In this document: piece by piece, positions 1 through 64,000 of the stretch | Layout of the letters: every line of letters starts with the position of its first letter | Position numbering within the stretch: position 1 is the stretch's first letter | Notes under the pieces: model-generated | What the model was told of the DNA's origin: nothing | The model's database searches: none | Seen by the model: only the letters and a program-made list of their open reading frames with translations | Assembly: GCA_049521895.1 (NCBI GenBank) | Contig: JBEKOJ010000001.1 | Coordinates: forward strand, 226,717 to 290,716 | Source of the DNA: Candidatus Saccharimonadales bacterium | Lineage (GTDB): Bacteria > Patescibacteriota > Saccharimonadia > Saccharimonadales > UBA10212 | Direction: 5' to 3' | Length of the DNA stretch: 64,000 nucleotides | Position numbers and translations under genes: made by a program

Positions 1-151
1 CTATGAGCTCTCTCTGTTTTCTGTTAAATCGATCGATCTTTTTCTGCTCAGGATCAAAGCCAAATAAGCCAGCAGCTAATTTACGCAGGCGGGCAATTAT
101 GCCGTCATCTGGTGCTTCGGCGGAAGAAACTTTTGTTGTTTCGTATGCCAT
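1..151 (-). CDS. hypothetical protein, N-terminal part only (runs off left edge)
   Basis: The minus-strand ATG at 151 reads MAYETTKVSSAEAPDDGIIARLRKLAAGLFGFDPEQKKIDRFNRKQRELI with no stop before the window edge. It lies directly downstream of rsmD on the same strand. It is absent from the ORF track because there is no stop in the window. Confidence 0.3.
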   Translation of the reverse strand, partial: MAYETTKVSSAEAPDDGIIARLRKLAAGLFGFDPEQKKIDRFNRKQRELI

Positions 152-186
152 AGTAGTAACTTACCACTTTAGGAAAAATAATTAAA

Positions 187-717
187 CTATGATTTGCGGT
201 AAAACACCAGTTGGGCGTCGCCGTAATTTTTATCGGTAATTATCTGGCAGCTGTCAAAAGCCGGCGGTAGTTCATGTCCGGGCCAGGAAACTACCACGAT
301 GCCACCTTTCTTGGCGTGTTCGGTAAACTTAGCTAGCAATTTTAGCTGTAAATGTTGGTATGGTGGATCCAGAAATACAATGTCGAATTTTTCAGTTTGA
401 TTATGCGAGCTCCAGCTGGCTGCATCTGTATTAATAGCCTTGACTTGACTGCTTAAACCGAGTTCCTTAATGCTGTCGCTGATCGTTTGATGGGGAGCAC
501 GCTTTTGCTCAATAGCCAGTGCACTTTTAGCTCCTCGGCTAATGGCCTCAAAAGCTAGCGCGCCGCTACCGGCAAAGGCATCTAAAACACTCAAGCCGCT
601 GATGTCGCCCAGCACATTAAATAGCGCGCCGCGGGCCTTTTCGCTCATCGGGTGCGAGTGATGTCCCGGCGGGTCGCGGAATAGCCTGCCTTTTAGCGCC
701 CCGGCAATGATTCTCAT
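187..717 (-). CDS. rsmD: 16S rRNA (guanine966-N2)-methyltransferase RsmD
   Basis: 176 aa. Motifs seen: RIIAG..KGR, VLDAFAGSGALAFEAISRG (SAM site) and FLDPPY, the RsmD/COG0742 pattern. Confidence 0.85.
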   Translation of the reverse strand: MRIIAGALKGRLFRDPPGHHSHPMSEKARGALFNVLGDISGLSVLDAFAGSGALAFEAISRGAKSALAIEQKRAPHQTISDSIKELGLSSQVKAINTDAASWSSHNQTEKFDIVFLDPPYQHLQLKLLAKFTEHAKKGGIVVVSWPGHELPPAFDSCQIITDKNYGDAQLVFYRKS

Positions 718-821
718 ACAAATAGTTTACAGTTTATAGTTGATAGTTTATAGAAAGAACCGGTCAGCGCTCTATATTAATCTTTATTAATCGCTAAAAA
801 CTACAAACCAACAACTAATAA

Positions 822-2879
822 CTAGTTCAGATTGGTGATAGCGCGAAGAGCTGCAACTTTGGCATTGAGATGCGGGTATTTTTTAAGGTTTTCTTTGCGC
901 TCAATGAAATCTTGGGCAGCTCCACGGGCAGCGACGATCAATTTAGTGTCGGACAATTCTGCTACCCGCAAATCCAGTGCCCCGTGCTGCATGGTGCCAT
1001 AAATGGCTCCCGGGCCGCGTAGGCGCAGATCTAATTCGGCCAATCTAAAGCCGTCGGTGGTAGTCTCTAATGCCCTGAGGCGCTGGCTGGGCGCTTTACT
1101 ATCACTTAACATCAAAAAACAGTAGCTTTGATGGGCGCCGCGGCCAACGCGGCCGCGCAACTGGTGGATTTGCGCCAATCCAAAGCGCTCTGCGCCCTCT
1201 ACCAGCATAATTGTGGCATTCGGTATGTCCACGCCCACTTCTATAACTGTCGTGCTGACCAAAATGTCGTATTTTTTGGCCAGAAAATCACGCATCACTT
1301 TGTCTCTTTCGGCTGATTTCATTCTGCCGTGCAGCAGGGCTACTCGGCGATGTTTAAAATCGTGTTTGGCTAGTCTTTCGTAGACTTCTTCTACTGACAG
1401 GCCGCGGCTAAGTTCTGTATCTGTTATCAGCGGACAGACCACAAACATCTGGCGGCCGCTTGCCAGCTCTTTATCAACCTGCACATAGAGTTGTTTGCGT
1501 GAATTGGGAGAGCAAATTTTAGTTTTCACGACCCGCCTGCCAGGCGGCATTTCATCCAGCACCGAGATGTCCAGCTCGCCATAAAGCGTCAGCGCCAGGC
1601 TGCGCGGGATTGGCGTAGCTGTCATGTGCAGCACGTGCGGCATGTGGCCGGCCTTGGCTTGGAGTTTTTTGCGCTGTTCCACGCCAAAGCGATGCTGCTC
1701 GTCAATAATTATCAGCCCGAGCTTGTGCATATCAACTTTTTCGCTTATCAAGGCATGCGTACCGACAATTAATCTAATCTCGCCGGCGGTAATTTTTTCA
1801 TGCGCTAATTGCTTTGCCGCCGGCTTCAGTCCGCCAATTAGCAGGCTGACTTGGCCTCCGTAGCCAACATTACTTAACAAGTTAAGTAATGTATCGGCGT
1901 GTTGCCTGGCCAAGATTTCCGTAGGCGCCATAAATGCGGCTTGGAAACCTTGTTCCATGGCCATCAGCGCCGCCATGGCAGCCACCACGGTTTTACCAGA
2001 GCCGACATCGCCCTCAACCAGCCTATTCATTGGTTGGGTCTTGGCCGTATCCTGGTAAATCCGCCAAACGACCTTGCGCTGGGCATCGGTAAGCTTAAAA
2101 GGCAGTTTTGCGACAAAATCGCGAGCCAACTTCTCTCGGAACGGTATAGATAGACTCTTATCCTTAGTCAGTTCTTGTTTGTTGAGCAGCGCTGCCAATG
2201 TCAGCTGAAAAACTTCCTCAAACCCCAAGCGTTTTTTGGCTAGGCTGAGGGCTTTGGCGCCGCTAGGGAAATGCATTTCGCTTACTGCCCGGGCATAAAC
2301 GTTTAGCCCCTGCTCTTTTATCAGCCATGGCGGCAGATGCTCGGGCAGCTCGCTGACTTGCTGGATAGCTTCGCGCACCAGCTTGCGGATGGACGGTGAT
2401 TTGAGGCCGGCCGTTTCCCGGTATATCGGGATTATGCGGGCGGTATTGACTGGAAAGTCGCTAACCAGCTCCGCCGAGGGGTTCATGATAGCAAAGCGCC
2501 CGCGGCCGAGTTGGTATTCACCCGCTATAAAATAATCCCTACCGTGTTTAATAGCACCGGCGCGGTAGGGTTGGTTAAACCAGACTAGGCGCACACTGCC
2601 AGTCTTATCCGATGCAATCGCCTCGGTGATATGCATACCGCGGCGCACATAGCGCCCCCTTACCTGGCCGATTTTGGCCTGGATGGTTACAGCGCCCGGC
2701 TTTAGCTGGCCTACGGGTACGATATTGGAATAATCCTCGTAGCGGCGCGGGTAGTTATCTATTAAATCGCCGACGTTTTTTATGCCAAGGCTGGCCAGCT
2801 TTTTTGCTAGCTCATCCCCCACCCCTTTTAATTCAGTAATCGGTGATGATAATTCCATTACCACCAGTATAGATTGCAA
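822..2879 (-). CDS. recG: ATP-dependent DNA helicase RecG
   Basis: 685 aa with an N-terminal wedge/OB region, Walker A GDVGSGKT, DEQHRFG and the helicase C motif QLRGRVGRG. The start may be the internal MELSS (2858). Confidence 0.95.
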   Translation of the reverse strand: MQSILVVMELSSPITELKGVGDELAKKLASLGIKNVGDLIDNYPRRYEDYSNIVPVGQLKPGAVTIQAKIGQVRGRYVRRGMHITEAIASDKTGSVRLVWFNQPYRAGAIKHGRDYFIAGEYQLGRGRFAIMNPSAELVSDFPVNTARIIPIYRETAGLKSPSIRKLVREAIQQVSELPEHLPPWLIKEQGLNVYARAVSEMHFPSGAKALSLAKKRLGFEEVFQLTLAALLNKQELTKDKSLSIPFREKLARDFVAKLPFKLTDAQRKVVWRIYQDTAKTQPMNRLVEGDVGSGKTVVAAMAALMAMEQGFQAAFMAPTEILARQHADTLLNLLSNVGYGGQVSLLIGGLKPAAKQLAHEKITAGEIRLIVGTHALISEKVDMHKLGLIIIDEQHRFGVEQRKKLQAKAGHMPHVLHMTATPIPRSLALTLYGELDISVLDEMPPGRRVVKTKICSPNSRKQLYVQVDKELASGRQMFVVCPLITDTELSRGLSVEEVYERLAKHDFKHRRVALLHGRMKSAERDKVMRDFLAKKYDILVSTTVIEVGVDIPNATIMLVEGAERFGLAQIHQLRGRVGRGAHQSYCFLMLSDSKAPSQRLRALETTTDGFRLAELDLRLRGPGAIYGTMQHGALDLRVAELSDTKLIVAARGAAQDFIERKENLKKYPHLNAKVAALRAITNLN
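1867..1892. repeat. iterated palindrome copy (ACATTACTTAAC-AA-GTTAAGTAATGT)
   Basis: Perfect 12-bp arms inside recG. On the minus strand it reads TTA CTT AAC TTG TTA AGT = LLNLLS. Confidence 0.7.
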
Positions 2880-2909
2880 ATAAGATAAAGTTTGATTAAA
2901 TTATAGAAT

Positions 2910-3230
2910 ATGCGATTTGGACGTGAGCCAGCAGAACTACCGACCAGGGAAGAAGCTCTCGCTGCGGAGTCTCATTACTATGGCGACGTTAGAGAAGTCT
3001 ACATGCAACCCCCGGAAGGCAGCGAGGGAGCGGAAGCGCCACTACTTCTTGGCACAGAAGTGGCTATGGTGCAGATCGATACGGACCAAATTGTTTTATC
3101 TACCAGGATTGATAGAGCGTACTGCCGAACCGAAGGCGCTTATAGGCGTCAAATAAGAAAAATTATTAGCCAAGAAGCTCGAGCCATCCGTAGTTATAAT
3201 AGGACAATCCCGGGTTCTAGCGCTTTTTGA
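2910..3230 (+). CDS. hypothetical protein (weak call)
   Basis: This 106-aa ORF is the only long ORF in the 340-nt gap between recG and the methyltransferase gene. No motif was recognised. It overlaps the convergent gene by 14 nt. Confidence 0.3.
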   Translation: MRFGREPAELPTREEALAAESHYYGDVREVYMQPPEGSEGAEAPLLLGTEVAMVQIDTDQIVLSTRIDRAYCRTEGAYRRQIRKIISQEARAIRSYNRTIPGSSAF

Positions 3231-3999
3231 GGCGGAGCCAGATGCTGGGACCGAAATAAATTGGCGCCAGCAGCGGCTGCAGGCCCTTTTCCAAGCCTAA
3301 AAGCACGTTCTTGCCAAGAACTTTTTTGAGCCGGGGTGAGCGAAGGTTGGAACCGCTTAAAACAGTCTCTACTTCAAAACCAGCTTCGTGAAGTAATTTG
3401 ATAATTGTTTTGGGGTGATGGTTAACAAAAGCTACTTCGCCGGCTTTTTTGCTGGCTTCAGAGCTGATATCTACAGGAGTTTTAGGTACTCTTTTACCGT
3501 GTACGCCGTAGCGCAAACGGTTCAAAAAGTGCGCATCGTTAGCAAACTCCAAAATAAAAGTACCGCCAGGTTTTAGGACACGGGCAATTTCCTTAAACTC
3601 GGCCATCGGGTCCGGCAAATGGTGCAAAACCCGCACTACCAACACTAAATCAACGGATCTGGCCGGCATTTTAAGGTCGGCAGCCTGCAGATGCCTACGT
3701 TCTACTTCCGGCGAGTCTTTTAGATAGATTTTGGCGATGTCCAGCTGCTGCTGGCTGGGTTCAGCCAGCGTAACTTTATCAGCAAAGTTGGCCAGGAACT
3801 TGCTTAAGCGGCCATAACCCCCGCCGACGTCCACGGCGTTGTCAAAATGCCGTCCCTTGAGCAAGCGCTTGATAGCCATCTGCTCGGCGGCGTGCTCGTA
3901 TTCGCGACCGACCCAATAATTCTGGTAGTTGTACTTCGGATCGTCGTACTGGTCCGCCCTTTTGACCACTCTTTTCGCGGCCGGTTTCTTCGACTTCAT
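3217..3999 (-). CDS. class I SAM-dependent methyltransferase
   Basis: 260 aa with VDVGGGYGRLS (motif I) and LKPGGTFILEF. The start abuts the tyrS stop. Confidence 0.8.
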   Translation of the reverse strand: MKSKKPAAKRVVKRADQYDDPKYNYQNYWVGREYEHAAEQMAIKRLLKGRHFDNAVDVGGGYGRLSKFLANFADKVTLAEPSQQQLDIAKIYLKDSPEVERRHLQAADLKMPARSVDLVLVVRVLHHLPDPMAEFKEIARVLKPGGTFILEFANDAHFLNRLRYGVHGKRVPKTPVDISSEASKKAGEVAFVNHHPKTIIKLLHEAGFEVETVLSGSNLRSPRLKKVLGKNVLLGLEKGLQPLLAPIYFGPSIWLRLKKR

Positions 4000-5244
4000 C
4001 TATTCTAATTCTATCAAAGCGGAGTCCTTGAAAGCTTTACCACGGCGCAGCAGCAGCCGGCCATTTTGAAAATCGTTAGCTTCAAAATTCTCTCGGTTAA
4101 CAGATTGCCCATTGACATAAACCGCGCCGTTTTGCAGAAGCCGCCGGGCATCAGAATTTGAATCGGCTAACTTTGTTAATGCCAGTGCTTGGATGATAGA
4201 GCCTCCGGCTTGGGTTGACACGGCGGGGATTTCATTTCTTAGCTCTTCGAGGTCTGAATCAGTCGCTTCTCTAATAGATACTTGACCTGTTAAGTATTCC
4301 GAGGCACCCGTCGCTGCTTTGCTTGGTTCCTCTCCGTGTGCCAACTCGGTCACTTTTTCGGCCAACAGCTTTTGCGCAACTCTTTTGGCAGTATCAGCTC
4401 TGTGCTGTACCATCGCACGGTCTATTTTTTCTCTAGGCAGCAGAGTGAAGACTTTTAGATAGTCTTCGACATCAGCATCATCAGTATTGATCCAAAATTG
4501 ATACAATTGCGTGGGTGTAGTTTTGACCGGATCAAGCCAGACAGTTTCTTCCTCACTCTTGCCAAATTTGCGGCCGGTAGTTTTATTAATAACTAGCGGC
4601 ATGGAGAATGCGTGAGCCTCCTGGTTCTCTTTTTTGCGGATTAGGCTGACGCCCGAGAGCATATTGCCCCACTGGTCTGAGCCGCCAATCTGCATAACTA
4701 CACCGTGGTTTTTGAAAAGGTGCCAAAAGTCGTAACCCTGTATCAGGGAGTAGCTAAACTCGGCGTAGCTAATTCCGGAGCCTTCGGCGCCCATACGCTC
4801 GGTTACAAAATCGCGCTGCATCAGTTCGGTCATCGAGAAATGTTTACCGACATCGCGCAAAAAATCGATATATTTGAGCCCGGAAAGCCAATCATAATTA
4901 TCTGCAGCAGTAAAGTGCTCACCCGCAAACAAGTTGGCCACCTGCTTCTTTATAATTTCAATGTTGGCTTTAATCTCTTCGCGCGGTTTTAGCTCGCGCT
5001 CTTCGACTTTACCGCCGGGATCGCCGACTAAACTGGTGCCGCCGCCGGCCAGCAAAACGGCCTTCCAGCCGCCGTCAATCAAGCGCCTGGCCAGTAGCAA
5101 AATGGCTAGGTTGCCAACGGTTAAACTGTTGGACGAGGCGTCAATCCCTAAATAGAAAGTCTTGGGGCTGTCCAGCCAAGCCAACTCAGCAAAAGTTTTA
5201 TCTTTGATTAGCCCTCTCCAGGCTAGATCTTCGCTTAGGCTCAT
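4000..5244 (-). CDS. tyrS: tyrosine--tRNA ligase
   Basis: 414 aa with a class I fold, a KFGKS (KMSKS-type) loop, a C-terminal S4-like domain, and GGSDQWGN. Confidence 0.95.
   Translation of the reverse strand: MSLSEDLAWRGLIKDKTFAELAWLDSPKTFYLGIDASSNSLTVGNLAILLLARRLIDGGWKAVLLAGGGTSLVGDPGGKVEERELKPREEIKANIEIIKKQVANLFAGEHFTAADNYDWLSGLKYIDFLRDVGKHFSMTELMQRDFVTERMGAEGSGISYAEFSYSLIQGYDFWHLFKNHGVVMQIGGSDQWGNMLSGVSLIRKKENQEAHAFSMPLVINKTTGRKFGKSEEETVWLDPVKTTPTQLYQFWINTDDADVEDYLKVFTLLPREKIDRAMVQHRADTAKRVAQKLLAEKVTELAHGEEPSKAATGASEYLTGQVSIREATDSDLEELRNEIPAVSTQAGGSIIQALALTKLADSNSDARRLLQNGAVYVNGQSVNRENFEANDFQNGRLLLRRGKAFKDSALIELE
4279..4296. repeat. iterated palindrome copy (TACTTGAC-CT-GTTAAGTA)
   Basis: One G.T position. 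The copy lies inside tyrS in a different reading frame from the other coding copies (GAA TAC TTA ACA GGT CAA GTA). Confidence 0.6.
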
Positions 5245-5395
5245 AAGCTATCTTTCAGCAAAATTGTCATTACTTATATATAAGTATAGCGCAGGATTAA
5301 CACTTACAAGGCTACAAATTTCAAGACATCCATTATAGAGCTTATGCCAGCCGCAGATTTGCTATAATGTCCATGAAGAGGAAAATTTTTAGTTA

Positions 5396-8300
5396 ATGGC
5401 GAACAAGAGTTCCAGCAGCAATCGTCCGCGCCGGCCGAGCAGCCGTTATGTTACTACGCGCAGCGGGAAGATATTGAAGGTCAACCGCAATTTGGGTGAA
5501 CGTTGGACAGCCAGAAAAGAAGCCAAAGCCAGACGTAAAGTAGAGCGAATGCGCGGCCTGCCAAAGTCCAGACTAAAGCGCATAATTTGGCGCCTGAACC
5601 CTAGGCGCCAAGCGGAATATTGGTTTAGCCACGACGGCGGCATTATGGCGCTTAAGATCATCGGTGTCGGGGTCTTGGTACTGTTTGTGGTGTCAGTGTC
5701 AGTTTTTGCTTACTTCCGCAAGGATTTGCCGGACGTTACCGATATTTCCGGCGGTAATTTGGGCGGCAGTATCAGTTATTATGACCGTACCGGTAAAACT
5801 TTGTTATGGCAGGATTATAACGGTGTCAAGCGGGTACCCGTATCTGGCAATGCTATTTCCAATTATATGAAAGAGGCCACCGTGGCCACCGAAGACCGCA
5901 ATTTTTATAGTGAACGAGGGTTTGACCTAAAGGGAATCTTACGCGCGGCTTATGTTGATGTTTTCCACCGTGGTAGCACCCAGGGCGGCTCCACCATCAC
6001 CGAGCAGCTGGTCAAGTTGACCCAGGATTTTGGCCAGAAACGCAATCTCAGCCTGAAAGCTAAGGAGTTAATTCTGGCGGTAGAACTTGAGCGCACCTAC
6101 ACCAAAGACCAAATTTTAACTGGTTATCTTAATGCCGCTCCCTACGGTAGCGTGGACTACGGCGTGCAATCCGCCGCCGCGGATTACTTCCACAAGAGCG
6201 CCAAAGACCTGACTCTGCCAGAAGCGGCTATGCTGGCTGCCATCCCACAGTCACCGGCTTACTACTCGCCGTACGATGCTTCGACATTTGATAAGGCCGC
6301 GTTTGCAGTGCGCTACGATTACGTGCTGGACTCCATGCGAGCGACCGGCAAAATCACCAAAGCCCAAGCTACCGCCGCCAAGAAATACGACATCTTGGCT
6401 GAGGTACAGACGCAGCAGAGCCTATATGCGGGCATACAGGCACCGTATTTTGTACTGGCCGCTAAAGACCAGCTAACCACTGAGTTCGCACCCAGCGGTA
6501 GCAGCGCCTCCAGCAAAAAAGTTGGCGGCTGGAAAGTTATAACCACCCTGGACACTAATTTGCAGGCCGAATCGGAAAAACTAGTAGCTTCTAATTTATC
6601 CTACGTTGAGCGTTACAATGCCGACGAAGAGGCCCAAGTAGGTGAAGATGTCCAAACCGGCCAGATAGTGTCGTTGGTGGGCGGCGTAGACTTTACCAAT
6701 CCGCAGTATGGTCAGAACAATTACGCAGCCGGTATTCTTATTCCTCCCGGCTCGAGCTTTAAGCCTTATGATTACTCAACACTGATCAACGACAACAATA
6801 ATGTTGGCGCAGGTTCGGTATTATACGATACCCAGGGGCCGCTACCGGGCTACCCGTGTACTAACAATTCTTCGCAGTCCCACGGTGGTAACTGCCTACA
6901 GGATTACGACTTTTTGCAACCCGGGCCTGAAACCCTGCGCTACGCCTTGGGCGGCTCACGTAATATCCCCGCCGTTAAAACCATGCTGGAGTCCCAACCA
7001 GGTGATACCAGCACTAACCGTATCCCCTCAATCAACAACGTCATCAAGACAGCTACCGCTATGATGGACAACACCTATGACAATGAGCATAACCTGAACA
7101 GCTACAACTGTTATTCCGACATAGCTCTCACTCAACCAACTCAGTGCTATGGGGCCTCGGCTATCGGCGATGGCGCTTACCTGACCCTCGACGACCACGT
7201 TAACGGCCTTTCTACACTTGCCCGCCTGGGCCAGGCCATACCCCGGACTTTCATTCTCAAAATTACTGATTCAGGTAACAAGACTATCTACCAATGGAAG
7301 CAGCCTAAGCCAACTCAACCGATCAAGCCCGACACCGCCTACATACTGGATAATATGCTCTCCGACCCCAACGCCAGCTACTTACCGGGCAGCTGTAGTG
7401 CTACCACTTGCACTCCTCTAAGCCGCAGCGGCTATAAGTTCCAGCGCTACAACGGCTGGGATTTCGCTGTTAAAACCGGTACCACCAATAATGGCCTCGA
7501 CGGCCTGATGACCAGCTGGTCAACCAAATATGCCGTGGTTTCCTGGGTCGGCAACCACACCCGCAACATCGCGCTCGGTATAGATATGGAGTATTTAACG
7601 GAACCGCTTACCCGCGGTTGGATGGAATATGCCCACCAAAACCTTAAACCGGTCAACTGGACACAGCCGTCCGATATTAAAACTCTGCCGGCTTTCGTGG
7701 TGCGCAACCACATCCATTATGGCGACATAGAGCCAAGCCCTAGCACCGACTTATTCCCATCCTGGTATATAGGTAATACCTCTGGCAGTACTACCTCAGC
7801 GACAATAGATAAAGTTTCCGGCAAGCTGGCGACCAACTGCACGCCGGCGCTTGCCAAACAGACCCAGAACAATGCCAACGTGGCCAGCTGGAATGTGGAT
7901 ATATTCCACGGCGGAATGCCTAACGTGGGGGGCAGTAGCAGCAGTTCCGGTAGCGGTGGTTATGATGACGTCCATAGTTGCAGCGACAGCCCGCCCACTG
8001 TGGATTCGTTCTTTGTGCAAGATAACAGCGGTGGTAATCCAGAGGATGTGACCAACGGCGGTACGGCTAGCTGCACCGGCAGCTGTACTATAACTACAAC
8101 CGTCTCGGCTGGCACGCATCCATTCAACGATACCAACTACCCGCAGTATCCGGGCACAGTTAACCTACTGGTCAACGGCCAGGTCGCCCAATCGGCCCAG
8201 GTATCTGATTCACCAAGCACGGTTTCGTTCCAGTATACATCTGCCGGTACTGCCACTCTGGCTATCCAAGTTATAGACAGCGTGCTTTATAGCGGCCAGT

Positions 8301-8551
8301 CCGGCAACGCTACGGTAACAATCGTCGCGCAAGCGGCAGGGCCAACGAATTTTACTGCCAATGTAAGTGGCACCAGCACCGTCTTTACATGGTCAGGCGG
8401 CACAGCTCCTTATACAGTTTCCAAGGGTGGTACTCCGTTATGTACTACTAGCGGTCCTACCTGTTCAGTCTTGTCGGCACAGGCTCCTTCCGGAACCAAT
8501 GTCACGGTCCAAGACAACAACGGCTATACCGCAATCGCCACAGTAAATTAA
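5396..8551 (+). CDS. penicillin-binding protein 1A (bifunctional glycosyltransferase/transpeptidase) with a long C-terminal extension
   Basis: 1051 aa with an N-terminal TM segment, GT51 motifs EDRNFYSERGFD and GGSTITEQL, and transpeptidase motifs SSFKP and KTGTT. About 250 aa of Ser/Thr/Gly-rich, beta-rich tail follows. Confidence 0.9.
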   Translation: MANKSSSSNRPRRPSSRYVTTRSGKILKVNRNLGERWTARKEAKARRKVERMRGLPKSRLKRIIWRLNPRRQAEYWFSHDGGIMALKIIGVGVLVLFVVSVSVFAYFRKDLPDVTDISGGNLGGSISYYDRTGKTLLWQDYNGVKRVPVSGNAISNYMKEATVATEDRNFYSERGFDLKGILRAAYVDVFHRGSTQGGSTITEQLVKLTQDFGQKRNLSLKAKELILAVELERTYTKDQILTGYLNAAPYGSVDYGVQSAAADYFHKSAKDLTLPEAAMLAAIPQSPAYYSPYDASTFDKAAFAVRYDYVLDSMRATGKITKAQATAAKKYDILAEVQTQQSLYAGIQAPYFVLAAKDQLTTEFAPSGSSASSKKVGGWKVITTLDTNLQAESEKLVASNLSYVERYNADEEAQVGEDVQTGQIVSLVGGVDFTNPQYGQNNYAAGILIPPGSSFKPYDYSTLINDNNNVGAGSVLYDTQGPLPGYPCTNNSSQSHGGNCLQDYDFLQPGPETLRYALGGSRNIPAVKTMLESQPGDTSTNRIPSINNVIKTATAMMDNTYDNEHNLNSYNCYSDIALTQPTQCYGASAIGDGAYLTLDDHVNGLSTLARLGQAIPRTFILKITDSGNKTIYQWKQPKPTQPIKPDTAYILDNMLSDPNASYLPGSCSATTCTPLSRSGYKFQRYNGWDFAVKTGTTNNGLDGLMTSWSTKYAVVSWVGNHTRNIALGIDMEYLTEPLTRGWMEYAHQNLKPVNWTQPSDIKTLPAFVVRNHIHYGDIEPSPSTDLFPSWYIGNTSGSTTSATIDKVSGKLATNCTPALAKQTQNNANVASWNVDIFHGGMPNVGGSSSSSGSGGYDDVHSCSDSPPTVDSFFVQDNSGGNPEDVTNGGTASCTGSCTITTTVSAGTHPFNDTNYPQYPGTVNLLVNGQVAQSAQVSDSPSTVSFQYTSAGTATLAIQVIDSVLYSGQSGNATVTIVAQAAGPTNFTANVSGTSTVFTWSGGTAPYTVSKGGTPLCTTSGPTCSVLSAQAPSGTNVTVQDNNGYTAIATVN

Positions 8552-9894
8552 TCTTTTTCTAGAAATGTATTAAGGGCAGATCGAACATCCGGGATTGACA
8601 ATAGGAGCGGCGGCCTTTTGCCACTACGTACTTTGGGGCCGATGGCCGCTTCAAAACCCAGTTTTTTAGCCTCGGCCAGGCGTTTTTCCAGGAAAGGCAC
8701 GTGGCGCACTTCGCCGCTTAGGCCGACTTCACCAAAAACCACGGCGTTCTTCTTTAGCTGCATACCCTTGGCGGCACTGGCGATAGCCATACAAATCGCC
8801 AAATCGGCCGCTGGCTCGGTTAAGCGGATGCCGCCGACTATATTTACATAAATATCACGGTCGGCCAGTTTTAGTTTGGTGCGGCGCTCCAGCATGGCAA
8901 TAAGTAAATTAACCCGGTTCAAATCAATGCCGCTGGCGGTGCGTTTGGGGTAGCCGTAGCTCGTGGGATTTACCAAAGCCTGCACTTCCACCAGCAGCGG
9001 CCGGCTGCCTTCCATGGTGGCGTGCACAATTGAGCCGTCGCTAATCTGGCGCTCGGCCAGCAGCGCCGCTGAGGGGTTGTCTACAGCTTTTAAGCCATTG
9101 TCTTCCATCTCAAAGATTCCGGCCTCGTTGGTAGAGCCATAGCGGTTTTTTACCGCCCTAAGAATCTTGAAACCGCCGTATCTGTCGCCTTCCAGCTGCA
9201 GTACTACGTCCACGATGTGCTCCAGTACTTTTGGCCCGGCAATTGAGCCCTCTTTGGTCACGTGTCCAACCAGCAGCAGCGCGGTGTTGGTGGTTTTGGC
9301 CGCGGCGCTCAGCAGTTGGGTACTGTTGGTAATCTGGCTGACGCTACCAGCTGCCGAGGCTATCTCGTTAACCGCCACCGCTTGGATAGAGTCCACTACC
9401 ACTACTTCAAAATCACCGCCGGCGATAGTCGCCGCGATGTCGTTGGCCACATTGGACACCGCCAACTGCAAACTCTTGGCGTTAGCGCCCAGGCGCTCGG
9501 CGCGCAGGCCCACTTGGCGGGCGGATTCCTCGCCGCTAACATATAGAACCTTGTGCTTTTTGGATAAATTATCGGCGACTTGCAGCAGCAGCGTGCTTTT
9601 GCCAATACCCGGTTCGCCGGCTAGCAAGCTGACGCTGCCGGCCACAATGCCGCCGCCCAAAACTTCGTCCACTTCGGGCATGCCGGTATACAGCCTGGGG
9701 GTGCGGTCATTAACCGCCTTGGTTAGCGATTCAATAGATAATTTTTTGCCGCTGGCGCCGGCTGTCGCGGTGCTGACTTCTACCTGTTGTTGCAGCGTGT
9801 TCCACTCGCCACAGTTGCTGCAGCGCCCGGTCCAACTGCCAAAACCTTGTCCGCAGTTAGAGCAGACATATTTGACTCCCAAAGATTTGGCCAT
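8548..9894 (-). CDS. radA: DNA repair protein RadA/Sms
   Basis: 448 aa with an N-terminal C4 zinc ribbon (CSNCG..CSNCGEWNT), Walker A GEPGIGKST, a KNRYG motif and a Lon-like C-terminal domain. Confidence 0.95.
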   Translation of the reverse strand: MAKSLGVKYVCSNCGQGFGSWTGRCSNCGEWNTLQQQVEVSTATAGASGKKLSIESLTKAVNDRTPRLYTGMPEVDEVLGGGIVAGSVSLLAGEPGIGKSTLLLQVADNLSKKHKVLYVSGEESARQVGLRAERLGANAKSLQLAVSNVANDIAATIAGGDFEVVVVDSIQAVAVNEIASAAGSVSQITNSTQLLSAAAKTTNTALLLVGHVTKEGSIAGPKVLEHIVDVVLQLEGDRYGGFKILRAVKNRYGSTNEAGIFEMEDNGLKAVDNPSAALLAERQISDGSIVHATMEGSRPLLVEVQALVNPTSYGYPKRTASGIDLNRVNLLIAMLERRTKLKLADRDIYVNIVGGIRLTEPAADLAICMAIASAAKGMQLKKNAVVFGEVGLSGEVRHVPFLEKRLAEAKKLGFEAAIGPKVRSGKRPPLLLSIPDVRSALNTFLEKD

Positions 9895-9940
9895 ATTTTA
9901 TATTTTACTCTATAGCCTTCTTTTCCAAAGAAGCAAATAA

Positions 9941-16172: not shown

Positions 16173-18665
16173 TTATTCAGGGGTGGCGGCGTAGGTTAGT
16201 TCGGGCTCTTTAGCCTTGGTAGCTTTTTTGGTTTTAACCTTGACCACGTCCCCCTTGTGGTAACTTTCGTCCAGCAGGCCGGCGGCAATAGCGTCTTCTA
16301 AGGTTTCCTGCAACAAGCGGCGCATCGGGCGGGCGCCATTAAGCGCATCGTAACCTTTTTCTAACAGATGGTGCTTGGCGTCGGTGCTGACCTGCAGGCC
16401 GATACCTTTTTTGACCAGCCGGGCGCGCAAATCGTCCAGCTGTAGATCCAAAATCTTAAGGGCGTCTTTTTTGGTCAGGGCACGGAACACGATAGTTTTA
16501 TCAATCCGGTTAATAAGCTCCGGGCGCATCATTTTTTTGAGCTCTTCTTGCACCTTACTCTTGTTGGACTCGTGCAGCTCATCCAGGTTGTCTAAATCGG
16601 ACGGTTTCTTGGCAGCAAAGCCAAAGCTGGCTTCTTTTTGCAGTTTCTCAGCGCCGATATTGCTGGTCATGATAACGATGGTGTTAGTAAAGTCGATTTT
16701 GCGCCCCTTGGCATCGGATAGTACGCCGTCTTCCAAGACTTGCAGTAGGGTATTAAAGACCTCAGGGTGGGCTTTTTCTATCTCATCAAACAACACCACG
16801 CTGTAGGGGTGGCGGCGGATTTTATCAGTCAACTGGCCGCCATCATCATAGCCGACATAGCCGGCTGGCGCGCCCACCAGGCGGGCCACCGTGTGGTGCT
16901 CGGCAAACTCAGACATATCAATCTTGACCAAAGCCTCATCGGAGCCAAAAAATTCGCGGGCCAGCACTCGGGCCAGCTCGGTTTTACCGACGCCGGTGGG
17001 ACCCAAGAAAACGAACGAGCCTATCGGCCGTTTTTCGCTAGAAATACCGGAGCGGCTGCGCCGGACAGCGCTAGCGACGGTAGACACGGCCTCGTCCTGG
17101 CCGATAATGTACTTGCCAAGGTTTTTTTCCAGATTAACCAAATACTTAGCCTCGGAGCGGACAACTTTAGTCACCGGTACGCCGGTCATGCGGGCTACAG
17201 TGTCGGCCACATCGTCAGAGGTAATAGTTATGGGCTTGCCAGTCTTGTAGGCAGCTTCCAGCTCTTTGATCTTTTCGGTTATCTGGCTGGCTTGCTGTTT
17301 TTGCTGGGCGGCCTTTTCGTAGTCTTCCGAATCTACGGCATCTTCTATACGGGTGTTTACGAGCTTTAGTTCTTTTTGCAGTTGGCGCAGTTCGGGTGGT
17401 GTTTTACCTTTGTTGACCCGTAGGTAAGCTGATGTTTCGTCCATCAAGTCAATTGCTTTGTCAGGCATATAGCGGTCGTTGATGTAGCGGTGGGCAAACT
17501 GCACGGTATCGGCTAGCACATCGTCGCTGACTTTCACGCCATGGAAATCTTCATAATGCGACCTTAGGCCTTTTAGGATGGCCAGTGTCTCCGGCATGGT
17601 GGCTTCGGGCACTTGCACCGGCTGGAAACGGCGCTCCAAGGCGGCGTCTTTTTCTACGTAACGGGTATATTCATCGGTAGTTGTAGCGCCAATCATATGG
17701 ATCTTACCGCGCGCCAAGGAGGGTTTTAAGATATTGCCGGCATCCATGCTGCCCTCGGCCGCGCCGGCGCCAACTATTAGGTGTAACTCATCGATAAAGA
17801 CGATGACATTTTTGTCTCGCTCCAACTCAGCAATGACCTTTTTGAGGCGGTCTTCAAACTCGCCGCGGTATTTGGTACCAGCAATCATACCGGCCAAATC
17901 CAGCATTATAATTCGCTTATCGAGGAGGCTGTCGGGCACTTCTTCATTAACAATCCTCTGGGCAATGCCCTCCACGATGGCGGTTTTGCCGACGCCCGGC
18001 TCGCCAATAAGTACCGGGTTGTTTTTAGTGCGGCGGTTAAGGATGGTGATTACGCGGCGGATTTGTGCTTCGCGGCCGACCACCGGATCCAGCTTGCCGG
18101 CTTTGGCCAGTTCGGTCATATCAGTACCAAAAAATTCCAGCGCGGTTTGTTTGCTAGTCTTACCACGAGTGCGGTTAGGGGTTGTGCTGCTCTCTTCGTA
18201 TTGCTGGCGGTTCAGGAATTGTTCCACTTCGCTACTAAGTACATCAGTATTGACGCTCATATCGCGCAGCAGCGTTGTGGCGCGGGCGTTTTTTTGGCTT
18301 AAGATGCTATATAAAATGTGTTCTGTACCGCAATAATCCTGGCCAAACTCTTGGGCTATCTCCCAAGCCATTTTGAGGGTAAGTTTAGCCGTTTCTGACA
18401 GGCCTTTACCGCCCATATTAATAACTAGCGTTTTAGGCGTGAGATTAAGCGCCAAGCGGGCCCGATCCAGCGTAATTCCAGCACCCTCTAAAATTTTAGC
18501 GCCCATGGAACCTTCTTGCGCCAACACGCCAAGCAGTAAGTGCTCGGTACCAATATAGGTACTGCCGCTGGCACGCGAAATGGCGTCGGCGTGCTTCAGA
18601 CTCTGTAGCGCGTTGTTGGTCAGATGATTTAAGAACTCTTGGAAATCTGGGCTATTTGGCATCAT
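16173..18665 (-). CDS. clpC: ATP-dependent Clp protease ATP-binding subunit ClpC
   Basis: 830 aa with an N-terminal Clp_N repeat pair, two AAA+ modules (GEPGVGKT and GPTGVGKT) and a short UVR-like middle motif. This is ClpC-type rather than ClpB-type. Confidence 0.9.
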   Translation of the reverse strand: MMPNSPDFQEFLNHLTNNALQSLKHADAISRASGSTYIGTEHLLLGVLAQEGSMGAKILEGAGITLDRARLALNLTPKTLVINMGGKGLSETAKLTLKMAWEIAQEFGQDYCGTEHILYSILSQKNARATTLLRDMSVNTDVLSSEVEQFLNRQQYEESSTTPNRTRGKTSKQTALEFFGTDMTELAKAGKLDPVVGREAQIRRVITILNRRTKNNPVLIGEPGVGKTAIVEGIAQRIVNEEVPDSLLDKRIIMLDLAGMIAGTKYRGEFEDRLKKVIAELERDKNVIVFIDELHLIVGAGAAEGSMDAGNILKPSLARGKIHMIGATTTDEYTRYVEKDAALERRFQPVQVPEATMPETLAILKGLRSHYEDFHGVKVSDDVLADTVQFAHRYINDRYMPDKAIDLMDETSAYLRVNKGKTPPELRQLQKELKLVNTRIEDAVDSEDYEKAAQQKQQASQITEKIKELEAAYKTGKPITITSDDVADTVARMTGVPVTKVVRSEAKYLVNLEKNLGKYIIGQDEAVSTVASAVRRSRSGISSEKRPIGSFVFLGPTGVGKTELARVLAREFFGSDEALVKIDMSEFAEHHTVARLVGAPAGYVGYDDGGQLTDKIRRHPYSVVLFDEIEKAHPEVFNTLLQVLEDGVLSDAKGRKIDFTNTIVIMTSNIGAEKLQKEASFGFAAKKPSDLDNLDELHESNKSKVQEELKKMMRPELINRIDKTIVFRALTKKDALKILDLQLDDLRARLVKKGIGLQVSTDAKHHLLEKGYDALNGARPMRRLLQETLEDAIAAGLLDESYHKGDVVKVKTKKATKAKEPELTYAATPE

Positions 18666-18782
18666 TGAAAAAAATTGTTCTCCAATTTTTTTAGTGTGTA
18701 GTTGATAGTTTTTAGTTAGTGGTTTTTGGGCTTGTTATTCACTACAAATTAAGCACTATCAACTATTTAATGATAGCATGGA

Positions 18783-18809
18783 TTAGCACTCTCGTGTCAA
18801 GAGTGCTAA
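18783..18809. promoter_or_regulatory. CIRCE operator (HrcA binding site), perfect consensus
   Basis: TTAGCACTC-TCGTGTCAA-GAGTGCTAA matches TTAGCACTC-N9-GAGTGCTAA exactly. It lies 118 nt upstream of the clpC start. TTGACC..TAATAC hexamers sit immediately upstream on the minus strand. Confidence 0.8.
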
Positions 18810-18815
18810 TTTGTA

Positions 18816-19100
18816 TTACTTACTCCCATTTCGGGTCAAAAGGTACATGGATGCTGCCCAGCTGGATTGAAAACGGGCAGAAAAAAGCGTATCGCGAGCA
18901 GACTGTAGATAAATATTTCTTTCCAGTTCAGAATAGTTACCGTTAGTGGTGATATCTAAAATTGCGCCTTTGGCTGCTCGCCAGACCCTACGATGGTGCA
19001 AAAAATTTTCCCTCCAGTCAGTATCCGGGAAAGCGTCTACTAGCCAGTCTAGTATCTGTCCGCCTTGAGGAATCTCGCCTGATTGCTCTGATAGGCTCAT
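18816..19100 (-). CDS. hypothetical protein
   Basis: 94-aa ORF directly downstream of nusA. No motif was recognised. Confidence 0.4.
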   Translation of the reverse strand: MSLSEQSGEIPQGGQILDWLVDAFPDTDWRENFLHHRRVWRAAKGAILDITTNGNYSELERNIYLQSARDTLFSARFQSSWAASMYLLTRNGSK

Positions 19101-19108
19101 AGTAAAAA

Positions 19109-20419
19109 CTACTTTTTAGACGCTTCTGGCTTCTGGCCTTCTTCGGTACCGAGTTCTTCGATGGCTTTGAGGAGTGAATCCTCCAGTTCGGACTTCTTCT
19201 TAAGTTTTTGCACTACCGGTTTGGATTCAATCTGCTCGGCAGATTGCCCCGTAGGATTGACCTTAGATTCCACTGGGGTTGCTGCCGCTTTAGCTTCTGG
19301 CGCGGCCTCTTTAGTTCCAGCCTCCGGCTCGGCCGCTTTAGCGGCCCTCTTACCTTGCTCGCCTTCTACATCCAACTCGTAGCCGGTTAATTTGCCGGCT
19401 AGGCGGACGTTTTGGCCGGACTTGCCAATAGCAATGCTCAATTGGTCTTCGGCCACAATGACGCTAGCTTTTTGGCCGCCTTTATCTATCTTTACGCGCT
19501 CGACGTTGGCTGGCTTCATGGCGTTGGCAATAAAAGTAGCCGGGTCCCCGTCCCAGACCACGATATCGATCATTTCCTGATTGCCAATCTCGTCGCGGAC
19601 AGCATTAATGCGCGTGCCGTGGCCGCCGACAAAAGTCCCCACCGGGTCAACGCCTTGCACATTGCTGGTGACAGCAATCTTAGAACGCACGCCGGCTTCA
19701 CGGGCAATTTCTTTGATCTCGACGGCATCGTTGTCCATCTCCGGTACCTCACTACGGAAGAGCTGCTCGATGAATTCTTTGCAGCCGCGGCTGACAATCA
19801 ATTGCGGGCCGCGGAAACTTTTTTCGACGTCTTTTAGAAACAGCTTTAAGCGCTGTCCAGGATAATAACGCTCGCCCTGGATTTGCTCGCCCAAAGGCAT
19901 AATACCTTGCGCCCGTCCTAGCTCAACCCGCACTAAGCGGCCTTCTACGCGGGTGACAATACCATTAACGACGGTGCCGATTTTATCTTCGAATTCAGCC
20001 AACACAATTTCGCGCTCGGCCTCGCGCAAACGCTGCAGGATAACCTGCTTGGCAGTCTGGGCGGCTACGCGGCCGAAATCCTCGATCTTTTGCACCATCT
20101 CCACGGTCTCACCGGCTTTGGCATTTTTGCGCATGACTTTGGCCTCAGCCAAGCTGATTTGCAAGTTGGGGTCTTGTGCCTCATCCACGATTTCTTTGGT
20201 CACATAGGCGGTAACTTCACCAGTATTTAGGTTCATGGTTACGCGCACTTCTTGCTCCCGGTCGCCATAATCACGGCGCCATGCGGCAGCTAGGGCTTGC
20301 TGTACGATATCCTGCACCTGTTCTTCAGGCAGGTTTTTTTCTTCGGCGATTAGCCTTATTGCGACTGCTAGTTGTTTAAAATCCATTTCCACGAGTTTTC
20401 TCCTTTCAGTCGAAAACAA
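19109..20419 (-). CDS. nusA: transcription termination/antitermination factor NusA
   Basis: 436 aa with an N-terminal domain, S1 and two KH domains (GxxG: IGKSGQNV), plus an Ala/Lys/Glu-rich tail. The likely start is at 20392 (GTG) or 20386 (ATG), with AAGGAG upstream. Confidence 0.9.
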   Translation of the reverse strand: MFSTERRKLVEMDFKQLAVAIRLIAEEKNLPEEQVQDIVQQALAAAWRRDYGDREQEVRVTMNLNTGEVTAYVTKEIVDEAQDPNLQISLAEAKVMRKNAKAGETVEMVQKIEDFGRVAAQTAKQVILQRLREAEREIVLAEFEDKIGTVVNGIVTRVEGRLVRVELGRAQGIMPLGEQIQGERYYPGQRLKLFLKDVEKSFRGPQLIVSRGCKEFIEQLFRSEVPEMDNDAVEIKEIAREAGVRSKIAVTSNVQGVDPVGTFVGGHGTRINAVRDEIGNQEMIDIVVWDGDPATFIANAMKPANVERVKIDKGGQKASVIVAEDQLSIAIGKSGQNVRLAGKLTGYELDVEGEQGKRAAKAAEPEAGTKEAAPEAKAAATPVESKVNPTGQSAEQIESKPVVQKLKKKSELEDSLLKAIEELGTEEGQKPEASKK

Positions 20420-20460
20420 TGTTCAATGATCAATGCTCAATAGGTAAGTGTCTATTTACT

Positions 20461-20486
20461 AAAAAATCCGACCTTTTGCGGCCGGA
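20461..20486 (-). terminator. rho-independent terminator after yraN
   Basis: On the minus strand the sequence is UCCGGCC-GCAAAA-GGUCGGA followed by UUUUUU. Confidence 0.7.
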
Positions 20487-20534
20487 CGATTACTCCGTAA
20501 TTATATCAAAAAATGGTCCAAGTGCAAGCGTAGT

Positions 20535-20882
20535 TTACTCCAGCTCAATAATTTCTTCAATGATGTAGTCCAGGCCGTTGGTGGTGACGCTGGCAGCCAG
20601 CAGCCGGTAGTCGCCGCCCCAGCCATTTTGCTGGTTCCAGATACTAGCCGCGAAGTGGAGTTGGCGAAGTTTTTGCGCCGTGATGTAGTCCAGGCCTACA
20701 CCTTGGCTGTCGCCACTGCGGTATTTTACTTCCACAAAGTAAATAATCCCGTTCTTCCTAGCAACAACATCAATCTCGCAAACCTTAGTTTTCCAGTTTT
20801 GGGTGATAATTTCGTAGCCTTCACACGCCAGTCGTTCGGCGACAGCGGTCTCGGCCTGCTTGCCGCGAATGGTTGTTTTCAA
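20535..20882 (-). CDS. yraN: YraN family (UPF0102) endonuclease-like protein
   Basis: 115 aa with the EIDVVA...FVEVK pattern of UPF0102. It overlaps the rnhB stop. Confidence 0.8.
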   Translation of the reverse strand: MKTTIRGKQAETAVAERLACEGYEIITQNWKTKVCEIDVVARKNGIIYFVEVKYRSGDSQGVGLDYITAQKLRQLHFAASIWNQQNGWGGDYRLLAASVTTNGLDYIIEEIIELE

Positions 20883-21448
20883 TTCTGAGCCTCGGCTAAA
20901 ATTTGTAGTGGCTTAAAACTCATGCGGTGGACGCCCTCTAAAATACCGTGCTGCTCAATCGCCAGCTTGTGGGCGGCCGTACCATAGCCAACATGATTCT
21001 CGAAACCATATGCCGGATAGCGCTTTTTGAGCTTGCCCATATAGCTATCCCGGCGAACTTTAGCAAAAATTCCGGCGGCCGACACAAGCGGGATTAGCAC
21101 GTCGGCGTCAACCAGACACTTAACATTACTAAAGTGCGCCGGTACGTAATTTACCTTGCCATCCATAATAATTTCTTCGTCAATTTGGGCTTTGAGCATC
21201 CTTAGCGCTCTGGCTATGCCTAATCGTAGCGCGATTGCTAAGCCCCGGCTATCTATTTCCGCGACGTTTACCCAGCCCTCGCCAAATTCACAACAACTAC
21301 TTAACGTGTTAAGTATTTGCTGTCTTTGCAACTTGGTCATAAGTTTGGAATCTTTGAGCCCAAGCGGCAAGTCAGCTTTGGCCCGCACTGCTACTACCAG
21401 CAGTGGGCCAGCCCAACAACCCCGCCCCACTTCATCTACCCCTATCAT
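20879..21448 (-). CDS. rnhB: ribonuclease HII
   Basis: 189 aa starting MIGVDEVGRGCWAGPL, with DSK and a later D residue, matching the RNase HII pattern. Confidence 0.9.
   Translation of the reverse strand: MIGVDEVGRGCWAGPLLVVAVRAKADLPLGLKDSKLMTKLQRQQILNTLSSCCEFGEGWVNVAEIDSRGLAIALRLGIARALRMLKAQIDEEIIMDGKVNYVPAHFSNVKCLVDADVLIPLVSAAGIFAKVRRDSYMGKLKKRYPAYGFENHVGYGTAAHKLAIEQHGILEGVHRMSFKPLQILAEAQN
21298..21315. repeat. iterated palindrome copy (TACTTAAC-GT-GTTAAGTA)
   Basis: Perfect 8-bp arms inside rnhB, reading CTT AAC ACG TTA AGT = LNTLS. Confidence 0.7.
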
Positions 21449-21499
21449 AAGTCTAATGCTTGCTCATTTATCACTGCTGGGCTTATTATATCCAACATT

Positions 21500-21964
21500 G
21501 TGGTGTTTGTTATAAGACCCGGCGAATCGCTATACGATCAGCGATGGCAGCCAGAGCAATTGGACGGTGCTTTAACCGAACAAGATTTTGCGCGCGGCCA
21601 GCAGTTTGTGGATGCCGCTATACTGCTGAGTGAATCCTTAAAAGACTCTAGCGATAGACGCCTTTTCAAGCTTAGCCATAGTTTAAGCCAGGGCGTTATG
21701 GTTGTTGTACCATCCGCACCTATCAGAAAAGTTGTTAGAGGTACCGCGTTTAGCGAGAGGGTTGTACGCCCGGAAGAATCATTAGAAGTTGGGGCTGTCC
21801 CAATTAGATATTTCGAGCTCACTATAGGTAGTGATGGTCAACCCGCGCTCAAAGGTACGAGCCCGGAATATGATAGCCCATACAACTATCATATGGTGGA
21901 GGATTATTATCTCAACCCTTTGGAGCATAGACTGGCAATCTGTGTTCAGTCAAAAGAAGCTTAA
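21500..21964 (+). CDS. hypothetical protein (start uncertain)
   Basis: The tracked ORF 21317..21964 overlaps the rnhB 5' end. There is no ATG after the overlap, so a GTG at 21500 is proposed. No motif was recognised. Confidence 0.35.
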   Translation: MVFVIRPGESLYDQRWQPEQLDGALTEQDFARGQQFVDAAILLSESLKDSSDRRLFKLSHSLSQGVMVVVPSAPIRKVVRGTAFSERVVRPEESLEVGAVPIRYFELTIGSDGQPALKGTSPEYDSPYNYHMVEDYYLNPLEHRLAICVQSKEA

Positions 21965-21971
21965 CTTCTGA

Positions 21972-22559
21972 TTATTCTTTGTTTTGCTCAGCGGCTGGGC
22001 TTTTGGCCTCGGCGCGTTCGACGGGCTGTTTTTCTAGTTTTTCGGCTTCGGATTTTGGCGCTTCAGTAGTGGCGGCCTTGGCTTCGGCCTCCTCGGCGGC
22101 TTTTTCGGCCTTGGCGGCCTCCGGGTCATAAGATTCTACCTGCTCTTCGCGGATCTTGGCTTCCTCGGCCTCAGCAGTTTCGTCACGGATGGCATTAACC
22201 GCCTCCCTGTCAAAATCGGTGCCGCTCAGACGGGTACTTTTGCCGGTTAGTCCGCGCATATAAGTCAGGTAGTTGCGGCGGACCTTGCTGCGCTTGGTCA
22301 CCTCTACTTTAAGAATACTGGGCGAGTGGACTAAAAACGTTTTTTCTACGCCCACGCCGCTGGCAATGCGCCTGACCGTAATGCTACTAGTTAGGCTGTT
22401 CTTGCGGCTGACACGGATTACCAAGCCCTCAAAAATCTGCACGCGCTCTTTGTTACCTTCGCGGACTTTTTGGTGCACGCGGGCATTGTCGCCGGGCCGC
22501 ACATCAACTACGGCACTTTTCTTCTGCTGAGCCTCAATTTTCTGAATAACACTCTCCAT
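21972..22559 (-). CDS. rplS: 50S ribosomal protein L19 with an acidic/Ala-Lys-rich C-terminal tail
   Basis: The N-terminal 115 aa match the L19 pattern (RPGD.V.V...EG.KERVQ.FEG.VI). About 80 aa of low-complexity tail follows. Confidence 0.95.
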   Translation of the reverse strand: MESVIQKIEAQQKKSAVVDVRPGDNARVHQKVREGNKERVQIFEGLVIRVSRKNSLTSSITVRRIASGVGVEKTFLVHSPSILKVEVTKRSKVRRNYLTYMRGLTGKSTRLSGTDFDREAVNAIRDETAEAEEAKIREEQVESYDPEAAKAEKAAEEAEAKAATTEAPKSEAEKLEKQPVERAEAKSPAAEQNKE

Positions 22560-22602
22560 AAGTTCTATACATCCTACACTAAAATGACCTCTGTTTCAAG
22601 CA

Positions 22603-22731
22603 CTAAATCCTAAACCCGAAATTCTAAACAATATCGAAATCCCAAGGTCCCAAACCTTAAACTCGTTTGGATTATTGTGATTTAGAATTTGTAATTTGTT
22701 TCGTATTTAAATATTCGTGCTTAGGATTTTT
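22603..22731. repeat. AT-rich imperfect inverted repeat
   Basis: Left-arm words AAATCCTAA, GAAATTCTAAAC and CCAAAC pair with GTTTGG, GATTTAGAATTT and TTAGGATTT in the right arm. A related word set lies at 24385-24435 on the other side of pilB. Confidence 0.35.
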
Positions 22732-24379
22732 AACCTACTACTCTGTAAACTTCTTCAAGGGTTGTAATACCGGCAATGGCTTTTAGGATACCGTCGTGGA
22801 GCATAGTACGCATACCTTCTTCCACAGCCTTGGCTTCCAACATTTCGGTAGTGATTTGGTTGGGCGGTAATTTCAAGATTTGCTGGACACCTAGCGTCAT
22901 CCGTAACTGTTCGCGCACTGCCAACTGGCCACTGTAGCCAAAAGGGTTTTGCTCGGAACTGCCAGCTTTATATAGCGTAATCTGGTTGATATCCGGCCTT
23001 TGGATAGACGGCGGAAAAGTATCGATAATACTTTGTAGTTGTTTTTTTAGGGCTTCGTCCGGCTGATAAGCTTGTTTACTGGCGTCATCCAAGCGACGTA
23101 CCAGGCGTTGAGCCATCACCAAATGCATGGCATTCGCGAACAACGGATTAATACCTACCATGTCCAGCATGCGTGTCAATGCCGCCGAGGCACTACTGGC
23201 GTGAAAGGTGCTCAGCACCAAGTGCCCAGTTAGCGCTCCCTGCAAGGCAGTTTTAGCAGTATCTTGATCGCGGATTTCGCCAACCATGACTACATCTGGG
23301 TCAAGCCTCAGTACGGCCCGTAATTTTTCGGCAAAATCGTGGCTCTCAAGCTGGCCGACTACGGGAATCTGTACCACGCCTGGTAAATCGTATTCTACGG
23401 GATCCTCTAGGGTAATTATTTTACGCTCCGGCGTATTGAGGGTACTGATAATCGAATAAAGAGTCGTCGTTTTACCCGAACCGGTAGGCCCGACAATCAT
23501 TACCATACCAGTCGGATGCTTAATGACATCTTGGACAACAGTCAGTTCTTGCTGGCTTAGGCCCAGATTCTCCAACCTAAACATCTCCATGCGCATATTG
23601 AAAAGACGCATCACGGCATCCATACCGTAAACTGTCGGGACAGTCTCCACGCGCAAATTAATAGTCACGTTCTCGCCGGTAGTCATTTTATAGCTGCGGC
23701 TAATGTGGCCAGTCTGGGCATCGGTAGCGTTGGTCGAAACGTTAGCGGCGCTGGCCAAGGCGGCCACGAGATGGCGGTACTTTTCCTGGCTCATAGTCGC
23801 TACCGGATGCAGTACGCCATCCACCCTGAAACGAACGCGCACCTTGTCACGCTGATTTTCCAAATGGATATCACTAGCCTTCAAGCCGTAGGCTTGCTGC
23901 ACCAGATAGGCCAGCACGTCGTCCGGGCGTACTTGATCCAGCGTGGCGCTAACAGCGGCAACCATTTTTTCGGCGTCAGAACCGGCACTGAATGATATGT
24001 CCTGGTATTCCACCTGCTTGGGCGGATCATAAAGTTTCATGTACTCGCCATAGCCGGTCTCCGAGATGATAGAAAACTTTAAGCGCTGATCCGTAAAACG
24101 GTTGCGCAGTTGGTTGATTGTTTGTTGGGCGGTGGTGGTAGTTATACCAAATTGGATATTATGCTCATCTGCTACTAAGGGCACCACTTTAAGGCTGTAT
24201 AACTCCGGTACCGACAGTATGGTCCTGAACAGTTGTTTTTGGATCTGGCTAGTATCAACATAGTCAAGCCCCAGAACGCCGGCGCGGCGCTGGGTTACCA
24301 GCTCTTCATTGACACGGGCTACTTCGGGCATATAAATCATTATAAGCTTACGCTTATAAAAACTCGAGATTCTAAGCAC
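22730..24379 (-). CDS. pilB: type IV pilus assembly ATPase PilB / GspE family
   Basis: 549 aa with Walker A GPTGSGKTTT and the Asp/His boxes (RLDPDVVMVGEIRD, LTGHLVLSTFH). The true start is probably MPEVARV near 24331. Confidence 0.9.
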   Translation of the reverse strand: MLRISSFYKRKLIMIYMPEVARVNEELVTQRRAGVLGLDYVDTSQIQKQLFRTILSVPELYSLKVVPLVADEHNIQFGITTTTAQQTINQLRNRFTDQRLKFSIISETGYGEYMKLYDPPKQVEYQDISFSAGSDAEKMVAAVSATLDQVRPDDVLAYLVQQAYGLKASDIHLENQRDKVRVRFRVDGVLHPVATMSQEKYRHLVAALASAANVSTNATDAQTGHISRSYKMTTGENVTINLRVETVPTVYGMDAVMRLFNMRMEMFRLENLGLSQQELTVVQDVIKHPTGMVMIVGPTGSGKTTTLYSIISTLNTPERKIITLEDPVEYDLPGVVQIPVVGQLESHDFAEKLRAVLRLDPDVVMVGEIRDQDTAKTALQGALTGHLVLSTFHASSASAALTRMLDMVGINPLFANAMHLVMAQRLVRRLDDASKQAYQPDEALKKQLQSIIDTFPPSIQRPDINQITLYKAGSSEQNPFGYSGQLAVREQLRMTLGVQQILKLPPNQITTEMLEAKAVEEGMRTMLHDGILKAIAGITTLEEVYRVVG

Positions 24380-24441
24380 AAAACCCTCGAGAAATTAGGT
24401 TTCGAATTTAGATATTTGGATTTAGTATCTACAATTAAGAC

Positions 24442-24939
24442 ATGCCGCGCATCATCCTAATCATTCATAATGTACGTTCAGCCTATAATGTTGGCAGCTT
24501 GCTTAGGACAGCCGACGCCTTAGGGATTAGTAAGGTTTACTTTTCTGGTTTCAGCCCTTATCCGGAAGCTCCTCGCGACAGGCGCTTACCGCACGTCCGG
24601 GCCCGTGCCACTAGCCAAATACATAAAACCGCTTTGGGTGCAGAGAAAATGCTCGCGTGGCAGTATGTAACTGATATTTCCAGTCTGCTCCAACGACTCG
24701 GTAGAAAAAATTATTTGGTCGCCGCCCTGGAGCAATCGCCCAAAAGCCAGACTTTGCAGAGCTATCGGACCGAGCGGGATGTTGCATTAATCTTAGGCAA
24801 TGAAGTGACCGGCTTGGAAGCCGATGTTCTTAAGCACGCCGATGTGTACTTGGAAATACCCATGTTGGGCAACAAGGAATCGCTTAACGTGGTGGTGGCT
24901 GCTGGCATAGCCCTGTATCACCTACGCTACCACGCATAA
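24442..24939 (+). CDS. SpoU/TrmH family RNA 2'-O-methyltransferase
   Basis: 165 aa with IHNVRSAYNVGSLLRTADA, ILGNEVTGL and SLNVVVAAGIALY (SPOUT knot motifs). Confidence 0.8.
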   Translation: MPRIILIIHNVRSAYNVGSLLRTADALGISKVYFSGFSPYPEAPRDRRLPHVRARATSQIHKTALGAEKMLAWQYVTDISSLLQRLGRKNYLVAALEQSPKSQTLQSYRTERDVALILGNEVTGLEADVLKHADVYLEIPMLGNKESLNVVVAAGIALYHLRYHA

Positions 24940-24985
24940 AGCATCTGGACAAAGTGCTAATGTTAGTTTAAAATTTTGCTTGTAA

Positions 24986-25975
24986 ATGACCGCTAAAATA
25001 AAAATTCGTGCGCGTTCAGTTCATAGCAGCCACCGACATCGCCCAAAAGGTGTTAGTAGACGTGCTTTCGAAAAAGTCTACTGGCCATATATACCGGTAG
25101 TGTTGATCATCGGATTATTGTTATCTTTCAGCGGTCAGAGCGGTGCCTTACAAGCGGCGTTTGCCCGCCATAATGGCCGAGTTCTGGCCTACGCCACCAG
25201 CATGAGTATAAACGGCCTGTTGGCCGACACCAATATAGCACGGGCAGATAATGGCGTAGGTAGTTTAAACCTCAATGGCAAATTAGATGCGGCCGCGCAG
25301 GCCCAAGCCAATGACATGGTGGCGCGTAATTATTGGAGTCACAATACGCCGGAGGGTGGCCCGCCATGGACATGGGTGACTGACCAAGGCTATGTCTACC
25401 TGGCGCTTGGCCAAAACTTAGCTGCTGGCTTTAATGATGAACAATCTACTATAAATGGCTGGCTTGCCAGCTCGCTGCACCGCGAAAACATGCTCAACCC
25501 GATATATAGCGATGTAGGTTTTGGTTTCGCCAATAATCCTAACTACACCTCCGCGGGTGGCGGTCCGATGACCATCGTAGTAACTTTTTATGGCGAGCCA
25601 ACCTCAGTAGCAACCGCAGTGGCCGCTTCAACTCCTTCAAATTCTTCTACGAGCAGTCCAAGTACAACGTCGTCTAAGGCAGCAGCATCCGCGACAGTTC
25701 AAACACCGGCATCAGGCATGGCGTTAGCTTATCGAACCTCCAGAGCCAACCTGGCTTTTGCCAAATTGCCATTTGCCAGTTTTGCTACCGGTCTAGCAAC
25801 GTTTGGTGTAATCGCAGCCGTTGGATTCTGGCTGAGTCGCCACCTGCTTAAGCTGCGGCGAGCCCTCACCCACAGTGAAGCTTACATTTTTAACCACCCG
25901 TTGATGGATGTTGGGTTGCTGATAATTGCAGCCTTGTCTTATTTACTGAGCCAGACCGCCGGCTTTATCCAGTAA
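24986..25975 (+). CDS. CAP/SCP (PR-1-like) domain protein, membrane-anchored
   Basis: 329 aa with YWSHNTPEG and HRENML typical of CAP domains. It also has an N-terminal TM segment, a Ser/Thr-rich linker and two C-terminal TM segments. Confidence 0.75.
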   Translation: MTAKIKIRARSVHSSHRHRPKGVSRRAFEKVYWPYIPVVLIIGLLLSFSGQSGALQAAFARHNGRVLAYATSMSINGLLADTNIARADNGVGSLNLNGKLDAAAQAQANDMVARNYWSHNTPEGGPPWTWVTDQGYVYLALGQNLAAGFNDEQSTINGWLASSLHRENMLNPIYSDVGFGFANNPNYTSAGGGPMTIVVTFYGEPTSVATAVAASTPSNSSTSSPSTTSSKAAASATVQTPASGMALAYRTSRANLAFAKLPFASFATGLATFGVIAAVGFWLSRHLLKLRRALTHSEAYIFNHPLMDVGLLIIAALSYLLSQTAGFIQ

Positions 25976-26096
25976 AATGAACAAATGCGACAAATGAACA
26001 ATGTTCAATGAATGCTTGAAATGCTATTAATGCATTAAGTTATTGCTGTATCGACTATTCATTCGTCCATTAGTCCATTCGTCCATTGAACATCAT
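25976..26096. repeat. octamer-type tandem repeats forming an imperfect inverted repeat
   Basis: (AAATGAAC/AAATGCGAC)n on the left faces (GTCCATTN)n on the right, with ATGTTCAATG / CATTGAACAT pairing. The mismatches become G.U pairs on the minus strand. Confidence 0.4.
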
Positions 26097-26099
26097 AAA

Positions 26100-26117
26100 T
26101 ACTTAACTTGCTAAGTA
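26100..26117. repeat. iterated palindrome copy (TACTTAAC-TT-GCTAAGTA)
   Basis: One mismatch. Flanking AAA/TTT extends the arms. The copy directly abuts the dnaE stop codon and may double as a weak terminator. Confidence 0.6.
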
Positions 26118-26120
26118 TTT

Positions 26121-29100
26121 TTACCTCACTACTACATTAGTAGAACCGAAGATGTCCGCCAAAGCTCTAAGGCTAGACTCGTTAATACTGATAGTCTGCG
26201 GCAATTTTATGACTTGCTTAGCGGACGGTGCTCCAGTCACCAGAACAACCTCAGTCTCCCCTCTATGATCGTCGAGTTTTTCTTTTAGCGTTAGTAACAA
26301 TGATTGGTTAGCGCTGTTTTCTAACCTTATGTAAAGTCGCTGTTTGGATATAGGCGGCTCGTATTGGCTTGCTTGGGTTTCTTCTGGCGGGGGTATATTC
26401 TTGCTGCTCGGCTGAAACTCCGAGGCTTCTTTGATGGATACTAGTTGGATTTCATCGGCGAGTAATTTTAGCTCACTATCGTCGCGCGACCCGCGCCCAC
26501 CGCCCAGCTTGCCTTTGACTATGACTACTTGGTCGCGCTGGAGCGGCTCAGTCAAAGTTTGATAAGCCCTAGGAAAAACCACCACTTCGATTTCGCCAGA
26601 TTTGTCGGCAATACTGATAAATGCCATTTTAGCGCCGTTTCTGGTAACAATGTCGCGCAAGCTGACAATTGATCCGCCAAGTGCCAGGCTACGGCCGTCC
26701 ATCTCCGGTGTAATAAACGATATAGGCGCAGTTCTTTCCGCCAAAAGGGCCTCGTAAGCTTCAAGCGGGTGATGGCTGAGATATAGCCCAAGTAGCTCTC
26801 TCTCCCAATTCAGCTGTTCTGCCTGCGGGTATTCAGCTGCGCTCTTATCAAGCACCAGTTTGACAGCCAGATTCTGGTTATCGCTATCTTCGCTAAATAA
26901 ATCTACCTGGCCGGAGCTGGCGTCTTTTTGCAAACGCGACGCAAAAGCTTGCATATTTTCTATGTTATCGAACATCTGCCCGCGTTCGCCAAAGCCGTCA
27001 AGCGCACCGGCTTTAATCAAGCTTTCGAGGGCTTTACGGTTAACGATATGGGCGCTGACTGTGCGTAAGAAGTCTTCTAGTTTTTCAAACTTCCCCCCAA
27101 GTACTTCACGGGCACGTAAAATTTCTTCTACAGCTCCATGCCCGACATTTTTTACAGCATCTAGACCAAAACGGATCTGATTTTTCCCTGGAACAATACC
27201 AAATTCATGGAAAGATTGATTAACATCCGGCGACAAGACTTCAATGCCCATATTCTTGCATTCGGTAATTTCAATAGCCAAGCGATCAGTATTATCGTAA
27301 TCGCTAGTCATTAGCGCCGCCATGTAAGCTGCCGGATAATTGGCCTTGAGATAAGCTGTCTGATAAGCAATCAAGCCATAGCAGGCTGAGTGCACCTTGT
27401 TAAAACAGTAGGCGGCGAATTCTTCCAATTGCGTCCAGAACTTCTCCATGGCTATGCGGTCAGCTCCGGAATGTTTAATAGCTCCATCTATAAATTCTTT
27501 TTTCATCTTGGCTAGAACCTCAGGGATTTTCTTGGCTATACCTTTGCGCAAGGTATCGGCCTGGCCGCCGGAGAAACCACAGAGGTCTTTGCTGATTTGC
27601 ATAACCTGCTCTTGGTAAACAATTACACCATAAGTATTCTCCAAGGCGTTTTTCATGACAGGATGCAGATACTCGATTTTTCTAAGGCCGTGCTTGCGAG
27701 CTATAAAATCGTCGATCCATTGTATTGGCCCTGGGCGGTATAGCGCGACCATGGCTACGATGTCTTCGAAAACCGTCGGTTTGAGTTGCTTGAGGTAGCG
27801 GCGCATGCCAGCCGATTCCAGCTGGAAAACACCGGTGGTTTCACCTTTTTGCAACAGTTCAAAGGTCTTTCTATCGTCCAGTGCGATCTCAGCGATGTCG
27901 ATATCCTTTTTATAGACCTTTTTAATAATCCGCAGGGCATTTTTAATAGTTGTAAGGTTGGATAGCCCTAAAAAGTCCATTTTAAGCAACCCCAATTCTT
28001 CTATCGGCCCCATGGAATACTGGGTTGCGATAACACCTTTCTGGGCCATTTCAAGCGGTACAAATTTGACAATATCGTCTGGTGCAATAACTACACCAGC
28101 AGCATGCACACCATGGCTGCGGATTGTTCCTTCCAACTTTGTGGCCAAGTCAAATACACGGGCCGATTGCTGGTTAGTTTCGTTCTCGACTTTGAGTTCC
28201 GGAACCTGTTTTAAGTGCACCTTTAGCGGCGTATGGCGGCCCTGCACTGGCGGCGGGATCATTTTGGCCAAGCGATCAGCTTCTGCATAAGGCACTTGTA
28301 ATACGCGCGCCACATCGCGCACCGAGTTACGCGCCGCCATGCGCCCAAAGGTCACAATGTTGGCAACCCTGTCGCGACCATATTTTTCAACGCAATAATT
28401 TATGACTTCGTCACGTCTGGAGTCCTGGATATCTATGTCCATGTCCGGCATACTGATGCGGTCAGGGTTAAGGAATCGCTCAAACAACAAGTCGTAGCTT
28501 AGCGGATCGATCTCAGTAATACGCAAGCTGTAGGCCATAATGGAACTGGCCGCGCTACCCCGGCCGGGGCCAAACACGATTCCCCTGTCTTTACCCCAAT
28601 TGATAAAATCGGCTACGATCAGAAAATAGCCATTAAATTCCATCTTGTCCACAATACCCAGCTCATAGTTGGCGCGGGTAATCACATCACCACGGAGAGT
28701 TTTCTTGGCTTGGTTAATGGTTAGCTGATCTGCTTGGGCGCGACTCCTACCACCGTAGCGCCAGGCTAAACCTTGCCAGACTTTTTTTTCTAACAGGCTC
28801 TTCTCGGTCTCGTTTTTGGGTGTGGGAAATTTAGGGATTAAGATCTTACCTAACTCAATTTCAACTTTGCAACGCTTGGCTATAGTCTTGGTATTGGTAA
28901 TCAACTCCGGATGGTCCGGCCCCCAGCGTTTAACTATATCTTTGGGGTCCGCTACGTAGAGTTCGAAGTCTTTGAGGCTGAAGCGATTCTCGTCAGATAA
29001 GAAGGCGCCTGTTTGTACGCATAACAAAATCTCATGGGCTTCTTGATCCTCGTGCTTTAAATAGTGGGCATCGCATGTAACCACCGCCGGTATATTAAGT

Positions 29101-29732
29101 TCTTTGGCAAGTTTCAGTAGCTGGTTATTCACTTTATTTTGTTCATCCCAAGCAGTCGGGTGTGCTGGATGTCCATGATCCTGGAGCTCTATATAATAAC
29201 GGTCAGCGAAGATTTTCTTGTACCACTCAGCAATTTTTTTGGCTTGCTCGTATTGGTCCTGCCTTAGTGCGTCACTGACTTCGCCACCGATACAACCGCT
29301 CAAGATGATAATTCCTTCGTTATATTTTTCTATTAATTGATGGTCAATTCTAGGCCGGTAATAAAATCCCTCTAAGTTGGCGATCGTGTTGAGCCGCATC
29401 AGGTTTTGATAGCCCTTAGCGTTCATGGCCAGCATCGTCAAGTGGTAATACTGGCGGTCGTGGGTCGGATCTCTATCCGTATACTTTCTGGGGGCAATAT
29501 AAGCCTCCATGCCGATAATTGGTTTTATGCCCGCATCTTTGGCTTCTTCATAAAACTCGATGGCTCCGCTCATAGTGCCATGATCAGTTATGGCCACGCT
29601 ATCCATGTGCATTTCCTTGATACGTTCAATTAGCGCCGGTACCTTAGTCAAGCCATCCAAGAGCGAATACTGAGTATGGTTGTGCAGATGCACAAAGTCA
29701 GACGGTTTAAGTTGTGCCCCCAGCTTTGCCAT
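26121..29732 (-). CDS. dnaE: DNA polymerase III alpha subunit DnaE
   Basis: 1203 aa with a PHP domain (FVHLHNHTQYSLLDG), the palm/fingers motif GRGSAASS, an HhH element and an OB fold. Confidence 0.95.
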   Translation of the reverse strand: MAKLGAQLKPSDFVHLHNHTQYSLLDGLTKVPALIERIKEMHMDSVAITDHGTMSGAIEFYEEAKDAGIKPIIGMEAYIAPRKYTDRDPTHDRQYYHLTMLAMNAKGYQNLMRLNTIANLEGFYYRPRIDHQLIEKYNEGIIILSGCIGGEVSDALRQDQYEQAKKIAEWYKKIFADRYYIELQDHGHPAHPTAWDEQNKVNNQLLKLAKELNIPAVVTCDAHYLKHEDQEAHEILLCVQTGAFLSDENRFSLKDFELYVADPKDIVKRWGPDHPELITNTKTIAKRCKVEIELGKILIPKFPTPKNETEKSLLEKKVWQGLAWRYGGRSRAQADQLTINQAKKTLRGDVITRANYELGIVDKMEFNGYFLIVADFINWGKDRGIVFGPGRGSAASSIMAYSLRITEIDPLSYDLLFERFLNPDRISMPDMDIDIQDSRRDEVINYCVEKYGRDRVANIVTFGRMAARNSVRDVARVLQVPYAEADRLAKMIPPPVQGRHTPLKVHLKQVPELKVENETNQQSARVFDLATKLEGTIRSHGVHAAGVVIAPDDIVKFVPLEMAQKGVIATQYSMGPIEELGLLKMDFLGLSNLTTIKNALRIIKKVYKKDIDIAEIALDDRKTFELLQKGETTGVFQLESAGMRRYLKQLKPTVFEDIVAMVALYRPGPIQWIDDFIARKHGLRKIEYLHPVMKNALENTYGVIVYQEQVMQISKDLCGFSGGQADTLRKGIAKKIPEVLAKMKKEFIDGAIKHSGADRIAMEKFWTQLEEFAAYCFNKVHSACYGLIAYQTAYLKANYPAAYMAALMTSDYDNTDRLAIEITECKNMGIEVLSPDVNQSFHEFGIVPGKNQIRFGLDAVKNVGHGAVEEILRAREVLGGKFEKLEDFLRTVSAHIVNRKALESLIKAGALDGFGERGQMFDNIENMQAFASRLQKDASSGQVDLFSEDSDNQNLAVKLVLDKSAAEYPQAEQLNWERELLGLYLSHHPLEAYEALLAERTAPISFITPEMDGRSLALGGSIVSLRDIVTRNGAKMAFISIADKSGEIEVVVFPRAYQTLTEPLQRDQVVIVKGKLGGGRGSRDDSELKLLADEIQLVSIKEASEFQPSSKNIPPPEETQASQYEPPISKQRLYIRLENSANQSLLLTLKEKLDDHRGETEVVLVTGAPSAKQVIKLPQTISINESSLRALADIFGSTNVVVR

Positions 29733-29746
29733 TACTGTCTATTATA

Positions 29747-29777
29747 AATAGAACCGGCTTATTTTGCCGGTCCTATT
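29747..29777 (-). terminator. hairpin terminator between the YtxH-like gene and dnaE
   Basis: On the minus strand, AAUAGGACCGGC-AAAAUAA-GCCGGUUCUAUU is followed by UAUAAU. One pair is a G.U that exists only on the minus strand. Confidence 0.5.
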
Positions 29778-29797
29778 TTTACAACGGAAACGATAAA

Positions 29798-30205
29798 CTA
29801 CTTTTTCAGATATTTCCCAAGGCTTTTTTTAGCCAGCTTGGCCTGTTTAATGGCTCTATTAAGCTGCGGGTCTTCGGCTTCACCAGCTTTAACTGCCTTG
29901 AGCACTGATGAGGCTTTGTTTTGGGCATCTTTAGCCTTAACGACGGTCTCGTCGAACTCTTTCCTGGCCTGGGCGCCCAGCGCTACAGTTTTTTTCTTGG
30001 TCTCATTAATTAGCCCGTTCAAATCTTTATTTAAGTCTTGCAGCTGCTGTTCGGCGTTTTTCTTGACGTCTTCGGCCGTACCGGCTAGTTCCTGTCGGGT
30101 TGCCTTGCCGCTTTTTGGCGCTGTCAGAATTCCTGTGACATAGCCTACTGCTCCGGCTACAACAGTGCCCAGCGCCAGTTTCCGCCCGGTGTGTTCTTTA
30201 CTCAT
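29798..30205 (-). CDS. YtxH domain-containing protein
   Basis: The start was trimmed to MSKEHTGRK at 30205. The protein has an N-terminal TM segment (GTVVAGAVGYVTGILTAPKSG) followed by Lys/Glu/Ala-rich helices. Confidence 0.7.
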   Translation of the reverse strand: MSKEHTGRKLALGTVVAGAVGYVTGILTAPKSGKATRQELAGTAEDVKKNAEQQLQDLNKDLNGLINETKKKTVALGAQARKEFDETVVKAKDAQNKASSVLKAVKAGEAEDPQLNRAIKQAKLAKKSLGKYLKK

Positions 30206-30209
30206 ATGT

Positions 30210-30470
30210 TTATCCTTTCTTGCGGCGCATACGGTTGGCATGCTCCACGATGTTACCTACTAACCTCAAAACGGCCAGGGGTGTAGCAGTTTTTTCAAAT
30301 GCCGAAGCTGCAGACTCCATGGAATCGGCTACATTTTCGGCATGTCGGGTAATCTGCCGGATTTGTTTCATGATTTTTACCACGTAGACCAGCGCAAAGA
30401 TAAGCACCAACAAAAAGACCGCTAAAATCGCACTAACAATTATTAATAGTACTTCTGATGCTGTATTCAT
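30210..30470 (-). CDS. DUF948-like small membrane protein
   Basis: 86 aa with an N-terminal TM segment followed by a helical region. This is the usual partner found upstream of YtxH genes. Confidence 0.55.
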   Translation of the reverse strand: MNTASEVLLIIVSAILAVFLLVLIFALVYVVKIMKQIRQITRHAENVADSMESAASAFEKTATPLAVLRLVGNIVEHANRMRRKKG

Positions 30471-30517
30471 GTTTTCAGTATACGCTCAGAGGTTGAAGAG
30501 TTGCAACCACCAGCAGT

Positions 30518-31948
30518 TTATATGCCTAGCTGTTTTTTGATGATTTGCTGGGCCAGGCCCGGGTTGGCTTTGCCTTGGCTTTTGGCCATGACTTGGCCGA
30601 CCAAAAAGCCGATAGCTTTAGTTTGCCCGGCTTTAACGTCTGCTGCAACTTTAGAGTTTTCTTTGATGGCTTCTGCCACAATTTTTTCTATTTCGCTTTC
30701 GTCCGAAACTTGCAGCAGATTTTTAAATTCTCTTGGGTCTCGCGAATCTTTTATCGAGGACACTATAGCTATTGTAGCGTTGGTTGAACTAAGCAAATTA
30801 TCCGATAGCATTCCTGATACTGTAGTAAAGTAGCTTTTAGCTAAATCGCTCAAGGCTTGTTCGCGCGTTAAGACTCCGCTGACTGTGGCATTTTGGATCG
30901 GGCCAGTCCACCACTTTGCCGTGTCGCTGGCATCCTTTAGATTTCCTTCAGCTATTTTTTCTAGAATAAGCTTTGTGCCGTCGACGTCCTCAATCAAGCT
31001 CTCGAGCTGAGCTTTACCCATATCTAGTCTGGCAAGTTCTGAGCGAATTGCAGTCGGTAGTTTAGGTAAATCTTTTTTGAATTTGGCAATATCTGCATTC
31101 GTCAGTCCAATCGGCGGAATGTCCGGTTCGGGCATGTAGCGATAATCGTGAGCCTCTTCTTTTTCACGCTGGCCGGTGGTTTTTTGCTTGGCCTCGTCCC
31201 AGCCGCGTGTTTCTTGGACTACTGTCCCGCCTTTTTCCAGCAGCTCAATTTGCCGTTCAATCTCGTAAGCAACCGCGCCCTCGACACTGCGGAAGCTATT
31301 CAGGTTTTTTATCTCACTGCGTGTGCCTAGCTTGTTCGGATTCTGGCTGACGCTGATATTCACATCAAATCGGACATGCCCGTGGTACATATCGCCCTCG
31401 GTAACATCGGCGTATTTCATCAACAGCCACATTTCTCGGGCAAAGGCTTTAGCCTCAGTCGCGTTGTGGATCTCAGGTTTGCTAACAATTTCCAGAAGCG
31501 GCGTACCAGCCCGGTTGAGGTCTACCAACGAATAATCCGCACCAGCTGGGTGGATATTCTTACCGGCATCTTCTTCCAAGTTAACGCGCTCAATACCGAC
31601 ACGTATCTGCCGACTGTTTACCGGCACATCAACGTAACCGCCGATGATGATCGGCTGTTCGTACTGGGTAATTTGGTAGCCTTTGGGCAAATCAGGATAG
31701 AAGTAGTGTTTGCGGTCAAATTTGCTGAAAGTTTGCGGTTTGGTATTCAGGGCAAAGGCCGCGCGCGCGGCCAGCTCCAGGGCTTTTTTATTCAAAAACG
31801 GTAATGCTCCTGGCAGGCCAACGCAAATGTGGCTGATTAAGGTATTCGGCGGGGCTTCACGGGCATCGTTGTTAACAGCTGCGAATAGCTTGGTTCTGGT
31901 TTTTAGCTGCACATGACATTCGATACCGATAGTCGGAATGTATTTCAT
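30518..31948 (-). CDS. gatB: Asp/Glu-tRNA(Asn/Gln) amidotransferase subunit B
   Basis: 476 aa starting with IGIECHVQL, with a YqeY-like C-terminus. GGAGGG lies upstream. Confidence 0.95.
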   Translation of the reverse strand: MKYIPTIGIECHVQLKTRTKLFAAVNNDAREAPPNTLISHICVGLPGALPFLNKKALELAARAAFALNTKPQTFSKFDRKHYFYPDLPKGYQITQYEQPIIIGGYVDVPVNSRQIRVGIERVNLEEDAGKNIHPAGADYSLVDLNRAGTPLLEIVSKPEIHNATEAKAFAREMWLLMKYADVTEGDMYHGHVRFDVNISVSQNPNKLGTRSEIKNLNSFRSVEGAVAYEIERQIELLEKGGTVVQETRGWDEAKQKTTGQREKEEAHDYRYMPEPDIPPIGLTNADIAKFKKDLPKLPTAIRSELARLDMGKAQLESLIEDVDGTKLILEKIAEGNLKDASDTAKWWTGPIQNATVSGVLTREQALSDLAKSYFTTVSGMLSDNLLSSTNATIAIVSSIKDSRDPREFKNLLQVSDESEIEKIVAEAIKENSKVAADVKAGQTKAIGFLVGQVMAKSQGKANPGLAQQIIKKQLGI

Positions 31949-31958
31949 ACATCCCTCC

Positions 31959-32042
31959 AGTTTGTAGTTTGTAGTTTGTAGTTTGTAGTAGAAAAAGCAA
32001 AAAGATTACAACTGTAAACTGTAAACTGTAAACTGTAAACTG
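31959..32042. repeat. heptamer tandem repeats (AGTTTGT)x4 ... (ACTGTAA)x4
   Basis: Block 31959-31988 and block 32011-32042 are separated by 22 nt. On the plus strand the two blocks can pair using 5 Watson-Crick and 2 G.U pairs per heptad. Confidence 0.7.
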
Positions 32043-32045
32043 TTC

Positions 32046-32456
32046 TCATAGTGCTCCCAAATCTCTTAGAGCTTGGCGAAAACCAGTTAATGCATCCTGA
32101 GCTTCACGCTTTTTGAGTTGTACGTTGGGTTCGTGTACCAACCGGTTGCGTAGTTTGTGCGCATACCAAACATTGTCGTTGTTAGAAAGTGTCCGTTGGG
32201 CCGAAACCAATCGCTCCCCCATGGTTTTACCGCCAAAATGCAGCTTTCTTAATGCTTCATCAACCAGTTTATCGGCGTCAATCACAGCCAGTGTCATGCC
32301 GTCATCAGATGTCTTGACTCGGGCGAGTATTTCGAGCCACTGCTTCTGGAAGTGCTCGTGATTAAGCCGGCGCCTGGGCTTAGGGGCAAAACGGCCAATC
32401 AAAAAAAGTACGACAATGCCAAAAATTATCGCCAGGATCAGTAATACGCTGATCAT
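32046..32456 (-). CDS. membrane-anchored protein with a HEPN-like Rx4H motif
   Basis: 136 aa with an N-terminal TM segment. The C-terminal helical domain ends in WYAHKLRNRLVHE. An ATGA overlap with the gatA stop places it inside the gat operon. Confidence 0.55.
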   Translation of the reverse strand: MISVLLILAIIFGIVVLFLIGRFAPKPRRRLNHEHFQKQWLEILARVKTSDDGMTLAVIDADKLVDEALRKLHFGGKTMGERLVSAQRTLSNNDNVWYAHKLRNRLVHEPNVQLKKREAQDALTGFRQALRDLGAL

Positions 32457-33877
32457 TGTGCAATCTCCTCAAAGGCTTTAGCGGCTCCCAGTAGCTGTCG
32501 GTCAGCACCTTGCGGAGCTATGATCTGCAGTCCGACAGGCAACTTACCGACCGACCCTGCCGGCACGCTAACGGCCGGATTGCCGGATATGTTAGCTGCC
32601 ACGGTCATGATATCGGCCAAGTACATTTGCAACGGATCGTGGGTTTTTTCGCCAATTTTAAAGGCCGGGGTAGGTGCTACCGGCCCAATCAAAAAATCTA
32701 CTTGCCCAAAGGCTTGTTTAAGCTCGTTGATGATCTTTGTCCTGACCGTTTGGGCCTTTTTATAATAAGCATCGTAATAGCCGCTGGACAGAACGTGCGT
32801 GCCGATCATAATCCGGCGTTTGGCCTCGGCGCCAAAGCCTTGCTCGCGGCTAAGCTCATAACTATCGGTGAGGCTCTTGGTGTCTGGGGCGCTGTATCCA
32901 TAACGCTGGCCGTCGTAGCGAGCCAGGTTGCTGCTGACCTCGGCCGGACAGATAATATAGTAAACTGCGAGGGAAAGCGGTATAGATGGGAGGCTGATTT
33001 GTTGAACTTCAGCGCCCGCGCTCTTTAATTTTTCTACAGCTTCACCGATAACTTGTCTGACGCCGGGATCCAATTGGTCGTTCATATATTCCTTAATCAA
33101 ACCAATTTTCTTGCTCTTTAGGTCTGCGGGCAACTTGGTGTAGACAGTTTTATCGCGGTCGATCATGGTGCCATCAAGCCCATCTTTACCGGCCATCACA
33201 TCAAACACCAAAGCGGCATCGTCTACTGTTCTAGCTAATGGGCCGATTACATCGGTGCTGGAGGCCATGGCTACAACCCCGCTACGGCTCACCAGACCAT
33301 AGGTCGGCTTATAACCAACCACACCGCAAAAGCTGGCCGGTTGGCGGATGGAGCCGCCGGTGTCTGTTCCCAGTGCAAACGGTGCCATTTTGAGAGCGAC
33401 AGCAGCGGCCGAGCCGCCGGAGCTGCCACCCGGCACCCGGGTTTTATCGTAAGGGTTTTTGGTAGTAAACCAGTCGCTATTTTCGGTGCTGGCGCCGTGG
33501 GCGAAGGCATCCATGTTGGCTTTAGCCACGCAAATCGCGCCCTCGGCCTCTAGCCGTTCAATGGCGGTAGCTTGGTACGGCGCTTCAAACGGGCGCAGAA
33601 TGTTGCTGGCAGCAGTAGTTCTGCCGCCAAAAGTCAAAAAATTGTCTTTGGCGATGAATGGTACGCCGGCCAATCTACCGACAGACTCGCCGCTTGCGAT
33701 TTTTTTATCAATATCCTCGGCTCGGGATAGCGCCCGATTTTCAAGCGTGGAGATAATAGCGTCGTATTCTTTTTTTGCCTCAATCGCAGCCAAAGATTGC
33801 TTGACCAGATTAACGGCTTTTAGCTCAGCCTTTTGCACGCGCATCGCAATATCAGCGATAGCTGGCCAGTCATCCAT
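32453..33877 (-). CDS. gatA: Glu-tRNA(Gln) amidotransferase subunit A
   Basis: 474 aa with the amidase signature GGSSGGSAAAVA. Confidence 0.95.
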   Translation of the reverse strand: MDDWPAIADIAMRVQKAELKAVNLVKQSLAAIEAKKEYDAIISTLENRALSRAEDIDKKIASGESVGRLAGVPFIAKDNFLTFGGRTTAASNILRPFEAPYQATAIERLEAEGAICVAKANMDAFAHGASTENSDWFTTKNPYDKTRVPGGSSGGSAAAVALKMAPFALGTDTGGSIRQPASFCGVVGYKPTYGLVSRSGVVAMASSTDVIGPLARTVDDAALVFDVMAGKDGLDGTMIDRDKTVYTKLPADLKSKKIGLIKEYMNDQLDPGVRQVIGEAVEKLKSAGAEVQQISLPSIPLSLAVYYIICPAEVSSNLARYDGQRYGYSAPDTKSLTDSYELSREQGFGAEAKRRIMIGTHVLSSGYYDAYYKKAQTVRTKIINELKQAFGQVDFLIGPVAPTPAFKIGEKTHDPLQMYLADIMTVAANISGNPAVSVPAGSVGKLPVGLQIIAPQGADRQLLGAAKAFEEIAQ

Positions 33878-33879
33878 TG

Positions 33880-34170
33880 CTATAGGACCTTTTTTACTTT
33901 AAATTGCCCGTCTTGCACGGCGGGGGCGTTTTTTAGTAAATCCAAGCTTTTGTAGCCGTAATCCCGTATCTGATCCTGGCGCGTAACGTTTTTCAGCCCA
34001 GTCACCTGGTAGGTTGGCTGAAGTCCTTTGGTATCGGCTTTGTCGAGTACCTCTACATAACCTAAGATGTTAGATAGCTCTTCGCGGAAACGCTCGACTT
34101 CCTCGTTTGATAACTTCAACCGGTTCAAACGAGCCAGTTTTAAGACGTCGTCCCTGGAGAGTTTACTCAT
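33880..34170 (-). CDS. gatC: Asp/Glu-tRNA amidotransferase subunit C
   Basis: About 96 aa from MSKLSRDDVLKLARL, matching the GatC pattern. The start was trimmed from the tracked 34185. Confidence 0.9.
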   Translation of the reverse strand: MSKLSRDDVLKLARLNRLKLSNEEVERFREELSNILGYVEVLDKADTKGLQPTYQVTGLKNVTRQDQIRDYGYKSLDLLKNAPAVQDGQFKVKKVL

Positions 34171-34216
34171 ACTTCTGACAATCAAGTATAGCAGACCCTT
34201 AACAGATAGAAAGCGA

Positions 34217-34245
34217 TTGACAAAGCGCTTTTGTTATTATAAGAT
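34217..34245 (+). promoter_or_regulatory. putative promoter TTGACA-N17-TAAGAT
   Basis: A perfect -35 hexamer sits in AT-rich host-like sequence about 110 nt upstream of the island-2 operon. Confidence 0.4.
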
Positions 34246-34357
34246 GCTAGCAACCATGAAGTAACGTCCCGACTAGGAGGTTGTTTTATTGGCGTTCTTT
34301 TAGCAGAGTAGTTCAGTGTACGTGTAAACGACTACGAAAATGAGGAGATCTGACCAA

Positions 34358-34702
34358 ATGACGCAGGTATGGGACGTCGAAATTGATGGTCGACACATCA
34401 GAGTCAACACCGGTCGCTGCGAGATCAGCCGCATCCAAGGAACGGTCACCTTCCGAGACGGCGATCTCCGGGGCGAACGATGTTGCAACGAGGAGTCGAT
34501 CTTCGCGGCCGAGCTTGGCGATCGGGGAGAAAGAATCGTCACCACGCTGGGGCCACTCGCTCCCAGAACAAGCGTGCTGATCGCACGCAACAGCTTCAAG
34601 TTGTGCCTGCCCAACGAGGACGAGAGGATGATCGAAAGGGCGAAGACGCTCATCGACGGCCTCGAGGTTGCAATGATCCCCCAGATCGCGGCGGTCGCAT
34701 GA
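34358..34702 (+). CDS. GC-rich ORFan protein A (island 2)
   Basis: 114 aa starting from MTQVWDVEIDG, with GAGGAG 9 nt upstream. High GC3. Spurious ORFs overlap in several frames. Confidence 0.6.
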   Translation: MTQVWDVEIDGRHIRVNTGRCEISRIQGTVTFRDGDLRGERCCNEESIFAAELGDRGERIVTTLGPLAPRTSVLIARNSFKLCLPNEDERMIERAKTLIDGLEVAMIPQIAAVA

Positions 34703-34703
34703 G

Positions 34704-35036
34704 ATGTCCGACACCCTTCAAACAGAACGTTTGAGCTCTTCGCTCTGGCGCACCTGGGCACCACCGGACGTCGAGCTCAGCGACAGCTATCTCGTGATCC
34801 ACTTCGACGCGAGTGGAGATCCGCAACCAGTCCTACATACGGGCGGGCTGCGCACCGACAAGATCTCACTTACCGACGTCGGCAAAGCTGTACTGGATGC
34901 TGTCCACAACATCCGGGGTATCCCGATGGTTGGCATCTCGTGCCGGTTCGTGGATCTGTGCTTCACTGAATCCTGTCTCAGGGGAAGACCGGCACCTCTC
35001 GATACCGCCGAACAAGCACTGGCAAGCATCCTCTGA
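34704..35036 (+). CDS. GC-rich ORFan protein B (island 2)
   Basis: 110 aa. The start lies 1 nt after the stop of protein A (ATGAGATG). A strong terminator follows. Confidence 0.6.
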   Translation: MSDTLQTERLSSSLWRTWAPPDVELSDSYLVIHFDASGDPQPVLHTGGLRTDKISLTDVGKAVLDAVHNIRGIPMVGISCRFVDLCFTESCLRGRPAPLDTAEQALASIL

Positions 35037-35051
35037 TTCGCTCATGGAAAC

Positions 35052-35095
35052 GGAGAAACCGGCTGGCACATGCAGGCCGGTTTCTCCAGCGTTTT
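35052..35095 (+). terminator. rho-independent terminator
   Basis: GGAGAAACCGGCUG-GCACAUG-CAGCCGGUUUCUCC is followed by AGCGUUUU. Confidence 0.75.
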
Positions 35096-35209
35096 AGCGA
35101 GATTAAGGCTGTATAAAGCAGCTTTGGTCAATAGCCGCAACCGCACGGGCAATTACTACTCTGCCCTTCAACCAAGCAGTTTTTAATAAAGACTTTTCGG
35201 CAGAAGGTT

Positions 35210-37168
35210 TTACAATTTGGCTCTGACTTCACCGATTAGGTCACGTAACTCGGCGGCTTTTTCGAATTCCAGGTTGGCGGCCGCCAGATCCATCTGGGAG
35301 GTCAGGTCGCGGATCAGGAAGTTATATTCATCTTTGGGTATTTTACGCAGATCCAACTTTGGCTTCGCTGCCTTTTCGGCTCTTGGCAGCAGTTCATCCA
35401 CGGCACGCACGATACTGCGGGGTGTAATACCATGGCCTTTATTATATTTCCCTTGGACCGCCCGGCGGCGGTTAGTCACATCAATGGTGCGTTGCATGCT
35501 GCCAGTCACCGTATCGGCGTACATTATCACCCGTCCCTCTTCGTGGCGGGCTGCCCGGCCGACGGTCTGGACCAGTGCTTGCTCGCTGCGTAAAAATCCT
35601 TCCTTGTCAGCATCTAAGATTGCTACTAGGCTGACTTCTGGCAGGTCCAGCCCTTCCCTAAGTAAGTTGATACCGACCAGTACGTCATAAACTCCCAGCC
35701 TAAGGTCGCGTAAAATATCGGTACGGTCTAGGGTATCGATCTCGCTGTGTAGGTATGCAACTTTTACGTCCAGTTCCTTCAGGTATTCGGCTAAGTCTTC
35801 CGACATGCGCTTGGTTAATGTTGTCACTAAAACACGTTGAGCTTTGCCCACTGTCGCGCGGATCTCGGCAATCAGGTCGTCAATCTGCCCATCAATCGGC
35901 CGGACTTCAATTTTAGGATCCAGTAGGCCGGTTGGCCGGATGATTTGCTGGACCGGTTCCGGGCTGCGCGATAGTTCGTACTCGGCAGGTGTGGCGCTGA
36001 CGTACACAACTTGGTTCATATGGCGCTCAAATTCAGAAAAAGTCAGCGGCCGGTTGTCCAGTGCCGAAGGCAAGCGGAAGCCATATTCCACCAGCACCTC
36101 TTTGCGCGAACGGTCGCCGTGGTACATACCTCGGACTTGCGGAATGGTCATGTGCGATTCGTCCACGAACATCAGGTAGTCATCCGGGAAGTAATCTAAC
36201 AGAGTAGCGGGTTGCTCGCCAGCTTCGCGATTGGTCAAATAACGGCTGTAGTTTTCGATACCTTTCACAAAGCCGGTCTGCTCCAGCATCTCCAGGTCAA
36301 ATTTGACACGCTGCTCCAAGCGCTGGGCTTCCAGCAGTTTACCTTGTTTTTTAAACCAAGCTCCTCGCTTATCGGCTTCCTGGCGGATTTTAACCAGCGC
36401 TTTTTGGAGTTTTTCTTGCGGTGTAACGTAGTGGCTCCCTGGGAAAATACTTAACTCGTTAAGTGTTTTTTCTATCTCGCCGGTCAACGGATTAATTTGG
36501 TTCATGCGTTCCACTTCATCGCCAAAAAATTCAATCCGATAGGCATTTTCTTCACCTGCTGGGAAAACGTCCACGACGTCTCCCCTGACCCGGAAATTGC
36601 CACGCTCAAAGGCCATATCATTCCGGCGGTACTGGATATCTGTTAGCTGCCTAAGTAGTTTGTCGCGCAGTCGCCGCTCGCCGACTTTAAGCCTAACAGC
36701 CATATTGCCGTAATCTTCCACCGAGCCAATGCCGTAGATACAAGATACAGAAGCCACAATAATCACGTCGTTGCGCGACAGCAGTGCACTAGTTGCGGCG
36801 TGACGCAAACGGTCAATTTCTTCATTGATATCACTGTCTTTCTCGATATAAGTGTCAGAACGGGGCATATAAGCTTCCGGCTGGTAATAATCAAAGTAGC
36901 TAACAAAGTAGTGCACAGCATTATCCGGGAAAAACAGCCGGAATTCATTATAAAGCTGCGCGGCCAGAGTTTTGTTGTGGCTCAGTACCAGCGTCGGTTT
37001 CTGGGTATTTTGGATCAGGTTAGCCATAGTAAAAGTCTTGCCGCTGCCGGTCACACCCAGCAGCACCTGATTCTTGGCACCGGCTTTTAGTCCCTCGGTC
37101 AATTTAGCAATTGCCGCCGGTTGGTCGCCCGTCGGCTTATAGTCGCTCCTCAGTTTGAACTTACTCAC
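35210..37168 (-). CDS. uvrB: excinuclease ABC subunit B
   Basis: 652 aa with Walker A GVTGSGKT, helicase motifs including DESH, and a C-terminal UVR domain ([15 protein letters not shown]). Confidence 0.95.
36448..36465. repeat. iterated palindrome copy (TACTTAAC-TC-GTTAAGTG)
   Basis: The copy lies inside uvrB and reads CTT AAC GAG TTA AGT = LNELS. Flanking AAAA/TTTT extends the arms to 12 bp with one T.G position. Confidence 0.65.
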
Positions 37169-37191
37169 CTATAAATTGTAGCAAGAAGATT

Positions 37192-37758
37192 CTATTGCGG
37201 AATGGCTTGCAGATTAGGTACTAGTGCTTGCACTGCGTCATTATTTTGTGATTGTAGCGTCGTTGCGGTATCGCTATCAGAACAGGCGGCTTGATCGTGC
37301 GTAAAGATGTAATAGTAACCGCCCACGTAGGCGTATGTAGCGCCGCTTTGAGCCACCGTAGAAGCAGGGTCACCCGCTGGACCGACTGGATCATTTGGTA
37401 GAGCTCTTAATATCGCTCCGCCCCGAGTGCAAGCTGGATCAGCTGCTAGCAGCTGTTTTGAGGTTACGGAAGCCAAAGTATTACTGTCCGACAAACTGTA
37501 TTGTAAGTCTAACGTCCCAGTGTACGGTGCCCGCACGCCCCATTCTTTGATGGTGAAATACTGTTGAGCCTTGGCCGAAGAGCTGTTGGTAGTTTTATTG
37601 GTTTGAACAGTCTGGGCGGAATTTGAAGCCTCATTAAGGATTTTATCTGTCTGGTTTTTAGTATGCCATGTGTACCAGCCGGTGCCGGCTATCATGGCAA
37701 TAATAACTAAAATCAGCAAGGTCTCTAAAACCGCGAAGCCTTTTTGATTTTTATTCAT
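37192..37758 (-). CDS. type IV pilin-like protein (prepilin N-terminal cleavage/methylation domain)
   Basis: The start was trimmed to MNKNQKGFAVLETLLILVIIAMIAG, a class III signal with G|F and Glu at +5. The tracked longer ORF overlaps the upstream gene. Confidence 0.75.
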   Translation of the reverse strand: MNKNQKGFAVLETLLILVIIAMIAGTGWYTWHTKNQTDKILNEASNSAQTVQTNKTTNSSSAKAQQYFTIKEWGVRAPYTGTLDLQYSLSDSNTLASVTSKQLLAADPACTRGGAILRALPNDPVGPAGDPASTVAQSGATYAYVGGYYYIFTHDQAACSDSDTATTLQSQNNDAVQALVPNLQAIPQ

Positions 37759-37798
37759 AAGCTGAATATATCTTGAGTGTTGTAAAAATACAAGCGTT

Positions 37799-38362
37799 TC
37801 ATTCGTAGATTTTGCGGTAAGGTTCGTGAAGTTTGTCAAGCAAATGGGTAAGTTTAGCAATTAACTTATCTGGATCTTCCTCAAAAATTATTGTATCCGG
37901 ATCAGCATTAGGCAGCAGTTCCATCAGCTGCGAAATTTGAGCGCTGATACCGCCGGCACTCTCTAGGATGCCAATTGGCGTGTGACTTTCCATAGCGATG
38001 GTGAATTCGTGCAGCGTGCCTAGCCGCCCACCAATTGTCACGACAGCGTCAGCTGAATTGATAAGTAGCGAGTCGCGACCACCGTAATGCAAGCCGGTAA
38101 ATAATATTGCGTCATAAGGTTCGGTGGGCAGCCGATATTTTAAAACGTGCTCAATTTTGGTAGAAGCCGGGCTTAAGCCCAAACACATCTTGCCACCGGC
38201 CTTTTTATAGCCCCTGGCGGCAGCTTCCGGCAGACCAGTAGTAGCACCGGTTAGTAGAGAGTGGCCGGCGGAGGCAATCGCCCGTCCAATCTCTTCGGCC
38301 AGCTTATGTCCCTCCTCCACGCTTTCGCCGCGGGCTGCACCAGATACGCAAATTTGATACAT
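37799..38362 (-). CDS. LOG/TIGR00725-family (SLOG) protein
   Basis: 187 aa with VSGAARG...LLTGATTGLPEAAARG...GGRLGTLHEF, the Rossmann-like LOG/DprA-type pattern. Confidence 0.65.
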   Translation of the reverse strand: MYQICVSGAARGESVEEGHKLAEEIGRAIASAGHSLLTGATTGLPEAAARGYKKAGGKMCLGLSPASTKIEHVLKYRLPTEPYDAILFTGLHYGGRDSLLINSADAVVTIGGRLGTLHEFTIAMESHTPIGILESAGGISAQISQLMELLPNADPDTIIFEEDPDKLIAKLTHLLDKLHEPYRKIYE

Positions 38363-38378
38363 TATTGGGCCATTCTCA

Positions 38379-39443
38379 TTAATTATTCTGAAGACTATAC
38401 TCGGCTGCTAGCCGTGTTGCCAGCGGAGCTTCAAGACTATCGTTTCTTAGACTATCTAGATTATAGCCTATACCTCTAATGGTATCGGCAAGCTGTTCAG
38501 ACTGATTTTGGTATCGACCCAGAAGCTCGTTCAATAAAGCCCCCGCCCCGTGTTTGGATGACCGGCTAGAATAAGTATTGTTTTTCAAAAAATCACGTGA
38601 TAGATCTTTGATGTTAAGCGAAACGGGGCCATCCCGATGGTCGGATATCAAACGGGCGTTGTCCGCCCACCACCTGAGAACCGGACTGGCGTTATATAAC
38701 TTAGAGCCAAAGTCCGCGCCAGCTAATTTTTCTACGGAACTAAGGAGCATAATCGCCAAGGGCAATACTTGACTATCCCGCGCCATACCAGCCGGCCAAA
38801 GAGCAACCGCACCGATATTGCGATCTAAAAGCACATGGGATTTTGGACCATCGACGTTCTGCCAGTAAGCCTTTGGCAAGGCAGTTATTTGCGGCCCGCG
38901 CATTTCAAAACCGGCGGTATCAAGCTTGGCGATTTTCCTACTGGCGGTGCTTTGCCACGAGTGCGGCTCTAGCCAAACTGCAGCCAGATAAATTCTACCG
39001 ATATCCTCATGCTTTAGTAGTGATTCCAGCGAACGGTAACCAAGTTTCTTCATCAATTTCTTAGGCGGAGTTTGGCGTAGAAGTTTTTTGGCGGCACTGT
39101 GTTTTAGTGCCCAGATTTCAGGTGGTGGACCTAGACCAGCGACTAGTTGTGTCGCTTTTATCACACGTTTAGCTAAGCTGGTTTGTTCGTCAATCCCCCA
39201 AGCTTTGTCAAGCTGGCTGCAATCATTGGCAAACCGAGCCTTCAAAGCTTGATACAGTTCCTCCCCGGTAGTGTCATCGGGGTCTAATCCAAGCTGTGAT
39301 AATTTGACACGTATTTTTTGCTGGTTCTCAGAAATTAGCCGTACGTCTTCGCTGGGAGAACCATTCATATCTTCCAGCTTTCTGACCATATCGACCACCA
39401 GATGCTCAGGGGCGTTTAAGAGTTTTGCAATGGCTTTAGACAT
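38379..39443 (-). CDS. hypothetical protein
   Basis: The start was trimmed to MSKAIAKLL (39443), 5 nt after the kinase stop. The tracked 399-aa version overlaps the kinase by 130 nt. No motif was recognised. Confidence 0.55.
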   Translation of the reverse strand: MSKAIAKLLNAPEHLVVDMVRKLEDMNGSPSEDVRLISENQQKIRVKLSQLGLDPDDTTGEELYQALKARFANDCSQLDKAWGIDEQTSLAKRVIKATQLVAGLGPPPEIWALKHSAAKKLLRQTPPKKLMKKLGYRSLESLLKHEDIGRIYLAAVWLEPHSWQSTASRKIAKLDTAGFEMRGPQITALPKAYWQNVDGPKSHVLLDRNIGAVALWPAGMARDSQVLPLAIMLLSSVEKLAGADFGSKLYNASPVLRWWADNARLISDHRDGPVSLNIKDLSRDFLKNNTYSSRSSKHGAGALLNELLGRYQNQSEQLADTIRGIGYNLDSLRNDSLEAPLATRLAAEYSLQNN

Positions 39444-39448
39444 ATGTT

Positions 39449-40456
39449 TTAGCGCAACCTTGTTGGGTGGTAATTGGGTGGGGCAGATCTTAAATAATGG
39501 TTTATTTCGCCCTCGTCTAATAGGCCGGCTTGGGCGCCAACTTTTTGGACTACACTCATAGAATTGATTGGCGCCCATAGCAGCGCACCCTGGATATCGG
39601 CACCGCGCATAATGGCCGCCACGAAAGTAGAGGTAAAGGCATCACCGGCACCAGTGCGCTCATACGGTGGTTTAGGATCAGGGTAAATCGGCATTTTGTA
39701 ACGATTGGTGCCGTCGCTGGCATATGATCCAGCATGGCCATCGCTAATGACTACAATCTTCGGGCCAAGCTCGTGTAACTTATCGAGCAAGTCATGGATA
39801 TTATTGTGGTCACCGCTGGTAATAGTTGTCGCTTCTTCACGGTTAACCGCCAAAACTTCCGACCTCATGTAAATCCGCTTTAGACGGTGCGCGCCAGCCT
39901 CAATTTGGAAGGTCCCGGGTTGAAACGCTAATTTAACTAGCGGATGGCTCTCCAGCCAAGTTGCCAGCTGGTCATGATACTCAAGGCCATGTTTACTAAT
40001 AGAGCTAAAGTAGATCCACCCGGGGATATCCACGATACGAAAGCGTGGCCAGTGATAATCGTACTCCTCGTGTTTGATCAAAATAGTACGTTCTTCTTTG
40101 TACCACAACACGTAATGGTAGTTACTGAGTTTCCCCGGATTAATATGTATAAAACGGCGATCCACTTTAGCTGCATGCAAAGCTGTTAGAATATCCCGGC
40201 CATTGCTGTCGTCGCCGATATTAGAGACCAAGCCAGAACGAAGACCAAGTTTAGCAAAAGCCACCGATGCATTGCTAGCGTTGCCGACAGCTGGGACCAC
40301 TTCAACATGATCGAATGGCACCTTCGTGCCAAACGGTAAAGCCAGCCATAGTCCATCCGGCCGGTGCTCTACCCGTTCTTCATCATCAAACAGCCTAATA
40401 AAGGCATCCGTTACTACATCGCCGACACTTAAGACATCAAGTTGTTGCTGAGCCAT
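39449..40456 (-). CDS. PfkB-family carbohydrate kinase
   Basis: 335 aa with N-terminal VGDVV.D and the C-terminal signature RTGAGDAFTSTF. Confidence 0.8.
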   Translation of the reverse strand: MAQQQLDVLSVGDVVTDAFIRLFDDEERVEHRPDGLWLALPFGTKVPFDHVEVVPAVGNASNASVAFAKLGLRSGLVSNIGDDSNGRDILTALHAAKVDRRFIHINPGKLSNYHYVLWYKEERTILIKHEEYDYHWPRFRIVDIPGWIYFSSISKHGLEYHDQLATWLESHPLVKLAFQPGTFQIEAGAHRLKRIYMRSEVLAVNREEATTITSGDHNNIHDLLDKLHELGPKIVVISDGHAGSYASDGTNRYKMPIYPDPKPPYERTGAGDAFTSTFVAAIMRGADIQGALLWAPINSMSVVQKVGAQAGLLDEGEINHYLRSAPPNYHPTRLR

Positions 40457-40482
40457 AATCCTAACGGCTATTTTAGCATAAG

Positions 40483-40564
40483 CCCAGTAGTGAGCTTTCG
40501 AGATTATCCGTAAAGCGGATATTTAGCCCGCAAAAGCGGGCTGACTTGAAAGTCTACTACTGGG
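40483..40564 (+). mobile_element. ORF-less CCCAGTAG-terminus element (82 nt, three-way junction form)
   Basis: Sequence: CCCAGTAGTGAGCTTTCGAG...CTTGAAAGTCTACTACTGGG. The internal hairpins are ATCCG-TAAAG-CGGAT and AGCCCGC-AAAA-GCGGGCT. TAAG flanks both sides. Confidence 0.7.
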
Positions 40565-40574
40565 TAAGCCCATC

Positions 40575-41486
40575 TTAAGGTTGAGCTTTCCCGGCGGAAT
40601 TGAATGTTTCGATTTTTGATTCCACTACCGCTTGTACGGCACTGATGACTTGCGGCATTAGTTTGACGACAGCATATTCGGTCTTATTAGCAGCTAAAAC
40701 TTTTTCCAGCGTATCGCGGTAAGCCATGCGCATATCACTGTTGATATTAATTTTACTAACCCCAATCTTTACAGCCTCTATAAAGTAATGCGGTGGCGTG
40801 TCGCTGCCACCATGCAGACTGATATTGCAATCAATTGCCGAGCGGATTCTTTGCAGCAACTCCAGATCCAGAACCTTGGGTACCGGATAATGGCCGTGCA
40901 GGTTGCCGATAGCCGCGGCGAACGTGTCAATACCCGTGGCATCGACGAATGCCTTGGCAGCTTCCGGCGTACTAAAGGTTTTTTTGATTTCTTCATAATT
41001 AATGTCTTCGGTGTGGACGTTGCTGGAGCCACTAAAGTAGTGCGGCTCGGCCTCAACCAGCGCACCGGTAAATTTAGCTGCCTCCACCACCTCTTTAGTT
41101 TTGGCGATAATTTCGGCATCCGTGGCATCGTGGTTAGCCTGGCTAATATCAATGTGAATACACTCAAAACCGGCTTCGATGCCGGCAATCGCGTCTTCTA
41201 CGCTGGGGCTATGGTCTAGATTTACGTACATCTCCAGCCCGTACTGCGTCTTGTAGTTATCTACCATATCGCGGACATTGGGCAGTCCCATAGCATCCGC
41301 TTCGGTCTTGCTAACCTCCACCAGCACCGGAGCTTTTTTGGCTGCCGCGGCTTTTACCACAGCCACCAAAGTTTCCTGGTTATCGAGATTGAAAGCCCCC
41401 AGCGCAAAATGCTCCGCCCGAGCACGCGCAAAAGTCGCACGTGCCGTCTGGCAGTTGATTCTGATCTGTTGCAGTGTCAGTGGCAT
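40575..41486 (-). CDS. fba: class II fructose-bisphosphate aldolase
   Basis: 303 aa with FNLDNQE, LDHS, IHIDIS and LHGGSD, the ketose-bisphosphate aldolase class II pattern. Confidence 0.9.
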   Translation of the reverse strand: MPLTLQQIRINCQTARATFARARAEHFALGAFNLDNQETLVAVVKAAAAKKAPVLVEVSKTEADAMGLPNVRDMVDNYKTQYGLEMYVNLDHSPSVEDAIAGIEAGFECIHIDISQANHDATDAEIIAKTKEVVEAAKFTGALVEAEPHYFSGSSNVHTEDINYEEIKKTFSTPEAAKAFVDATGIDTFAAAIGNLHGHYPVPKVLDLELLQRIRSAIDCNISLHGGSDTPPHYFIEAVKIGVSKININSDMRMAYRDTLEKVLAANKTEYAVVKLMPQVISAVQAVVESKIETFNSAGKAQP

Positions 41487-41489
41487 GAG

Positions 41490-42470
41490 CTAGTGTTTAT
41501 GTTTAGGCTGGTTCATTAAGAGATGGTGGGCAGCCATGGCAATATGATGCGCTGTCAGGCCAAAGTGCTTAAGCAACTCGTCCGGGTGGCCAGACTCGCC
41601 AAAACGGTCATGCATACCAACCCGAATCAACGGCGTAGGCAGGTTTTCGCCTAGAACCTCGGCCACGGCACTGCCCAGGCCGCCATTGACCTGGCCCTCC
41701 TCGGCAGTCACTACGTGCCGCGTACGTTCGGCACTATCCAGAATGGTTTGCGCGTCCAGCGGCTTAATTGTTGGTACGTGTACGACTTCAGCGTGAATGC
41801 CATCTTTGGCCAAAACATCGGCCGCGGTCATTGCCTGGTAGGTCATTGTGCCAGTGGTGATCAGACTGACATCGGCCCCAGGCCGGAAAATATAGGCTTT
41901 GCCGATTTCAAAAGGTGTTTCTTCGGTCGTAAAAACTGGGGTAGCCTCGCGGGTAACGCGCATGTAGTTTGGTTGTTTATCTACCGCCATGGCCAGCGTG
42001 GCCTTGCTGGCTTCAAGGCTATCGCAGGGGGCTAACACCACCATGTTTGGTAATGCACGCATTAGCGATAAGTCTTCAAGCATCTGATGGGTAGCGCCAT
42101 CGGCGCCCGTATACAGTCCGGCGTGCGAGCCAATGATTTTAACCGGCTGGTCGTTTAGGCAAATAGTGGTACGAATTTGCTCCCAGTTGCGCCCGGGGCT
42201 AAAGGCGGCATAGCTGCTGACGAACGGGATTTTACCCATGGCCGCCAAACCGGAACCAACCGTCACCAAATTCTGCTCGGCTACACCAACCTGAATAAAC
42301 CGCTCAGGATAAGCCTCAGCAAAAAAGTGCATGTTGGTTGATTCTGTTAAATCGGCGCAGATGCCAACGATGTTATCCCAACGCTTGCCAGCTTCCAGTA
42401 AACCACGGCCAAAACCTTTGCGGATGGGTTCTTGCGTCAGCACTTTGCTTACCAAATTCATCTCAGCCAT
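41490..42470 (-). CDS. transketolase, C-terminal section (pyrimidine-binding and C-terminal domains)
   Basis: 326 aa with GVAEQNLV and GATHQ..EDL. This is the second half of a split transketolase. Confidence 0.9.
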   Translation of the reverse strand: MAEMNLVSKVLTQEPIRKGFGRGLLEAGKRWDNIVGICADLTESTNMHFFAEAYPERFIQVGVAEQNLVTVGSGLAAMGKIPFVSSYAAFSPGRNWEQIRTTICLNDQPVKIIGSHAGLYTGADGATHQMLEDLSLMRALPNMVVLAPCDSLEASKATLAMAVDKQPNYMRVTREATPVFTTEETPFEIGKAYIFRPGADVSLITTGTMTYQAMTAADVLAKDGIHAEVVHVPTIKPLDAQTILDSAERTRHVVTAEEGQVNGGLGSAVAEVLGENLPTPLIRVGMHDRFGESGHPDELLKHFGLTAHHIAMAAHHLLMNQPKHKH

Positions 42471-42502
42471 TTATTTCCCCAGTCTGCCAAGTGAGCATGT
42501 TG

Positions 42503-42579
42503 TTTGAAAGAGGGTTCAGAGCGCAAGTGCAGCCCGAGCCCGTTTTTAGCGAACCCGGCGTGGAACGCACTCTTTCAAA
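42503..42579. repeat. intergenic hairpin between the two transketolase halves
   Basis: TTTGAAAGAG (42503-42512) pairs with CTCTTTCAAA (42570-42579), and GGGTTC pairs with GAACCC inside. It shares the words AGCGCAAG and CGAGCCCGT(N0-2)TTTTA with 48417-48530. Confidence 0.45.
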
Positions 42580-42592
42580 TAATATGCGAGTA

Positions 42593-43459
42593 TCACTCAT
42601 GTTCGCTCCGAATCCTGCCGCCAAGAGTTCGCAGTTCTTTGAGAGCCTTGATTGCTTCTTCATGATCGGGTGGTTTACCGTGCCAATGAAAATCGTATTC
42701 CATAAAATCAACGCCCTCGCCTGGAATGGTGTGGGCGATTATCATCACCGGTTTCTCCACTATAGCCTTAGCCATATTACAAGCATCAATTACGGCCTCT
42801 ATATCGTTGCCGTCAATCTCCAGCACGTGCCAGCCAAAGGCTTCCCATTTATCGCGCAGATTTTCCAAGGGCATCACGATCTCTGTCGGTCCTTCAATTT
42901 GGATGTTATTTCTATCGGTTATAGCAATGATGTTGCTAAGCTTATATTTGCCCGCTAGCATAGCCGCTTCCCAAGTATTACCCTCGTCCTGCTCGCCGTC
43001 GCTCATCACCACGTACACCCAGCGGTGCTGAGTCTTATCCATCCGAAGCGCCAGCGCCATACCGCAAGCCTGGCTTAAACCGCTGCCCAGCGGCCCACTG
43101 GTAGTTTCCAACCCGGGCAGGCGCAGCCGTTCCGGGTGGCCTTGCAGACGCGAGCCAAACTGGCGAAGTGTCATTAACTCTTTTTTAGACAAGTATCCGG
43201 CGTGGGCCATCGCGGCATAACGTACCGGTACGCAGTGGCCGTTACTCAGCACCAAGATATCACGCTCCTGCCAATCGGGATTTTTAGGGTCATGCTTTAG
43301 AACATGAAAGTATAGCGCCGTAAAAATGTCAGCCAGCCCCAGGGGGCCGGCCGAATGGCCACTGCCAGCTCGTAGTAGCATTTTGATAATATCTTCCCGG
43401 ATTTCATTGGCTTTTTTCTCCAGCGCCACCAAGGAATAATTTTTTTGCTCTTTGGCCAT
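42593..43459 (-). CDS. transketolase, N-terminal (thiamine diphosphate-binding) section
   Basis: 288 aa with SGHSAGPLG, SNGH and the ThDP motif GDG...N (MSDGEQDEGNTWEA). Confidence 0.9.
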   Translation of the reverse strand: MAKEQKNYSLVALEKKANEIREDIIKMLLRAGSGHSAGPLGLADIFTALYFHVLKHDPKNPDWQERDILVLSNGHCVPVRYAAMAHAGYLSKKELMTLRQFGSRLQGHPERLRLPGLETTSGPLGSGLSQACGMALALRMDKTQHRWVYVVMSDGEQDEGNTWEAAMLAGKYKLSNIIAITDRNNIQIEGPTEIVMPLENLRDKWEAFGWHVLEIDGNDIEAVIDACNMAKAIVEKPVMIIAHTIPGEGVDFMEYDFHWHGKPPDHEEAIKALKELRTLGGRIRSEHE

Positions 43460-43500
43460 TCTGCTTAAGATTATACCTAATATTCATTCATTTTGCTTGG

Positions 43501-43599
43501 CTCTCGTGATACCGCATGAGGCACCACAGAAGCGCTAATTGTATTACGAGCAAAGATATAATTAGTGACCCGCAAGTGCCAAGGGCAGTATCACTAGAG
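43501..43599. repeat. long imperfect hairpin
   Basis: CTCTCGTGATAC (43501-43512) pairs with GTATCACTAGAG (43588-43599) at 11 of 12 positions. Nested GGCAC/GTGCC and CTAATT/AATTAG stems lie inside. Confidence 0.4.
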
Positions 43600-43616
43600 T
43601 CAAGTCGTCCCGGTTT

Positions 43617-43772
43617 CCCAGCAGTGAGCTTGCGAGATTATTCGATTCCCTTGGAGCCGTCAGCTCGTCAGCATCTCTTACGAAGACTGTAAGTCGGGAA
43701 CAGTTATGTTAGCGAGGCCTCGAATAATTAGCTCATGCGAGCGATGAGCTGACTCGAAAGTCTACTGCTGGG
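43617..43772 (+). mobile_element. ORF-less CCCAGCAG-terminus element (156 nt, expanded hairpin)
   Basis: Sequence: CCCAGCAGTGAGCTTGCGAG...CTCGAAAGTCTACTGCTGGG. The termini co-vary (T-A changed to C-G). The hairpins are ATTATTCGA-[69 nt]-TCGAATAAT and AGCTCAT-GCGAGCG-ATGAGCT. TTT flanks both sides, and the right terminus overlaps the rpe stop codon. Confidence 0.7.
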
Positions 43773-44406
43773 TTTCGTCGGCGATGCGTTGCAGAGCCGC
43801 GAAAGCCCGCGCCGGGTCTTCAGCTCTTTGGATATAACCGCCAACGTTTAGTACGTCCACGCCACCATTTATTAGCTCAGCAACATTTTGGTCATTAATA
43901 CCACCGTCCCAGCCCACTTCCAAATCAGGTTTATACTGTTTCAAAATACTTAACTTGTTAAGTAATTTAAGGTCGGCGTGGCTGCCGGTTTGGTAACCTA
44001 AATTACCGGAGAATATCAACACGTGGTCAATACTACTTAGCGCCGGCAGGATTGTTTCAGCCGGTGTCCGTTGCAACAGTGCCACACCAACCCCTACTTC
44101 ATGACGGTGGCAAAAGTTGGCAATATCCTCAAAACCGCCTTCGGCTTCGGCGTGAACTATTATCAGATTTGGCCGGTGCTCCATGATAGTTTGAACAGCT
44201 GGCATTGGATGGCGGTACATGAGATGAAAATCGGCTTTAACCCCCACCGGCCACCAAGCTTGCTCGGGCCTAACGGTACGGCTGGGTGCAAACTGCCCGT
44301 CTGTTAAATCAATCTGGATACGCTGGGCAAAATGGGCTATCTTGGCTATTTGTTGTCTGTATTCTTCTTCGCTGCCAGCTAAAATTGCCGGGCAAATAGT
44401 CGGCAT
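43762..44406 (-). CDS. rpe: ribulose-phosphate 3-epimerase
   Basis: 214 aa with a TIM-barrel pattern (ICPAILA, DLTDG, HLM, VHAE, GWDGG). The last codons, ACC CAG CAG TAG, are contributed by the inserted element terminus. Confidence 0.85.
   Translation of the reverse strand: MPTICPAILAGSEEEYRQQIAKIAHFAQRIQIDLTDGQFAPSRTVRPEQAWWPVGVKADFHLMYRHPMPAVQTIMEHRPNLIIVHAEAEGGFEDIANFCHRHEVGVGVALLQRTPAETILPALSSIDHVLIFSGNLGYQTGSHADLKLLNKLSILKQYKPDLEVGWDGGINDQNVAELINGGVDVLNVGGYIQRAEDPARAFAALQRIADETQQ
43947..43964. repeat. iterated palindrome copy (TACTTAAC-TT-GTTAAGTA)
   Basis: Perfect 8-bp arms inside rpe, reading CTT AAC AAG TTA AGT = LNKLS. Confidence 0.7.
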
Positions 44407-44408
44407 GA

Positions 44409-44903
44409 TTAATTTAGCCCGTCCAGTTTGGCGATCCGCCGTTGGTGCCGTTCTTCATCGCTAAACGGCGTTTCCAGCCATAGCTTAATAACTTGTTTCA
44501 TGTCCTCCAAGCTGACAAAACGCGCAGCCAGGCTTAGCATGTTGGCGTCATTGTGGCGACGCTCCAGTCTTACTATTTCATACGGGTCATGGCTGATATC
44601 CCCTTCGACATCTACTGGCCGCCGAGCAACGACTGGTCCGTAAAAAACCGCGCATCTTACTCCTTTAAAACGGTTAGCGGCCATAGCTTCGCCCTGGCCG
44701 CTACCGCCCAGAATTACGCCCATTTGGCAGTCGCCAGCAGCTACAGATTTGGCCGCCGGCATAATAAAGTCCGGGTAGTCGTCATCCGGATTTAGCGACC
44801 CCGGGCCGAAATTTTTGCAGGTGTGGCCGGCTGACTCAAGATAGACCTGCAGCTCTTTCAGCTGCTCGAAGCCAGCATGGTCAGTGGCAAGTGCGATATT
44901 CAT
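44409..44903 (-). CDS. rpiB: ribose-5-phosphate isomerase B
   Basis: 164 aa with IALATDHAG and GVILGGSGQGEAMAANR, the RpiB/LacAB pattern. Confidence 0.9.
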   Translation of the reverse strand: MNIALATDHAGFEQLKELQVYLESAGHTCKNFGPGSLNPDDDYPDFIMPAAKSVAAGDCQMGVILGGSGQGEAMAANRFKGVRCAVFYGPVVARRPVDVEGDISHDPYEIVRLERRHNDANMLSLAARFVSLEDMKQVIKLWLETPFSDEERHQRRIAKLDGLN

Positions 44904-44913
44904 AGGCTAAAAG

Positions 44914-46125
44914 CTAGTTATTTTGGTGCGATTCTTGGCCAAGGTTGGCCATTAAGGGCTGCGTTTTGTCCTCCGACGGTTCCGGTTTAGGAAGAAGGTC
45001 TTCAGGTGTAGGAGGTTCCAGGAGTGGCTCATCTGGGTCAGTGGATGGCGGGGTATCGGCCGGATTATTTTTGGTATTAGAATTATCAGTTTGCCCGGTG
45101 TTGCTGTCAGTTTGTTCAGCTAACATCCGCCCTACGTCAGCGGTCAGTTCCACCAAGCGGTTGGAATAACCCCATTCGTTGTCATACCAGGCAACAACTT
45201 TAAGGAGGTTCCCGCCAACAACGGATGTAAGATTTAGGTCCATGATTGCCGAGTGGCTGTTGCCGATAAAATCGCTGCTGACCAGTTCCTCTTCGGTTAC
45301 GGTAAGTATGCCCTGAAAGTACGGATCCTTAGCGGCATTTTTAAACACTTCGTTGACTTCCTCGACCGTAACATCGCGCTTGGTGACCACGGCGAAGTCA
45401 CTAAGTGAAACTACGGGGGTAGGCACGCGGACAGACATACCACCAAAAATATTGTTAAGCGTCGGTAAGGCTTGGGCGGCAGCAATCGAGGCGCCAGTAG
45501 TGGTGGGTACAATGTTGGTTGCCGCATTACGGGCTTCGCGCAGGTCTTTGGCTGGAGCATCTTGCAGGCGTTGGCTGGCTGTATAGCTGTGTACGGTAGT
45601 CATCATGGCTTTTTCTATGCCAAAATGCTCTTCTAAAATAGCCATCACCGGCGTGATGCAGTTAGTGGTACAGGAAGCGTTGCTGATAACTTCACCGGCT
45701 TGGTCTAGCTCATTTTCGTTAACACCGATAACTACCGTCTTGGCGCCCTCACCCTTGGCCGGCGCGCTTAAGATTACCCGTTTAGCACCGGCATCAATAT
45801 GGGCATGGGCTTTAGTCGGGTCAACAAACAAACCGGTAGATTCAATTACCACCTCTACGCCAAGATCGCGCCACGGCAAAGCACTAGGGTCTTTTTCCGC
45901 CAAAACTTTTATCTTTTGGCCATCGACTATAAGATTTTGGTCATCAAACTCAACTTTGTGTTGGTACTCACCGTAGTTACTATCGTGTTTAAGGAGGTGA
46001 GCCAGGGTTTTAGTGTCAGTCAAATCATTGACGGCTACAACCTCTAAATCGGGGCGCTCAAAAGCTACCTTAAAGGCATTACGCCCAATACGGCCAAAGC
46101 CATTGATACCAATTTTAGTTTTCAT
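44914..46125 (-). CDS. gap: type I glyceraldehyde-3-phosphate dehydrogenase with a ~65-aa low-complexity C-terminal tail
   Basis: 403 aa with INGFGRIGR, the active site SNASCTTNC and WYDNEWGYS. The protein then continues with a Pro/Thr/Asp/Asn-rich extension. Confidence 0.95.
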   Translation of the reverse strand: MKTKIGINGFGRIGRNAFKVAFERPDLEVVAVNDLTDTKTLAHLLKHDSNYGEYQHKVEFDDQNLIVDGQKIKVLAEKDPSALPWRDLGVEVVIESTGLFVDPTKAHAHIDAGAKRVILSAPAKGEGAKTVVIGVNENELDQAGEVISNASCTTNCITPVMAILEEHFGIEKAMMTTVHSYTASQRLQDAPAKDLREARNAATNIVPTTTGASIAAAQALPTLNNIFGGMSVRVPTPVVSLSDFAVVTKRDVTVEEVNEVFKNAAKDPYFQGILTVTEEELVSSDFIGNSHSAIMDLNLTSVVGGNLLKVVAWYDNEWGYSNRLVELTADVGRMLAEQTDSNTGQTDNSNTKNNPADTPPSTDPDEPLLEPPTPEDLLPKPEPSEDKTQPLMANLGQESHQNN

Positions 46126-46190
46126 CTACCCACCATTTTAACGTAAGCGTTCTACAGCTACATTGTATGATCTAAGCCCACGCCGCGCAA

Positions 46191-46724
46191 CTATCTAGGG
46201 TTGTTGGCGCGAGCAATCGAGTCTGCGACGACCTTTTTGGCTTCTTCAGCGTTGCCCCAGCCCAGTACCTGTGCTGCACCAGGCTTATATAAATCTTTAT
46301 AGTGAGCAAAGTGGTGCTCGACTTCCTCTTTCCAGCGTGTACCAAGGTTGTCAAGATTTTTTACAGCATTATCCGTCTGGCGATCATCGGCCGGAACAAC
46401 GATTATCTTATGGTCAATCCCCTTTTCGTCTTTGAAATTCAGAATTCCTATAATTCTAGCCTCTAGCCAGACGCCGGTAGGGATTGGGTCTTCGGTAACT
46501 ACCAGCGTGTCCAGCTCGTCGCCATCTTCATCTAGCGTCCCGGGGATAAAGCCGTAATTAGCCGGCTTGGGAAAAATCTTAGGCTCGACCCTATCCAATA
46601 CAAAAACAGCCCTGTTTTTATCCCACTCAATTTTCATCGTTGAGCCTTTGGGGATCTCAACAACTGTGTTAACCTTGCCATTTTGATAGTCGCCTGGTTC
46701 TAAAACTTTATTAAAATCAGCCAT
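46191..46724 (-). CDS. ppa: inorganic pyrophosphatase (family I)
   Basis: 177 aa with the family I motifs VEIPKGS, YGFIPGT, DGDELD and DHKII. Confidence 0.9.
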   Translation of the reverse strand: MADFNKVLEPGDYQNGKVNTVVEIPKGSTMKIEWDKNRAVFVLDRVEPKIFPKPANYGFIPGTLDEDGDELDTLVVTEDPIPTGVWLEARIIGILNFKDEKGIDHKIIVVPADDRQTDNAVKNLDNLGTRWKEEVEHHFAHYKDLYKPGAAQVLGWGNAEEAKKVVADSIARANNPR

Positions 46725-46766
46725 AGATATCTCCTTTTGCTGCTAATAATTGTACACTAATTCGTA

Positions 46767-47417
46767 GTGAAGATAATCGGACACCGCGGCGCGAGGGGGC
46801 TAGCTCCAGAAAATACCTTGCCCTCGTTCAAGAAAGCCCTTGATATTGGCGTGGATCAAATCGAATTTGATGTCAGGGTGACGCACGACCATGTCCCGAT
46901 TTTATACCACAACGCCACTATCGTAGACGGTGCTGGCGATAAGTTTCTTATCAGTAACTGCAGATATGAAGACCTCAAGGCCCACAAACCCGACCTCGCC
47001 AAGCTCGAGGAGGCATTGGAAACCGTAAAAGGTGCCGTGCCTCTATATATAGAAGTGAAGTCTGATGTTAATATTGGGCCGATCGTTGAAATTTTAAAAG
47101 GGTATAGACATGCCTATGCCTTGAGTTCATTCAGCCAACGGACATTGCGAGAACTACAGACCTCCCTGCCGAAAATACCAAAAATCGTGATTGATAATTG
47201 GTCCGGCGTGCGCGCTAGACTGCGCGCCAAGCAAATCGGCACGAGAACCATAGCCATGAACCAGACGTGGCTATGGTCGGGTTTTATCAGGGCTATGAAG
47301 CGTAGTGGTTATGAACTTTATGCTTACACGGTCAATAATCCGGCTAAGGCCCGACGTTGGGCTAAATACGGCCTGGCCGGTGTGATTACCGATTATCCAG
47401 ACAGGTTTAAGAACTAA
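46767..47417 (+). CDS. glycerophosphodiester phosphodiesterase family protein
   Basis: 216 aa with a GTG start, IGHRGARGLAPENT and EFDVRVT..H, the GDPD pattern. Confidence 0.8.
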   Translation: MKIIGHRGARGLAPENTLPSFKKALDIGVDQIEFDVRVTHDHVPILYHNATIVDGAGDKFLISNCRYEDLKAHKPDLAKLEEALETVKGAVPLYIEVKSDVNIGPIVEILKGYRHAYALSSFSQRTLRELQTSLPKIPKIVIDNWSGVRARLRAKQIGTRTIAMNQTWLWSGFIRAMKRSGYELYAYTVNNPAKARRWAKYGLAGVITDYPDRFKN

Positions 47418-48394
47418 TCGCCGTAGAGGGTTTGTACCGCAGTTTTGCTAATTTGCTCGTGGTGCTCCAGATATTCCCGGATCATTAGTGCGGCTGTGGC
47501 GCCTTCGCCGGTGGCACTGGCAATTTGCAGCGTGGCTCCAGAACGCACATCGCCGGCCACGAATACGCCTGGCACACTGGTCATTAATTTATTATCTGAC
47601 TTGATAAACTTGCGCTCATCCAGTTCCACGCCACTGCCTTCCAAAAATTTGGTGGTAGGATCAAGGCCCACAAACACAAACACCCCATCTGTCGGGTACT
47701 CCACTTTTTGGCCGGTAGTCTTATCAGTACCGATAACTTTGCTTACCTTGCCATTCAGGCCAACGATTTCGTCGGTTGTGGTATTAAAGTGGACGGTTAT
47801 TTTGTCTCTGTAAGCTTTCAGCTCATGTTGCAGTACCTCGCTAGCACGCAGTTTATCGGCCCGCACCAGCATATCTATGTGGCTGGCGAATTTGGTCAAG
47901 AACATGCCCTCCTGCACGGCCGAGTTGCCGCCGCCAACTATTACTATTTTCTTGTCGCGGTAAAAGGCGCCATCACAGGTCGCGCAATAATGCACGCCAC
48001 GGGCGTAATATTCTTGCTCACCGGGTACACCGATTTTTCGGTAGTCGCTGCCGGTGGCGATCAGCACGGCCTTGGCCCTAAAATCGCCACTGGTGGTTTT
48101 CAATTTTATAAAGTTACCGTCTTTGGTTAACTTTTGGACCTCGCCTAACTCGATTTTGGCGCCAAAGCGTTCGGCTTGGGCACGCATGGCATCAGCCAGT
48201 TCCAGTCCGGCTACGCCCTTAGCAAACCCTGGGTAATTATCCACCCAGTCGGTCACCGCGGCCAAGCCACCAATAGCACCCTTTTCAAACAGCAGGGTTT
48301 TAATATCTTCGCGAGAGGTATAAATCGCCGCGCTCAACGCTGCCGGCCCTGCCCCTACAATAATAAGGTCATGGGTGTTATTTATTTCTACCAA
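47414..48394 (-). CDS. trxB: thioredoxin-disulfide reductase
   Basis: 326 aa with GAGPAALSAAIY, the redox-active CATCDG, and GGGNSAVQE. Confidence 0.9.
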   Translation of the reverse strand: MVEINNTHDLIIVGAGPAALSAAIYTSREDIKTLLFEKGAIGGLAAVTDWVDNYPGFAKGVAGLELADAMRAQAERFGAKIELGEVQKLTKDGNFIKLKTTSGDFRAKAVLIATGSDYRKIGVPGEQEYYARGVHYCATCDGAFYRDKKIVIVGGGNSAVQEGMFLTKFASHIDMLVRADKLRASEVLQHELKAYRDKITVHFNTTTDEIVGLNGKVSKVIGTDKTTGQKVEYPTDGVFVFVGLDPTTKFLEGSGVELDERKFIKSDNKLMTSVPGVFVAGDVRSGATLQIASATGEGATAALMIREYLEHHEQISKTAVQTLYGD

Positions 48395-48416
48395 AATTTT
48401 TCCTTCTTATTTATCT

Positions 48417-48530
48417 TAAGCGCAGGCGAGCCGCAGCGCAAGAAAAAGCTGAGTATCGGATCGAGCCCGTATTTTTATTAATACGTTAAGTGAAGCTTGC
48501 AAGTTTTGACGCAGCAATGTAGTCCGATTT
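48417..48530 (+). repeat. element X2, partial homolog of X1 (16004-16172)
   Basis: CTTAAGCGCAG...CAAGAAAAAGCTGAGTATCGGATCGAG..GTATT aligns with X1 CTTGAGCGCAG..CAAGGAAGAGCTGAGCAACGGACTGAGG.GTATT. TTGACGCAGCAATG aligns with CTGACGCCATAATG. Confidence 0.35.
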
Positions 48531-48534
48531 ACCT

Positions 48535-48783
48535 TTAGGCGATGGCGGGGGCTAGGCGAGACAGGTTATAACCCACGACTACTTCCTGAGAGTTGTCGTA
48601 CTTAGTAACTATAGTAACAGGTACGGTTAAAGCGCCGCTCATATTAAAGACTTCTTCTTGGCGTTCGGGGTGCTCGTCTAAATTGACCACCTCGTACTTC
48701 ATGCCCTTCATATCTAAGAATTTTTTGACCATGGCGCAGTACGAGCAGGTGTTGGTCGTGAAGATGGTAATATTCTTGGTCAT
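48535..48783 (-). CDS. glutaredoxin-like protein (NrdH/YruB type)
   Basis: 82 aa starting IFTTNTCSYCAMVKKFL (CxxC). AGGAGGG lies upstream. Confidence 0.8.
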   Translation of the reverse strand: MTKNITIFTTNTCSYCAMVKKFLDMKGMKYEVVNLDEHPERQEEVFNMSGALTVPVTIVTKYDNSQEVVVGYNLSRLAPAIA

Positions 48784-48930
48784 TATCCGAATCCCTCCTA
48801 TTGGATATTTTTGTTTGATATATGACTTACGCTTATAAATATAGCTAGTGGTCGGGTGTAAGTCAATAGCGCTATATGTAGTGCTTTTGTCATCAAATAT
48901 GCACCCAAAGGTGTAAATTTGGCCCGTTGT

Positions 48931-49551
48931 TTATTGCTTACTAATGCTGAGAAGCTGGACGTCAAAGACCAAGTCAGTATTAGGCGGAACGGCATAAGTC
49001 TGACAAGTTTTTTTGTCGGCTTTATAAGTCTTACAGGCACCGCTCGTGCCATAGCCGAGGGTAGCCGGAATCAATAGGCGCCTAATGCCGCCCTCCTTCA
49101 TGCCTATTAAACCAATCGACCAGCCAGGGATGACTGAAGACAGGCCGGTGGTAAAAGCCTGGCCGGTGTCAAATGAATTGTCAAAGACGATACCACTGCT
49201 AGCCAGTGCGCCGGCGTAATTGACGGTTATTAAATCCGTGGAGCTCACGGCTTGCCCGCTGCCGGTTTTAATGTCAATGCACGTCAGATCCGGGATTTTG
49301 GTACCTGGCTTAAAACCGGCCACGTGAACACCGTCCACTTTGCCGCTGGGCCCTGGCTGGGTTAGCGAAAGGTGAGTATTAATCTGACAGTTTAGACTAT
49401 TTTGGCTCTGGTTATTTTGATGGGTGGCCTGTAGAAAATAGTATACTCCGACTCCCAGACCAGTTACCAGGAATAACAAAGCCATAAACAACCACATAGC
49501 ACGCCTGAGGCCACTTTTTAATTTTTCTCCATTAAACTCCGGTTTTTTCAT
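48931..49551 (-). CDS. FKBP-type peptidyl-prolyl cis-trans isomerase, membrane-anchored
   Basis: 206 aa with an N-terminal TM segment. The C-terminus carries VIPGWSIGLIGMKEGGIRRLLIP..LGYG and LVFDVQLL, the FKBP pattern. Confidence 0.8.
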   Translation of the reverse strand: MKKPEFNGEKLKSGLRRAMWLFMALLFLVTGLGVGVYYFLQATHQNNQSQNSLNCQINTHLSLTQPGPSGKVDGVHVAGFKPGTKIPDLTCIDIKTGSGQAVSSTDLITVNYAGALASSGIVFDNSFDTGQAFTTGLSSVIPGWSIGLIGMKEGGIRRLLIPATLGYGTSGACKTYKADKKTCQTYAVPPNTDLVFDVQLLSISKQ

Positions 49552-52110
49552 CTAAACCCTTTCTGCCTTTAATTCTTTTTTAGCCGTAGCTGCTAGTTGA
49601 TCCAGCAATTGGTTAGTCTCTTGGGTAGTCAGCGTCCTTTCAGGATGGAACAAGGTTATACGCCAAGTGGTTTGCTTGTGGGTTTTGTCGCCGGCTTTCT
49701 GGAAAATGTCAATTGGCCGCCACCGGAATTCATAACCGTGCGGCTTGGTAAGCTGGGTTAAGTTTTTAACGATGAATTCAGCCAGTTCGGTGTAGCTAAG
49801 ATTCGCCGGGGCGCGCAGGCAAAAATCCTGCTCCACTTCCGGATAGCGGTTGAGAGGATAGTACTGATTGACCATAGCTAATTCTTGCAGCACCTTTACA
49901 TCAAACTCCAGTTGAGCCGTTCGCTCAGGTAATTTTAGACTTGATCGCAAACCTGCAGTTGGCTCACCAATCAGGCCAACTACCAGATTGCCGCTATAGA
50001 TCACTGCTGACCGCTGCGACTCAAATGCTTGAGCGGCTAGTGTCCAAGCGGGCGGTAATATATTTTTGCCCGCCAAAGGAACGTATTTCAGGGAGTAAAT
50101 TCCCAGATTCTGCGTCAAATAATCAGTGAATTTCCTAGCGACAAAATACGGAGCCCCCCAATTGGGACGAACTTGCAAAGTTGTTACAACTATTCCTAAA
50201 CGTTGTGGCTCGCTTGGTAGGCCCTCATTATCAAGAACGCCTTTAATATGAGTACGACCTAGTTCATAAATTGCAAAGTGGTCAAAGCCGGCTTTGATGT
50301 TGGGGTGAACTTTTTCCAGCAGGCTGGGTGTGAGGCTAAGGCGATAGTACTGCAGATTGGGGCTGAGAGCATTGGCCAGCTGGTAGGCCTGCCTGGGATC
50401 TTGACCGACTTTTTGCAACAGGCTGTCATGGACGAAACTGTAGGTCAGGATCTCGTTAGCGCCGGCTGCGGCCAGGATATTACGCAGGCGGTCTTTAAAA
50501 ACCACAACTGGGTTCAACGCGGCCGGTGACAGATCGCGCGGCGGCAGAACTAGCGGTAGCTGGTCATAGCCCTGCAGGCGGCCAATTTCTTCTACGATGT
50601 CTTCCGCGATCCCGATGTCAGTGCGCCAGAATGGCGGTGTAATTTTTAGGAAGTTGCCGCTAAGTTCTACTTCAAACTCCACATTCGTTAGCAGCTTTTG
50701 CATTTCTTTTGCTGACAGTTGCAGCCCGAGCCTTTGGTTTATGAATTCTGTCGATGCCTCCAATGCTTTTTGCTTGTTGCCTGTTGCTTGTTGCTCGAAG
50801 TCGTCTACGACTTCGCTGGCTTGGCGGCCGCCGGCAATTTTCTTGATATCCTCTGCAGCTTTAGCTAATACCGCCATGTTCTGCCGAGGGCTTTGGCCCT
50901 TCGTAAAACGGGTGGCCGCGTCGGTGAACAAACCATACGCCATGGCGGTTTTACGTGTCAGGTTCATGTCAAAATTGGCTACTTCCAGCACGATGTTCTT
51001 GGTACTTTCATCGACCTCGGTGCCAGCGCCGCCCATCACACCGCCCAGACCGATCGGTTTGTTGCCATCGGTGATCACCACGGCGCTTCCATCTAGTTTT
51101 ATGGTCTTGCCGCCCAGTAATTTAAGCTCCTCGCCTTTTTTGGACAGCCTAATTCCAATTACTACTTCTTGTTTCTTGTTTCCTGTTTCTTGTTTCTGCT
51201 GCACTAGCAGCTTATCGTAATCGTAGGCGTGCAGCGGCTGAGCGGTTTCCAGCATCACTAAGTTGGTGATGTCCACTATGTTGTTGACAGGCCGTACGCC
51301 CACGCGGACCAAGAAACTTTGCAGCCAAGCTGGGCTGGGCTCCACTCTGACGTCTTTAAAAGCTACAGCGCAAAATCGCGGGACCAGTTTCGGGACGCCA
51401 TTTTTGACTGTGATTTTCAGGACGTTTTTGCGTCCGTCAGCCGGCAAGCTAGCATTTTCGCGGTACCAATCTGGGCTTTTGAAAGCTTGGTGGTTGATGC
51501 CGGCGATTTCACGGACTACGCCCAGCATGCCAAAACAGTCCGGCCGGTGGGTGAACATTTTATTCTCAATATCAATGATGTGGTCGTCCAGCCAGAGTGT
51601 TTTGGCGAAGCTGTCGCCGGGTTTACCGTTTTCTAAAACCACAATCCCTTCATGGTTATCACCCAGGGCTAACTCTTTGGCACTAGCTAGCATTCCATGG
51701 CTAGTTTTACCTCTTATCTCACGGGGCTCGACGACAAATGGCTCCTTATCATAAGTGCTGGGCACAGTCACGCCGGGCGGAATCCAAACTGCCAGCTGGC
51801 CGGCTTTGACGTTCGGCGCACCACAGACAATCTCGATCAAACCGTCCTTGTTGCGTCTGACCTTCTTGTTCGCCCGGCCGTCGTCCACCAGACAGAAAGT
51901 GAGCTTATCGGCGTTTGGGTGTTTCTCGCAAGCGACAACTTTAACGACTAAAACACCATCATATTTTTTGCCAAGATTCACAACTTCTTCTACAGCGCCG
52001 AGCTGCGCGCCAATTTTCTCAACTAAAGCATTGATACCATCCGGCATCGGATTGGCTGCGCAGCCATATTCATCGTTAATAAATCTTATCCAGTTGACGC
52101 TAACTTTCAT
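49552..52110 (-). CDS. pheT: phenylalanine--tRNA ligase beta subunit
   Basis: 852 aa with tRNA-binding, B3/4, B5, catalytic-like and FDX-ACB domains. It contains two heptamer-repeat-encoded Q/K/E/T/G/N inserts (about 51168-51198 and 50771-50797). Confidence 0.95.
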   Translation of the reverse strand: MKVSVNWIRFINDEYGCAANPMPDGINALVEKIGAQLGAVEEVVNLGKKYDGVLVVKVVACEKHPNADKLTFCLVDDGRANKKVRRNKDGLIEIVCGAPNVKAGQLAVWIPPGVTVPSTYDKEPFVVEPREIRGKTSHGMLASAKELALGDNHEGIVVLENGKPGDSFAKTLWLDDHIIDIENKMFTHRPDCFGMLGVVREIAGINHQAFKSPDWYRENASLPADGRKNVLKITVKNGVPKLVPRFCAVAFKDVRVEPSPAWLQSFLVRVGVRPVNNIVDITNLVMLETAQPLHAYDYDKLLVQQKQETGNKKQEVVIGIRLSKKGEELKLLGGKTIKLDGSAVVITDGNKPIGLGGVMGGAGTEVDESTKNIVLEVANFDMNLTRKTAMAYGLFTDAATRFTKGQSPRQNMAVLAKAAEDIKKIAGGRQASEVVDDFEQQATGNKQKALEASTEFINQRLGLQLSAKEMQKLLTNVEFEVELSGNFLKITPPFWRTDIGIAEDIVEEIGRLQGYDQLPLVLPPRDLSPAALNPVVVFKDRLRNILAAAGANEILTYSFVHDSLLQKVGQDPRQAYQLANALSPNLQYYRLSLTPSLLEKVHPNIKAGFDHFAIYELGRTHIKGVLDNEGLPSEPQRLGIVVTTLQVRPNWGAPYFVARKFTDYLTQNLGIYSLKYVPLAGKNILPPAWTLAAQAFESQRSAVIYSGNLVVGLIGEPTAGLRSSLKLPERTAQLEFDVKVLQELAMVNQYYPLNRYPEVEQDFCLRAPANLSYTELAEFIVKNLTQLTKPHGYEFRWRPIDIFQKAGDKTHKQTTWRITLFHPERTLTTQETNQLLDQLAATAKKELKAERV

Positions 52111-52552
52111 CTATAGGCTCCCTGGTGTCAATAAAGTAACCGCGATCTTCGCCATCAACGTTGGTCCATTTTTCTCCAAGCTGTGCCACAAATATCCTAG
52201 TTGGGGCTTTGCCAGATGAATTATTCATTGATAGCTTAAAAACGGTGGATCGTGCGTTATAAATCTTTATAGCATCTCTGATTTGCACATTGTTTTCTAG
52301 CGCTTTTGCTGACGCCCGAATATATATTCCTTTTCCTTTCCCTTCAGGTAGCTGAGAGTTAAATATAGTAATGAAAATTTCTGGTCTGTGAATAATATTT
52401 TGGGAGTGCTGTGCTTTCAAAGGAGACCACCAGTAAATCTTGTTTTGATGGTACACATAAAAAAGAGGAGTGTTCCACGGCATGCCATCAAGAGTCACTG
52501 TGGCAACATTGCAATAAAGATTTTGACTTATAGTATCAGTGAATAAACTCAT
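52100..52552 (-). CDS. pyridoxamine 5'-phosphate oxidase-like FMN-binding fold protein
   Basis: 150 aa with a split-barrel-like pattern (GMPWNTPLFYVY...IYWWS). It is wedged between pheS and pheT and overlaps both. Confidence 0.55.
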   Translation of the reverse strand: MSLFTDTISQNLYCNVATVTLDGMPWNTPLFYVYHQNKIYWWSPLKAQHSQNIIHRPEIFITIFNSQLPEGKGKGIYIRASAKALENNVQIRDAIKIYNARSTVFKLSMNNSSGKAPTRIFVAQLGEKWTNVDGEDRGYFIDTREPIDES

Positions 52553-53574
52553 GGGAATTGCCTCAGGAATTTTAGATTGCCGCTATGAAAGTATCGAATG
52601 TCTTCGATGCCATACTTAAGCATCACTAGGCGATCTATGCCAAAGCCCCAAGCGAAACCGGTGTAAATTTTCGGGTCAATACTGCCTTCGCGCAGGACGT
52701 TCGGGTGGATCATGCCACAGCCGCCAAGCTCTATCCAGCCAGTATAGCTGCAGATATTGCAGCCTTTTTGGTCGCAGAAAATACAGCTGGCAGCGAATTC
52801 AAAACTTGGTTCGGTGAACGGGAAATAGAATGGTTGGATTTTGATTTTTATATCTTTCTGGTAGTAAGCGCTTAGCCAAGTTTTGATGGTTGCGACCAAG
52901 TGACCGGCATTGATGCCTTCATCGATATAAACGCCTTCCAGCTGATAGAAAGTGTGCTCGTGTCGGGCGTCAAGATCCTCGTTGCGGAAGACCCGGCCTG
53001 GTATGACAACGCGGATCGGCGGTTTTTGGCTTTTCATCACGCGGTTTTGCATGATGCTGGTGTGCGCCGGTGCAATCAGCCCTTCAGTAGTTACAAACGT
53101 GTCATACTCGTCGCGGGCCGGGTGCTCCGGCGGAAAATTCAGGCTGCTGAACATGTGGTAATCATCGTCAATCTCGCGTGATTCTACTACCGAAAATCCC
53201 ATCCGACCAAAGATATCTAAAATAATCTTTAATTCGGTGTTAATAGGGTGGCGGCTGCCGTTTTTGGCTGGCAATAACTCAGGGCGTTGGTCGACTGGAG
53301 TATTAATATCAAACGGCGCAGTAACATCGATAGTTTGTAGTTTGTAGTTTGTAGTTTGTAGGGATTCTCGAGTCAGGGATTCTAGGTCGGATTTGAGGTG
53401 ATTTACTTCTTTGCCAAAATCAGCTCGCGGCTTACCTGCCGGCAAAGTTTTAAGCCGGTCGTATAAAGCTGCCATCTCTGGTGCGCGTAAAATTGCCCGC
53501 TTATCTTCAAGCTTAGCAAGCTTATCTTTCAGCTGTTTGGCAGCCTTTGCGATCTCGGGATTTTTATACTCCAT
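52549..53574 (-). CDS. pheS: phenylalanine--tRNA ligase alpha subunit
   Basis: The start was trimmed to MEYKNPEIAK. Class II motifs are present (FRNEDLDARHEHTFYQLEG and GFAWGFGIDRL). The (TAGTTTG)x4 repeat at 53332-53361 encodes LQTTNYKLQT. Confidence 0.95.
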   Translation of the reverse strand: MEYKNPEIAKAAKQLKDKLAKLEDKRAILRAPEMAALYDRLKTLPAGKPRADFGKEVNHLKSDLESLTRESLQTTNYKLQTIDVTAPFDINTPVDQRPELLPAKNGSRHPINTELKIILDIFGRMGFSVVESREIDDDYHMFSSLNFPPEHPARDEYDTFVTTEGLIAPAHTSIMQNRVMKSQKPPIRVVIPGRVFRNEDLDARHEHTFYQLEGVYIDEGINAGHLVATIKTWLSAYYQKDIKIKIQPFYFPFTEPSFEFAASCIFCDQKGCNICSYTGWIELGGCGMIHPNVLREGSIDPKIYTGFAWGFGIDRLVMLKYGIEDIRYFHSGNLKFLRQFP

Positions 53575-53646
53575 AACTCGCTTTACAGTATAACAGCTCG
53601 CCGCCCCTGATAAACAATTGTTGCACTTCAAGATATACTTAAGCTT

Positions 53647-54969
53647 ATGGCTATAGACGAGTCAAAACTGCTGGATGAGGCCAAGAAAGTTCTGGCGCAC
53701 AATGACCGCAAAAAATGGACAGTCCCGGCAGGTGATTTATATCCGCATCAGTGGCTATGGGACAGTTGTCTTATTTCCATCGGTTTGCGGCATCTTGATA
53801 TCGACCGGGCGCAAATCGAATTGACCAGTCTGCTACAAGGCCAATGGAGCAACGGTATGCTACCGAATATAATTTTCTCAAGCGATGATAAGTACCACCG
53901 CGACCGCGAACTTTGGCGTAGTTATGTCAGTCCTTACTCGCCCGACAAGGTAGCCACCAGCGGTGTCACCCAGCCGCCGCTGTTGGCGGAGGCCGTAGTG
54001 CGCATTGGCCAAAAATTAAAGCAGCCAGAACGTCGCACTTGGTACAGGCAAATGTACCAGCCGCTAATCGAATATCACCAGTGGCTATACCGCGAGCGCA
54101 ATCCACACAATGAGGGCCTGATCGTTCTCCTGCATCCTTATGAAGGCGGTCTAGATAACGCTCCGCCTTGGATCAGCGAGCTCAGAAAACATAACATGCC
54201 TTTTTGGCTCACCCTAGTTGAAAAAGCCCACCTTGGTGGCATAATCGGCTTAGCCAGACGAGATACGCAGCATACAACCTTGGCCCAACGTATGGACAAC
54301 ATCGAAGCTGCGGCTTATTGGGCATCTATGCACCGTCTGCGGCGCAAAGCTTATAATAGCGAGGCTCTCTTTTCCCGTTCGCTTTTCACTGTGGAGGATC
54401 TGGCTTTCAACTGTATCTTGATCCAAGCCAATACCCGTCTGGCTGAGATAGCTAAGACCATCGGGCAAAAATTGCCAGACAATTTGGTACAATCGATACA
54501 CAAAACTGAATCCGCTCTGGAGCAACTATGGGATGAATCTACAGGCCAGTATTACTACCGTAGTTTTATTAGCCATAAACTGATAGAAGAATCGACTATT
54601 GCTACACTGCTGCCACTTTATGCTGGCTCAATCAGCAAAGACCGGGCCAAACAGCTGGTGGAATTACTCAATAGGCCCAAGCAGTTTGCGACTAAGTGGC
54701 CGGTGCCTAGTGTCCCCGCTAGTTCGCCATATTTTAATCCGTTTCGATACTGGCAAGGGCCAACCTGGATAAACACTAATTGGCTAATCATCGAGGGTCT
54801 TGGACTATATGGTTTTAGTAAAGAGGCAGCGTCGCTGCGCCAAAAAACTCTGGATTTAGTAGCCAAAAGCGGCTTTTACGAGTACTACAATCCTCTAACT
54901 GGCGAACCGGCCGGAGCCGCCAATTTTAGCTGGACCGCCGCCTTAATCATTGATTTATTGAAAGACTAG
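53647..54969 (+). CDS. (alpha/alpha)6-barrel glycoside hydrolase, GH63 / mannosylglycerate hydrolase / debranching-enzyme-like
   Basis: 440 aa with LWDSCLISIGL, HPYEGGLDNAPPW, YWQGPTWINTNW and EYYNPLTGEP.GAANFSWTAA. Confidence 0.7.
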   Translation: MAIDESKLLDEAKKVLAHNDRKKWTVPAGDLYPHQWLWDSCLISIGLRHLDIDRAQIELTSLLQGQWSNGMLPNIIFSSDDKYHRDRELWRSYVSPYSPDKVATSGVTQPPLLAEAVVRIGQKLKQPERRTWYRQMYQPLIEYHQWLYRERNPHNEGLIVLLHPYEGGLDNAPPWISELRKHNMPFWLTLVEKAHLGGIIGLARRDTQHTTLAQRMDNIEAAAYWASMHRLRRKAYNSEALFSRSLFTVEDLAFNCILIQANTRLAEIAKTIGQKLPDNLVQSIHKTESALEQLWDESTGQYYYRSFISHKLIEESTIATLLPLYAGSISKDRAKQLVELLNRPKQFATKWPVPSVPASSPYFNPFRYWQGPTWINTNWLIIEGLGLYGFSKEAASLRQKTLDLVAKSGFYEYYNPLTGEPAGAANFSWTAALIIDLLKD

Positions 54970-56030
54970 TCTTCTTCAAGATTGGGTTTATCTAGCAGCA
55001 TCGGCTCCACGGACGGTTCCACTTCAGCAATTTTAACAATGTCTTTATCGATTTTGCCCAATTCCTTATAGGTAGTATTGAAGTGTCCGACGGTTGTGTT
55101 GAGACTACCGCCTAGCTTTTGCATATAGCCGTAATGTGATACTAAATGTTTCTGTAACTGCTCGATATTTTTACGGATTCTTTCAGTGTCCTGATTAATC
55201 TGTATAGACCTCATACCTTGAATGATAATCTGTAAGTTTGCTGCGAGCGTGCTGGGGCCAACGATCGTGACCTTTTTTTCAGCAGCCGCATATTGGATGA
55301 GGTTTCTGCTGTTCACGCCCCCAGCACCAACTTTGTTAGCTAGTAAGTCATAGTAAATGCCCTCGCTAGGGATATACATAAAAGCTTGGTTAAGGGTGCC
55401 CCTGTTGGGTTTTATATACTTGGCTGTCTCGTCGATACGCTTTTTAAGGTCTTCTTTAAAGACACGCTCCAATGCTGGCTTTTCTTCGGGTTTGGCTTCA
55501 ACTAGCCGATTATAGTTTTCCAAGCTGAATTTACTGTCAACTGGAATCAGTTTATCGCCAAATTTTATAACTGCATCGACAATGAGACCTTCACCTAATT
55601 TATACTGGAGCTCATAAGTACCCGGAGGCAACATGTTTTTTAACGCTTGTTCCAGATAGAACTCGCCCAGAACACCTCGCTGCTTAGGGTTCTGTAGGAC
55701 ATTTTGTAGAGTTTTTAAGCCGTCTGCTACGTCTCCCACGCTCTTGTTGGTTCGTTCAATCTCCGTTAGCTGACGTGTTACTTCTTGAAGAGTTTTTATA
55801 TTCTGACCATGTTGCACGCCCATTTGTTTGTTGCTACTACTAAGTTGTTCGCTCAGTTGTTTTTGCAGACTGTCTTTAAGCTGGGCCATGCCTTTGGTGA
55901 GCTCCGTCATATCGGCCTTTAGCAGCATCGTGGCGTCAGAGCCGGTCTTTCTTGGCCGGGCGAAGTTCCAAAAAACAAACCCAGCCAGGGCTACGCACAA
56001 AACCGCCAAAATAATCACCGCCACAATCAT
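54966..56030 (-). CDS. rmuC: DNA recombination protein RmuC
   Basis: 354 aa with an N-terminal TM segment, a coiled coil, and a C-terminal nuclease-like region (DSKFSLENY, FMYIPSEG). Confidence 0.9.
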   Translation of the reverse strand: MIVAVIILAVLCVALAGFVFWNFARPRKTGSDATMLLKADMTELTKGMAQLKDSLQKQLSEQLSSSNKQMGVQHGQNIKTLQEVTRQLTEIERTNKSVGDVADGLKTLQNVLQNPKQRGVLGEFYLEQALKNMLPPGTYELQYKLGEGLIVDAVIKFGDKLIPVDSKFSLENYNRLVEAKPEEKPALERVFKEDLKKRIDETAKYIKPNRGTLNQAFMYIPSEGIYYDLLANKVGAGGVNSRNLIQYAAAEKKVTIVGPSTLAANLQIIIQGMRSIQINQDTERIRKNIEQLQKHLVSHYGYMQKLGGSLNTTVGHFNTTYKELGKIDKDIVKIAEVEPSVEPMLLDKPNLEED

Positions 56031-56031
56031 A

Positions 56032-56155
56032 CCCAGTAGTAGACTTTCTGTTGGCTATTCGCCAAAACTTACTTACTTCTATATTTTACCTGCCAAGTAT
56101 AGCTTTGTTATATACACTGTTCACTGCGAAACAGCACAGAAAGCTCACTACTGGG
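56032..56155 (-). mobile_element. ORF-less element, apparent internal-deletion derivative of the GIY-YIG copy
   Basis: The minus strand reads CCCAGTAGTGAGCTTTCTGTGCTG...AGCCAACAGAAAGTCTACTACTGGG. The subterminal sequence matches 58349-58661. It is flanked by CATG on one side and TATG on the other, and the TATG holds the rmuC start codon. Confidence 0.7.
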
Positions 56156-56164
56156 CATGCCTAT

Positions 56165-56170
56165 ATTGTA
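56165..56170 (-). promoter_or_regulatory. putative -10 box TACAAT (original rmuC promoter, leaderless type)
   Basis: On the minus strand, TACAAT-ATAGGC-ATG now leads into the inserted element. Confidence 0.4.
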
Positions 56171-56215
56171 GCTTAAGTTGGTAGTGCAACACGAGGCTGA
56201 TGCTAAACTAAAACC

Positions 56216-56851
56216 ATGAAAAACGACACAACTTGTCCTTCTTGCGGCAGTGTCCTAAGTAAGCCACCAAAACGAGACACGAAGTGCCCGGAGTGTGGCA
56301 AGATAATTTACGTTCGTGGGAAGCAACCTTTTTTTGATAAAACTTTGTTAACCGAAAAAGAGAAAATTGTATCTGATATATTCGAACAGCTTAGCAACAC
56401 TGCAGGTTACGGAGTCACTAAAGAAACATATCAAGAAACTCGCGACAGACTAACCAAAAAATGGGGAATGCAAGCAAGCTGGACAGATGTTACCCGAGCA
56501 GTACATGTTCAGTTGAGCCTCCGTTTCGCCAAAGAGGGCAATTTTCAACATTTAGCTTGGCTCGAATCCAGCATGGCTAATTTTTTATGGCAGAACCATG
56601 CAGATTTTCGGAACTCACAACTACAAAGCGCAAGATACAATTTGATGCTATTTAAAAAGGCGGGGGCTAAGTCAGCTTGGGTGGATGTCTCGACATCCGG
56701 TTGTACTGCGTGCAAAAGCTTGGATGGTAAGACTTTTGATATAACAGATGCTTTGCGCAATATACCTATCCCGCCGAAAGACTGTACTTGCAAGCCGGAC
56801 GAGAATCTTGCAAGAGGTTACTGTACCTGTTTGCTATACGCAAATTTCTAA
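56216..56851 (+). CDS. zinc-ribbon hypothetical protein
   Basis: 211 aa with an N-terminal CPSCG...CPECG and a C-terminal Cys cluster (CTACKSLDG...CTCKP...CTC). Confidence 0.5.
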   Translation: MKNDTTCPSCGSVLSKPPKRDTKCPECGKIIYVRGKQPFFDKTLLTEKEKIVSDIFEQLSNTAGYGVTKETYQETRDRLTKKWGMQASWTDVTRAVHVQLSLRFAKEGNFQHLAWLESSMANFLWQNHADFRNSQLQSARYNLMLFKKAGAKSAWVDVSTSGCTACKSLDGKTFDITDALRNIPIPPKDCTCKPDENLARGYCTCLLYANF

Positions 56852-57444
56852 CTCTGTATGGTAACGGTCGTGCCAACCGGTGCCCAGCCATAGAGCCATT
56901 TTGCGGCGGCCAGTGGCATTTCCACGCAGCCATGCGAAGCATTGGAAGAATTGGGGTCAATATTGCCAAAGTCACTAGCCGCCCGCCAAGTGGCATCGTG
57001 AAAACCATAAACACCGTAGTTATTAGATAGAAACGGCATCCAATAACTTACCGGGTCGTTCCAACAGCCAGTGGTATCGCAACCTTTAAGAACAGTGTCC
57101 GTTTGCTTAGCGTAAATTTTATAGGTGCCGGCTGGCGTTAGGTCTTCGGGCAGGTTTTCCATGCCGGTTATGACCGGGTTGTCGTAGACAGTTTTGCTGC
57201 TTTCGCAGACCCACATATGTCGCTTACTGATGCTGACAATTACCGCTTGGGCTGCCGTGTTGCCGGCGCAGTGGCTGGCCAGTTCTTCTGCCGCGGCTTT
57301 AGCGGCATCAGCTTTGGCGGTAGCGATTTTAGCCGTAGCGGCTGCTTTTTGCGACACTTGTTTAACCGTGTTTTGACGGTGGTAAACAAAAAAACCGGCA
57401 GCGGCTACAACTAAAATAACGGCGACAAGTTTTATTTTTAGCAT
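56848..57444 (-). CDS. L,D-transpeptidase (YkuD domain)
   Basis: 198 aa with an N-terminal TM segment, GFHDATW and the catalytic SHGCVEMP. Confidence 0.85.
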   Translation of the reverse strand: MLKIKLVAVILVVAAAGFFVYHRQNTVKQVSQKAAATAKIATAKADAAKAAAEELASHCAGNTAAQAVIVSISKRHMWVCESSKTVYDNPVITGMENLPEDLTPAGTYKIYAKQTDTVLKGCDTTGCWNDPVSYWMPFLSNNYGVYGFHDATWRAASDFGNIDPNSSNASHGCVEMPLAAAKWLYGWAPVGTTVTIQS

Positions 57445-57460
57445 CGTGTTCTTAATTATA

Positions 57461-57547
57461 CCCAGTAGTAGACTTTTGAGCGAGCCCGCATGTCTGCGGG
57501 CTCATATATCCACCGGGGATGGATAATCTCAAAAGCTCACTACTGGG
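57461..57547 (-). mobile_element. ORF-less CCCAGTAG-terminus element (87 nt, three-way junction form)
   Basis: The minus strand reads CCCAGTAGTGAGCTTTTGAG...CTCAAAAGTCTACTACTGGG. The hairpins are ATCCATC-CCC-GGTGGAT and GAGCCCGC-AGACAT-GCGGGCTC. TATAA (TTATA on the plus strand) flanks both sides. Confidence 0.7.
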
Positions 57548-57554
57548 TTATACC

Positions 57555-58280
57555 TTAGACGAAACGGGTAACGACAAACATGAAAACCGTACCAAGAACC
57601 GTCAGGCCGATAGTTGTACGTGAGGAATTCTTGCTGTGAGCCTGCGGCAAAATATCACTGGCTCCGATATAGAGCAAGAAACCAGCAAAAAAACCAAGAT
57701 AAAGTACCAGCCACCTATCAGGGACGCTGAATAGCAAGGTGGAAGCCGCTCCCAAAACCGGCGCGATGGCATCTAGGAATAGTAGCTTTTTAGCTCGGCT
57801 GGCTTCATTTTTATTATGCAGCATTAAAATCACGGTGTTCATTCCATCGGTAAAGTCATGGGCGATGACGGCTATAGCTACAGTGATGCCAACGGCATTA
57901 CCGGCCTGAAAGCCAAGACCGATGCCAACACCATCCAAAAAGCTGTGTCCGGACAGCGCTAGCGCGCTGGCGATGCCGACCTTTGGGTGAACATGTTTGC
58001 CGTATTCTTTTTCTTGCGCGTAGTGCAACAAGATCGTTTTTTCTAAGATGTGAAATAGCAAAAACGCTAAAACAAGTGCCACCATCGGCCGCACAAAAGC
58101 GGTATGGGTAGAATTCACCTCATTGGCGATTTCCGGCAGCAGGTCAAAGGCCACCACGCCCAGCAGCACGCCAGCAGTGTAGCCCATAATACGATGTAAG
58201 ATTTTTTGGTTTCTTAGCGCCGTGATTCCACCTGTGAGCGTAGAAAAGAAGGTGGCGCCGGAAAGTAATATTGGAAGCAT
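57555..58280 (-). CDS. zupT: ZIP family metal (zinc) transporter
   Basis: 241 aa with about 8 TM segments. The motifs HSFLDGVGIG and HDFTDG are typical of ZIP/ZupT. Confidence 0.85.
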   Translation of the reverse strand: MLPILLSGATFFSTLTGGITALRNQKILHRIMGYTAGVLLGVVAFDLLPEIANEVNSTHTAFVRPMVALVLAFLLFHILEKTILLHYAQEKEYGKHVHPKVGIASALALSGHSFLDGVGIGLGFQAGNAVGITVAIAVIAHDFTDGMNTVILMLHNKNEASRAKKLLFLDAIAPVLGAASTLLFSVPDRWLVLYLGFFAGFLLYIGASDILPQAHSKNSSRTTIGLTVLGTVFMFVVTRFV

Positions 58281-58333
58281 GGGCTAAAGCATAAACAAAG
58301 TGCTAATATATTTGCAAATTTGTCGCAAAAATA

Positions 58334-58339
58334 TACAAT
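58334..58339 (+). promoter_or_regulatory. putative -10 box TACAAT (original fur-family promoter, leaderless type)
   Basis: TACAAT-ATTGAT-ATG. This ATG (58346) is now fused in frame to the GIY-YIG ORF. Confidence 0.4.
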
Positions 58340-58345
58340 ATTGAT

Positions 58346-58660
58346 ATGCCTAGTAGTGAGCTTTCTATAGTGTTCTGCTATGTCTACGTTTTATACTCTA
58401 ATGTCAGCAAGAGCTTCTATGTAGGTTTTACGCATGATCTTAAGAAGAGGATTGCAGAACACAATAAGGGCTTAATTTTTTCTACAAAAGGCTATAAGCC
58501 CTGGGAGTTAATTTATTACGAGGCGCATGCTAAAGAGGCAGACGGCAGACGCCGTGAAAAATATCTAAAGACCACGGCAGGGGATAGAGCTTTACATAGA
58601 ATGCTTAGAGGGAAGCTGACTGAGGTGAAAAATTTAAGCCGACAGAAAGTCTACTACTAG
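58346..58660 (+). CDS. GIY-YIG nuclease family protein (small COG2827/UPF0213-like)
   Basis: YVYVLYS-x6-FYVGFT-DLKKRIAEHNKG...ELIYYE...REKYLKT matches the GIY-YIG pattern. The tracked ATG (58346) is the duplicated host start codon, and an internal GTG at 58370 is an alternative start. The stop TAG lies inside the right terminus. Confidence 0.85.
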   Translation: MPSSELSIVFCYVYVLYSNVSKSFYVGFTHDLKKRIAEHNKGLIFSTKGYKPWELIYYEAHAKEADGRRREKYLKTTAGDRALHRMLRGKLTEVKNLSRQKVYY

Positions 58661-58661
58661 G
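58349..58661 (+). mobile_element. ORF-bearing CCTAGTAG-terminus element (GIY-YIG nuclease cargo)
   Basis: CCTAGTAGTGAGCTTTC...GAAAGTCTACTACTAGG encloses a single ORF. A TATG direct duplication flanks it (58345-58348 and 58662-58665). Confidence 0.75.
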
Positions 58662-58662
58662 T

Positions 58663-59079
58663 ATGCAACACAACACTCTTAAAGCGCTTTTAAAGAAAGA
58701 CGGCGCCAGTCTGACTAAGCCACGCAAAATCGTATTTGACCTGTTACTCAACCAGGAGCCACAGAGTATGAAAGTTTTGACCCAGAGGGCTGCCGGCAAA
58801 GTTGACCGGGCGACCGTTTATCGCACCGTGGAGCTATTTGAGCGTTTAGGTATTGTCCACCGCTTAAATATCGGCTGGAAATATAAAATGGAGCTAAGTG
58901 ACGTATTTCATGCCCACCACCACCATTTTTATTGCACCAATTGCAATAAAACATACCCCTTGCCCGCCAACCCTATGCTAGAGACCATGATAGATAGCAC
59001 GGTGGCCAAGGACGGTTTCTCGCCACGCGGCCATCAACTAGAAGTTTACGGCCTATGCGCCCAGTGTTCTCGCGGCTAA
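58663..59079 (+). CDS. Fur family transcriptional regulator (Zur-like by context)
   Basis: 138 aa with a winged helix, then HHHHFYCTNC and CAQC metal sites. It is divergent from zupT. Confidence 0.85.
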   Translation: MQHNTLKALLKKDGASLTKPRKIVFDLLLNQEPQSMKVLTQRAAGKVDRATVYRTVELFERLGIVHRLNIGWKYKMELSDVFHAHHHHFYCTNCNKTYPLPANPMLETMIDSTVAKDGFSPRGHQLEVYGLCAQCSRG

Positions 59080-59140
59080 GTTCTCCTCGCCGTTCTTAGC
59101 TAAATCTCAGCTAATTCTGTTGTTATGATTTAGACAAATT

Positions 59141-60637
59141 ATGAATTTTGCGGCGAAACTTTATCAGCGACCACTAGATCTTGTCGATAGCCTGCTTGAT
59201 GGCATAACTTCTTACCGTTTATTACTCTATTTCCTCTTGACGGTTCTAGGCTGGGCTACGCTGGCCAGTTTCAGGGGGAATGTTCCCTTTAGCTGGCACG
59301 CCATCGTTTTTTCTGCACTGGCACTGGTGATAGTCTGCCGGCTAAGCGGGGAGTTTTTCGCCCGCGTTTTAAACATCGCCCGTAATTTTGAATCTGATTA
59401 CATAACGGCGTTGATTTTGGCCCTAATTATGAGTCCAGCGACCACCTTGAAGGGTTTCGCGATTCTGGTAGGAGCGGGTTTTGCTGCCATTGCTTCTAAG
59501 TATTTATTGACCATCGGCCGGCGTCATATCCTTAATCCGGCCGCAGCTGGCGCCGTTGTCGCCGGAGTATTTTTTGGGCAGTATGCCAGCTGGTGGGTCG
59601 GCACGGCAGTACTGGCACCGCTAGTACTGGTTGGCGGCTTATTAATAATGCGTAAAATGAAACGGTTCTACATGGTCGCAGGTTTTGCGTTAGTTTACGG
59701 CGTGTTTCTGCATCACCAATTTGATGGCGCTCCGGCCCTGCATACCATATGGCTGGCGGCGTCCGGTACTGCCGTGATGTTTTTTGCTTTCATCATGCTG
59801 ACCGAGCCTTTAACGTTGCCGGACTTGGCTATGCGCTATATGCCGTACGCCGTTTTGGTAGCCGTCCTATATAGCGTTAACCGTTTGCGGCTGGCCCCAG
59901 AAGAAGCTCTGCTGATCGGCAACGTTTTTGCCTACGCACTGGAACGCGGCAAGCGACTGGAGTTGAGCTTAAATAGCGTGCGCAAAGAGGCCGAGGGGAT
60001 ATATAGTTTCGTCTTTACTTACCACGGCGCTTTTAATTTCAAGCCCGGGCAGTACATGGAATGGACGCTGCCGCTTCGCCATAGTGACAGCCGCGGTAAC
60101 CGGCGTTATTTAACCCTTTCCTCAGCACCGACCGAAAACCAGCTAATGTTTACGGTTCGTTTGCCGCGCCGGGCAAGCCATTTCAAAAAAGCTTTAGCGG
60201 CTTCTAAGCCGGGCGGCAAGATATTAGCCTCGCACCTCGCCGGCTCGTTCGTTCTGCCCGGCGACGATAGCAAAAAACTGGCATTTATCGCCGGCGGCAT
60301 TGGTGTTACACCTTTCCGTTCGATGATTAAATATGTGGTAGACAGCCGCCAGCAGCGGCCAATTAGCCTACTGTATGCCGCTAACCACGCCAACGAATTC
60401 GCCTTCACCCAGTTGCTTAAGCAAGCCGAGCCTTTTGGTATTACTACCAATTATCTTGACACTTCCAAGCGCAGCCTCGACCAACAGGCTATCGTCGAAA
60501 ATTTGCCGGACTGGCGAGAGCGGCATTTTTATTTGTCTGGACCTTACGGATTTGTAAAATCAGTGCGGGAATCACTTTTGGATATGGGTGTGAGCCTGAG
60601 AAATATTAAGTCCGATTATTTTCCCGGCTACGGCTAA
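59141..60637 (+). CDS. polytopic membrane domain fused to an FNR-like FAD/NAD(P)-binding oxidoreductase
   Basis: 498 aa with about 7 TM segments in the N-terminal half. The C-terminal half has RRYLTLSS (RxYS FAD motif) and GGIGVTPFRSM (NAD motif). Confidence 0.75.
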   Translation: MNFAAKLYQRPLDLVDSLLDGITSYRLLLYFLLTVLGWATLASFRGNVPFSWHAIVFSALALVIVCRLSGEFFARVLNIARNFESDYITALILALIMSPATTLKGFAILVGAGFAAIASKYLLTIGRRHILNPAAAGAVVAGVFFGQYASWWVGTAVLAPLVLVGGLLIMRKMKRFYMVAGFALVYGVFLHHQFDGAPALHTIWLAASGTAVMFFAFIMLTEPLTLPDLAMRYMPYAVLVAVLYSVNRLRLAPEEALLIGNVFAYALERGKRLELSLNSVRKEAEGIYSFVFTYHGAFNFKPGQYMEWTLPLRHSDSRGNRRYLTLSSAPTENQLMFTVRLPRRASHFKKALAASKPGGKILASHLAGSFVLPGDDSKKLAFIAGGIGVTPFRSMIKYVVDSRQQRPISLLYAANHANEFAFTQLLKQAEPFGITTNYLDTSKRSLDQQAIVENLPDWRERHFYLSGPYGFVKSVRESLLDMGVSLRNIKSDYFPGYG

Positions 60638-60787
60638 GGATCATTTTTCAGCTATGAAAACGGGCACGAATTTTGCTACGAGCGATTTTAAATAATCGCG
60701 AGCGTTCGTGCCCAAAATGAGCGGAACTCAGAGGCCCGAGGAACGAATTCCAAGGGCCTCCAAGTCCCAAGAGACGAAGTCTCAGTG

Positions 60788-61606
60788 CTACGACTCCCTG
60801 ACCACCGGCGCAGCCCAGTTGCTTCTGACGCGGTCTGCCCAGCCGGCGTCCAGGCCGACCTCGCGGCTGACCCTGTCCCCGTAGAGGTACAGAACGCTCG
60901 TCCAGGGCTGGTCGTCGGGCACCGTGGCCTCGAAACCGGCCATGTCGGCATACGGCAGGTTCGTTCCGTCTTGCTGCCTGAGCAGCTCGTCGTGAACGGC
61001 GTAGGCCGCCAGGACTTCAGCGGCCGCCAGGGTCTCGCCCGTGCGGGCGGCCTGCTCACGAACCTGAAGCACCGAACGGCCGTCTTCTGGCTCCCAGTGA
61101 GCCACCAGGTTGATCCGGATCCGATGGATGCCGGGCTCGTACCAGCGGGCAGTCGGCGTCAGGCGCAGATGGTTGGAGTCGATTTTCAAACCGTCGTAAC
61201 ACCGGGCGTTGGGCTGATTGGCCTTGATGGCCCGCCAGTACGCTTCGACGTTGCCTTCCGACGACCCGAACTCGATGTAGAAGATCTCAAGGTCGTTGAC
61301 GCTCTGGACGTGGTCGCTGGAGGTGTCGACGGTATCGAACCAACCGACCGACTTGATCTGGCCGTCCAAGACACTGAGGTCGAGAACTTGCCAGAGGTTC
61401 AGCTGATCTTCGAGGCTCAGAAGATGCAGCCTGTAGCGGTCGAAGCGGATCTGCTGCAGCTGCTCTTTCAGTGCAGCAACCATAGGATCGACCAACTCCG
61501 GCTGCTTGATAAGCGCCCGCGCCATTTCGGCGTCGAGACCGCTCTGAGAAAGGATGCGATAAAGTTCCACATCCTCTCCCTTGGTGATGTCGTAAAGGCT
61601 TGCCAT
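60788..61606 (-). CDS. GC-rich ORFan protein (island 3)
   Basis: The start was trimmed to MASLYDITKG, with GGGAGG 9 nt upstream. 272 aa, high GC3, with spurious overlapping ORFs on both strands. No motif was recognised. Confidence 0.6.
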   Translation of the reverse strand: MASLYDITKGEDVELYRILSQSGLDAEMARALIKQPELVDPMVAALKEQLQQIRFDRYRLHLLSLEDQLNLWQVLDLSVLDGQIKSVGWFDTVDTSSDHVQSVNDLEIFYIEFGSSEGNVEAYWRAIKANQPNARCYDGLKIDSNHLRLTPTARWYEPGIHRIRINLVAHWEPEDGRSVLQVREQAARTGETLAAAEVLAAYAVHDELLRQQDGTNLPYADMAGFEATVPDDQPWTSVLYLYGDRVSREVGLDAGWADRVRSNWAAPVVRES

Positions 61607-61826
61607 TTCTGGCTGACCTCCCTTTGGTACGCCGCCAGGCTGACTCATTATCCGCGCATCGCGAGCGTAGAAAGCTTACCCGTTTGAGAACGGCATATTG
61701 GGGCTAAGTTTTGGCCCCAAAATGCCGCCCTCAACTTAAAGGTATCGGGGGTTGTAGCTTAACCCGCCAAATTTTCTTTGAAATTTTAGGCGGGTAAATC
61801 TGTTAAGGTACAATAGGCAAATTATA

Positions 61827-62522
61827 CTATTTAAGCTTATTCTTGTCAACTATTATTACCTCGTAGCCGGGTTGTTTTTTAATGAATTCAACGCAGGCAA
61901 GACCCATAACAAAACAGGCTGTCGCTAAGACGTCGGCTTTGATGATGTCCGGCCCGGTGACTGTCAGGCTCAGTAGCTCATTGGCTGGGCGGCCGGTTTT
62001 AGGATTAATGATGTGCTTACCGCGCTCATAAGTACCGCTGGTGGCAACCGCCCCGTTCGAAACACTTAGCGTGTTAAGTATTTTTGATTTATTGCGCGGA
62101 TCCTGAATACCAATATTCCAAGTTTTGGCACTGTTGGAGCGCGCCAGAATATCGCCGCCGGCGCCGATACAATAAGTTTTATAGCCGGCCTTTTCTATCG
62201 CCTTCCCCGCCTCCTTAATTCCGTAACCTTTGACATAGCCGGTAGGGTTAAATTTGCCTTCAAAATGCGCCGAAAAGTAGCCATCCGTGTATTTTTCCGC
62301 CTGTTTGCAGGCCCGTATGACTCGTTTCATCTCCCTGCTTAAGTCTGATTCTTTGATTTCGCCGCGCCTGAATTTACTGAGTTCACTGGCTGGCTTATAG
62401 GGGCTAAAGCGATTATCAATAGCCTCCAAACACCTAAAAGCAGCGATAAACGGCGCCTCAGTGCGGGCAGCTGGAATATCAATGCTGATGGGCAGACCCA
62501 TAATGAATTCGACGCGTCTCAT
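61827..62522 (-). CDS. apbE: FAD:protein FMN transferase (ApbE family), short form
   Basis: 231 aa with MGLPISIDI, IGAGGD, ATSGTYERG and ADVLATACFVMG. Confidence 0.85.
   Translation of the reverse strand: MRRVEFIMGLPISIDIPAARTEAPFIAAFRCLEAIDNRFSPYKPASELSKFRRGEIKESDLSREMKRVIRACKQAEKYTDGYFSAHFEGKFNPTGYVKGYGIKEAGKAIEKAGYKTYCIGAGGDILARSNSAKTWNIGIQDPRNKSKILNTLSVSNGAVATSGTYERGKHIINPKTGRPANELLSLTVTGPDIIKADVLATACFVMGLACVEFIKKQPGYEVIIVDKNKLK
62063..62080. repeat. iterated palindrome copy (CACTTAGC-GT-GTTAAGTA)
   Basis: Two changes relative to the consensus. The copy lies inside apbE and reads CTT AAC ACG CTA AGT = LNTLS. Confidence 0.55.
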
Positions 62523-62651
62523 TCATTTACCATTTTACATTTAACATTTCACATTTATTTAACAGGTAACATTTGGACATTGTAGCGGCAATGACAAATG
62601 GCTGAATGCCAAAATAAATGCTAAATGACAAATGACAAATGTTAAGTGCCG

Positions 62652-64000: not shown

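What the first reader, a model, noticed from the sequence alone, without database searches (positions are those of the whole stretch)
58349..58661. Small GIY-YIG nuclease gene bounded by inverted termini that also bound four ORF-less elements: a candidate autonomous / non-autonomous mobile family
The element at 58349-58661 starts CCTAGTAGTGAGCTTTC and ends GAAAGTCTACTACTAGG. It encloses one ORF with a clear GIY-YIG signature.

The same termini bound four elements that carry no ORF:
- 40483-40564 (82 nt, plus orientation)
- 43617-43772 (156 nt, plus orientation)
- 56032-56155 (124 nt, minus orientation)
- 57461-57547 (87 nt, minus orientation)

Every copy is flanked by a short direct duplication: TATG/TATG, TAAG/TAAG, TTT/TTT, CATG/TATG and TATAA/TATAA. 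The 56032 copy shares subterminal sequence with the ORF-bearing copy (GAGCTTTCTRT on the left, AGCCRACAGAAAGTC on the right), so it looks like an internal deletion derivative.

Five copies in about 18 kb, in both orientations and all in or at the edges of intergenic DNA, is MITE-like behaviour. GIY-YIG domains are known from homing endonucleases, UvrC/Cho, Slx1 and Penelope-like retroelements. I do not know of a described bacterial TIR-bounded, MITE-generating element whose only protein is a ~95-aa stand-alone GIY-YIG nuclease. The closest conceptual analogue is the REP/RAYT pairing.
Basis: partly seen in the sequence, partly recalled or inferred. Interest (0 to 1): 0.9.

Follow-up and report, generated by a model that had tools for sequence, protein, structure and literature searches.

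The report
Tiny transposon encoding only a GIY-YIG nuclease
A 313-bp mobile element in a Saccharibacteria genome carries only a ~100-residue GIY-YIG nuclease gene, borrows its start codon from the host gene it lands on and has gene-less miniature copies; if the nuclease moves them, this is a new, exceptionally small kind of transposon.

Summary
Five elements share the termini CCYAGYAGTGAGC…GTCTACTRCTRGG, and one (58349-58661) is filled by a GIY-YIG ORF.

In other Saccharibacteria/Patescibacteria genomes the same termini bound 34 further complete elements: 71-160 nt without an ORF, or 310-313 nt with the GIY-YIG ORF. Insertions carry a 4-bp target duplication (exact in 24 of 42; target about G|YWWR|C). 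About 50 orthologous Fur loci lack any family-1 element.

GIY-bearing copies sit at seven different host genes, always at the start codon. The duplicated TATG gives the element its ATG and keeps the host's ATG 2 nt after the GIY stop.

It belongs to a second family (CCCGTTAGA…TCTAACGGG). That family has its own 93-aa GIY-YIG copy in the same genome and a clean filled/empty pair in two close relatives. A third family occurs in Gram-negative bacteria.

The protein is a Slx1/UPF0213-type minimal nuclease under purifying selection.

Best reading: a new superfamily of minimal TIR transposons with miniature derivatives, mobilised by a structure-specific GIY-YIG nuclease. Mobility and the nuclease-termini link are shown; the nuclease's catalytic role is inferred. 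I found no prior description.

The parts
58349..58661 (+). Family-1 GIY-YIG-bearing element (313 bp), termini CCTAGTAGTGAGCTTTC ... GAAAGTCTACTACTAGG
   Evidence: the termini are the best conserved nucleotide stretches among 8 homologous elements
58346..58660 (+). GIY-YIG ORF, 104 aa; its ATG comes from the left target duplication, an alternative in-frame GTG start lies at 58370, and the stop TAG lies inside the right terminus
58345..58348 (+). Left copy of the 4-bp target duplication TATG; supplies the element's start codon
58662..58665 (+). Right copy of the duplication TATG; its ATG (58663) is the start codon of the Fur-family gene 58663-59079
58312..58339 (+). Host promoter-like site (TTGCAA-16-TACAAT) with a conserved Fur-type box; the ATG lies 7 nt downstream, so the transcript would be leaderless and its first cistron is now the GIY ORF
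40483..40564 (+). Family-1 ORF-less element, 82 nt, terminal stem plus two hairpins, duplication TAAG
43617..43772 (+). Family-1 ORF-less element, 156 nt, with a compensatory T>C/A>G change in the termini; its right end supplies the stop codon of ORF 43762-44406 (-)
56032..56155 (-). Family-1 ORF-less element, 124 nt, probably an internal-deletion derivative of a GIY-bearing copy; sits at the start codon of RmuC (ATG 56030), flanks CATG/TATG
57461..57547 (-). Family-1 ORF-less element, 87 nt, between the ZIP stop and the YkuD start, duplication TATAA; a conspecific strain carries a rearranged 63-nt version
63129..63231 (-).
63133..63237 (-). 34-aa ORF that starts at the duplicated upstream ATG, runs through the family-2 element and stops (TAA inside the right terminus) 4 nt before the host ATG

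Best explanation
These are members of a previously undescribed superfamily of minimal DNA transposons. The full-length form (313 bp here, 272 bp in family 2) is essentially one ORF for an 86-104-residue Slx1/UPF0213-type GIY-YIG nuclease whose first and last codons are the terminal inverted repeats. The ORF-less 71-160-nt copies are its non-autonomous miniature derivatives. Shown: insertion makes a 4-bp target duplication at a roughly palindromic site (G|YWWR|C in family 1, A|TGAR in family 2). Shown: the two termini stay complementary through compensatory changes and keep an invariant 3-nt mismatch bubble. Shown: GIY-bearing copies persist only where the duplicated TATG provides an upstream ATG in frame with the element, and the host gene keeps its own ATG 2 nt after the GIY stop. 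The nuclease is then expressed from the host promoter as the first cistron, and the host gene is presumably translated by coupling. Inferred: a dimer of the nuclease recognises structure (the paired or extruded termini) rather than sequence. It would nick after G and before a pyrimidine, both at the element ends (...GGG^Y) and, 4 nt apart, on the two strands of the target. Host polymerase and ligase would then complete joining and fill the gaps.
For: Mobility: the exact 4-bp duplication is present in 24 of 42 elements and within one mismatch in 33 of 42, against a 4.5% null; base -5 is G in 25 and base +5 is C in 22. About 50 Fur orthologue loci lack any family-1 element. L133 is filled and L132 empty, with about 97% identical flanks. 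Link between nuclease and termini: 614 and 388 protein clusters carry terminus-encoded ends, and P0096 and P0110 read the same nucleotides in another frame. The termini are about 90% conserved at nucleotide level, while synonymous sites of the core are saturated and dN/dS is 0.13-0.21. Three families each pair a distinct GIY-YIG subfamily with distinct but related termini. GIY-bearing and ORF-less copies occur in the same genomes. Mobility of the gene-bearing form: it sits at 7 different host genes in 8 species, with ATG on both sides in 8 of the 9 GIY-bearing copies examined, and one contig carries two family-2 copies. Structure-specific nuclease: sequence and fold are closest to UPF0213 proteins and to Slx1, which cuts branched DNA, and far from UvrC. 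The terminus-encoded tails are predicted with low confidence. Pairing of the termini: compensatory changes at 4 of 19 pairs, including within this one window. No other transposase was seen in about 140 kb of annotated flanks around GIY-bearing copies of families 1 and 2, and no longer element with these termini was found in any held locus.
Against: There is no biochemical evidence. GIY-YIG enzymes are hydrolases with no known strand-transfer activity, so the joining step is unexplained. A ~90-residue domain has no obvious DNA-binding module. Copies within this genome have diverged (copies 1 and 4 look roughly 80% alike by eye), so recent activity here is not shown. The only strain-level difference found is a rearrangement. 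The bias toward start codons could reflect selection on survivors rather than targeting. For family 3 the duplication could not be resolved from four copies.
Confidence: 0.55

Rival explanations
1. The repeats are ordinary miniature elements mobilised in trans by an unlinked, conventional (for example DDE) transposase. The GIY-YIG gene is then a passenger or a nested selfish endonuclease that colonised some copies.
For: TIRs with a 4-bp duplication at a palindromic target are what DDE families such as IS5 or IS1182 produce (my own knowledge, not tested). Complete genomes were not searchable and the genome scan was truncated. An IS110-type transposase gene lies about 8 kb from one family-3 copy.
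Against: Three families each keep a cognate pairing of GIY-YIG subfamily and terminus sequence, across CPR and Gram-negative hosts. The ORF occupies the whole element and overlaps both termini. No transposase lies in the annotated flanks of family 1 and 2 copies. No longer element with these termini was found. Copies with different but compensated termini coexist in one genome, which argues against sequence read-out by a single transposase.
Confidence: 0.2
2. The elements spread through an RNA intermediate. The transcript folds into the long terminal stem with hairpins, the GIY-YIG nicks the target, and a trans-acting reverse transcriptase primes from the nick, as in Penelope-like elements and their non-autonomous retrozymes.
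For: The element strand folds better as RNA than the opposite strand (-49.5 vs -40.0 and -53.8 vs -46.3 kcal/mol), owing to conserved G-U pairs at positions 10 and 12. Several hairpins end in C(UUCG)G tetraloops (L030, L085, L117). GIY-bearing copies are necessarily transcribed with host genes.
Against: No reverse transcriptase lies in or near any copy. The duplication has a fixed length and the target is symmetric, unlike the variable duplications of target-primed reverse transcription. In L027 and L036 the interior is flipped relative to the termini, which fits DNA-level palindrome dynamics. No poly-A or 3' tail is present.
Confidence: 0.07
3. The elements are old insertions that are now domesticated. 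The structured miniatures would act as regulatory or mRNA-structure modules at gene starts, and the GIY-YIG would serve a host function such as repair or maintenance of the palindromes, as proposed for single-copy RAYTs.
For: Interior hairpins keep their architecture while their sequence turns over. The protein is under purifying selection. Prokaryotic Slx1-like proteins have been regarded as vertically inherited (PMC1564403). Copies within this genome are diverged.
Against: GIY-bearing copies sit at seven different host genes in eight species, and one contig carries two. The distribution is patchy: no family-1 element in 487 kb from about 80 related populations. A filled/empty difference exists between about 97% identical flanks. 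This reading explains persistence but not origin, so it is compatible with the best explanation.
Confidence: 0.13

Closest known systems
Bacterial MITEs and their parent insertion sequences (for example Correia/NEMIS elements, IS5- or IS1182-type elements with 4-bp duplications)
   Same: Terminal inverted repeats, fixed short target duplication, palindromic target preference, ORF-less short copies beside a gene-bearing copy with the same ends, mostly intergenic, both orientations, strongly folded transcripts.
   Different: The only ORF is an 86-104-aa GIY-YIG nuclease, not a DDE transposase. The gene-bearing form is 272-313 bp, under half the size of the smallest insertion sequences I know of (about 600-700 bp). 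It has no promoter or start codon of its own in families 1 and 2.
REP/REPIN sequences with RAYT
   Same: Short structured palindromic repeats dispersed between genes, associated with one small nuclease-type gene flanked by the repeats.
   Different: RAYT is an HUH/Y1 enzyme, REPs make no target duplication, and the RAYT gene is single-copy and vertically inherited. Here the gene lies inside the repeats, insertions carry duplications, and gene-bearing copies occupy different loci in different species.
IS200/IS605 and their miniature palindromic derivatives
   Same: Very small elements whose ends are recognised as folded structures; imperfect hairpins with conserved mismatches.
   Different: IS200/IS605 have no terminal inverted repeats and make no duplication, insert 3' of a fixed tetra- or pentanucleotide and use a Y1 transposase. 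None of this is seen here.
GIY-YIG homing endonucleases (I-TevI, T4 Seg proteins, group I intron endonucleases)
   Same: A selfish GIY-YIG nuclease gene that relies on host gene expression; weak sequence similarity (TIGR01453, E=1.9e-5, below its cut-off).
   Different: Homing enzymes have C-terminal DNA-binding modules, no inverted repeats and no duplications, and copy themselves only into the cognate allele. According to PMC1564403 they belong to the UvrC-like lineage, not the Slx1-like lineage.
Slx1 / UPF0213 (YhbQ, BH0048, EF2693) stand-alone GIY-YIG nucleases
   Same: Best sequence and fold matches; minimal domain; Slx1 cuts branched DNA at junctions.
   Different: These have been described as housekeeping and vertically inherited (PMC1564403), and I know of no report that they are bounded by inverted repeats. 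Slx1 needs a partner (Slx4) and has a RING domain.
Penelope-like retroelements and retrozymes
   Same: A GIY-YIG nuclease in a mobile element with structured-RNA non-autonomous derivatives.
   Different: Penelope-like elements encode a reverse transcriptase and are eukaryotic; no reverse transcriptase is present here.

Membership tests
TIR-type DNA transposon with MITE derivatives (generic definition) | Terminal inverted repeats shared by all copies | tested here: met
   A 17-20-bp paired terminus in all 5 window copies and 34 further complete copies elsewhere
TIR-type DNA transposon with MITE derivatives (generic definition) | Target-site duplication of fixed length | tested here: met
   4 bp: exact in 24 of 42, within one mismatch in 33 of 42, null 4.5%
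TIR-type DNA transposon with MITE derivatives (generic definition) | Presence/absence at orthologous sites | tested here: met
   Fur site free of family-1 elements in about 50 orthologue loci; L133 filled vs L132 empty
TIR-type DNA transposon with MITE derivatives (generic definition) | A gene-bearing copy with the same ends encodes the enzyme that moves them | not testable with these tools
   A gene-bearing copy with the same ends exists for families 1 and 2; catalysis needs an experiment
DDE-transposase insertion sequences (IS5, IS1182, IS630 and others) | Element encodes a DDE (RNase H-fold) transposase | tested here: not met
   The only ORF is PF01541 GIY-YIG; no longer element with these termini in any held locus
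REP/RAYT (REPIN) | Associated gene is an HUH/Y1 transposase, and the repeats lack target duplications | tested here: not met
   The gene is GIY-YIG; duplications are present
IS200/IS605 | Y1 TnpA, subterminal hairpins without inverted termini, no duplication | tested here: not met
GIY-YIG superfamily | GIY and YIG motifs plus conserved Arg and Glu in an alpha/beta core | tested here: met
   PF01541 at E=2.4e-16; Y12, Y14, Y25, G27 and E71 invariant and R35 and H39 nearly invariant; confident model of the core
Slx1/UPF0213 branch of GIY-YIG | Closest in sequence and fold to Slx1/UPF0213 rather than to UvrC or I-TevI; minimal domain without extra modules | tested here: met
   1zg2 E=3.9e-7, 1ywl, 7wme; Foldseek 1zg2 then nine Slx1 entries at probability 1.0, UvrC at E=0.69
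GIY-YIG homing endonucleases | C-terminal DNA-binding domain; homing into the cognate intron-less or gene-less allele only | tested here: not met
   The protein is 86-104 aa with no extra domain; TIGR01453 scores 24.8 bits against a cut-off of 56; copies lie at unrelated loci with duplications
Penelope-like elements | Reverse transcriptase fused or adjacent to the GIY-YIG domain | tested here: not met
   No reverse transcriptase in the element or in annotated flanks
Any described RNA family (Rfam 15) | Covariance-model match | tested here: not met
   No match at gathering scores in the window; only two chance-level hits elsewhere at E>3

The most novel reading that the evidence does not exclude
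A stand-alone Slx1-like GIY-YIG nuclease of about 90 residues is itself the transposase of a widespread superfamily of 272-313-bp elements. These would be the smallest autonomous transposons known and a new mechanistic class of transposase, alongside DDE, HUH, tyrosine, serine, Cas1 and RT/endonuclease enzymes. The nuclease would act by recognising structure at the paired termini. The elements would ensure their own expression, and their harmlessness, by duplicating a host start codon. Part of the very large, so far function-less UPF0213/COG2827 family (17,384 clusters at 50% identity) would then be mobile-element genes.
Probability: 0.45. Interest if true: 0.95.

Novelty: categorically new. 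Interest (0 to 1): 0.88.

Why it matters
If the nuclease moves these elements, several things follow.

- It would add a new enzyme class to the short list of transposases.
- It would push the lower size limit of an autonomous mobile element to under 300 bp.
- It would give a biological role to part of a very large family of small GIY-YIG proteins that has had none.

The start-codon capture is a new way for a parasite to gain expression while leaving the host gene translatable. The duplicated ATG starts the element's ORF, and the ORF's stop lies 2 nt before the host's own ATG, or overlaps it. This bears on how ultra-small, gene-dense CPR genomes tolerate mobile DNA.

There are practical consequences too.

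- These ORFs and repeats are currently annotated as 'putative endonuclease' or 'excinuclease ABC subunit C', or not annotated at all.
- They alter gene starts and ends. Here they affect Fur, RmuC, the FMN-binding gene and the stop of ORF 43762-44406.
- A minimal structure-guided nuclease with a 4-nt staggered cut could interest tool builders.

Tried and rejected
- **Structured RNA gene or ribozyme.** My by-eye check of the termini against the hammerhead core did not fit. Rfam gave nothing at gathering scores or at E<=5, and there are no tRNAs. Rejected as a known RNA family.
Rejected: across 42 elements only k=4 is enriched.
- **A 5-bp duplication with a shifted boundary.** I considered this because G often precedes the left duplication. 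It is better explained by a symmetric target G|YWWR|C (G at -5 in 25 of 42, C at +5 in 22 of 42).
- **The GIY copy is syntenic and vertically inherited, like RAYT.** I suspected this from similar right flanks in L023, L046 and L088. Rejected: the downstream genes differ.
- **L136 'TATGCCTAGCCCACAG' as an excision footprint.** Rejected: L144 shows it is a natural N-terminal variant of Fur.
- **Cohesive-end 'cut and ligate' transposition.** This would require identical duplications in all copies. It fits family 2 (always TGAR) but not family 1.
- **Orthologues of RmuC and YkuD among the Fur-centred loci**, to find empty sites for copies 3 and 4: none present.
- **Phage (blastn) and plasmid (tblastn) collections:** no match.
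- **Viral contigs:** 56 single-terminus hits and no complete element.
- **Ten literature searches** found no description of such an element.
Full report
**1.

- The 17-nt right terminus, at up to 3 mismatches, matches 7 times against 0.03 expected. These are five right ends plus two cross-matches to left ends.
- The left 13-mer at up to 2 mismatches occurs only at the five elements.
- ORF 58346-58660 (104 aa) is a GIY-YIG domain protein (PF01541, E=2.4e-16).
- A covariance model built from 23 family members and run without filters finds no further family-1 copy in the window. There is one marginal hit at 21396-21481 (E=0.11).
- The neighbouring genes are ordinary: RmuC, a zinc-ribbon protein, a YkuD transpeptidase, a ZIP transporter and a Fur-family regulator.
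- GIY-YIG homologues with source names come from Saccharibacteria, so the window is from that group.

**2. The family exists well beyond this window, and the nuclease travels with the termini**

The GIY-YIG protein has 614 homologous clusters. Most are exactly 104 aa.

- They keep MPSSELS at the N-terminus and QKVYY-stop at the C-terminus even at 57-60% identity.
- These ends are the termini read as codons.
- Two homologues (P0096 ...RKSTTGYA, P0110 ...QKFTTG) read the same right-terminus nucleotides in another frame, so the conservation is at the DNA level.

- It gave 34 complete elements, all in Saccharibacteria, Saccharimonadales or Patescibacteria genomes.
- None lay in the 78 non-CPR loci. 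None lay in 56 viral loci that matched one terminus by chance.
- Sizes fall in two classes: 71-160 nt without an ORF, and 310-313 nt with the GIY-YIG ORF.
- Three species genomes in this truncated sample hold both classes: PFEG01, JBBDKW01 and CAZUXR01.

Among eight GIY-bearing elements, the terminal 17 nt are the best conserved stretches (0.90-0.91 mean column identity, against 0.62-0.88 inside). Synonymous sites of the core are saturated in most pairs. Where dN/dS can be measured it is 0.13-0.21. The protein is therefore under purifying selection, and the termini are under separate nucleotide-level constraint.

**3. These are insertions**

- Across 42 family-1 elements, the four bases on either side are identical in 24 and differ at no more than one position in 33. 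The null rate is 4.5%, and no other repeat length is enriched.
- The duplicated tetramer is mostly Y-W-W-R. The base before it is G in 25 of 42, and the base after it is C in 22 of 42.
- For the GIY-bearing copy, none of the roughly 50 informative Fur orthologue loci (59-86% protein identity) carries a family-1 element.
- In almost all of them the conserved promoter (TTGCAAATTTGTCGCAAT...TATAAT-like) runs straight into the start codon. Four carry a family-2 element at that codon (section 5).
- There is no family-1 element anywhere in 487 kb of those loci, so the family is patchy among lineages.

**4. Start-codon capture**

GIY-bearing copies lie at seven different host genes in eight species:

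- Fur (this window)
- trigger factor
- a 381-aa unknown protein
- a XerC-like recombinase
- FtsA (two species)
- a ComM-like protein
- another unknown protein

In 8 of the 9 GIY-bearing copies examined there is an ATG on both sides.

- The left copy of the duplicated TATG is in frame with CCT AGT AGT GAG... and starts the GIY ORF.
- The ORF ends at the TAG inside the right terminus.
- The right copy, 2 nt later, is the host gene's own start codon.

In the window, the only promoter-like site between 58200 and 58720 is the host's (TTGCAA-16-TACAAT). It ends 7 nt before the first ATG. The transcript is therefore probably leaderless and now begins with the GIY ORF. That the element has no start codon or promoter of its own is read directly from the sequence. 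That the host gene is then translated by termination-reinitiation is inference.

**5. A second family, present in this window, and a third elsewhere**

Four Fur loci carry a different ~110-nt element at the same start codon. Its termini are CCCGTTAGA...TCTAACGGG, and they led to the following.

- *In the window.* There is an ORF-less copy at 63129-63231 (minus strand). It lies at the start codon of the FMN-binding gene. A 34-aa ORF runs from the duplicated upstream ATG to a TAA inside the right terminus, 4 nt before the host ATG.
- *In the same genome.* A 272-bp copy lies about 4 kb beyond the window end, at the start codon of gnd. It encodes a 93-aa GIY-YIG protein that is 47% identical to the family-1 protein (L119:19745-20016).
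- *Its protein subfamily.* There are 388 clusters, mostly 93 aa, with terminus-encoded M(N/S)PVRA...FLALTG ends. They reach into Microgenomates.
- *Its flanks.* Thirteen independent Saccharibacteria copies, with and without the gene, are all flanked RTGAR-T|...|ATGAR at a host start codon. Some sit inside operons with 4-nt ATGA overlaps on both sides.
- *Copy number.* One 50.6-kb contig carries two gene-bearing copies and a miniature.
- *Filled versus empty site.* L133 reads AAAGCAC ATGAA T[76 nt] ATGAAGAAAACC. L132, with about 97% identical flanks, reads AAAGCAC ATGAAAAAAACC.

A third family has termini CCCCGTGAGATA...TATCTCACGGGG.

- The units are 279-280 bp and carry their own start codon. 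The C-terminal YLTG is encoded by the right terminus.
- It has 1,614 protein clusters and occurs in Gram-negative, non-CPR genomes. One source names Verrucomicrobia.
- One copy interrupts a tyrosine-recombinase ORF. Its duplication could not be resolved from four copies.

The three sets of termini share a CCC(C)-GT-AG core. Nuclease subfamily and terminus sequence have therefore diverged together.

**6. The protein**

- Sequence searches of solved structures find only UPF0213 proteins (1zg2, E=3.9e-7; 1ywl) and Slx1 (7wme).
- The AlphaFold model is confident for residues 10-96 (mean pLDDT 82). Confidence is low for residues 1-3 and 97-104, the tails encoded by the termini.
- Foldseek ranks 1zg2 first and then nine Slx1 entries at probability 1.0, with UvrC far behind at E=0.69.
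- The GIY and YIG tyrosines and a Glu are invariant; the Arg and a His are nearly invariant.
- Slx1 is a structure-specific nuclease for branched DNA.
- PMC1564403 describes prokaryotic stand-alone Slx1-like proteins as minimal and vertically inherited. It derives the selfish GIY-YIG enzymes from the UvrC-like lineage. This finding departs from that picture.
- Against 1.84 billion cluster representatives, the family-1 profile finds 17,384 clusters at E<=1e-3. Most are 85-130 aa, and several end in ...YLTG.

**7. The DNA**

- The termini form a 19-pair stem with compensatory changes at four pairs (3/98, 6/95, 17/84, 19/82).
- These include differences among copies within this one window: CCC...GGG, CCT...AGG and CCCAGC...GCTGGG.
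- Positions 10-12 form an invariant G-T, A-C, G-T bubble.
- ORF-less copies fold into this stem plus two hairpins (z-scores -10.8 and -11.6). The hairpin sequences turn over while their pairing is kept.
- In L027 and L036 the interior is inverted relative to the asymmetric termini.
- Compensated termini coexisting in one genome point to recognition of pairing or shape rather than of sequence.

**8. Most likely mechanism (confidence about 0.55)**

*Shown:*

- The elements are mobile insertions with a 4-bp duplication at a symmetric target.
- The GIY-YIG gene and the termini form cognate pairs in three families.
- Gene-bearing and gene-less copies share ends within genomes.
- The gene-bearing copies use host start codons.

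*Inferred:*

- A dimer of the Slx1-like nuclease recognises the paired or extruded termini.
- It nicks after G and before a pyrimidine. That same dinucleotide step is found at both element boundaries (...GGG^Y on each strand) and at both strands of G^YWWR^C.
- Host polymerase and ligase complete the joints and fill the 4-nt gaps.
- The restriction of surviving copies to start codons is probably part target preference (TATG fits YWWR; family 2 always uses TGAR). It is probably also part selection. Only there is the nuclease expressed and the host gene spared.

*Weak points:*

- GIY-YIG enzymes hydrolyse and are not known to join DNA.
- The protein has no DNA-binding module.
- Copies in this genome are diverged.
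- Complete genomes were not searched for an unlinked transposase.

**9. Rivals**

- *A conventional transposase acting in trans, with GIY-YIG as passenger (0.2).* This is hard to square with three cognate families, an ORF that fills the element, and the absence of any longer element or nearby transposase for families 1 and 2.
- *An RNA intermediate with a trans-acting reverse transcriptase (0.07).* It is suggested by G-U pairs and UUCG loops. The fixed, symmetric duplication and the absence of any reverse transcriptase argue against it.
- *Domestication as regulatory structures, with a host-function nuclease (0.13).* This may explain persistence but not origin, and it is compatible with the main reading.

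**10. Comparison and novelty**

The elements behave like miniature inverted-repeat elements with a parent insertion sequence. However, every known parent class was tested and not met: DDE, HUH/Y1 (IS200/IS605, RAYT) and reverse transcriptase/endonuclease (Penelope-like). The features that define homing endonucleases were not met either.

Rfam has no match, and phage and plasmid collections have none. Ten full-text searches, including two recent surveys of prokaryotic MITEs that never mention GIY-YIG (PMC11602168, PMC10969869), found no description. I therefore rate it categorically new. The caveats are that the catalytic role is inferred and that literature outside the held library was not searched.

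Noticed in passing
It is a 103-nt ORF-less member of a second family (CCCGTTAGA...TCTAACGGG) inserted at the start codon of the FMN-binding gene, with a 34-aa ORF running through it from the duplicated ATG.
   Followed up: yes
L119:19745-20016 (minus strand; same genome, about 4 kb beyond the window end): A family-2 GIY-YIG-bearing element (272 bp, 93-aa ORF) at the start codon of gnd. The gene caller of the source assembly did not call it.
   Followed up: yes
L271:9983-10261, L273:9982-10261, L274:9983-10261, L275:9983-10261: A third family (CCCCGTGAGATA...TATCTCACGGGG, 279-280 bp, 87-aa GIY-YIG, 1,614 protein clusters) in Gram-negative non-CPR genomes. The L273 copy splits a tyrosine-recombinase ORF at LLGHS|KDVSTTMIYTHVL. 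Flanks are always T(T/C)A...TAAA, and the target duplication is unresolved.
   Followed up: partly
window 57461-57547 vs L119:9152-9214: A conspecific strain (99% identical GIY protein) has a rearranged 63-nt version of this element. One hairpin and 12 nt of flank are missing, and the ZIP transporter gene now ends inside the element with a different C-terminus.
   Followed up: partly
window 43762-43772: The last three codons and the stop of ORF 43762-44406 (minus strand) are supplied by the right terminus of the 156-nt element, so the insertion replaced the end of a host protein.
   Followed up: no
window 21396-21481 (minus strand): A marginal covariance-model hit (E=0.11) bounded by a 10-bp inverted repeat CCAGCAGTGA...CCACTGCTGG that resembles the family-1 left terminus. 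It may be a decayed relic or chance.
   Followed up: partly
window 58300-58345 and the Fur loci L128-L179: A strongly conserved box TTGCAAATTTGTCGCAAT overlaps the -35 region upstream of Fur orthologues, with the start codon 6-8 nt after the -10 hexamer. This is a likely autoregulated, leaderless Fur/Zur promoter, divergent from the ZIP transporter gene. The GIY ORF would then be under metal-responsive control.
   Followed up: no
L027:5999-6069 and L036:962-1037: In these two ORF-less copies the interior (both hairpins) is the reverse complement of the usual arrangement, while the asymmetric termini keep their orientation. This implies inversion between the inverted subterminal arms.
   Followed up: no
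L210:9055-9291 (minus strand) and L211:12212-12772: Two further GIY-YIG genes lie near family-2 copies. One is a 78-aa ORF flanked by a complex set of 27-nt direct and inverted repeats (GGCCTGCCACAC...). The other is a 186-aa protein with a hydrophobic N-terminal extension fused to the GIY-YIG domain. Neither has family 1-3 termini.
   Followed up: partly
L030, L085, L117 (hairpin 1 of ORF-less family-1 copies): The hairpins are closed by C(TTCG)G, the sequence of the exceptionally stable UUCG RNA tetraloop. This hints that the transcript's fold, not only the DNA, is under selection.
   Followed up: no

Follow-up and report, generated by a model that had tools for sequence, protein, structure and literature searches.

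Results of our analysis indicate that the GC-rich island located close to the end of the analysed stretch of DNA (64,000 nucleotides, hereafter the window) is a compositionally odd, self-contained insertion, and that the gene it carries belongs to a Saccharimonadales family of variable proteins, i.e., binding proteins with tips that a diversity-generating retroelement (DGR) ordinarily rewrites. We consider it probable that the island represents a solo, currently frozen DGR variable-protein gene, i.e., a complete target module without the adjoining donor half. Such a module would comprise a promoter, a structured leader, the variable-protein gene with a variable repeat (VR) at its 3' end, an IMH-like end of this repeat, two post-VR hairpins, and a terminator. 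What appeared to be an ORFan island is resolved in this way as an element of a known kind.

Genomic context and reality of the insertion

The inserted module spans positions 60656-61849 (~1.2 kb). The features of the locus are the following:

59141-60637, plus strand: FNR-like membrane oxidoreductase with an RnfD-like N-terminus and NAD_binding_1, convergent with the inserted gene
60656-60713, minus strand: terminator-like hairpin GGGCACGAA...TTCGTGCCC, then GTTTTC; 3' edge of the inserted module
60723-60768, minus strand: post-VR hairpin 2, a three-tier stem of ~20 bp with a TTCG loop
60771-60783, minus strand: post-VR hairpin 1, GAGAC-TTC-GTCTC, found in 7/7 loci with compensatory stem changes
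60788-61606, minus strand: DGR variable-protein (target) gene, 272 aa, assigned by homology and AF2 models
60795-60922, minus strand: 128-nt VR, which codes for the C-terminal ~43 residues, assigned by its match to a profile of five family template repeats (TRs)
61607-61820, minus strand: leader of roughly 210 nt with hairpins and the SD sequence GGGAGG (61617-61622)
61821-61849, minus strand: sigma-70 promoter TTGACA-17-TATAAT, with a 12/12 match to the consensus
61827-63143, minus strand: genes of ApbE (61827-62522) and an FMN_bind protein (62652-63143), co-directional with the insert and upstream of it

The insert sits between the convergent FNR-like and ApbE genes. In all four relatives compared (L018-L021), whose FNR-like proteins are 53-71% identical to that of the window, the 3' ends of these two genes abut or overlap, with nothing between them. 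The claim of the original prediction that the island splits a redox cluster is supported by this comparison, as the cluster is uninterrupted and the FNR-like/ApbE synteny unbroken in the relatives, which had been proposed as a check. The tail of ApbE in the window is unlike the ApbE tail of the relatives, and the -35 box and spacer of the module promoter double as codons for the ApbE end (DKNKLK*). In the case of another locus with a related module (L022), the homology to the window begins at the promoter (61821-61849) and stops at ~60660. No target-site duplication or direct repeat was found at the insert boundaries, no tRNA gene in the region 50000-64000, and no integrase among the neighbour genes of the insert.

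That the island is an artefact, i.e., a product of a chimeric contig or an ORF that is spurious due to high GC content, is in our view a refuted and practically negligible possibility. High GC does yield a long antisense ORF here (60785-61687, plus strand, 300 aa), but the minus-strand ORF shows a codon-position GC pattern of 0.67/0.40/0.78 and has at least 54 homologues and a confident predicted fold. Both insert junctions are identical in ten independent assemblies (from JGI, ENA, and Logan), eight of which show no differences, while in the remaining two the deviation is limited to a single mismatch outside the island and to the terminal bases of the contig, respectively. The contig, whose possible chimerism was named earlier as a reason for doubt, is therefore not chimeric.

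The variable-protein gene and its family

The 272-aa ORF reported initially is present (60788-61606, minus strand). The complete ORF (60788-61648, minus strand) has 286 codons for amino acids and can be read from an upstream ATG at 61648, while the 272-aa version starts from the ATG at 61606-61604; most homologues begin at MASLYDIT. The GGGAGG sequence described as the SD is there, with a spacing of 10 nt, not 9 nt, before the trimmed ATG. The supposed ORFan status of the gene did not survive, as 54 homologues of its product (E <= 1e-3) and 246 cluster representatives were found. Searches of Pfam, NCBIfam, PADLOC, and PHROGs returned no match for the window protein or for 30 of its relatives, and a sequence profile search of PDB with the window protein returned nothing relevant.

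In the Saccharimonadales, the homologue is a DGR target gene in seven of the seven cassette-bearing relatives (L001-L004, L017 with two copies, and L015). In L001-L004 and L017, where the homologues are 44-54% identical to the window protein (A1 alignment/tblastn), the target gene is followed within ~0.3-1.5 kb by a TR, then by avd (minus strand), and then by RVT_1; in L015, the 3' end of avd directly follows the homologue at the contig end. The last ~128 nt of six homologue copies form a VR that pairs with the TR, and the VR/TR mismatches fall almost exclusively at TR adenines: 18/20, 20/20, 21/21, 19/19, 11/11, and 10/10 in the particular copies, which gives 99 of 101 substitutions in the six copies from five loci. 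Further putative pairs of a target and a DGR RT on the same contig are P0004/P0228, P0031/P0207, P0013/P0260, and P0047/P0209. Additionally, the 90% identity clusters of P0050, P0032, P0025, and P0020 contain 18, 18, 14, and 9 variable positions, respectively, all of them within the last 45 residues.

The window protein is predicted to be helical in its N-terminal part and to end in an alpha/beta domain, and to be soluble and acidic (maximum KD(19) of 0.83), with no predicted signal peptide or membrane segment. AF2 models reached pLDDT of 89.7 and 94.8. The top structural matches in Foldseek were metazoan C-type lectin domains (E = 0.18-0.8, not significant), and the constant alpha/beta scaffold of the window protein would probably be C-type-lectin-like. 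Metazoan C-type lectin domains were also the top structural matches of AvpA of Nanoarchaeota (PMC5006420). The similarity to AvpA, to Mtd of Bordetella phage BPP-1, and to TvpA of Treponema denticola extends to the C-terminal ~43 residues being VR-encoded and to the pairing of the VR (in the homologues, in the case of the window family) with a TR that differs at adenines. In Mtd, TvpA, and AvpA, the last beta-strand comes from the invariant IMH segment (PMC5006420), and the same is seen in the AF2 model of the window protein. No sequence similarity of the window protein to any solved structure or Pfam family is detectable. In contrast to these known systems, it has no signal peptide, membrane segment, or phage-tail context, and TR, avd, and RT are all missing beside its gene.

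The variable repeat of the window copy

The profile of the five family TRs matches the window gene at 60795-60922 with E = 8e-18, and this is the sole match in the window and in the adjoining sequence L005. The 3' end of the repeat (~60795-60817) is a GC-rich, IMH-like invariant segment. The repeat ends with ...CTGGGCTGCGCCGGTGGTCAGGGA|GTCGTAG, which is a junction of the VR type (GGGA|GTCGTAG), as in the VRs of L001 and L002, while the TRs of the family run on with CTGCTCGA in place of GTCGTAG (TR-type junction).

With the consensus of the five family TRs taken as the reference in place of a TR of its own, the window VR is changed in 12 of the 21 columns that are adenine in all TRs and in 3 of the 47 invariant non-A columns (Fisher p = 1.1e-5). 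It carries, then, the signature of past adenine mutagenesis. Its framework is hardly decayed: the 3/47 framework changes compare with 0-2 in active VRs and with 12/47 in L022, and the window VR outscores one of the active VRs against the TR profile. Three codons of the window VR, GAC, CTG, and GGG, are lineage-specific; the last of them replaces the near-invariant Trp codon TGG of the family, which is not mutable by a DGR.

The exact window protein is on record on 20 contigs (13 times called as 272 aa and 7 times as 286 aa) from at least 10 samples. No VR variant of it was found across at least 20 assemblies or in its own 90% cluster. None of the public assemblies of the source organism departs from this VR, although this is judged from consensus assemblies of a highly clonal population. 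Population-level hypervariability of the VR is thus absent in the case of the window protein, while it is present in the four sister clusters, the members of which differ in the VR alone. The invariance could reflect a quiescent rather than an absent DGR.

Promoter, leader, and hairpins of the module

The promoter of the module shares homology with the promoters from which the target genes of L001 and L002 are read, and, having the consensus sequence, it would drive the expression of the gene on its own. The leader contains a hairpin at 61762-61795 and a long, family-conserved hairpin at 61684-61734. In 8/8 loci, the leader fits an RNAalifold consensus of 22 pairs, and compensatory changes occur at 6 of these; a segment that reaches just past the ATG (61602-61651) is 100% identical to that of L022. 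An Rfam scan of 60500-62000 gave nothing credible.

Hairpins had been expected on both sides of the island, and they were indeed found as inverted repeats at 60662-60713 (perfect 9-nt arms, 60662-60670/60705-60713), 61684-61734 (61684-61707/61711-61734), and 61756-61801 (61756-61771/61786-61801). Beyond those, there are an inverted repeat with 21-nt arms at 60723-60768 and a 5-bp hairpin at 60771-60783, both of which follow the VR. Folded together, these two post-VR hairpins have dG of -38.4 kcal/mol (z = -7.3), and their consensus of 21 pairs, 10 with compensatory changes, is conserved in 7/7 loci.

Retrohoming in phage BPP-1 depends on a hairpin located downstream of the VR (PMC3240598). Hairpin 2 of the window module is likely a DGR target-recognition hairpin/cruciform of this kind. 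Like the BPP-1 element (Guo et al. 2011, PMC3240598), the window has a GC-rich stem-loop with a 4-nt loop shortly after the VR, and in both cases base pairing persists in spite of changes in the sequence of the stem. The hairpin distance is also comparable: hairpin 1 lies 4 nt past the stop codon and 11 nt past the end of the VR/TR homology, and the corresponding distance past the VR is 4-34 nt in phages (PMC3240598). However, the BPP-1 element is a single hairpin and the window module has two, the second of which has a three-tiered stem of ~20 bp vs. phage stems of 7-10 bp (PMC3240598). The sense-strand loop is GRNA in phage DGRs (PMC3240598), whereas the loops in the window family are TTC, TTCG, or TTTT and do not match this 5'-GRNA consensus.

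The terminator-like element at the 3' edge of the module, which ends in GTTTTCATA, is present also in L004 and L022; in the cassette-bearing relatives, the TR promoter and the TR come after it. In the window copy, the full set of cis elements marking a VR as a recipient is intact.

Search for the donor half, and a frozen or a live target

The search for the donor half covered 71.6 kb (the window and the 7.6 kb by which L005 continues beyond it), that is ~9% of the genome of ~0.77 Mb. No second TR-like copy was found there by blastn or by nhmmer with the TR profile; in the positive control, L001, the TR and the VR were both recovered. A tblastn search of the window and L005 with four RTs and four Avds detected neither avd nor a DGR-type RT. 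The DGR donor is absent within these 71.6 kb around the window gene. The only RT nearby, encoded in L005 (2462-3409), was considered and rejected as a DGR RT, being 22-29% identical to the RTs of the family and matching best the models of retron RTs. An exact 23-mer of the VR 3' end remained unmatched in metagenome, GTDB-genome, and viral collections, and the VR itself was absent there too, so the genome is unrepresented in them.

Solo copies recur in the family, namely in the window, in L022, and in L024. The L022 copy has no TR, avd, or RT and a decayed VR, and retains a TTGTTATAAT remnant that resembles the TR promoter. The solo state appears derived, since the closest relatives of the window protein in the non-VR core, P0004 and P0003, are cassette-linked. 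The target module would have arrived between the convergent FNR-like and ApbE genes either with a donor half (TR, avd, and RT) that was later deleted, or copied to the site alone. Its gene may serve as a solo ligand-binding protein of fixed specificity, in which the constant scaffold would present the ~43 VR-encoded residues and the invariant IMH segment would provide the last strand.

The main alternative is that the window gene is a live remote target, the VR of which is rewritten in trans, maybe rarely or conditionally, by a DGR cassette at another place in the genome (0.77 Mb). As expected of an active remote target, the window copy retains an intact VR-type junction, GC-rich end, and pair of hairpins; its VR shows the A-specific pattern and has hardly decayed, and the sequence read for the donor makes up the small part of the genome given above. 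DGRs do act on non-adjacent and remote targets (PMC5758913), and the remote targets of Treponema, Legionella, and the cyanobacterial lineage 4 (Wu et al. 2018) resemble the window copy in having a VR gene with an IMH end and a hairpin and no adjoining RT. However, a matching TR is present in the genomes with those targets, whereas in the case of the window none was found in 71.6 kb and the assemblies do not differ in the VR. Targets at a distance of more than 100 kb were reported solely in a lineage other than CPR, and CPR DGRs reportedly have mostly single, adjacent targets (PMC5758913). The cassette lies directly downstream of the target in 7/7 cassette-bearing relatives. The lack of VR variants in at least 20 assemblies, set against the four sister clusters that vary in the VR alone, and the DGR-immutable Trp codon that reads GGG also speak against a live target. 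No RT assignable to the source genome was found among the best 120 of 6208 matches of an RT profile search, which is weak evidence, as the RTs of L003 and L004 were not among the matches listed either. On balance, we see a live target as possible but rather doubtful, and the frozen solo gene as the better account.

The host lineage of the window is that of the cellular DGRs of CPR/Patescibacteria (clade 2; Roux et al. 2021; Wu et al. 2018; Paul et al. 2017). The targets of those DGRs are small and have no recognisable domains, like the window protein, and the cassettes of its homologues contain avd and an RT with 50-93% identity to many RTs of Patescibacteria, as in CPR DGRs. In contrast to them, the window locus has the target half only. 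A solo copy would escape the surveys of CPR DGRs because these required a VR beside the RT; the modules of the window, L022, and L024 are all invisible to RT-anchored surveys of this type.

Composition and origin of the island

The GC content of the ORF is 0.618, compared with the window mean of 0.494 (z = 3.55; 0.16% of 861-nt segments are equally GC-rich), and its GC3 is 0.78-0.80, compared with 0.523 +/- 0.067 in 54 ORFs of the window. The island was seen originally as an ORFan operon recently acquired from a GC-rich donor lineage, one of three such islands in the window with a donor in common. The atypical composition, the missing insert at the same site in four relatives, the presence of one homologue on a high-GC Solirubrobacteraceae contig, and codon usage like that of island 1 (r = 0.78) would all agree with this. 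The atypical composition by which island 3 had been likened to islands 1 and 2 is real, but what the three have in common is only generic GC3-rich codon usage; islands 1 and 2 were ruled out as relatives of island 3 by blastp and Pfam, and share no sequence similarity with it. The gene has homologues and hence is no ORFan, and other Saccharimonadales modules have promoter, leader, and terminator sequences homologous to those around it. The absence of an integrase, a tRNA, and a flanking target-site duplication, as well as the nesting of the actinobacterial copy within the Saccharimonadales clade, also argue against acquisition from a GC-rich donor. Candidate phage or plasmid origin yielded no tblastn matches.

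A GC excess of +11 to +18 points over the flanks occurs in 9/9 Saccharimonadales copies, the proteins of which are ~40-76% identical to the window protein and which are located at different genomic sites, while the avd and RT genes partnering the family copies are host-like in GC content. High GC is therefore not a mark of a donor. It is a family-wide trait, and the gene owes its GC-rich codon usage to the family from which it comes. Homologues of the same GC at the same position across the clade had been named as a finding that would speak against an island; this holds in part, as the same GC was found across the clade, and the position differs. Acquisition from a GC-rich donor is largely refuted, and we regard it as very improbable.

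The GC3 of the family ranges over 0.74-0.90, compared with ~0.5 in the other genes of the same genomes, and it increases toward the VR in 7/7 profiled genes. Codon bias linked to expression was rejected as the cause, the ribosomal-protein, RecA, and FtsH genes of the same genomes having GC3 of 0.43-0.49. We suggest, as a speculation that we ourselves hold to be unlikely rather than likely, that host-discordant GC3 is maintained in this DGR target family, as opposed to being a scar left behind by horizontal transfer. It could result from repeated cDNA retrohoming at the VR, with GC-biased repair tracts spreading 5' from there, or from selection for an A/T-poor recipient gene. If GC3 is maintained, a "GC-rich ORFan island" may, by its composition, point to DGR targets in Patescibacteria, solo copies included. 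The GC excess being a trait of the gene family, calls of horizontal transfer that rely on composition can mislead in reduced genomes.

The solo modules bear on the question of how hypervariable binders become fixed, domesticated genes. Side observations of this work are the family-wide GC3 anomaly, the conserved leader hairpin, which is unmatched in Rfam, and the likely transfer of a copy to an actinobacterium. Regarding the last one, the homologue on the high-GC Solirubrobacteraceae contig nests inside the Saccharimonadales clade, and an actinobacterial origin of the family is unsupported. Actinomycetota is the phylum of the known hosts of Saccharibacteria, and movement of the module between Saccharimonadales and high-GC Actinomycetota is a possibility.

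The island gene and its family

The gene of the GC-rich island, a ~1.2 kb insertion at 60656-61849, is a variable-protein gene of a diversity-generating retroelement (DGR). Such elements and their targets are well known, and they abound in Patescibacteria. The gene had been predicted to be an ORFan; instead, its product has 54 homologs by word-indexed search and 246 homologous cluster representatives by exhaustive search, and all homologs that bear a name are from Candidatus Saccharimonadales. A comparison of the island protein with Pfam, NCBIfam, PADLOC, and PHROG models gave no match. Wherever the flanking sequence of a homologous locus is long enough (L001-L004 and L017), a short repeat of the 3' end of the gene lies after it; next come the accessory gene avd (bAvd) on the opposite strand and then a reverse transcriptase (RT) gene of the RVT_1 type. 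In locus L015, the avd 3' end lies directly after the target gene, at the contig end.

The pairs of variable repeat (VR) and template repeat (TR) in the family are of the classic type and 123-131 nt in length, and the substitutions in six pairs fall at TR adenines in 18/20, 20/20, 21/21, 19/19, 11/11, and 10/10 cases. VR and TR part right after ...GGTCAGGGA, where the former goes on with GTCGTAG (stop codon) and the latter with CTGCTCGA. Variable positions are confined to the last 45 residues in four 90%-identity clusters (18/18, 18/18, 14/14, and 9/9). The features of the window copy are as follows.

60788-61648, minus strand: ORF of the island, 286 aa in full and 272 aa when read from the ATG at 61606-61604
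61617-61622, minus strand: Shine-Dalgarno sequence GGGAGG upstream of this ATG
61849-61821, minus strand (that of the gene): perfect sigma-70 promoter, 12/12 match
61684-61734, minus strand: leader hairpin TTGAG..CGGCA...TGCCG..CTCAA
60795-60922, minus strand: VR, match to the profile of five family TRs (E = 8e-18)
60771-60783 and 60723-60768, minus strand: two hairpins directly after the stop codon
60662-60713, minus strand: perfect 9-bp hairpin followed by GTTTTC, recurring in L004 and L022

The 272-aa form is the likely product because most homologs begin at the equivalent of its MASLYDIT start. GGGAGG does precede this start, as predicted, although at a measured spacing of 10 nt and not 9 nt. 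An antisense ORF of 300 aa (60785-61687, plus strand) that covers the island was rejected as a gene and is a by-product of high GC.

Several features of individual family loci may be mentioned. The avd gene lies on the opposite strand between TR and RT in all five complete cassettes (TR, avd, and RT). L017:9812-13731 comprises two tandem target modules with one common TR, each with its own promoter, leader, VR, hairpins, and terminator. The "VR" of L015:10001-10993 (P0003/P0470) is Asn-rich and TR-like (NWNRNDRKVNLNANWAENVNNN), and the contig ends within avd ~40 nt past the gene; this VR probably arose because the assembly collapsed the VR onto the TR.

Variable repeat and hairpins of the window copy

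The window VR departs from the five family TRs at 12 of the 21 positions where every one of them has A vs. 3 of the 47 invariant non-A columns (Fisher p = 1.1e-5), and this adenine bias indicates that adenine mutagenesis wrote this VR at some point. The junction at its 3' end is of the VR type. Three framework (non-A) positions are unlike all five TRs, and one of these changes, TGG->GGG, removes a Trp present in nearly all relatives.

All the flanking hairpins named in the original prediction are present, and it had missed the two hairpins that follow the VR. Folded together, the latter have a dG of -38.4 kcal/mol (z = -7.3); the two-hairpin architecture is common to 7/7 family loci, with compensatory changes in 10 of 21 pairs. 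Efficient retrohoming of phage BPP-1 needs a hairpin that is GC-rich, has a loop of 4 nt, and is located 4-34 bp after the VR (PMC3240598). The window hairpins are similar to it in position and stem behavior but differ in being two, ~20 bp long, and in having the loop TTCG instead of GRNA. The hairpin at 60662-60713 looks like the terminator of the module; in cassette-bearing loci, the TR promoter comes after a terminator-like hairpin. The leader hairpin is conserved in eight of eight loci (window, L001-L004, L015, L017, and L022), with 6 of its 22 pairs compensatory, and has no counterpart in Rfam. The window and L022 are 100% identical over 61602-61651, a stretch that takes in the final ~50 nt of the leader and the start codon region, while the proteins are only 52% identical.

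Insertion into the redox cluster

The gene order in the four relatives used for synteny comparison is Fur - MFS - Pyr_redox_2 - FNR-like(+) - ApbE(-) - FMN_bind(-), and in all four the 3' ends of the FNR-like and ApbE genes abut or overlap, with no intervening gene. Identity to the FNR-like protein of the window is 71, 66, 66, and 53% in these relatives. The contiguity of the two genes indicates that the window carries an insertion and bears out the prediction that the island splits the redox cluster. The edges of the insert were placed where its homology to the L022 copy of the module begins and ends: at the promoter (~61849) and just past the terminator hairpin (~60660). The tail of the window ApbE, DKNKLK*, is encoded by the promoter of the insert and is unlike the ApbE tails of all relatives. 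A search for a tRNA, an integrase, or a boundary direct repeat associated with the insert found none. An exact 11-nt direct repeat, ATCGCGAGCGT, at 60695-60705 (terminator loop) and 61658-61668 (leader) lies inside the module, away from the insertion boundaries, and may be due to chance (~0.3 expected). The MFS and Pyr_redox_2 genes, located between Fur and FNR-like in the relatives (L018-L021), are both absent from the window genome (58346-59140 compared), in which the ZIP gene and Fur are instead separated by a GIY-YIG gene (58346-58660).

Probable solo state of the module

Searches with blastn, nhmmer with the TR profile (positive control passed), and tblastn revealed no second TR-like sequence, avd, or DGR-type RT in the window or in L005, a locus of the same genome that is identical to the window over 50788-64000 and runs 7.6 kb further (~9% of the 0.77 Mb genome). 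P0004 and P0003, to which the window protein is closest in the non-VR core, are both cassette-linked, and therefore the solo state of the window copy is derived. The exact window protein is recorded on 20 contigs from at least 10 samples, with no variant in its 90% cluster, and the window VR appears static. Two other copies, in L022 and L024, are also solo, with no cassette: the VR of the former is decayed (12/47 framework changes and an indel), and the latter exhibits diffuse drift over the whole protein.

In our view, the island is probably a solo DGR target module, which would now be expressed from its own consensus promoter and would provide a binding protein with a fixed specificity. The module may have been left behind after deletion of TR-avd-RT or may have been copied alone; L017 is an example of the target module being duplicated as a whole. 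The main alternative, a cassette at another site of the genome that still serves the window VR in trans, seems less likely to us, even though the cis elements of the window copy are intact, its VR is barely decayed, the donor search covered the above ~9% of the genome, and remote DGR targets have been documented (PMC5758913). The solo, apparently frozen state of the window copy, the GC3 excess throughout the family, and the conservation of the leader hairpin are modestly new observations that can be tested.

An RT gene ~4.3 kb past the window end was rejected as a DGR RT: it is retron-type (PADLOC RT_II-A, 1.8e-24) and 22-29% identical to family RTs. Its 315-aa product with a YYDD motif (PADLOC RT_II-A and RT_III-A, 1e-23 to 1e-24) is encoded at the end of a row of four co-directional genes that have no annotation, with one weak GNAT and one weak nucleotidyltransferase match, and L005:2462-6418 (~65.2-69.1 kb in window numbering) may be a retron defense locus. 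In L022:8001-9100, a Saccharimonadales-like contig, the leader and terminator are close to those of the window, and TTGTTATAAT, retained after the terminator, is a remnant that resembles the TR promoter of cassette loci.

GC excess

The island is GC-rich, as predicted (ORF GC 0.618 vs. 0.494 in the window; z = 3.55; 0.16% of equally long windows as high). Its GC1/2/3 values are 0.67/0.40/0.78, with the excess at synonymous sites; GC3 across 54 window ORFs is 0.523 +/- 0.067. A chimeric contig was ruled out as the source of the island: ten independently assembled contigs (JGI, ENA, Logan) match over up to 20.8 kb. Eight of them are fully identical; the ninth carries one mismatch, which lies outside the island, and the tenth deviates only at its contig end.

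The high GC is not a donor signature. The original prediction was to fail if homologs of the same GC sat at the same position across the clade: nine of nine Saccharimonadales copies, encoding proteins only ~40-76% identical to the window protein, have a GC of 0.61-0.69, and they occupy different chromosomal sites. Their flanks have a GC of 0.45-0.52, and the avd and RT genes of the same loci of 0.42-0.50. GC3 is ~0.45-0.53 in host genes and in the cassettes' own avd and RT (0.43-0.49 in ribosomal-protein, RecA, and FtsH genes of those loci) vs. 0.74-0.90 in the following targets.

Window: 60788-61606
L001: 7926-8798
L002: 8001-8867
L003: 8001-8813
L004: 8001-8834
L015: ~10001-10849
L017: 9812-10657 and 10947-11804
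L022: 8001-8819

GC3 climbs toward the VR in 7/7 profiled genes, and the leader and terminator region of the island is not GC-rich. Canonical DGR mutagenesis acts on the VR only and thus does not explain the GC3 excess of the family.

The homolog at L024:8001-8696 (52% identical) resides on a high-GC contig (flank GC 0.68), and its neighbor genes fall in clusters named Solirubrobacteraceae (Actinomycetota). It has a VR-type 3' end and is devoid of the hairpins, TR, avd, and RT. The nesting of this copy within the Saccharimonadales clade argues for cross-phylum transfer into an actinobacterium and not for actinobacterial origin. A related genome, L025, has no such homolog next to the same luciferase-like gene.

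A common donor of the three GC-rich islands of the window, for which a test had been suggested originally, is not supported: islands 1 and 2, listed below, have no sequence similarity to the island studied here, and the resemblance of their codon usage to it (r = 0.54-0.78) would be expected of any GC3-rich ORFs.

11104-11688, plus strand: 194-aa multi-pass membrane ORF, GC3 0.86, no Pfam match
34340-35036, plus strand: pair of small ORFs, GC ~0.59, no Pfam match

Predicted structure of the island protein

The AlphaFold models of the island protein are confident, with a pLDDT of 89.7 over its whole length and of 94.8 in the model of residues 95-272, and show ~90 N-terminal helical residues and an alpha/beta C-terminal domain. 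The VR corresponds to the last strands, the final one being encoded by the IMH-like segment (the GC-rich invariant 3' end of the VR); this predicted arrangement is the same as that described for Mtd, TvpA, and AvpA (PMC5006420). In a Foldseek comparison with the PDB, C-type lectin domains (thrombomodulin, MCL, DCIR, NKG2D, and DC-SIGN) ranked highest, but since E values are only 0.18-3 and TM scores 0.26-0.44, the similarity to the C-type lectin fold is only suggestive. It is an acidic protein devoid of hydrophobic segments, as is typical of CPR DGR targets (PMC8144416).
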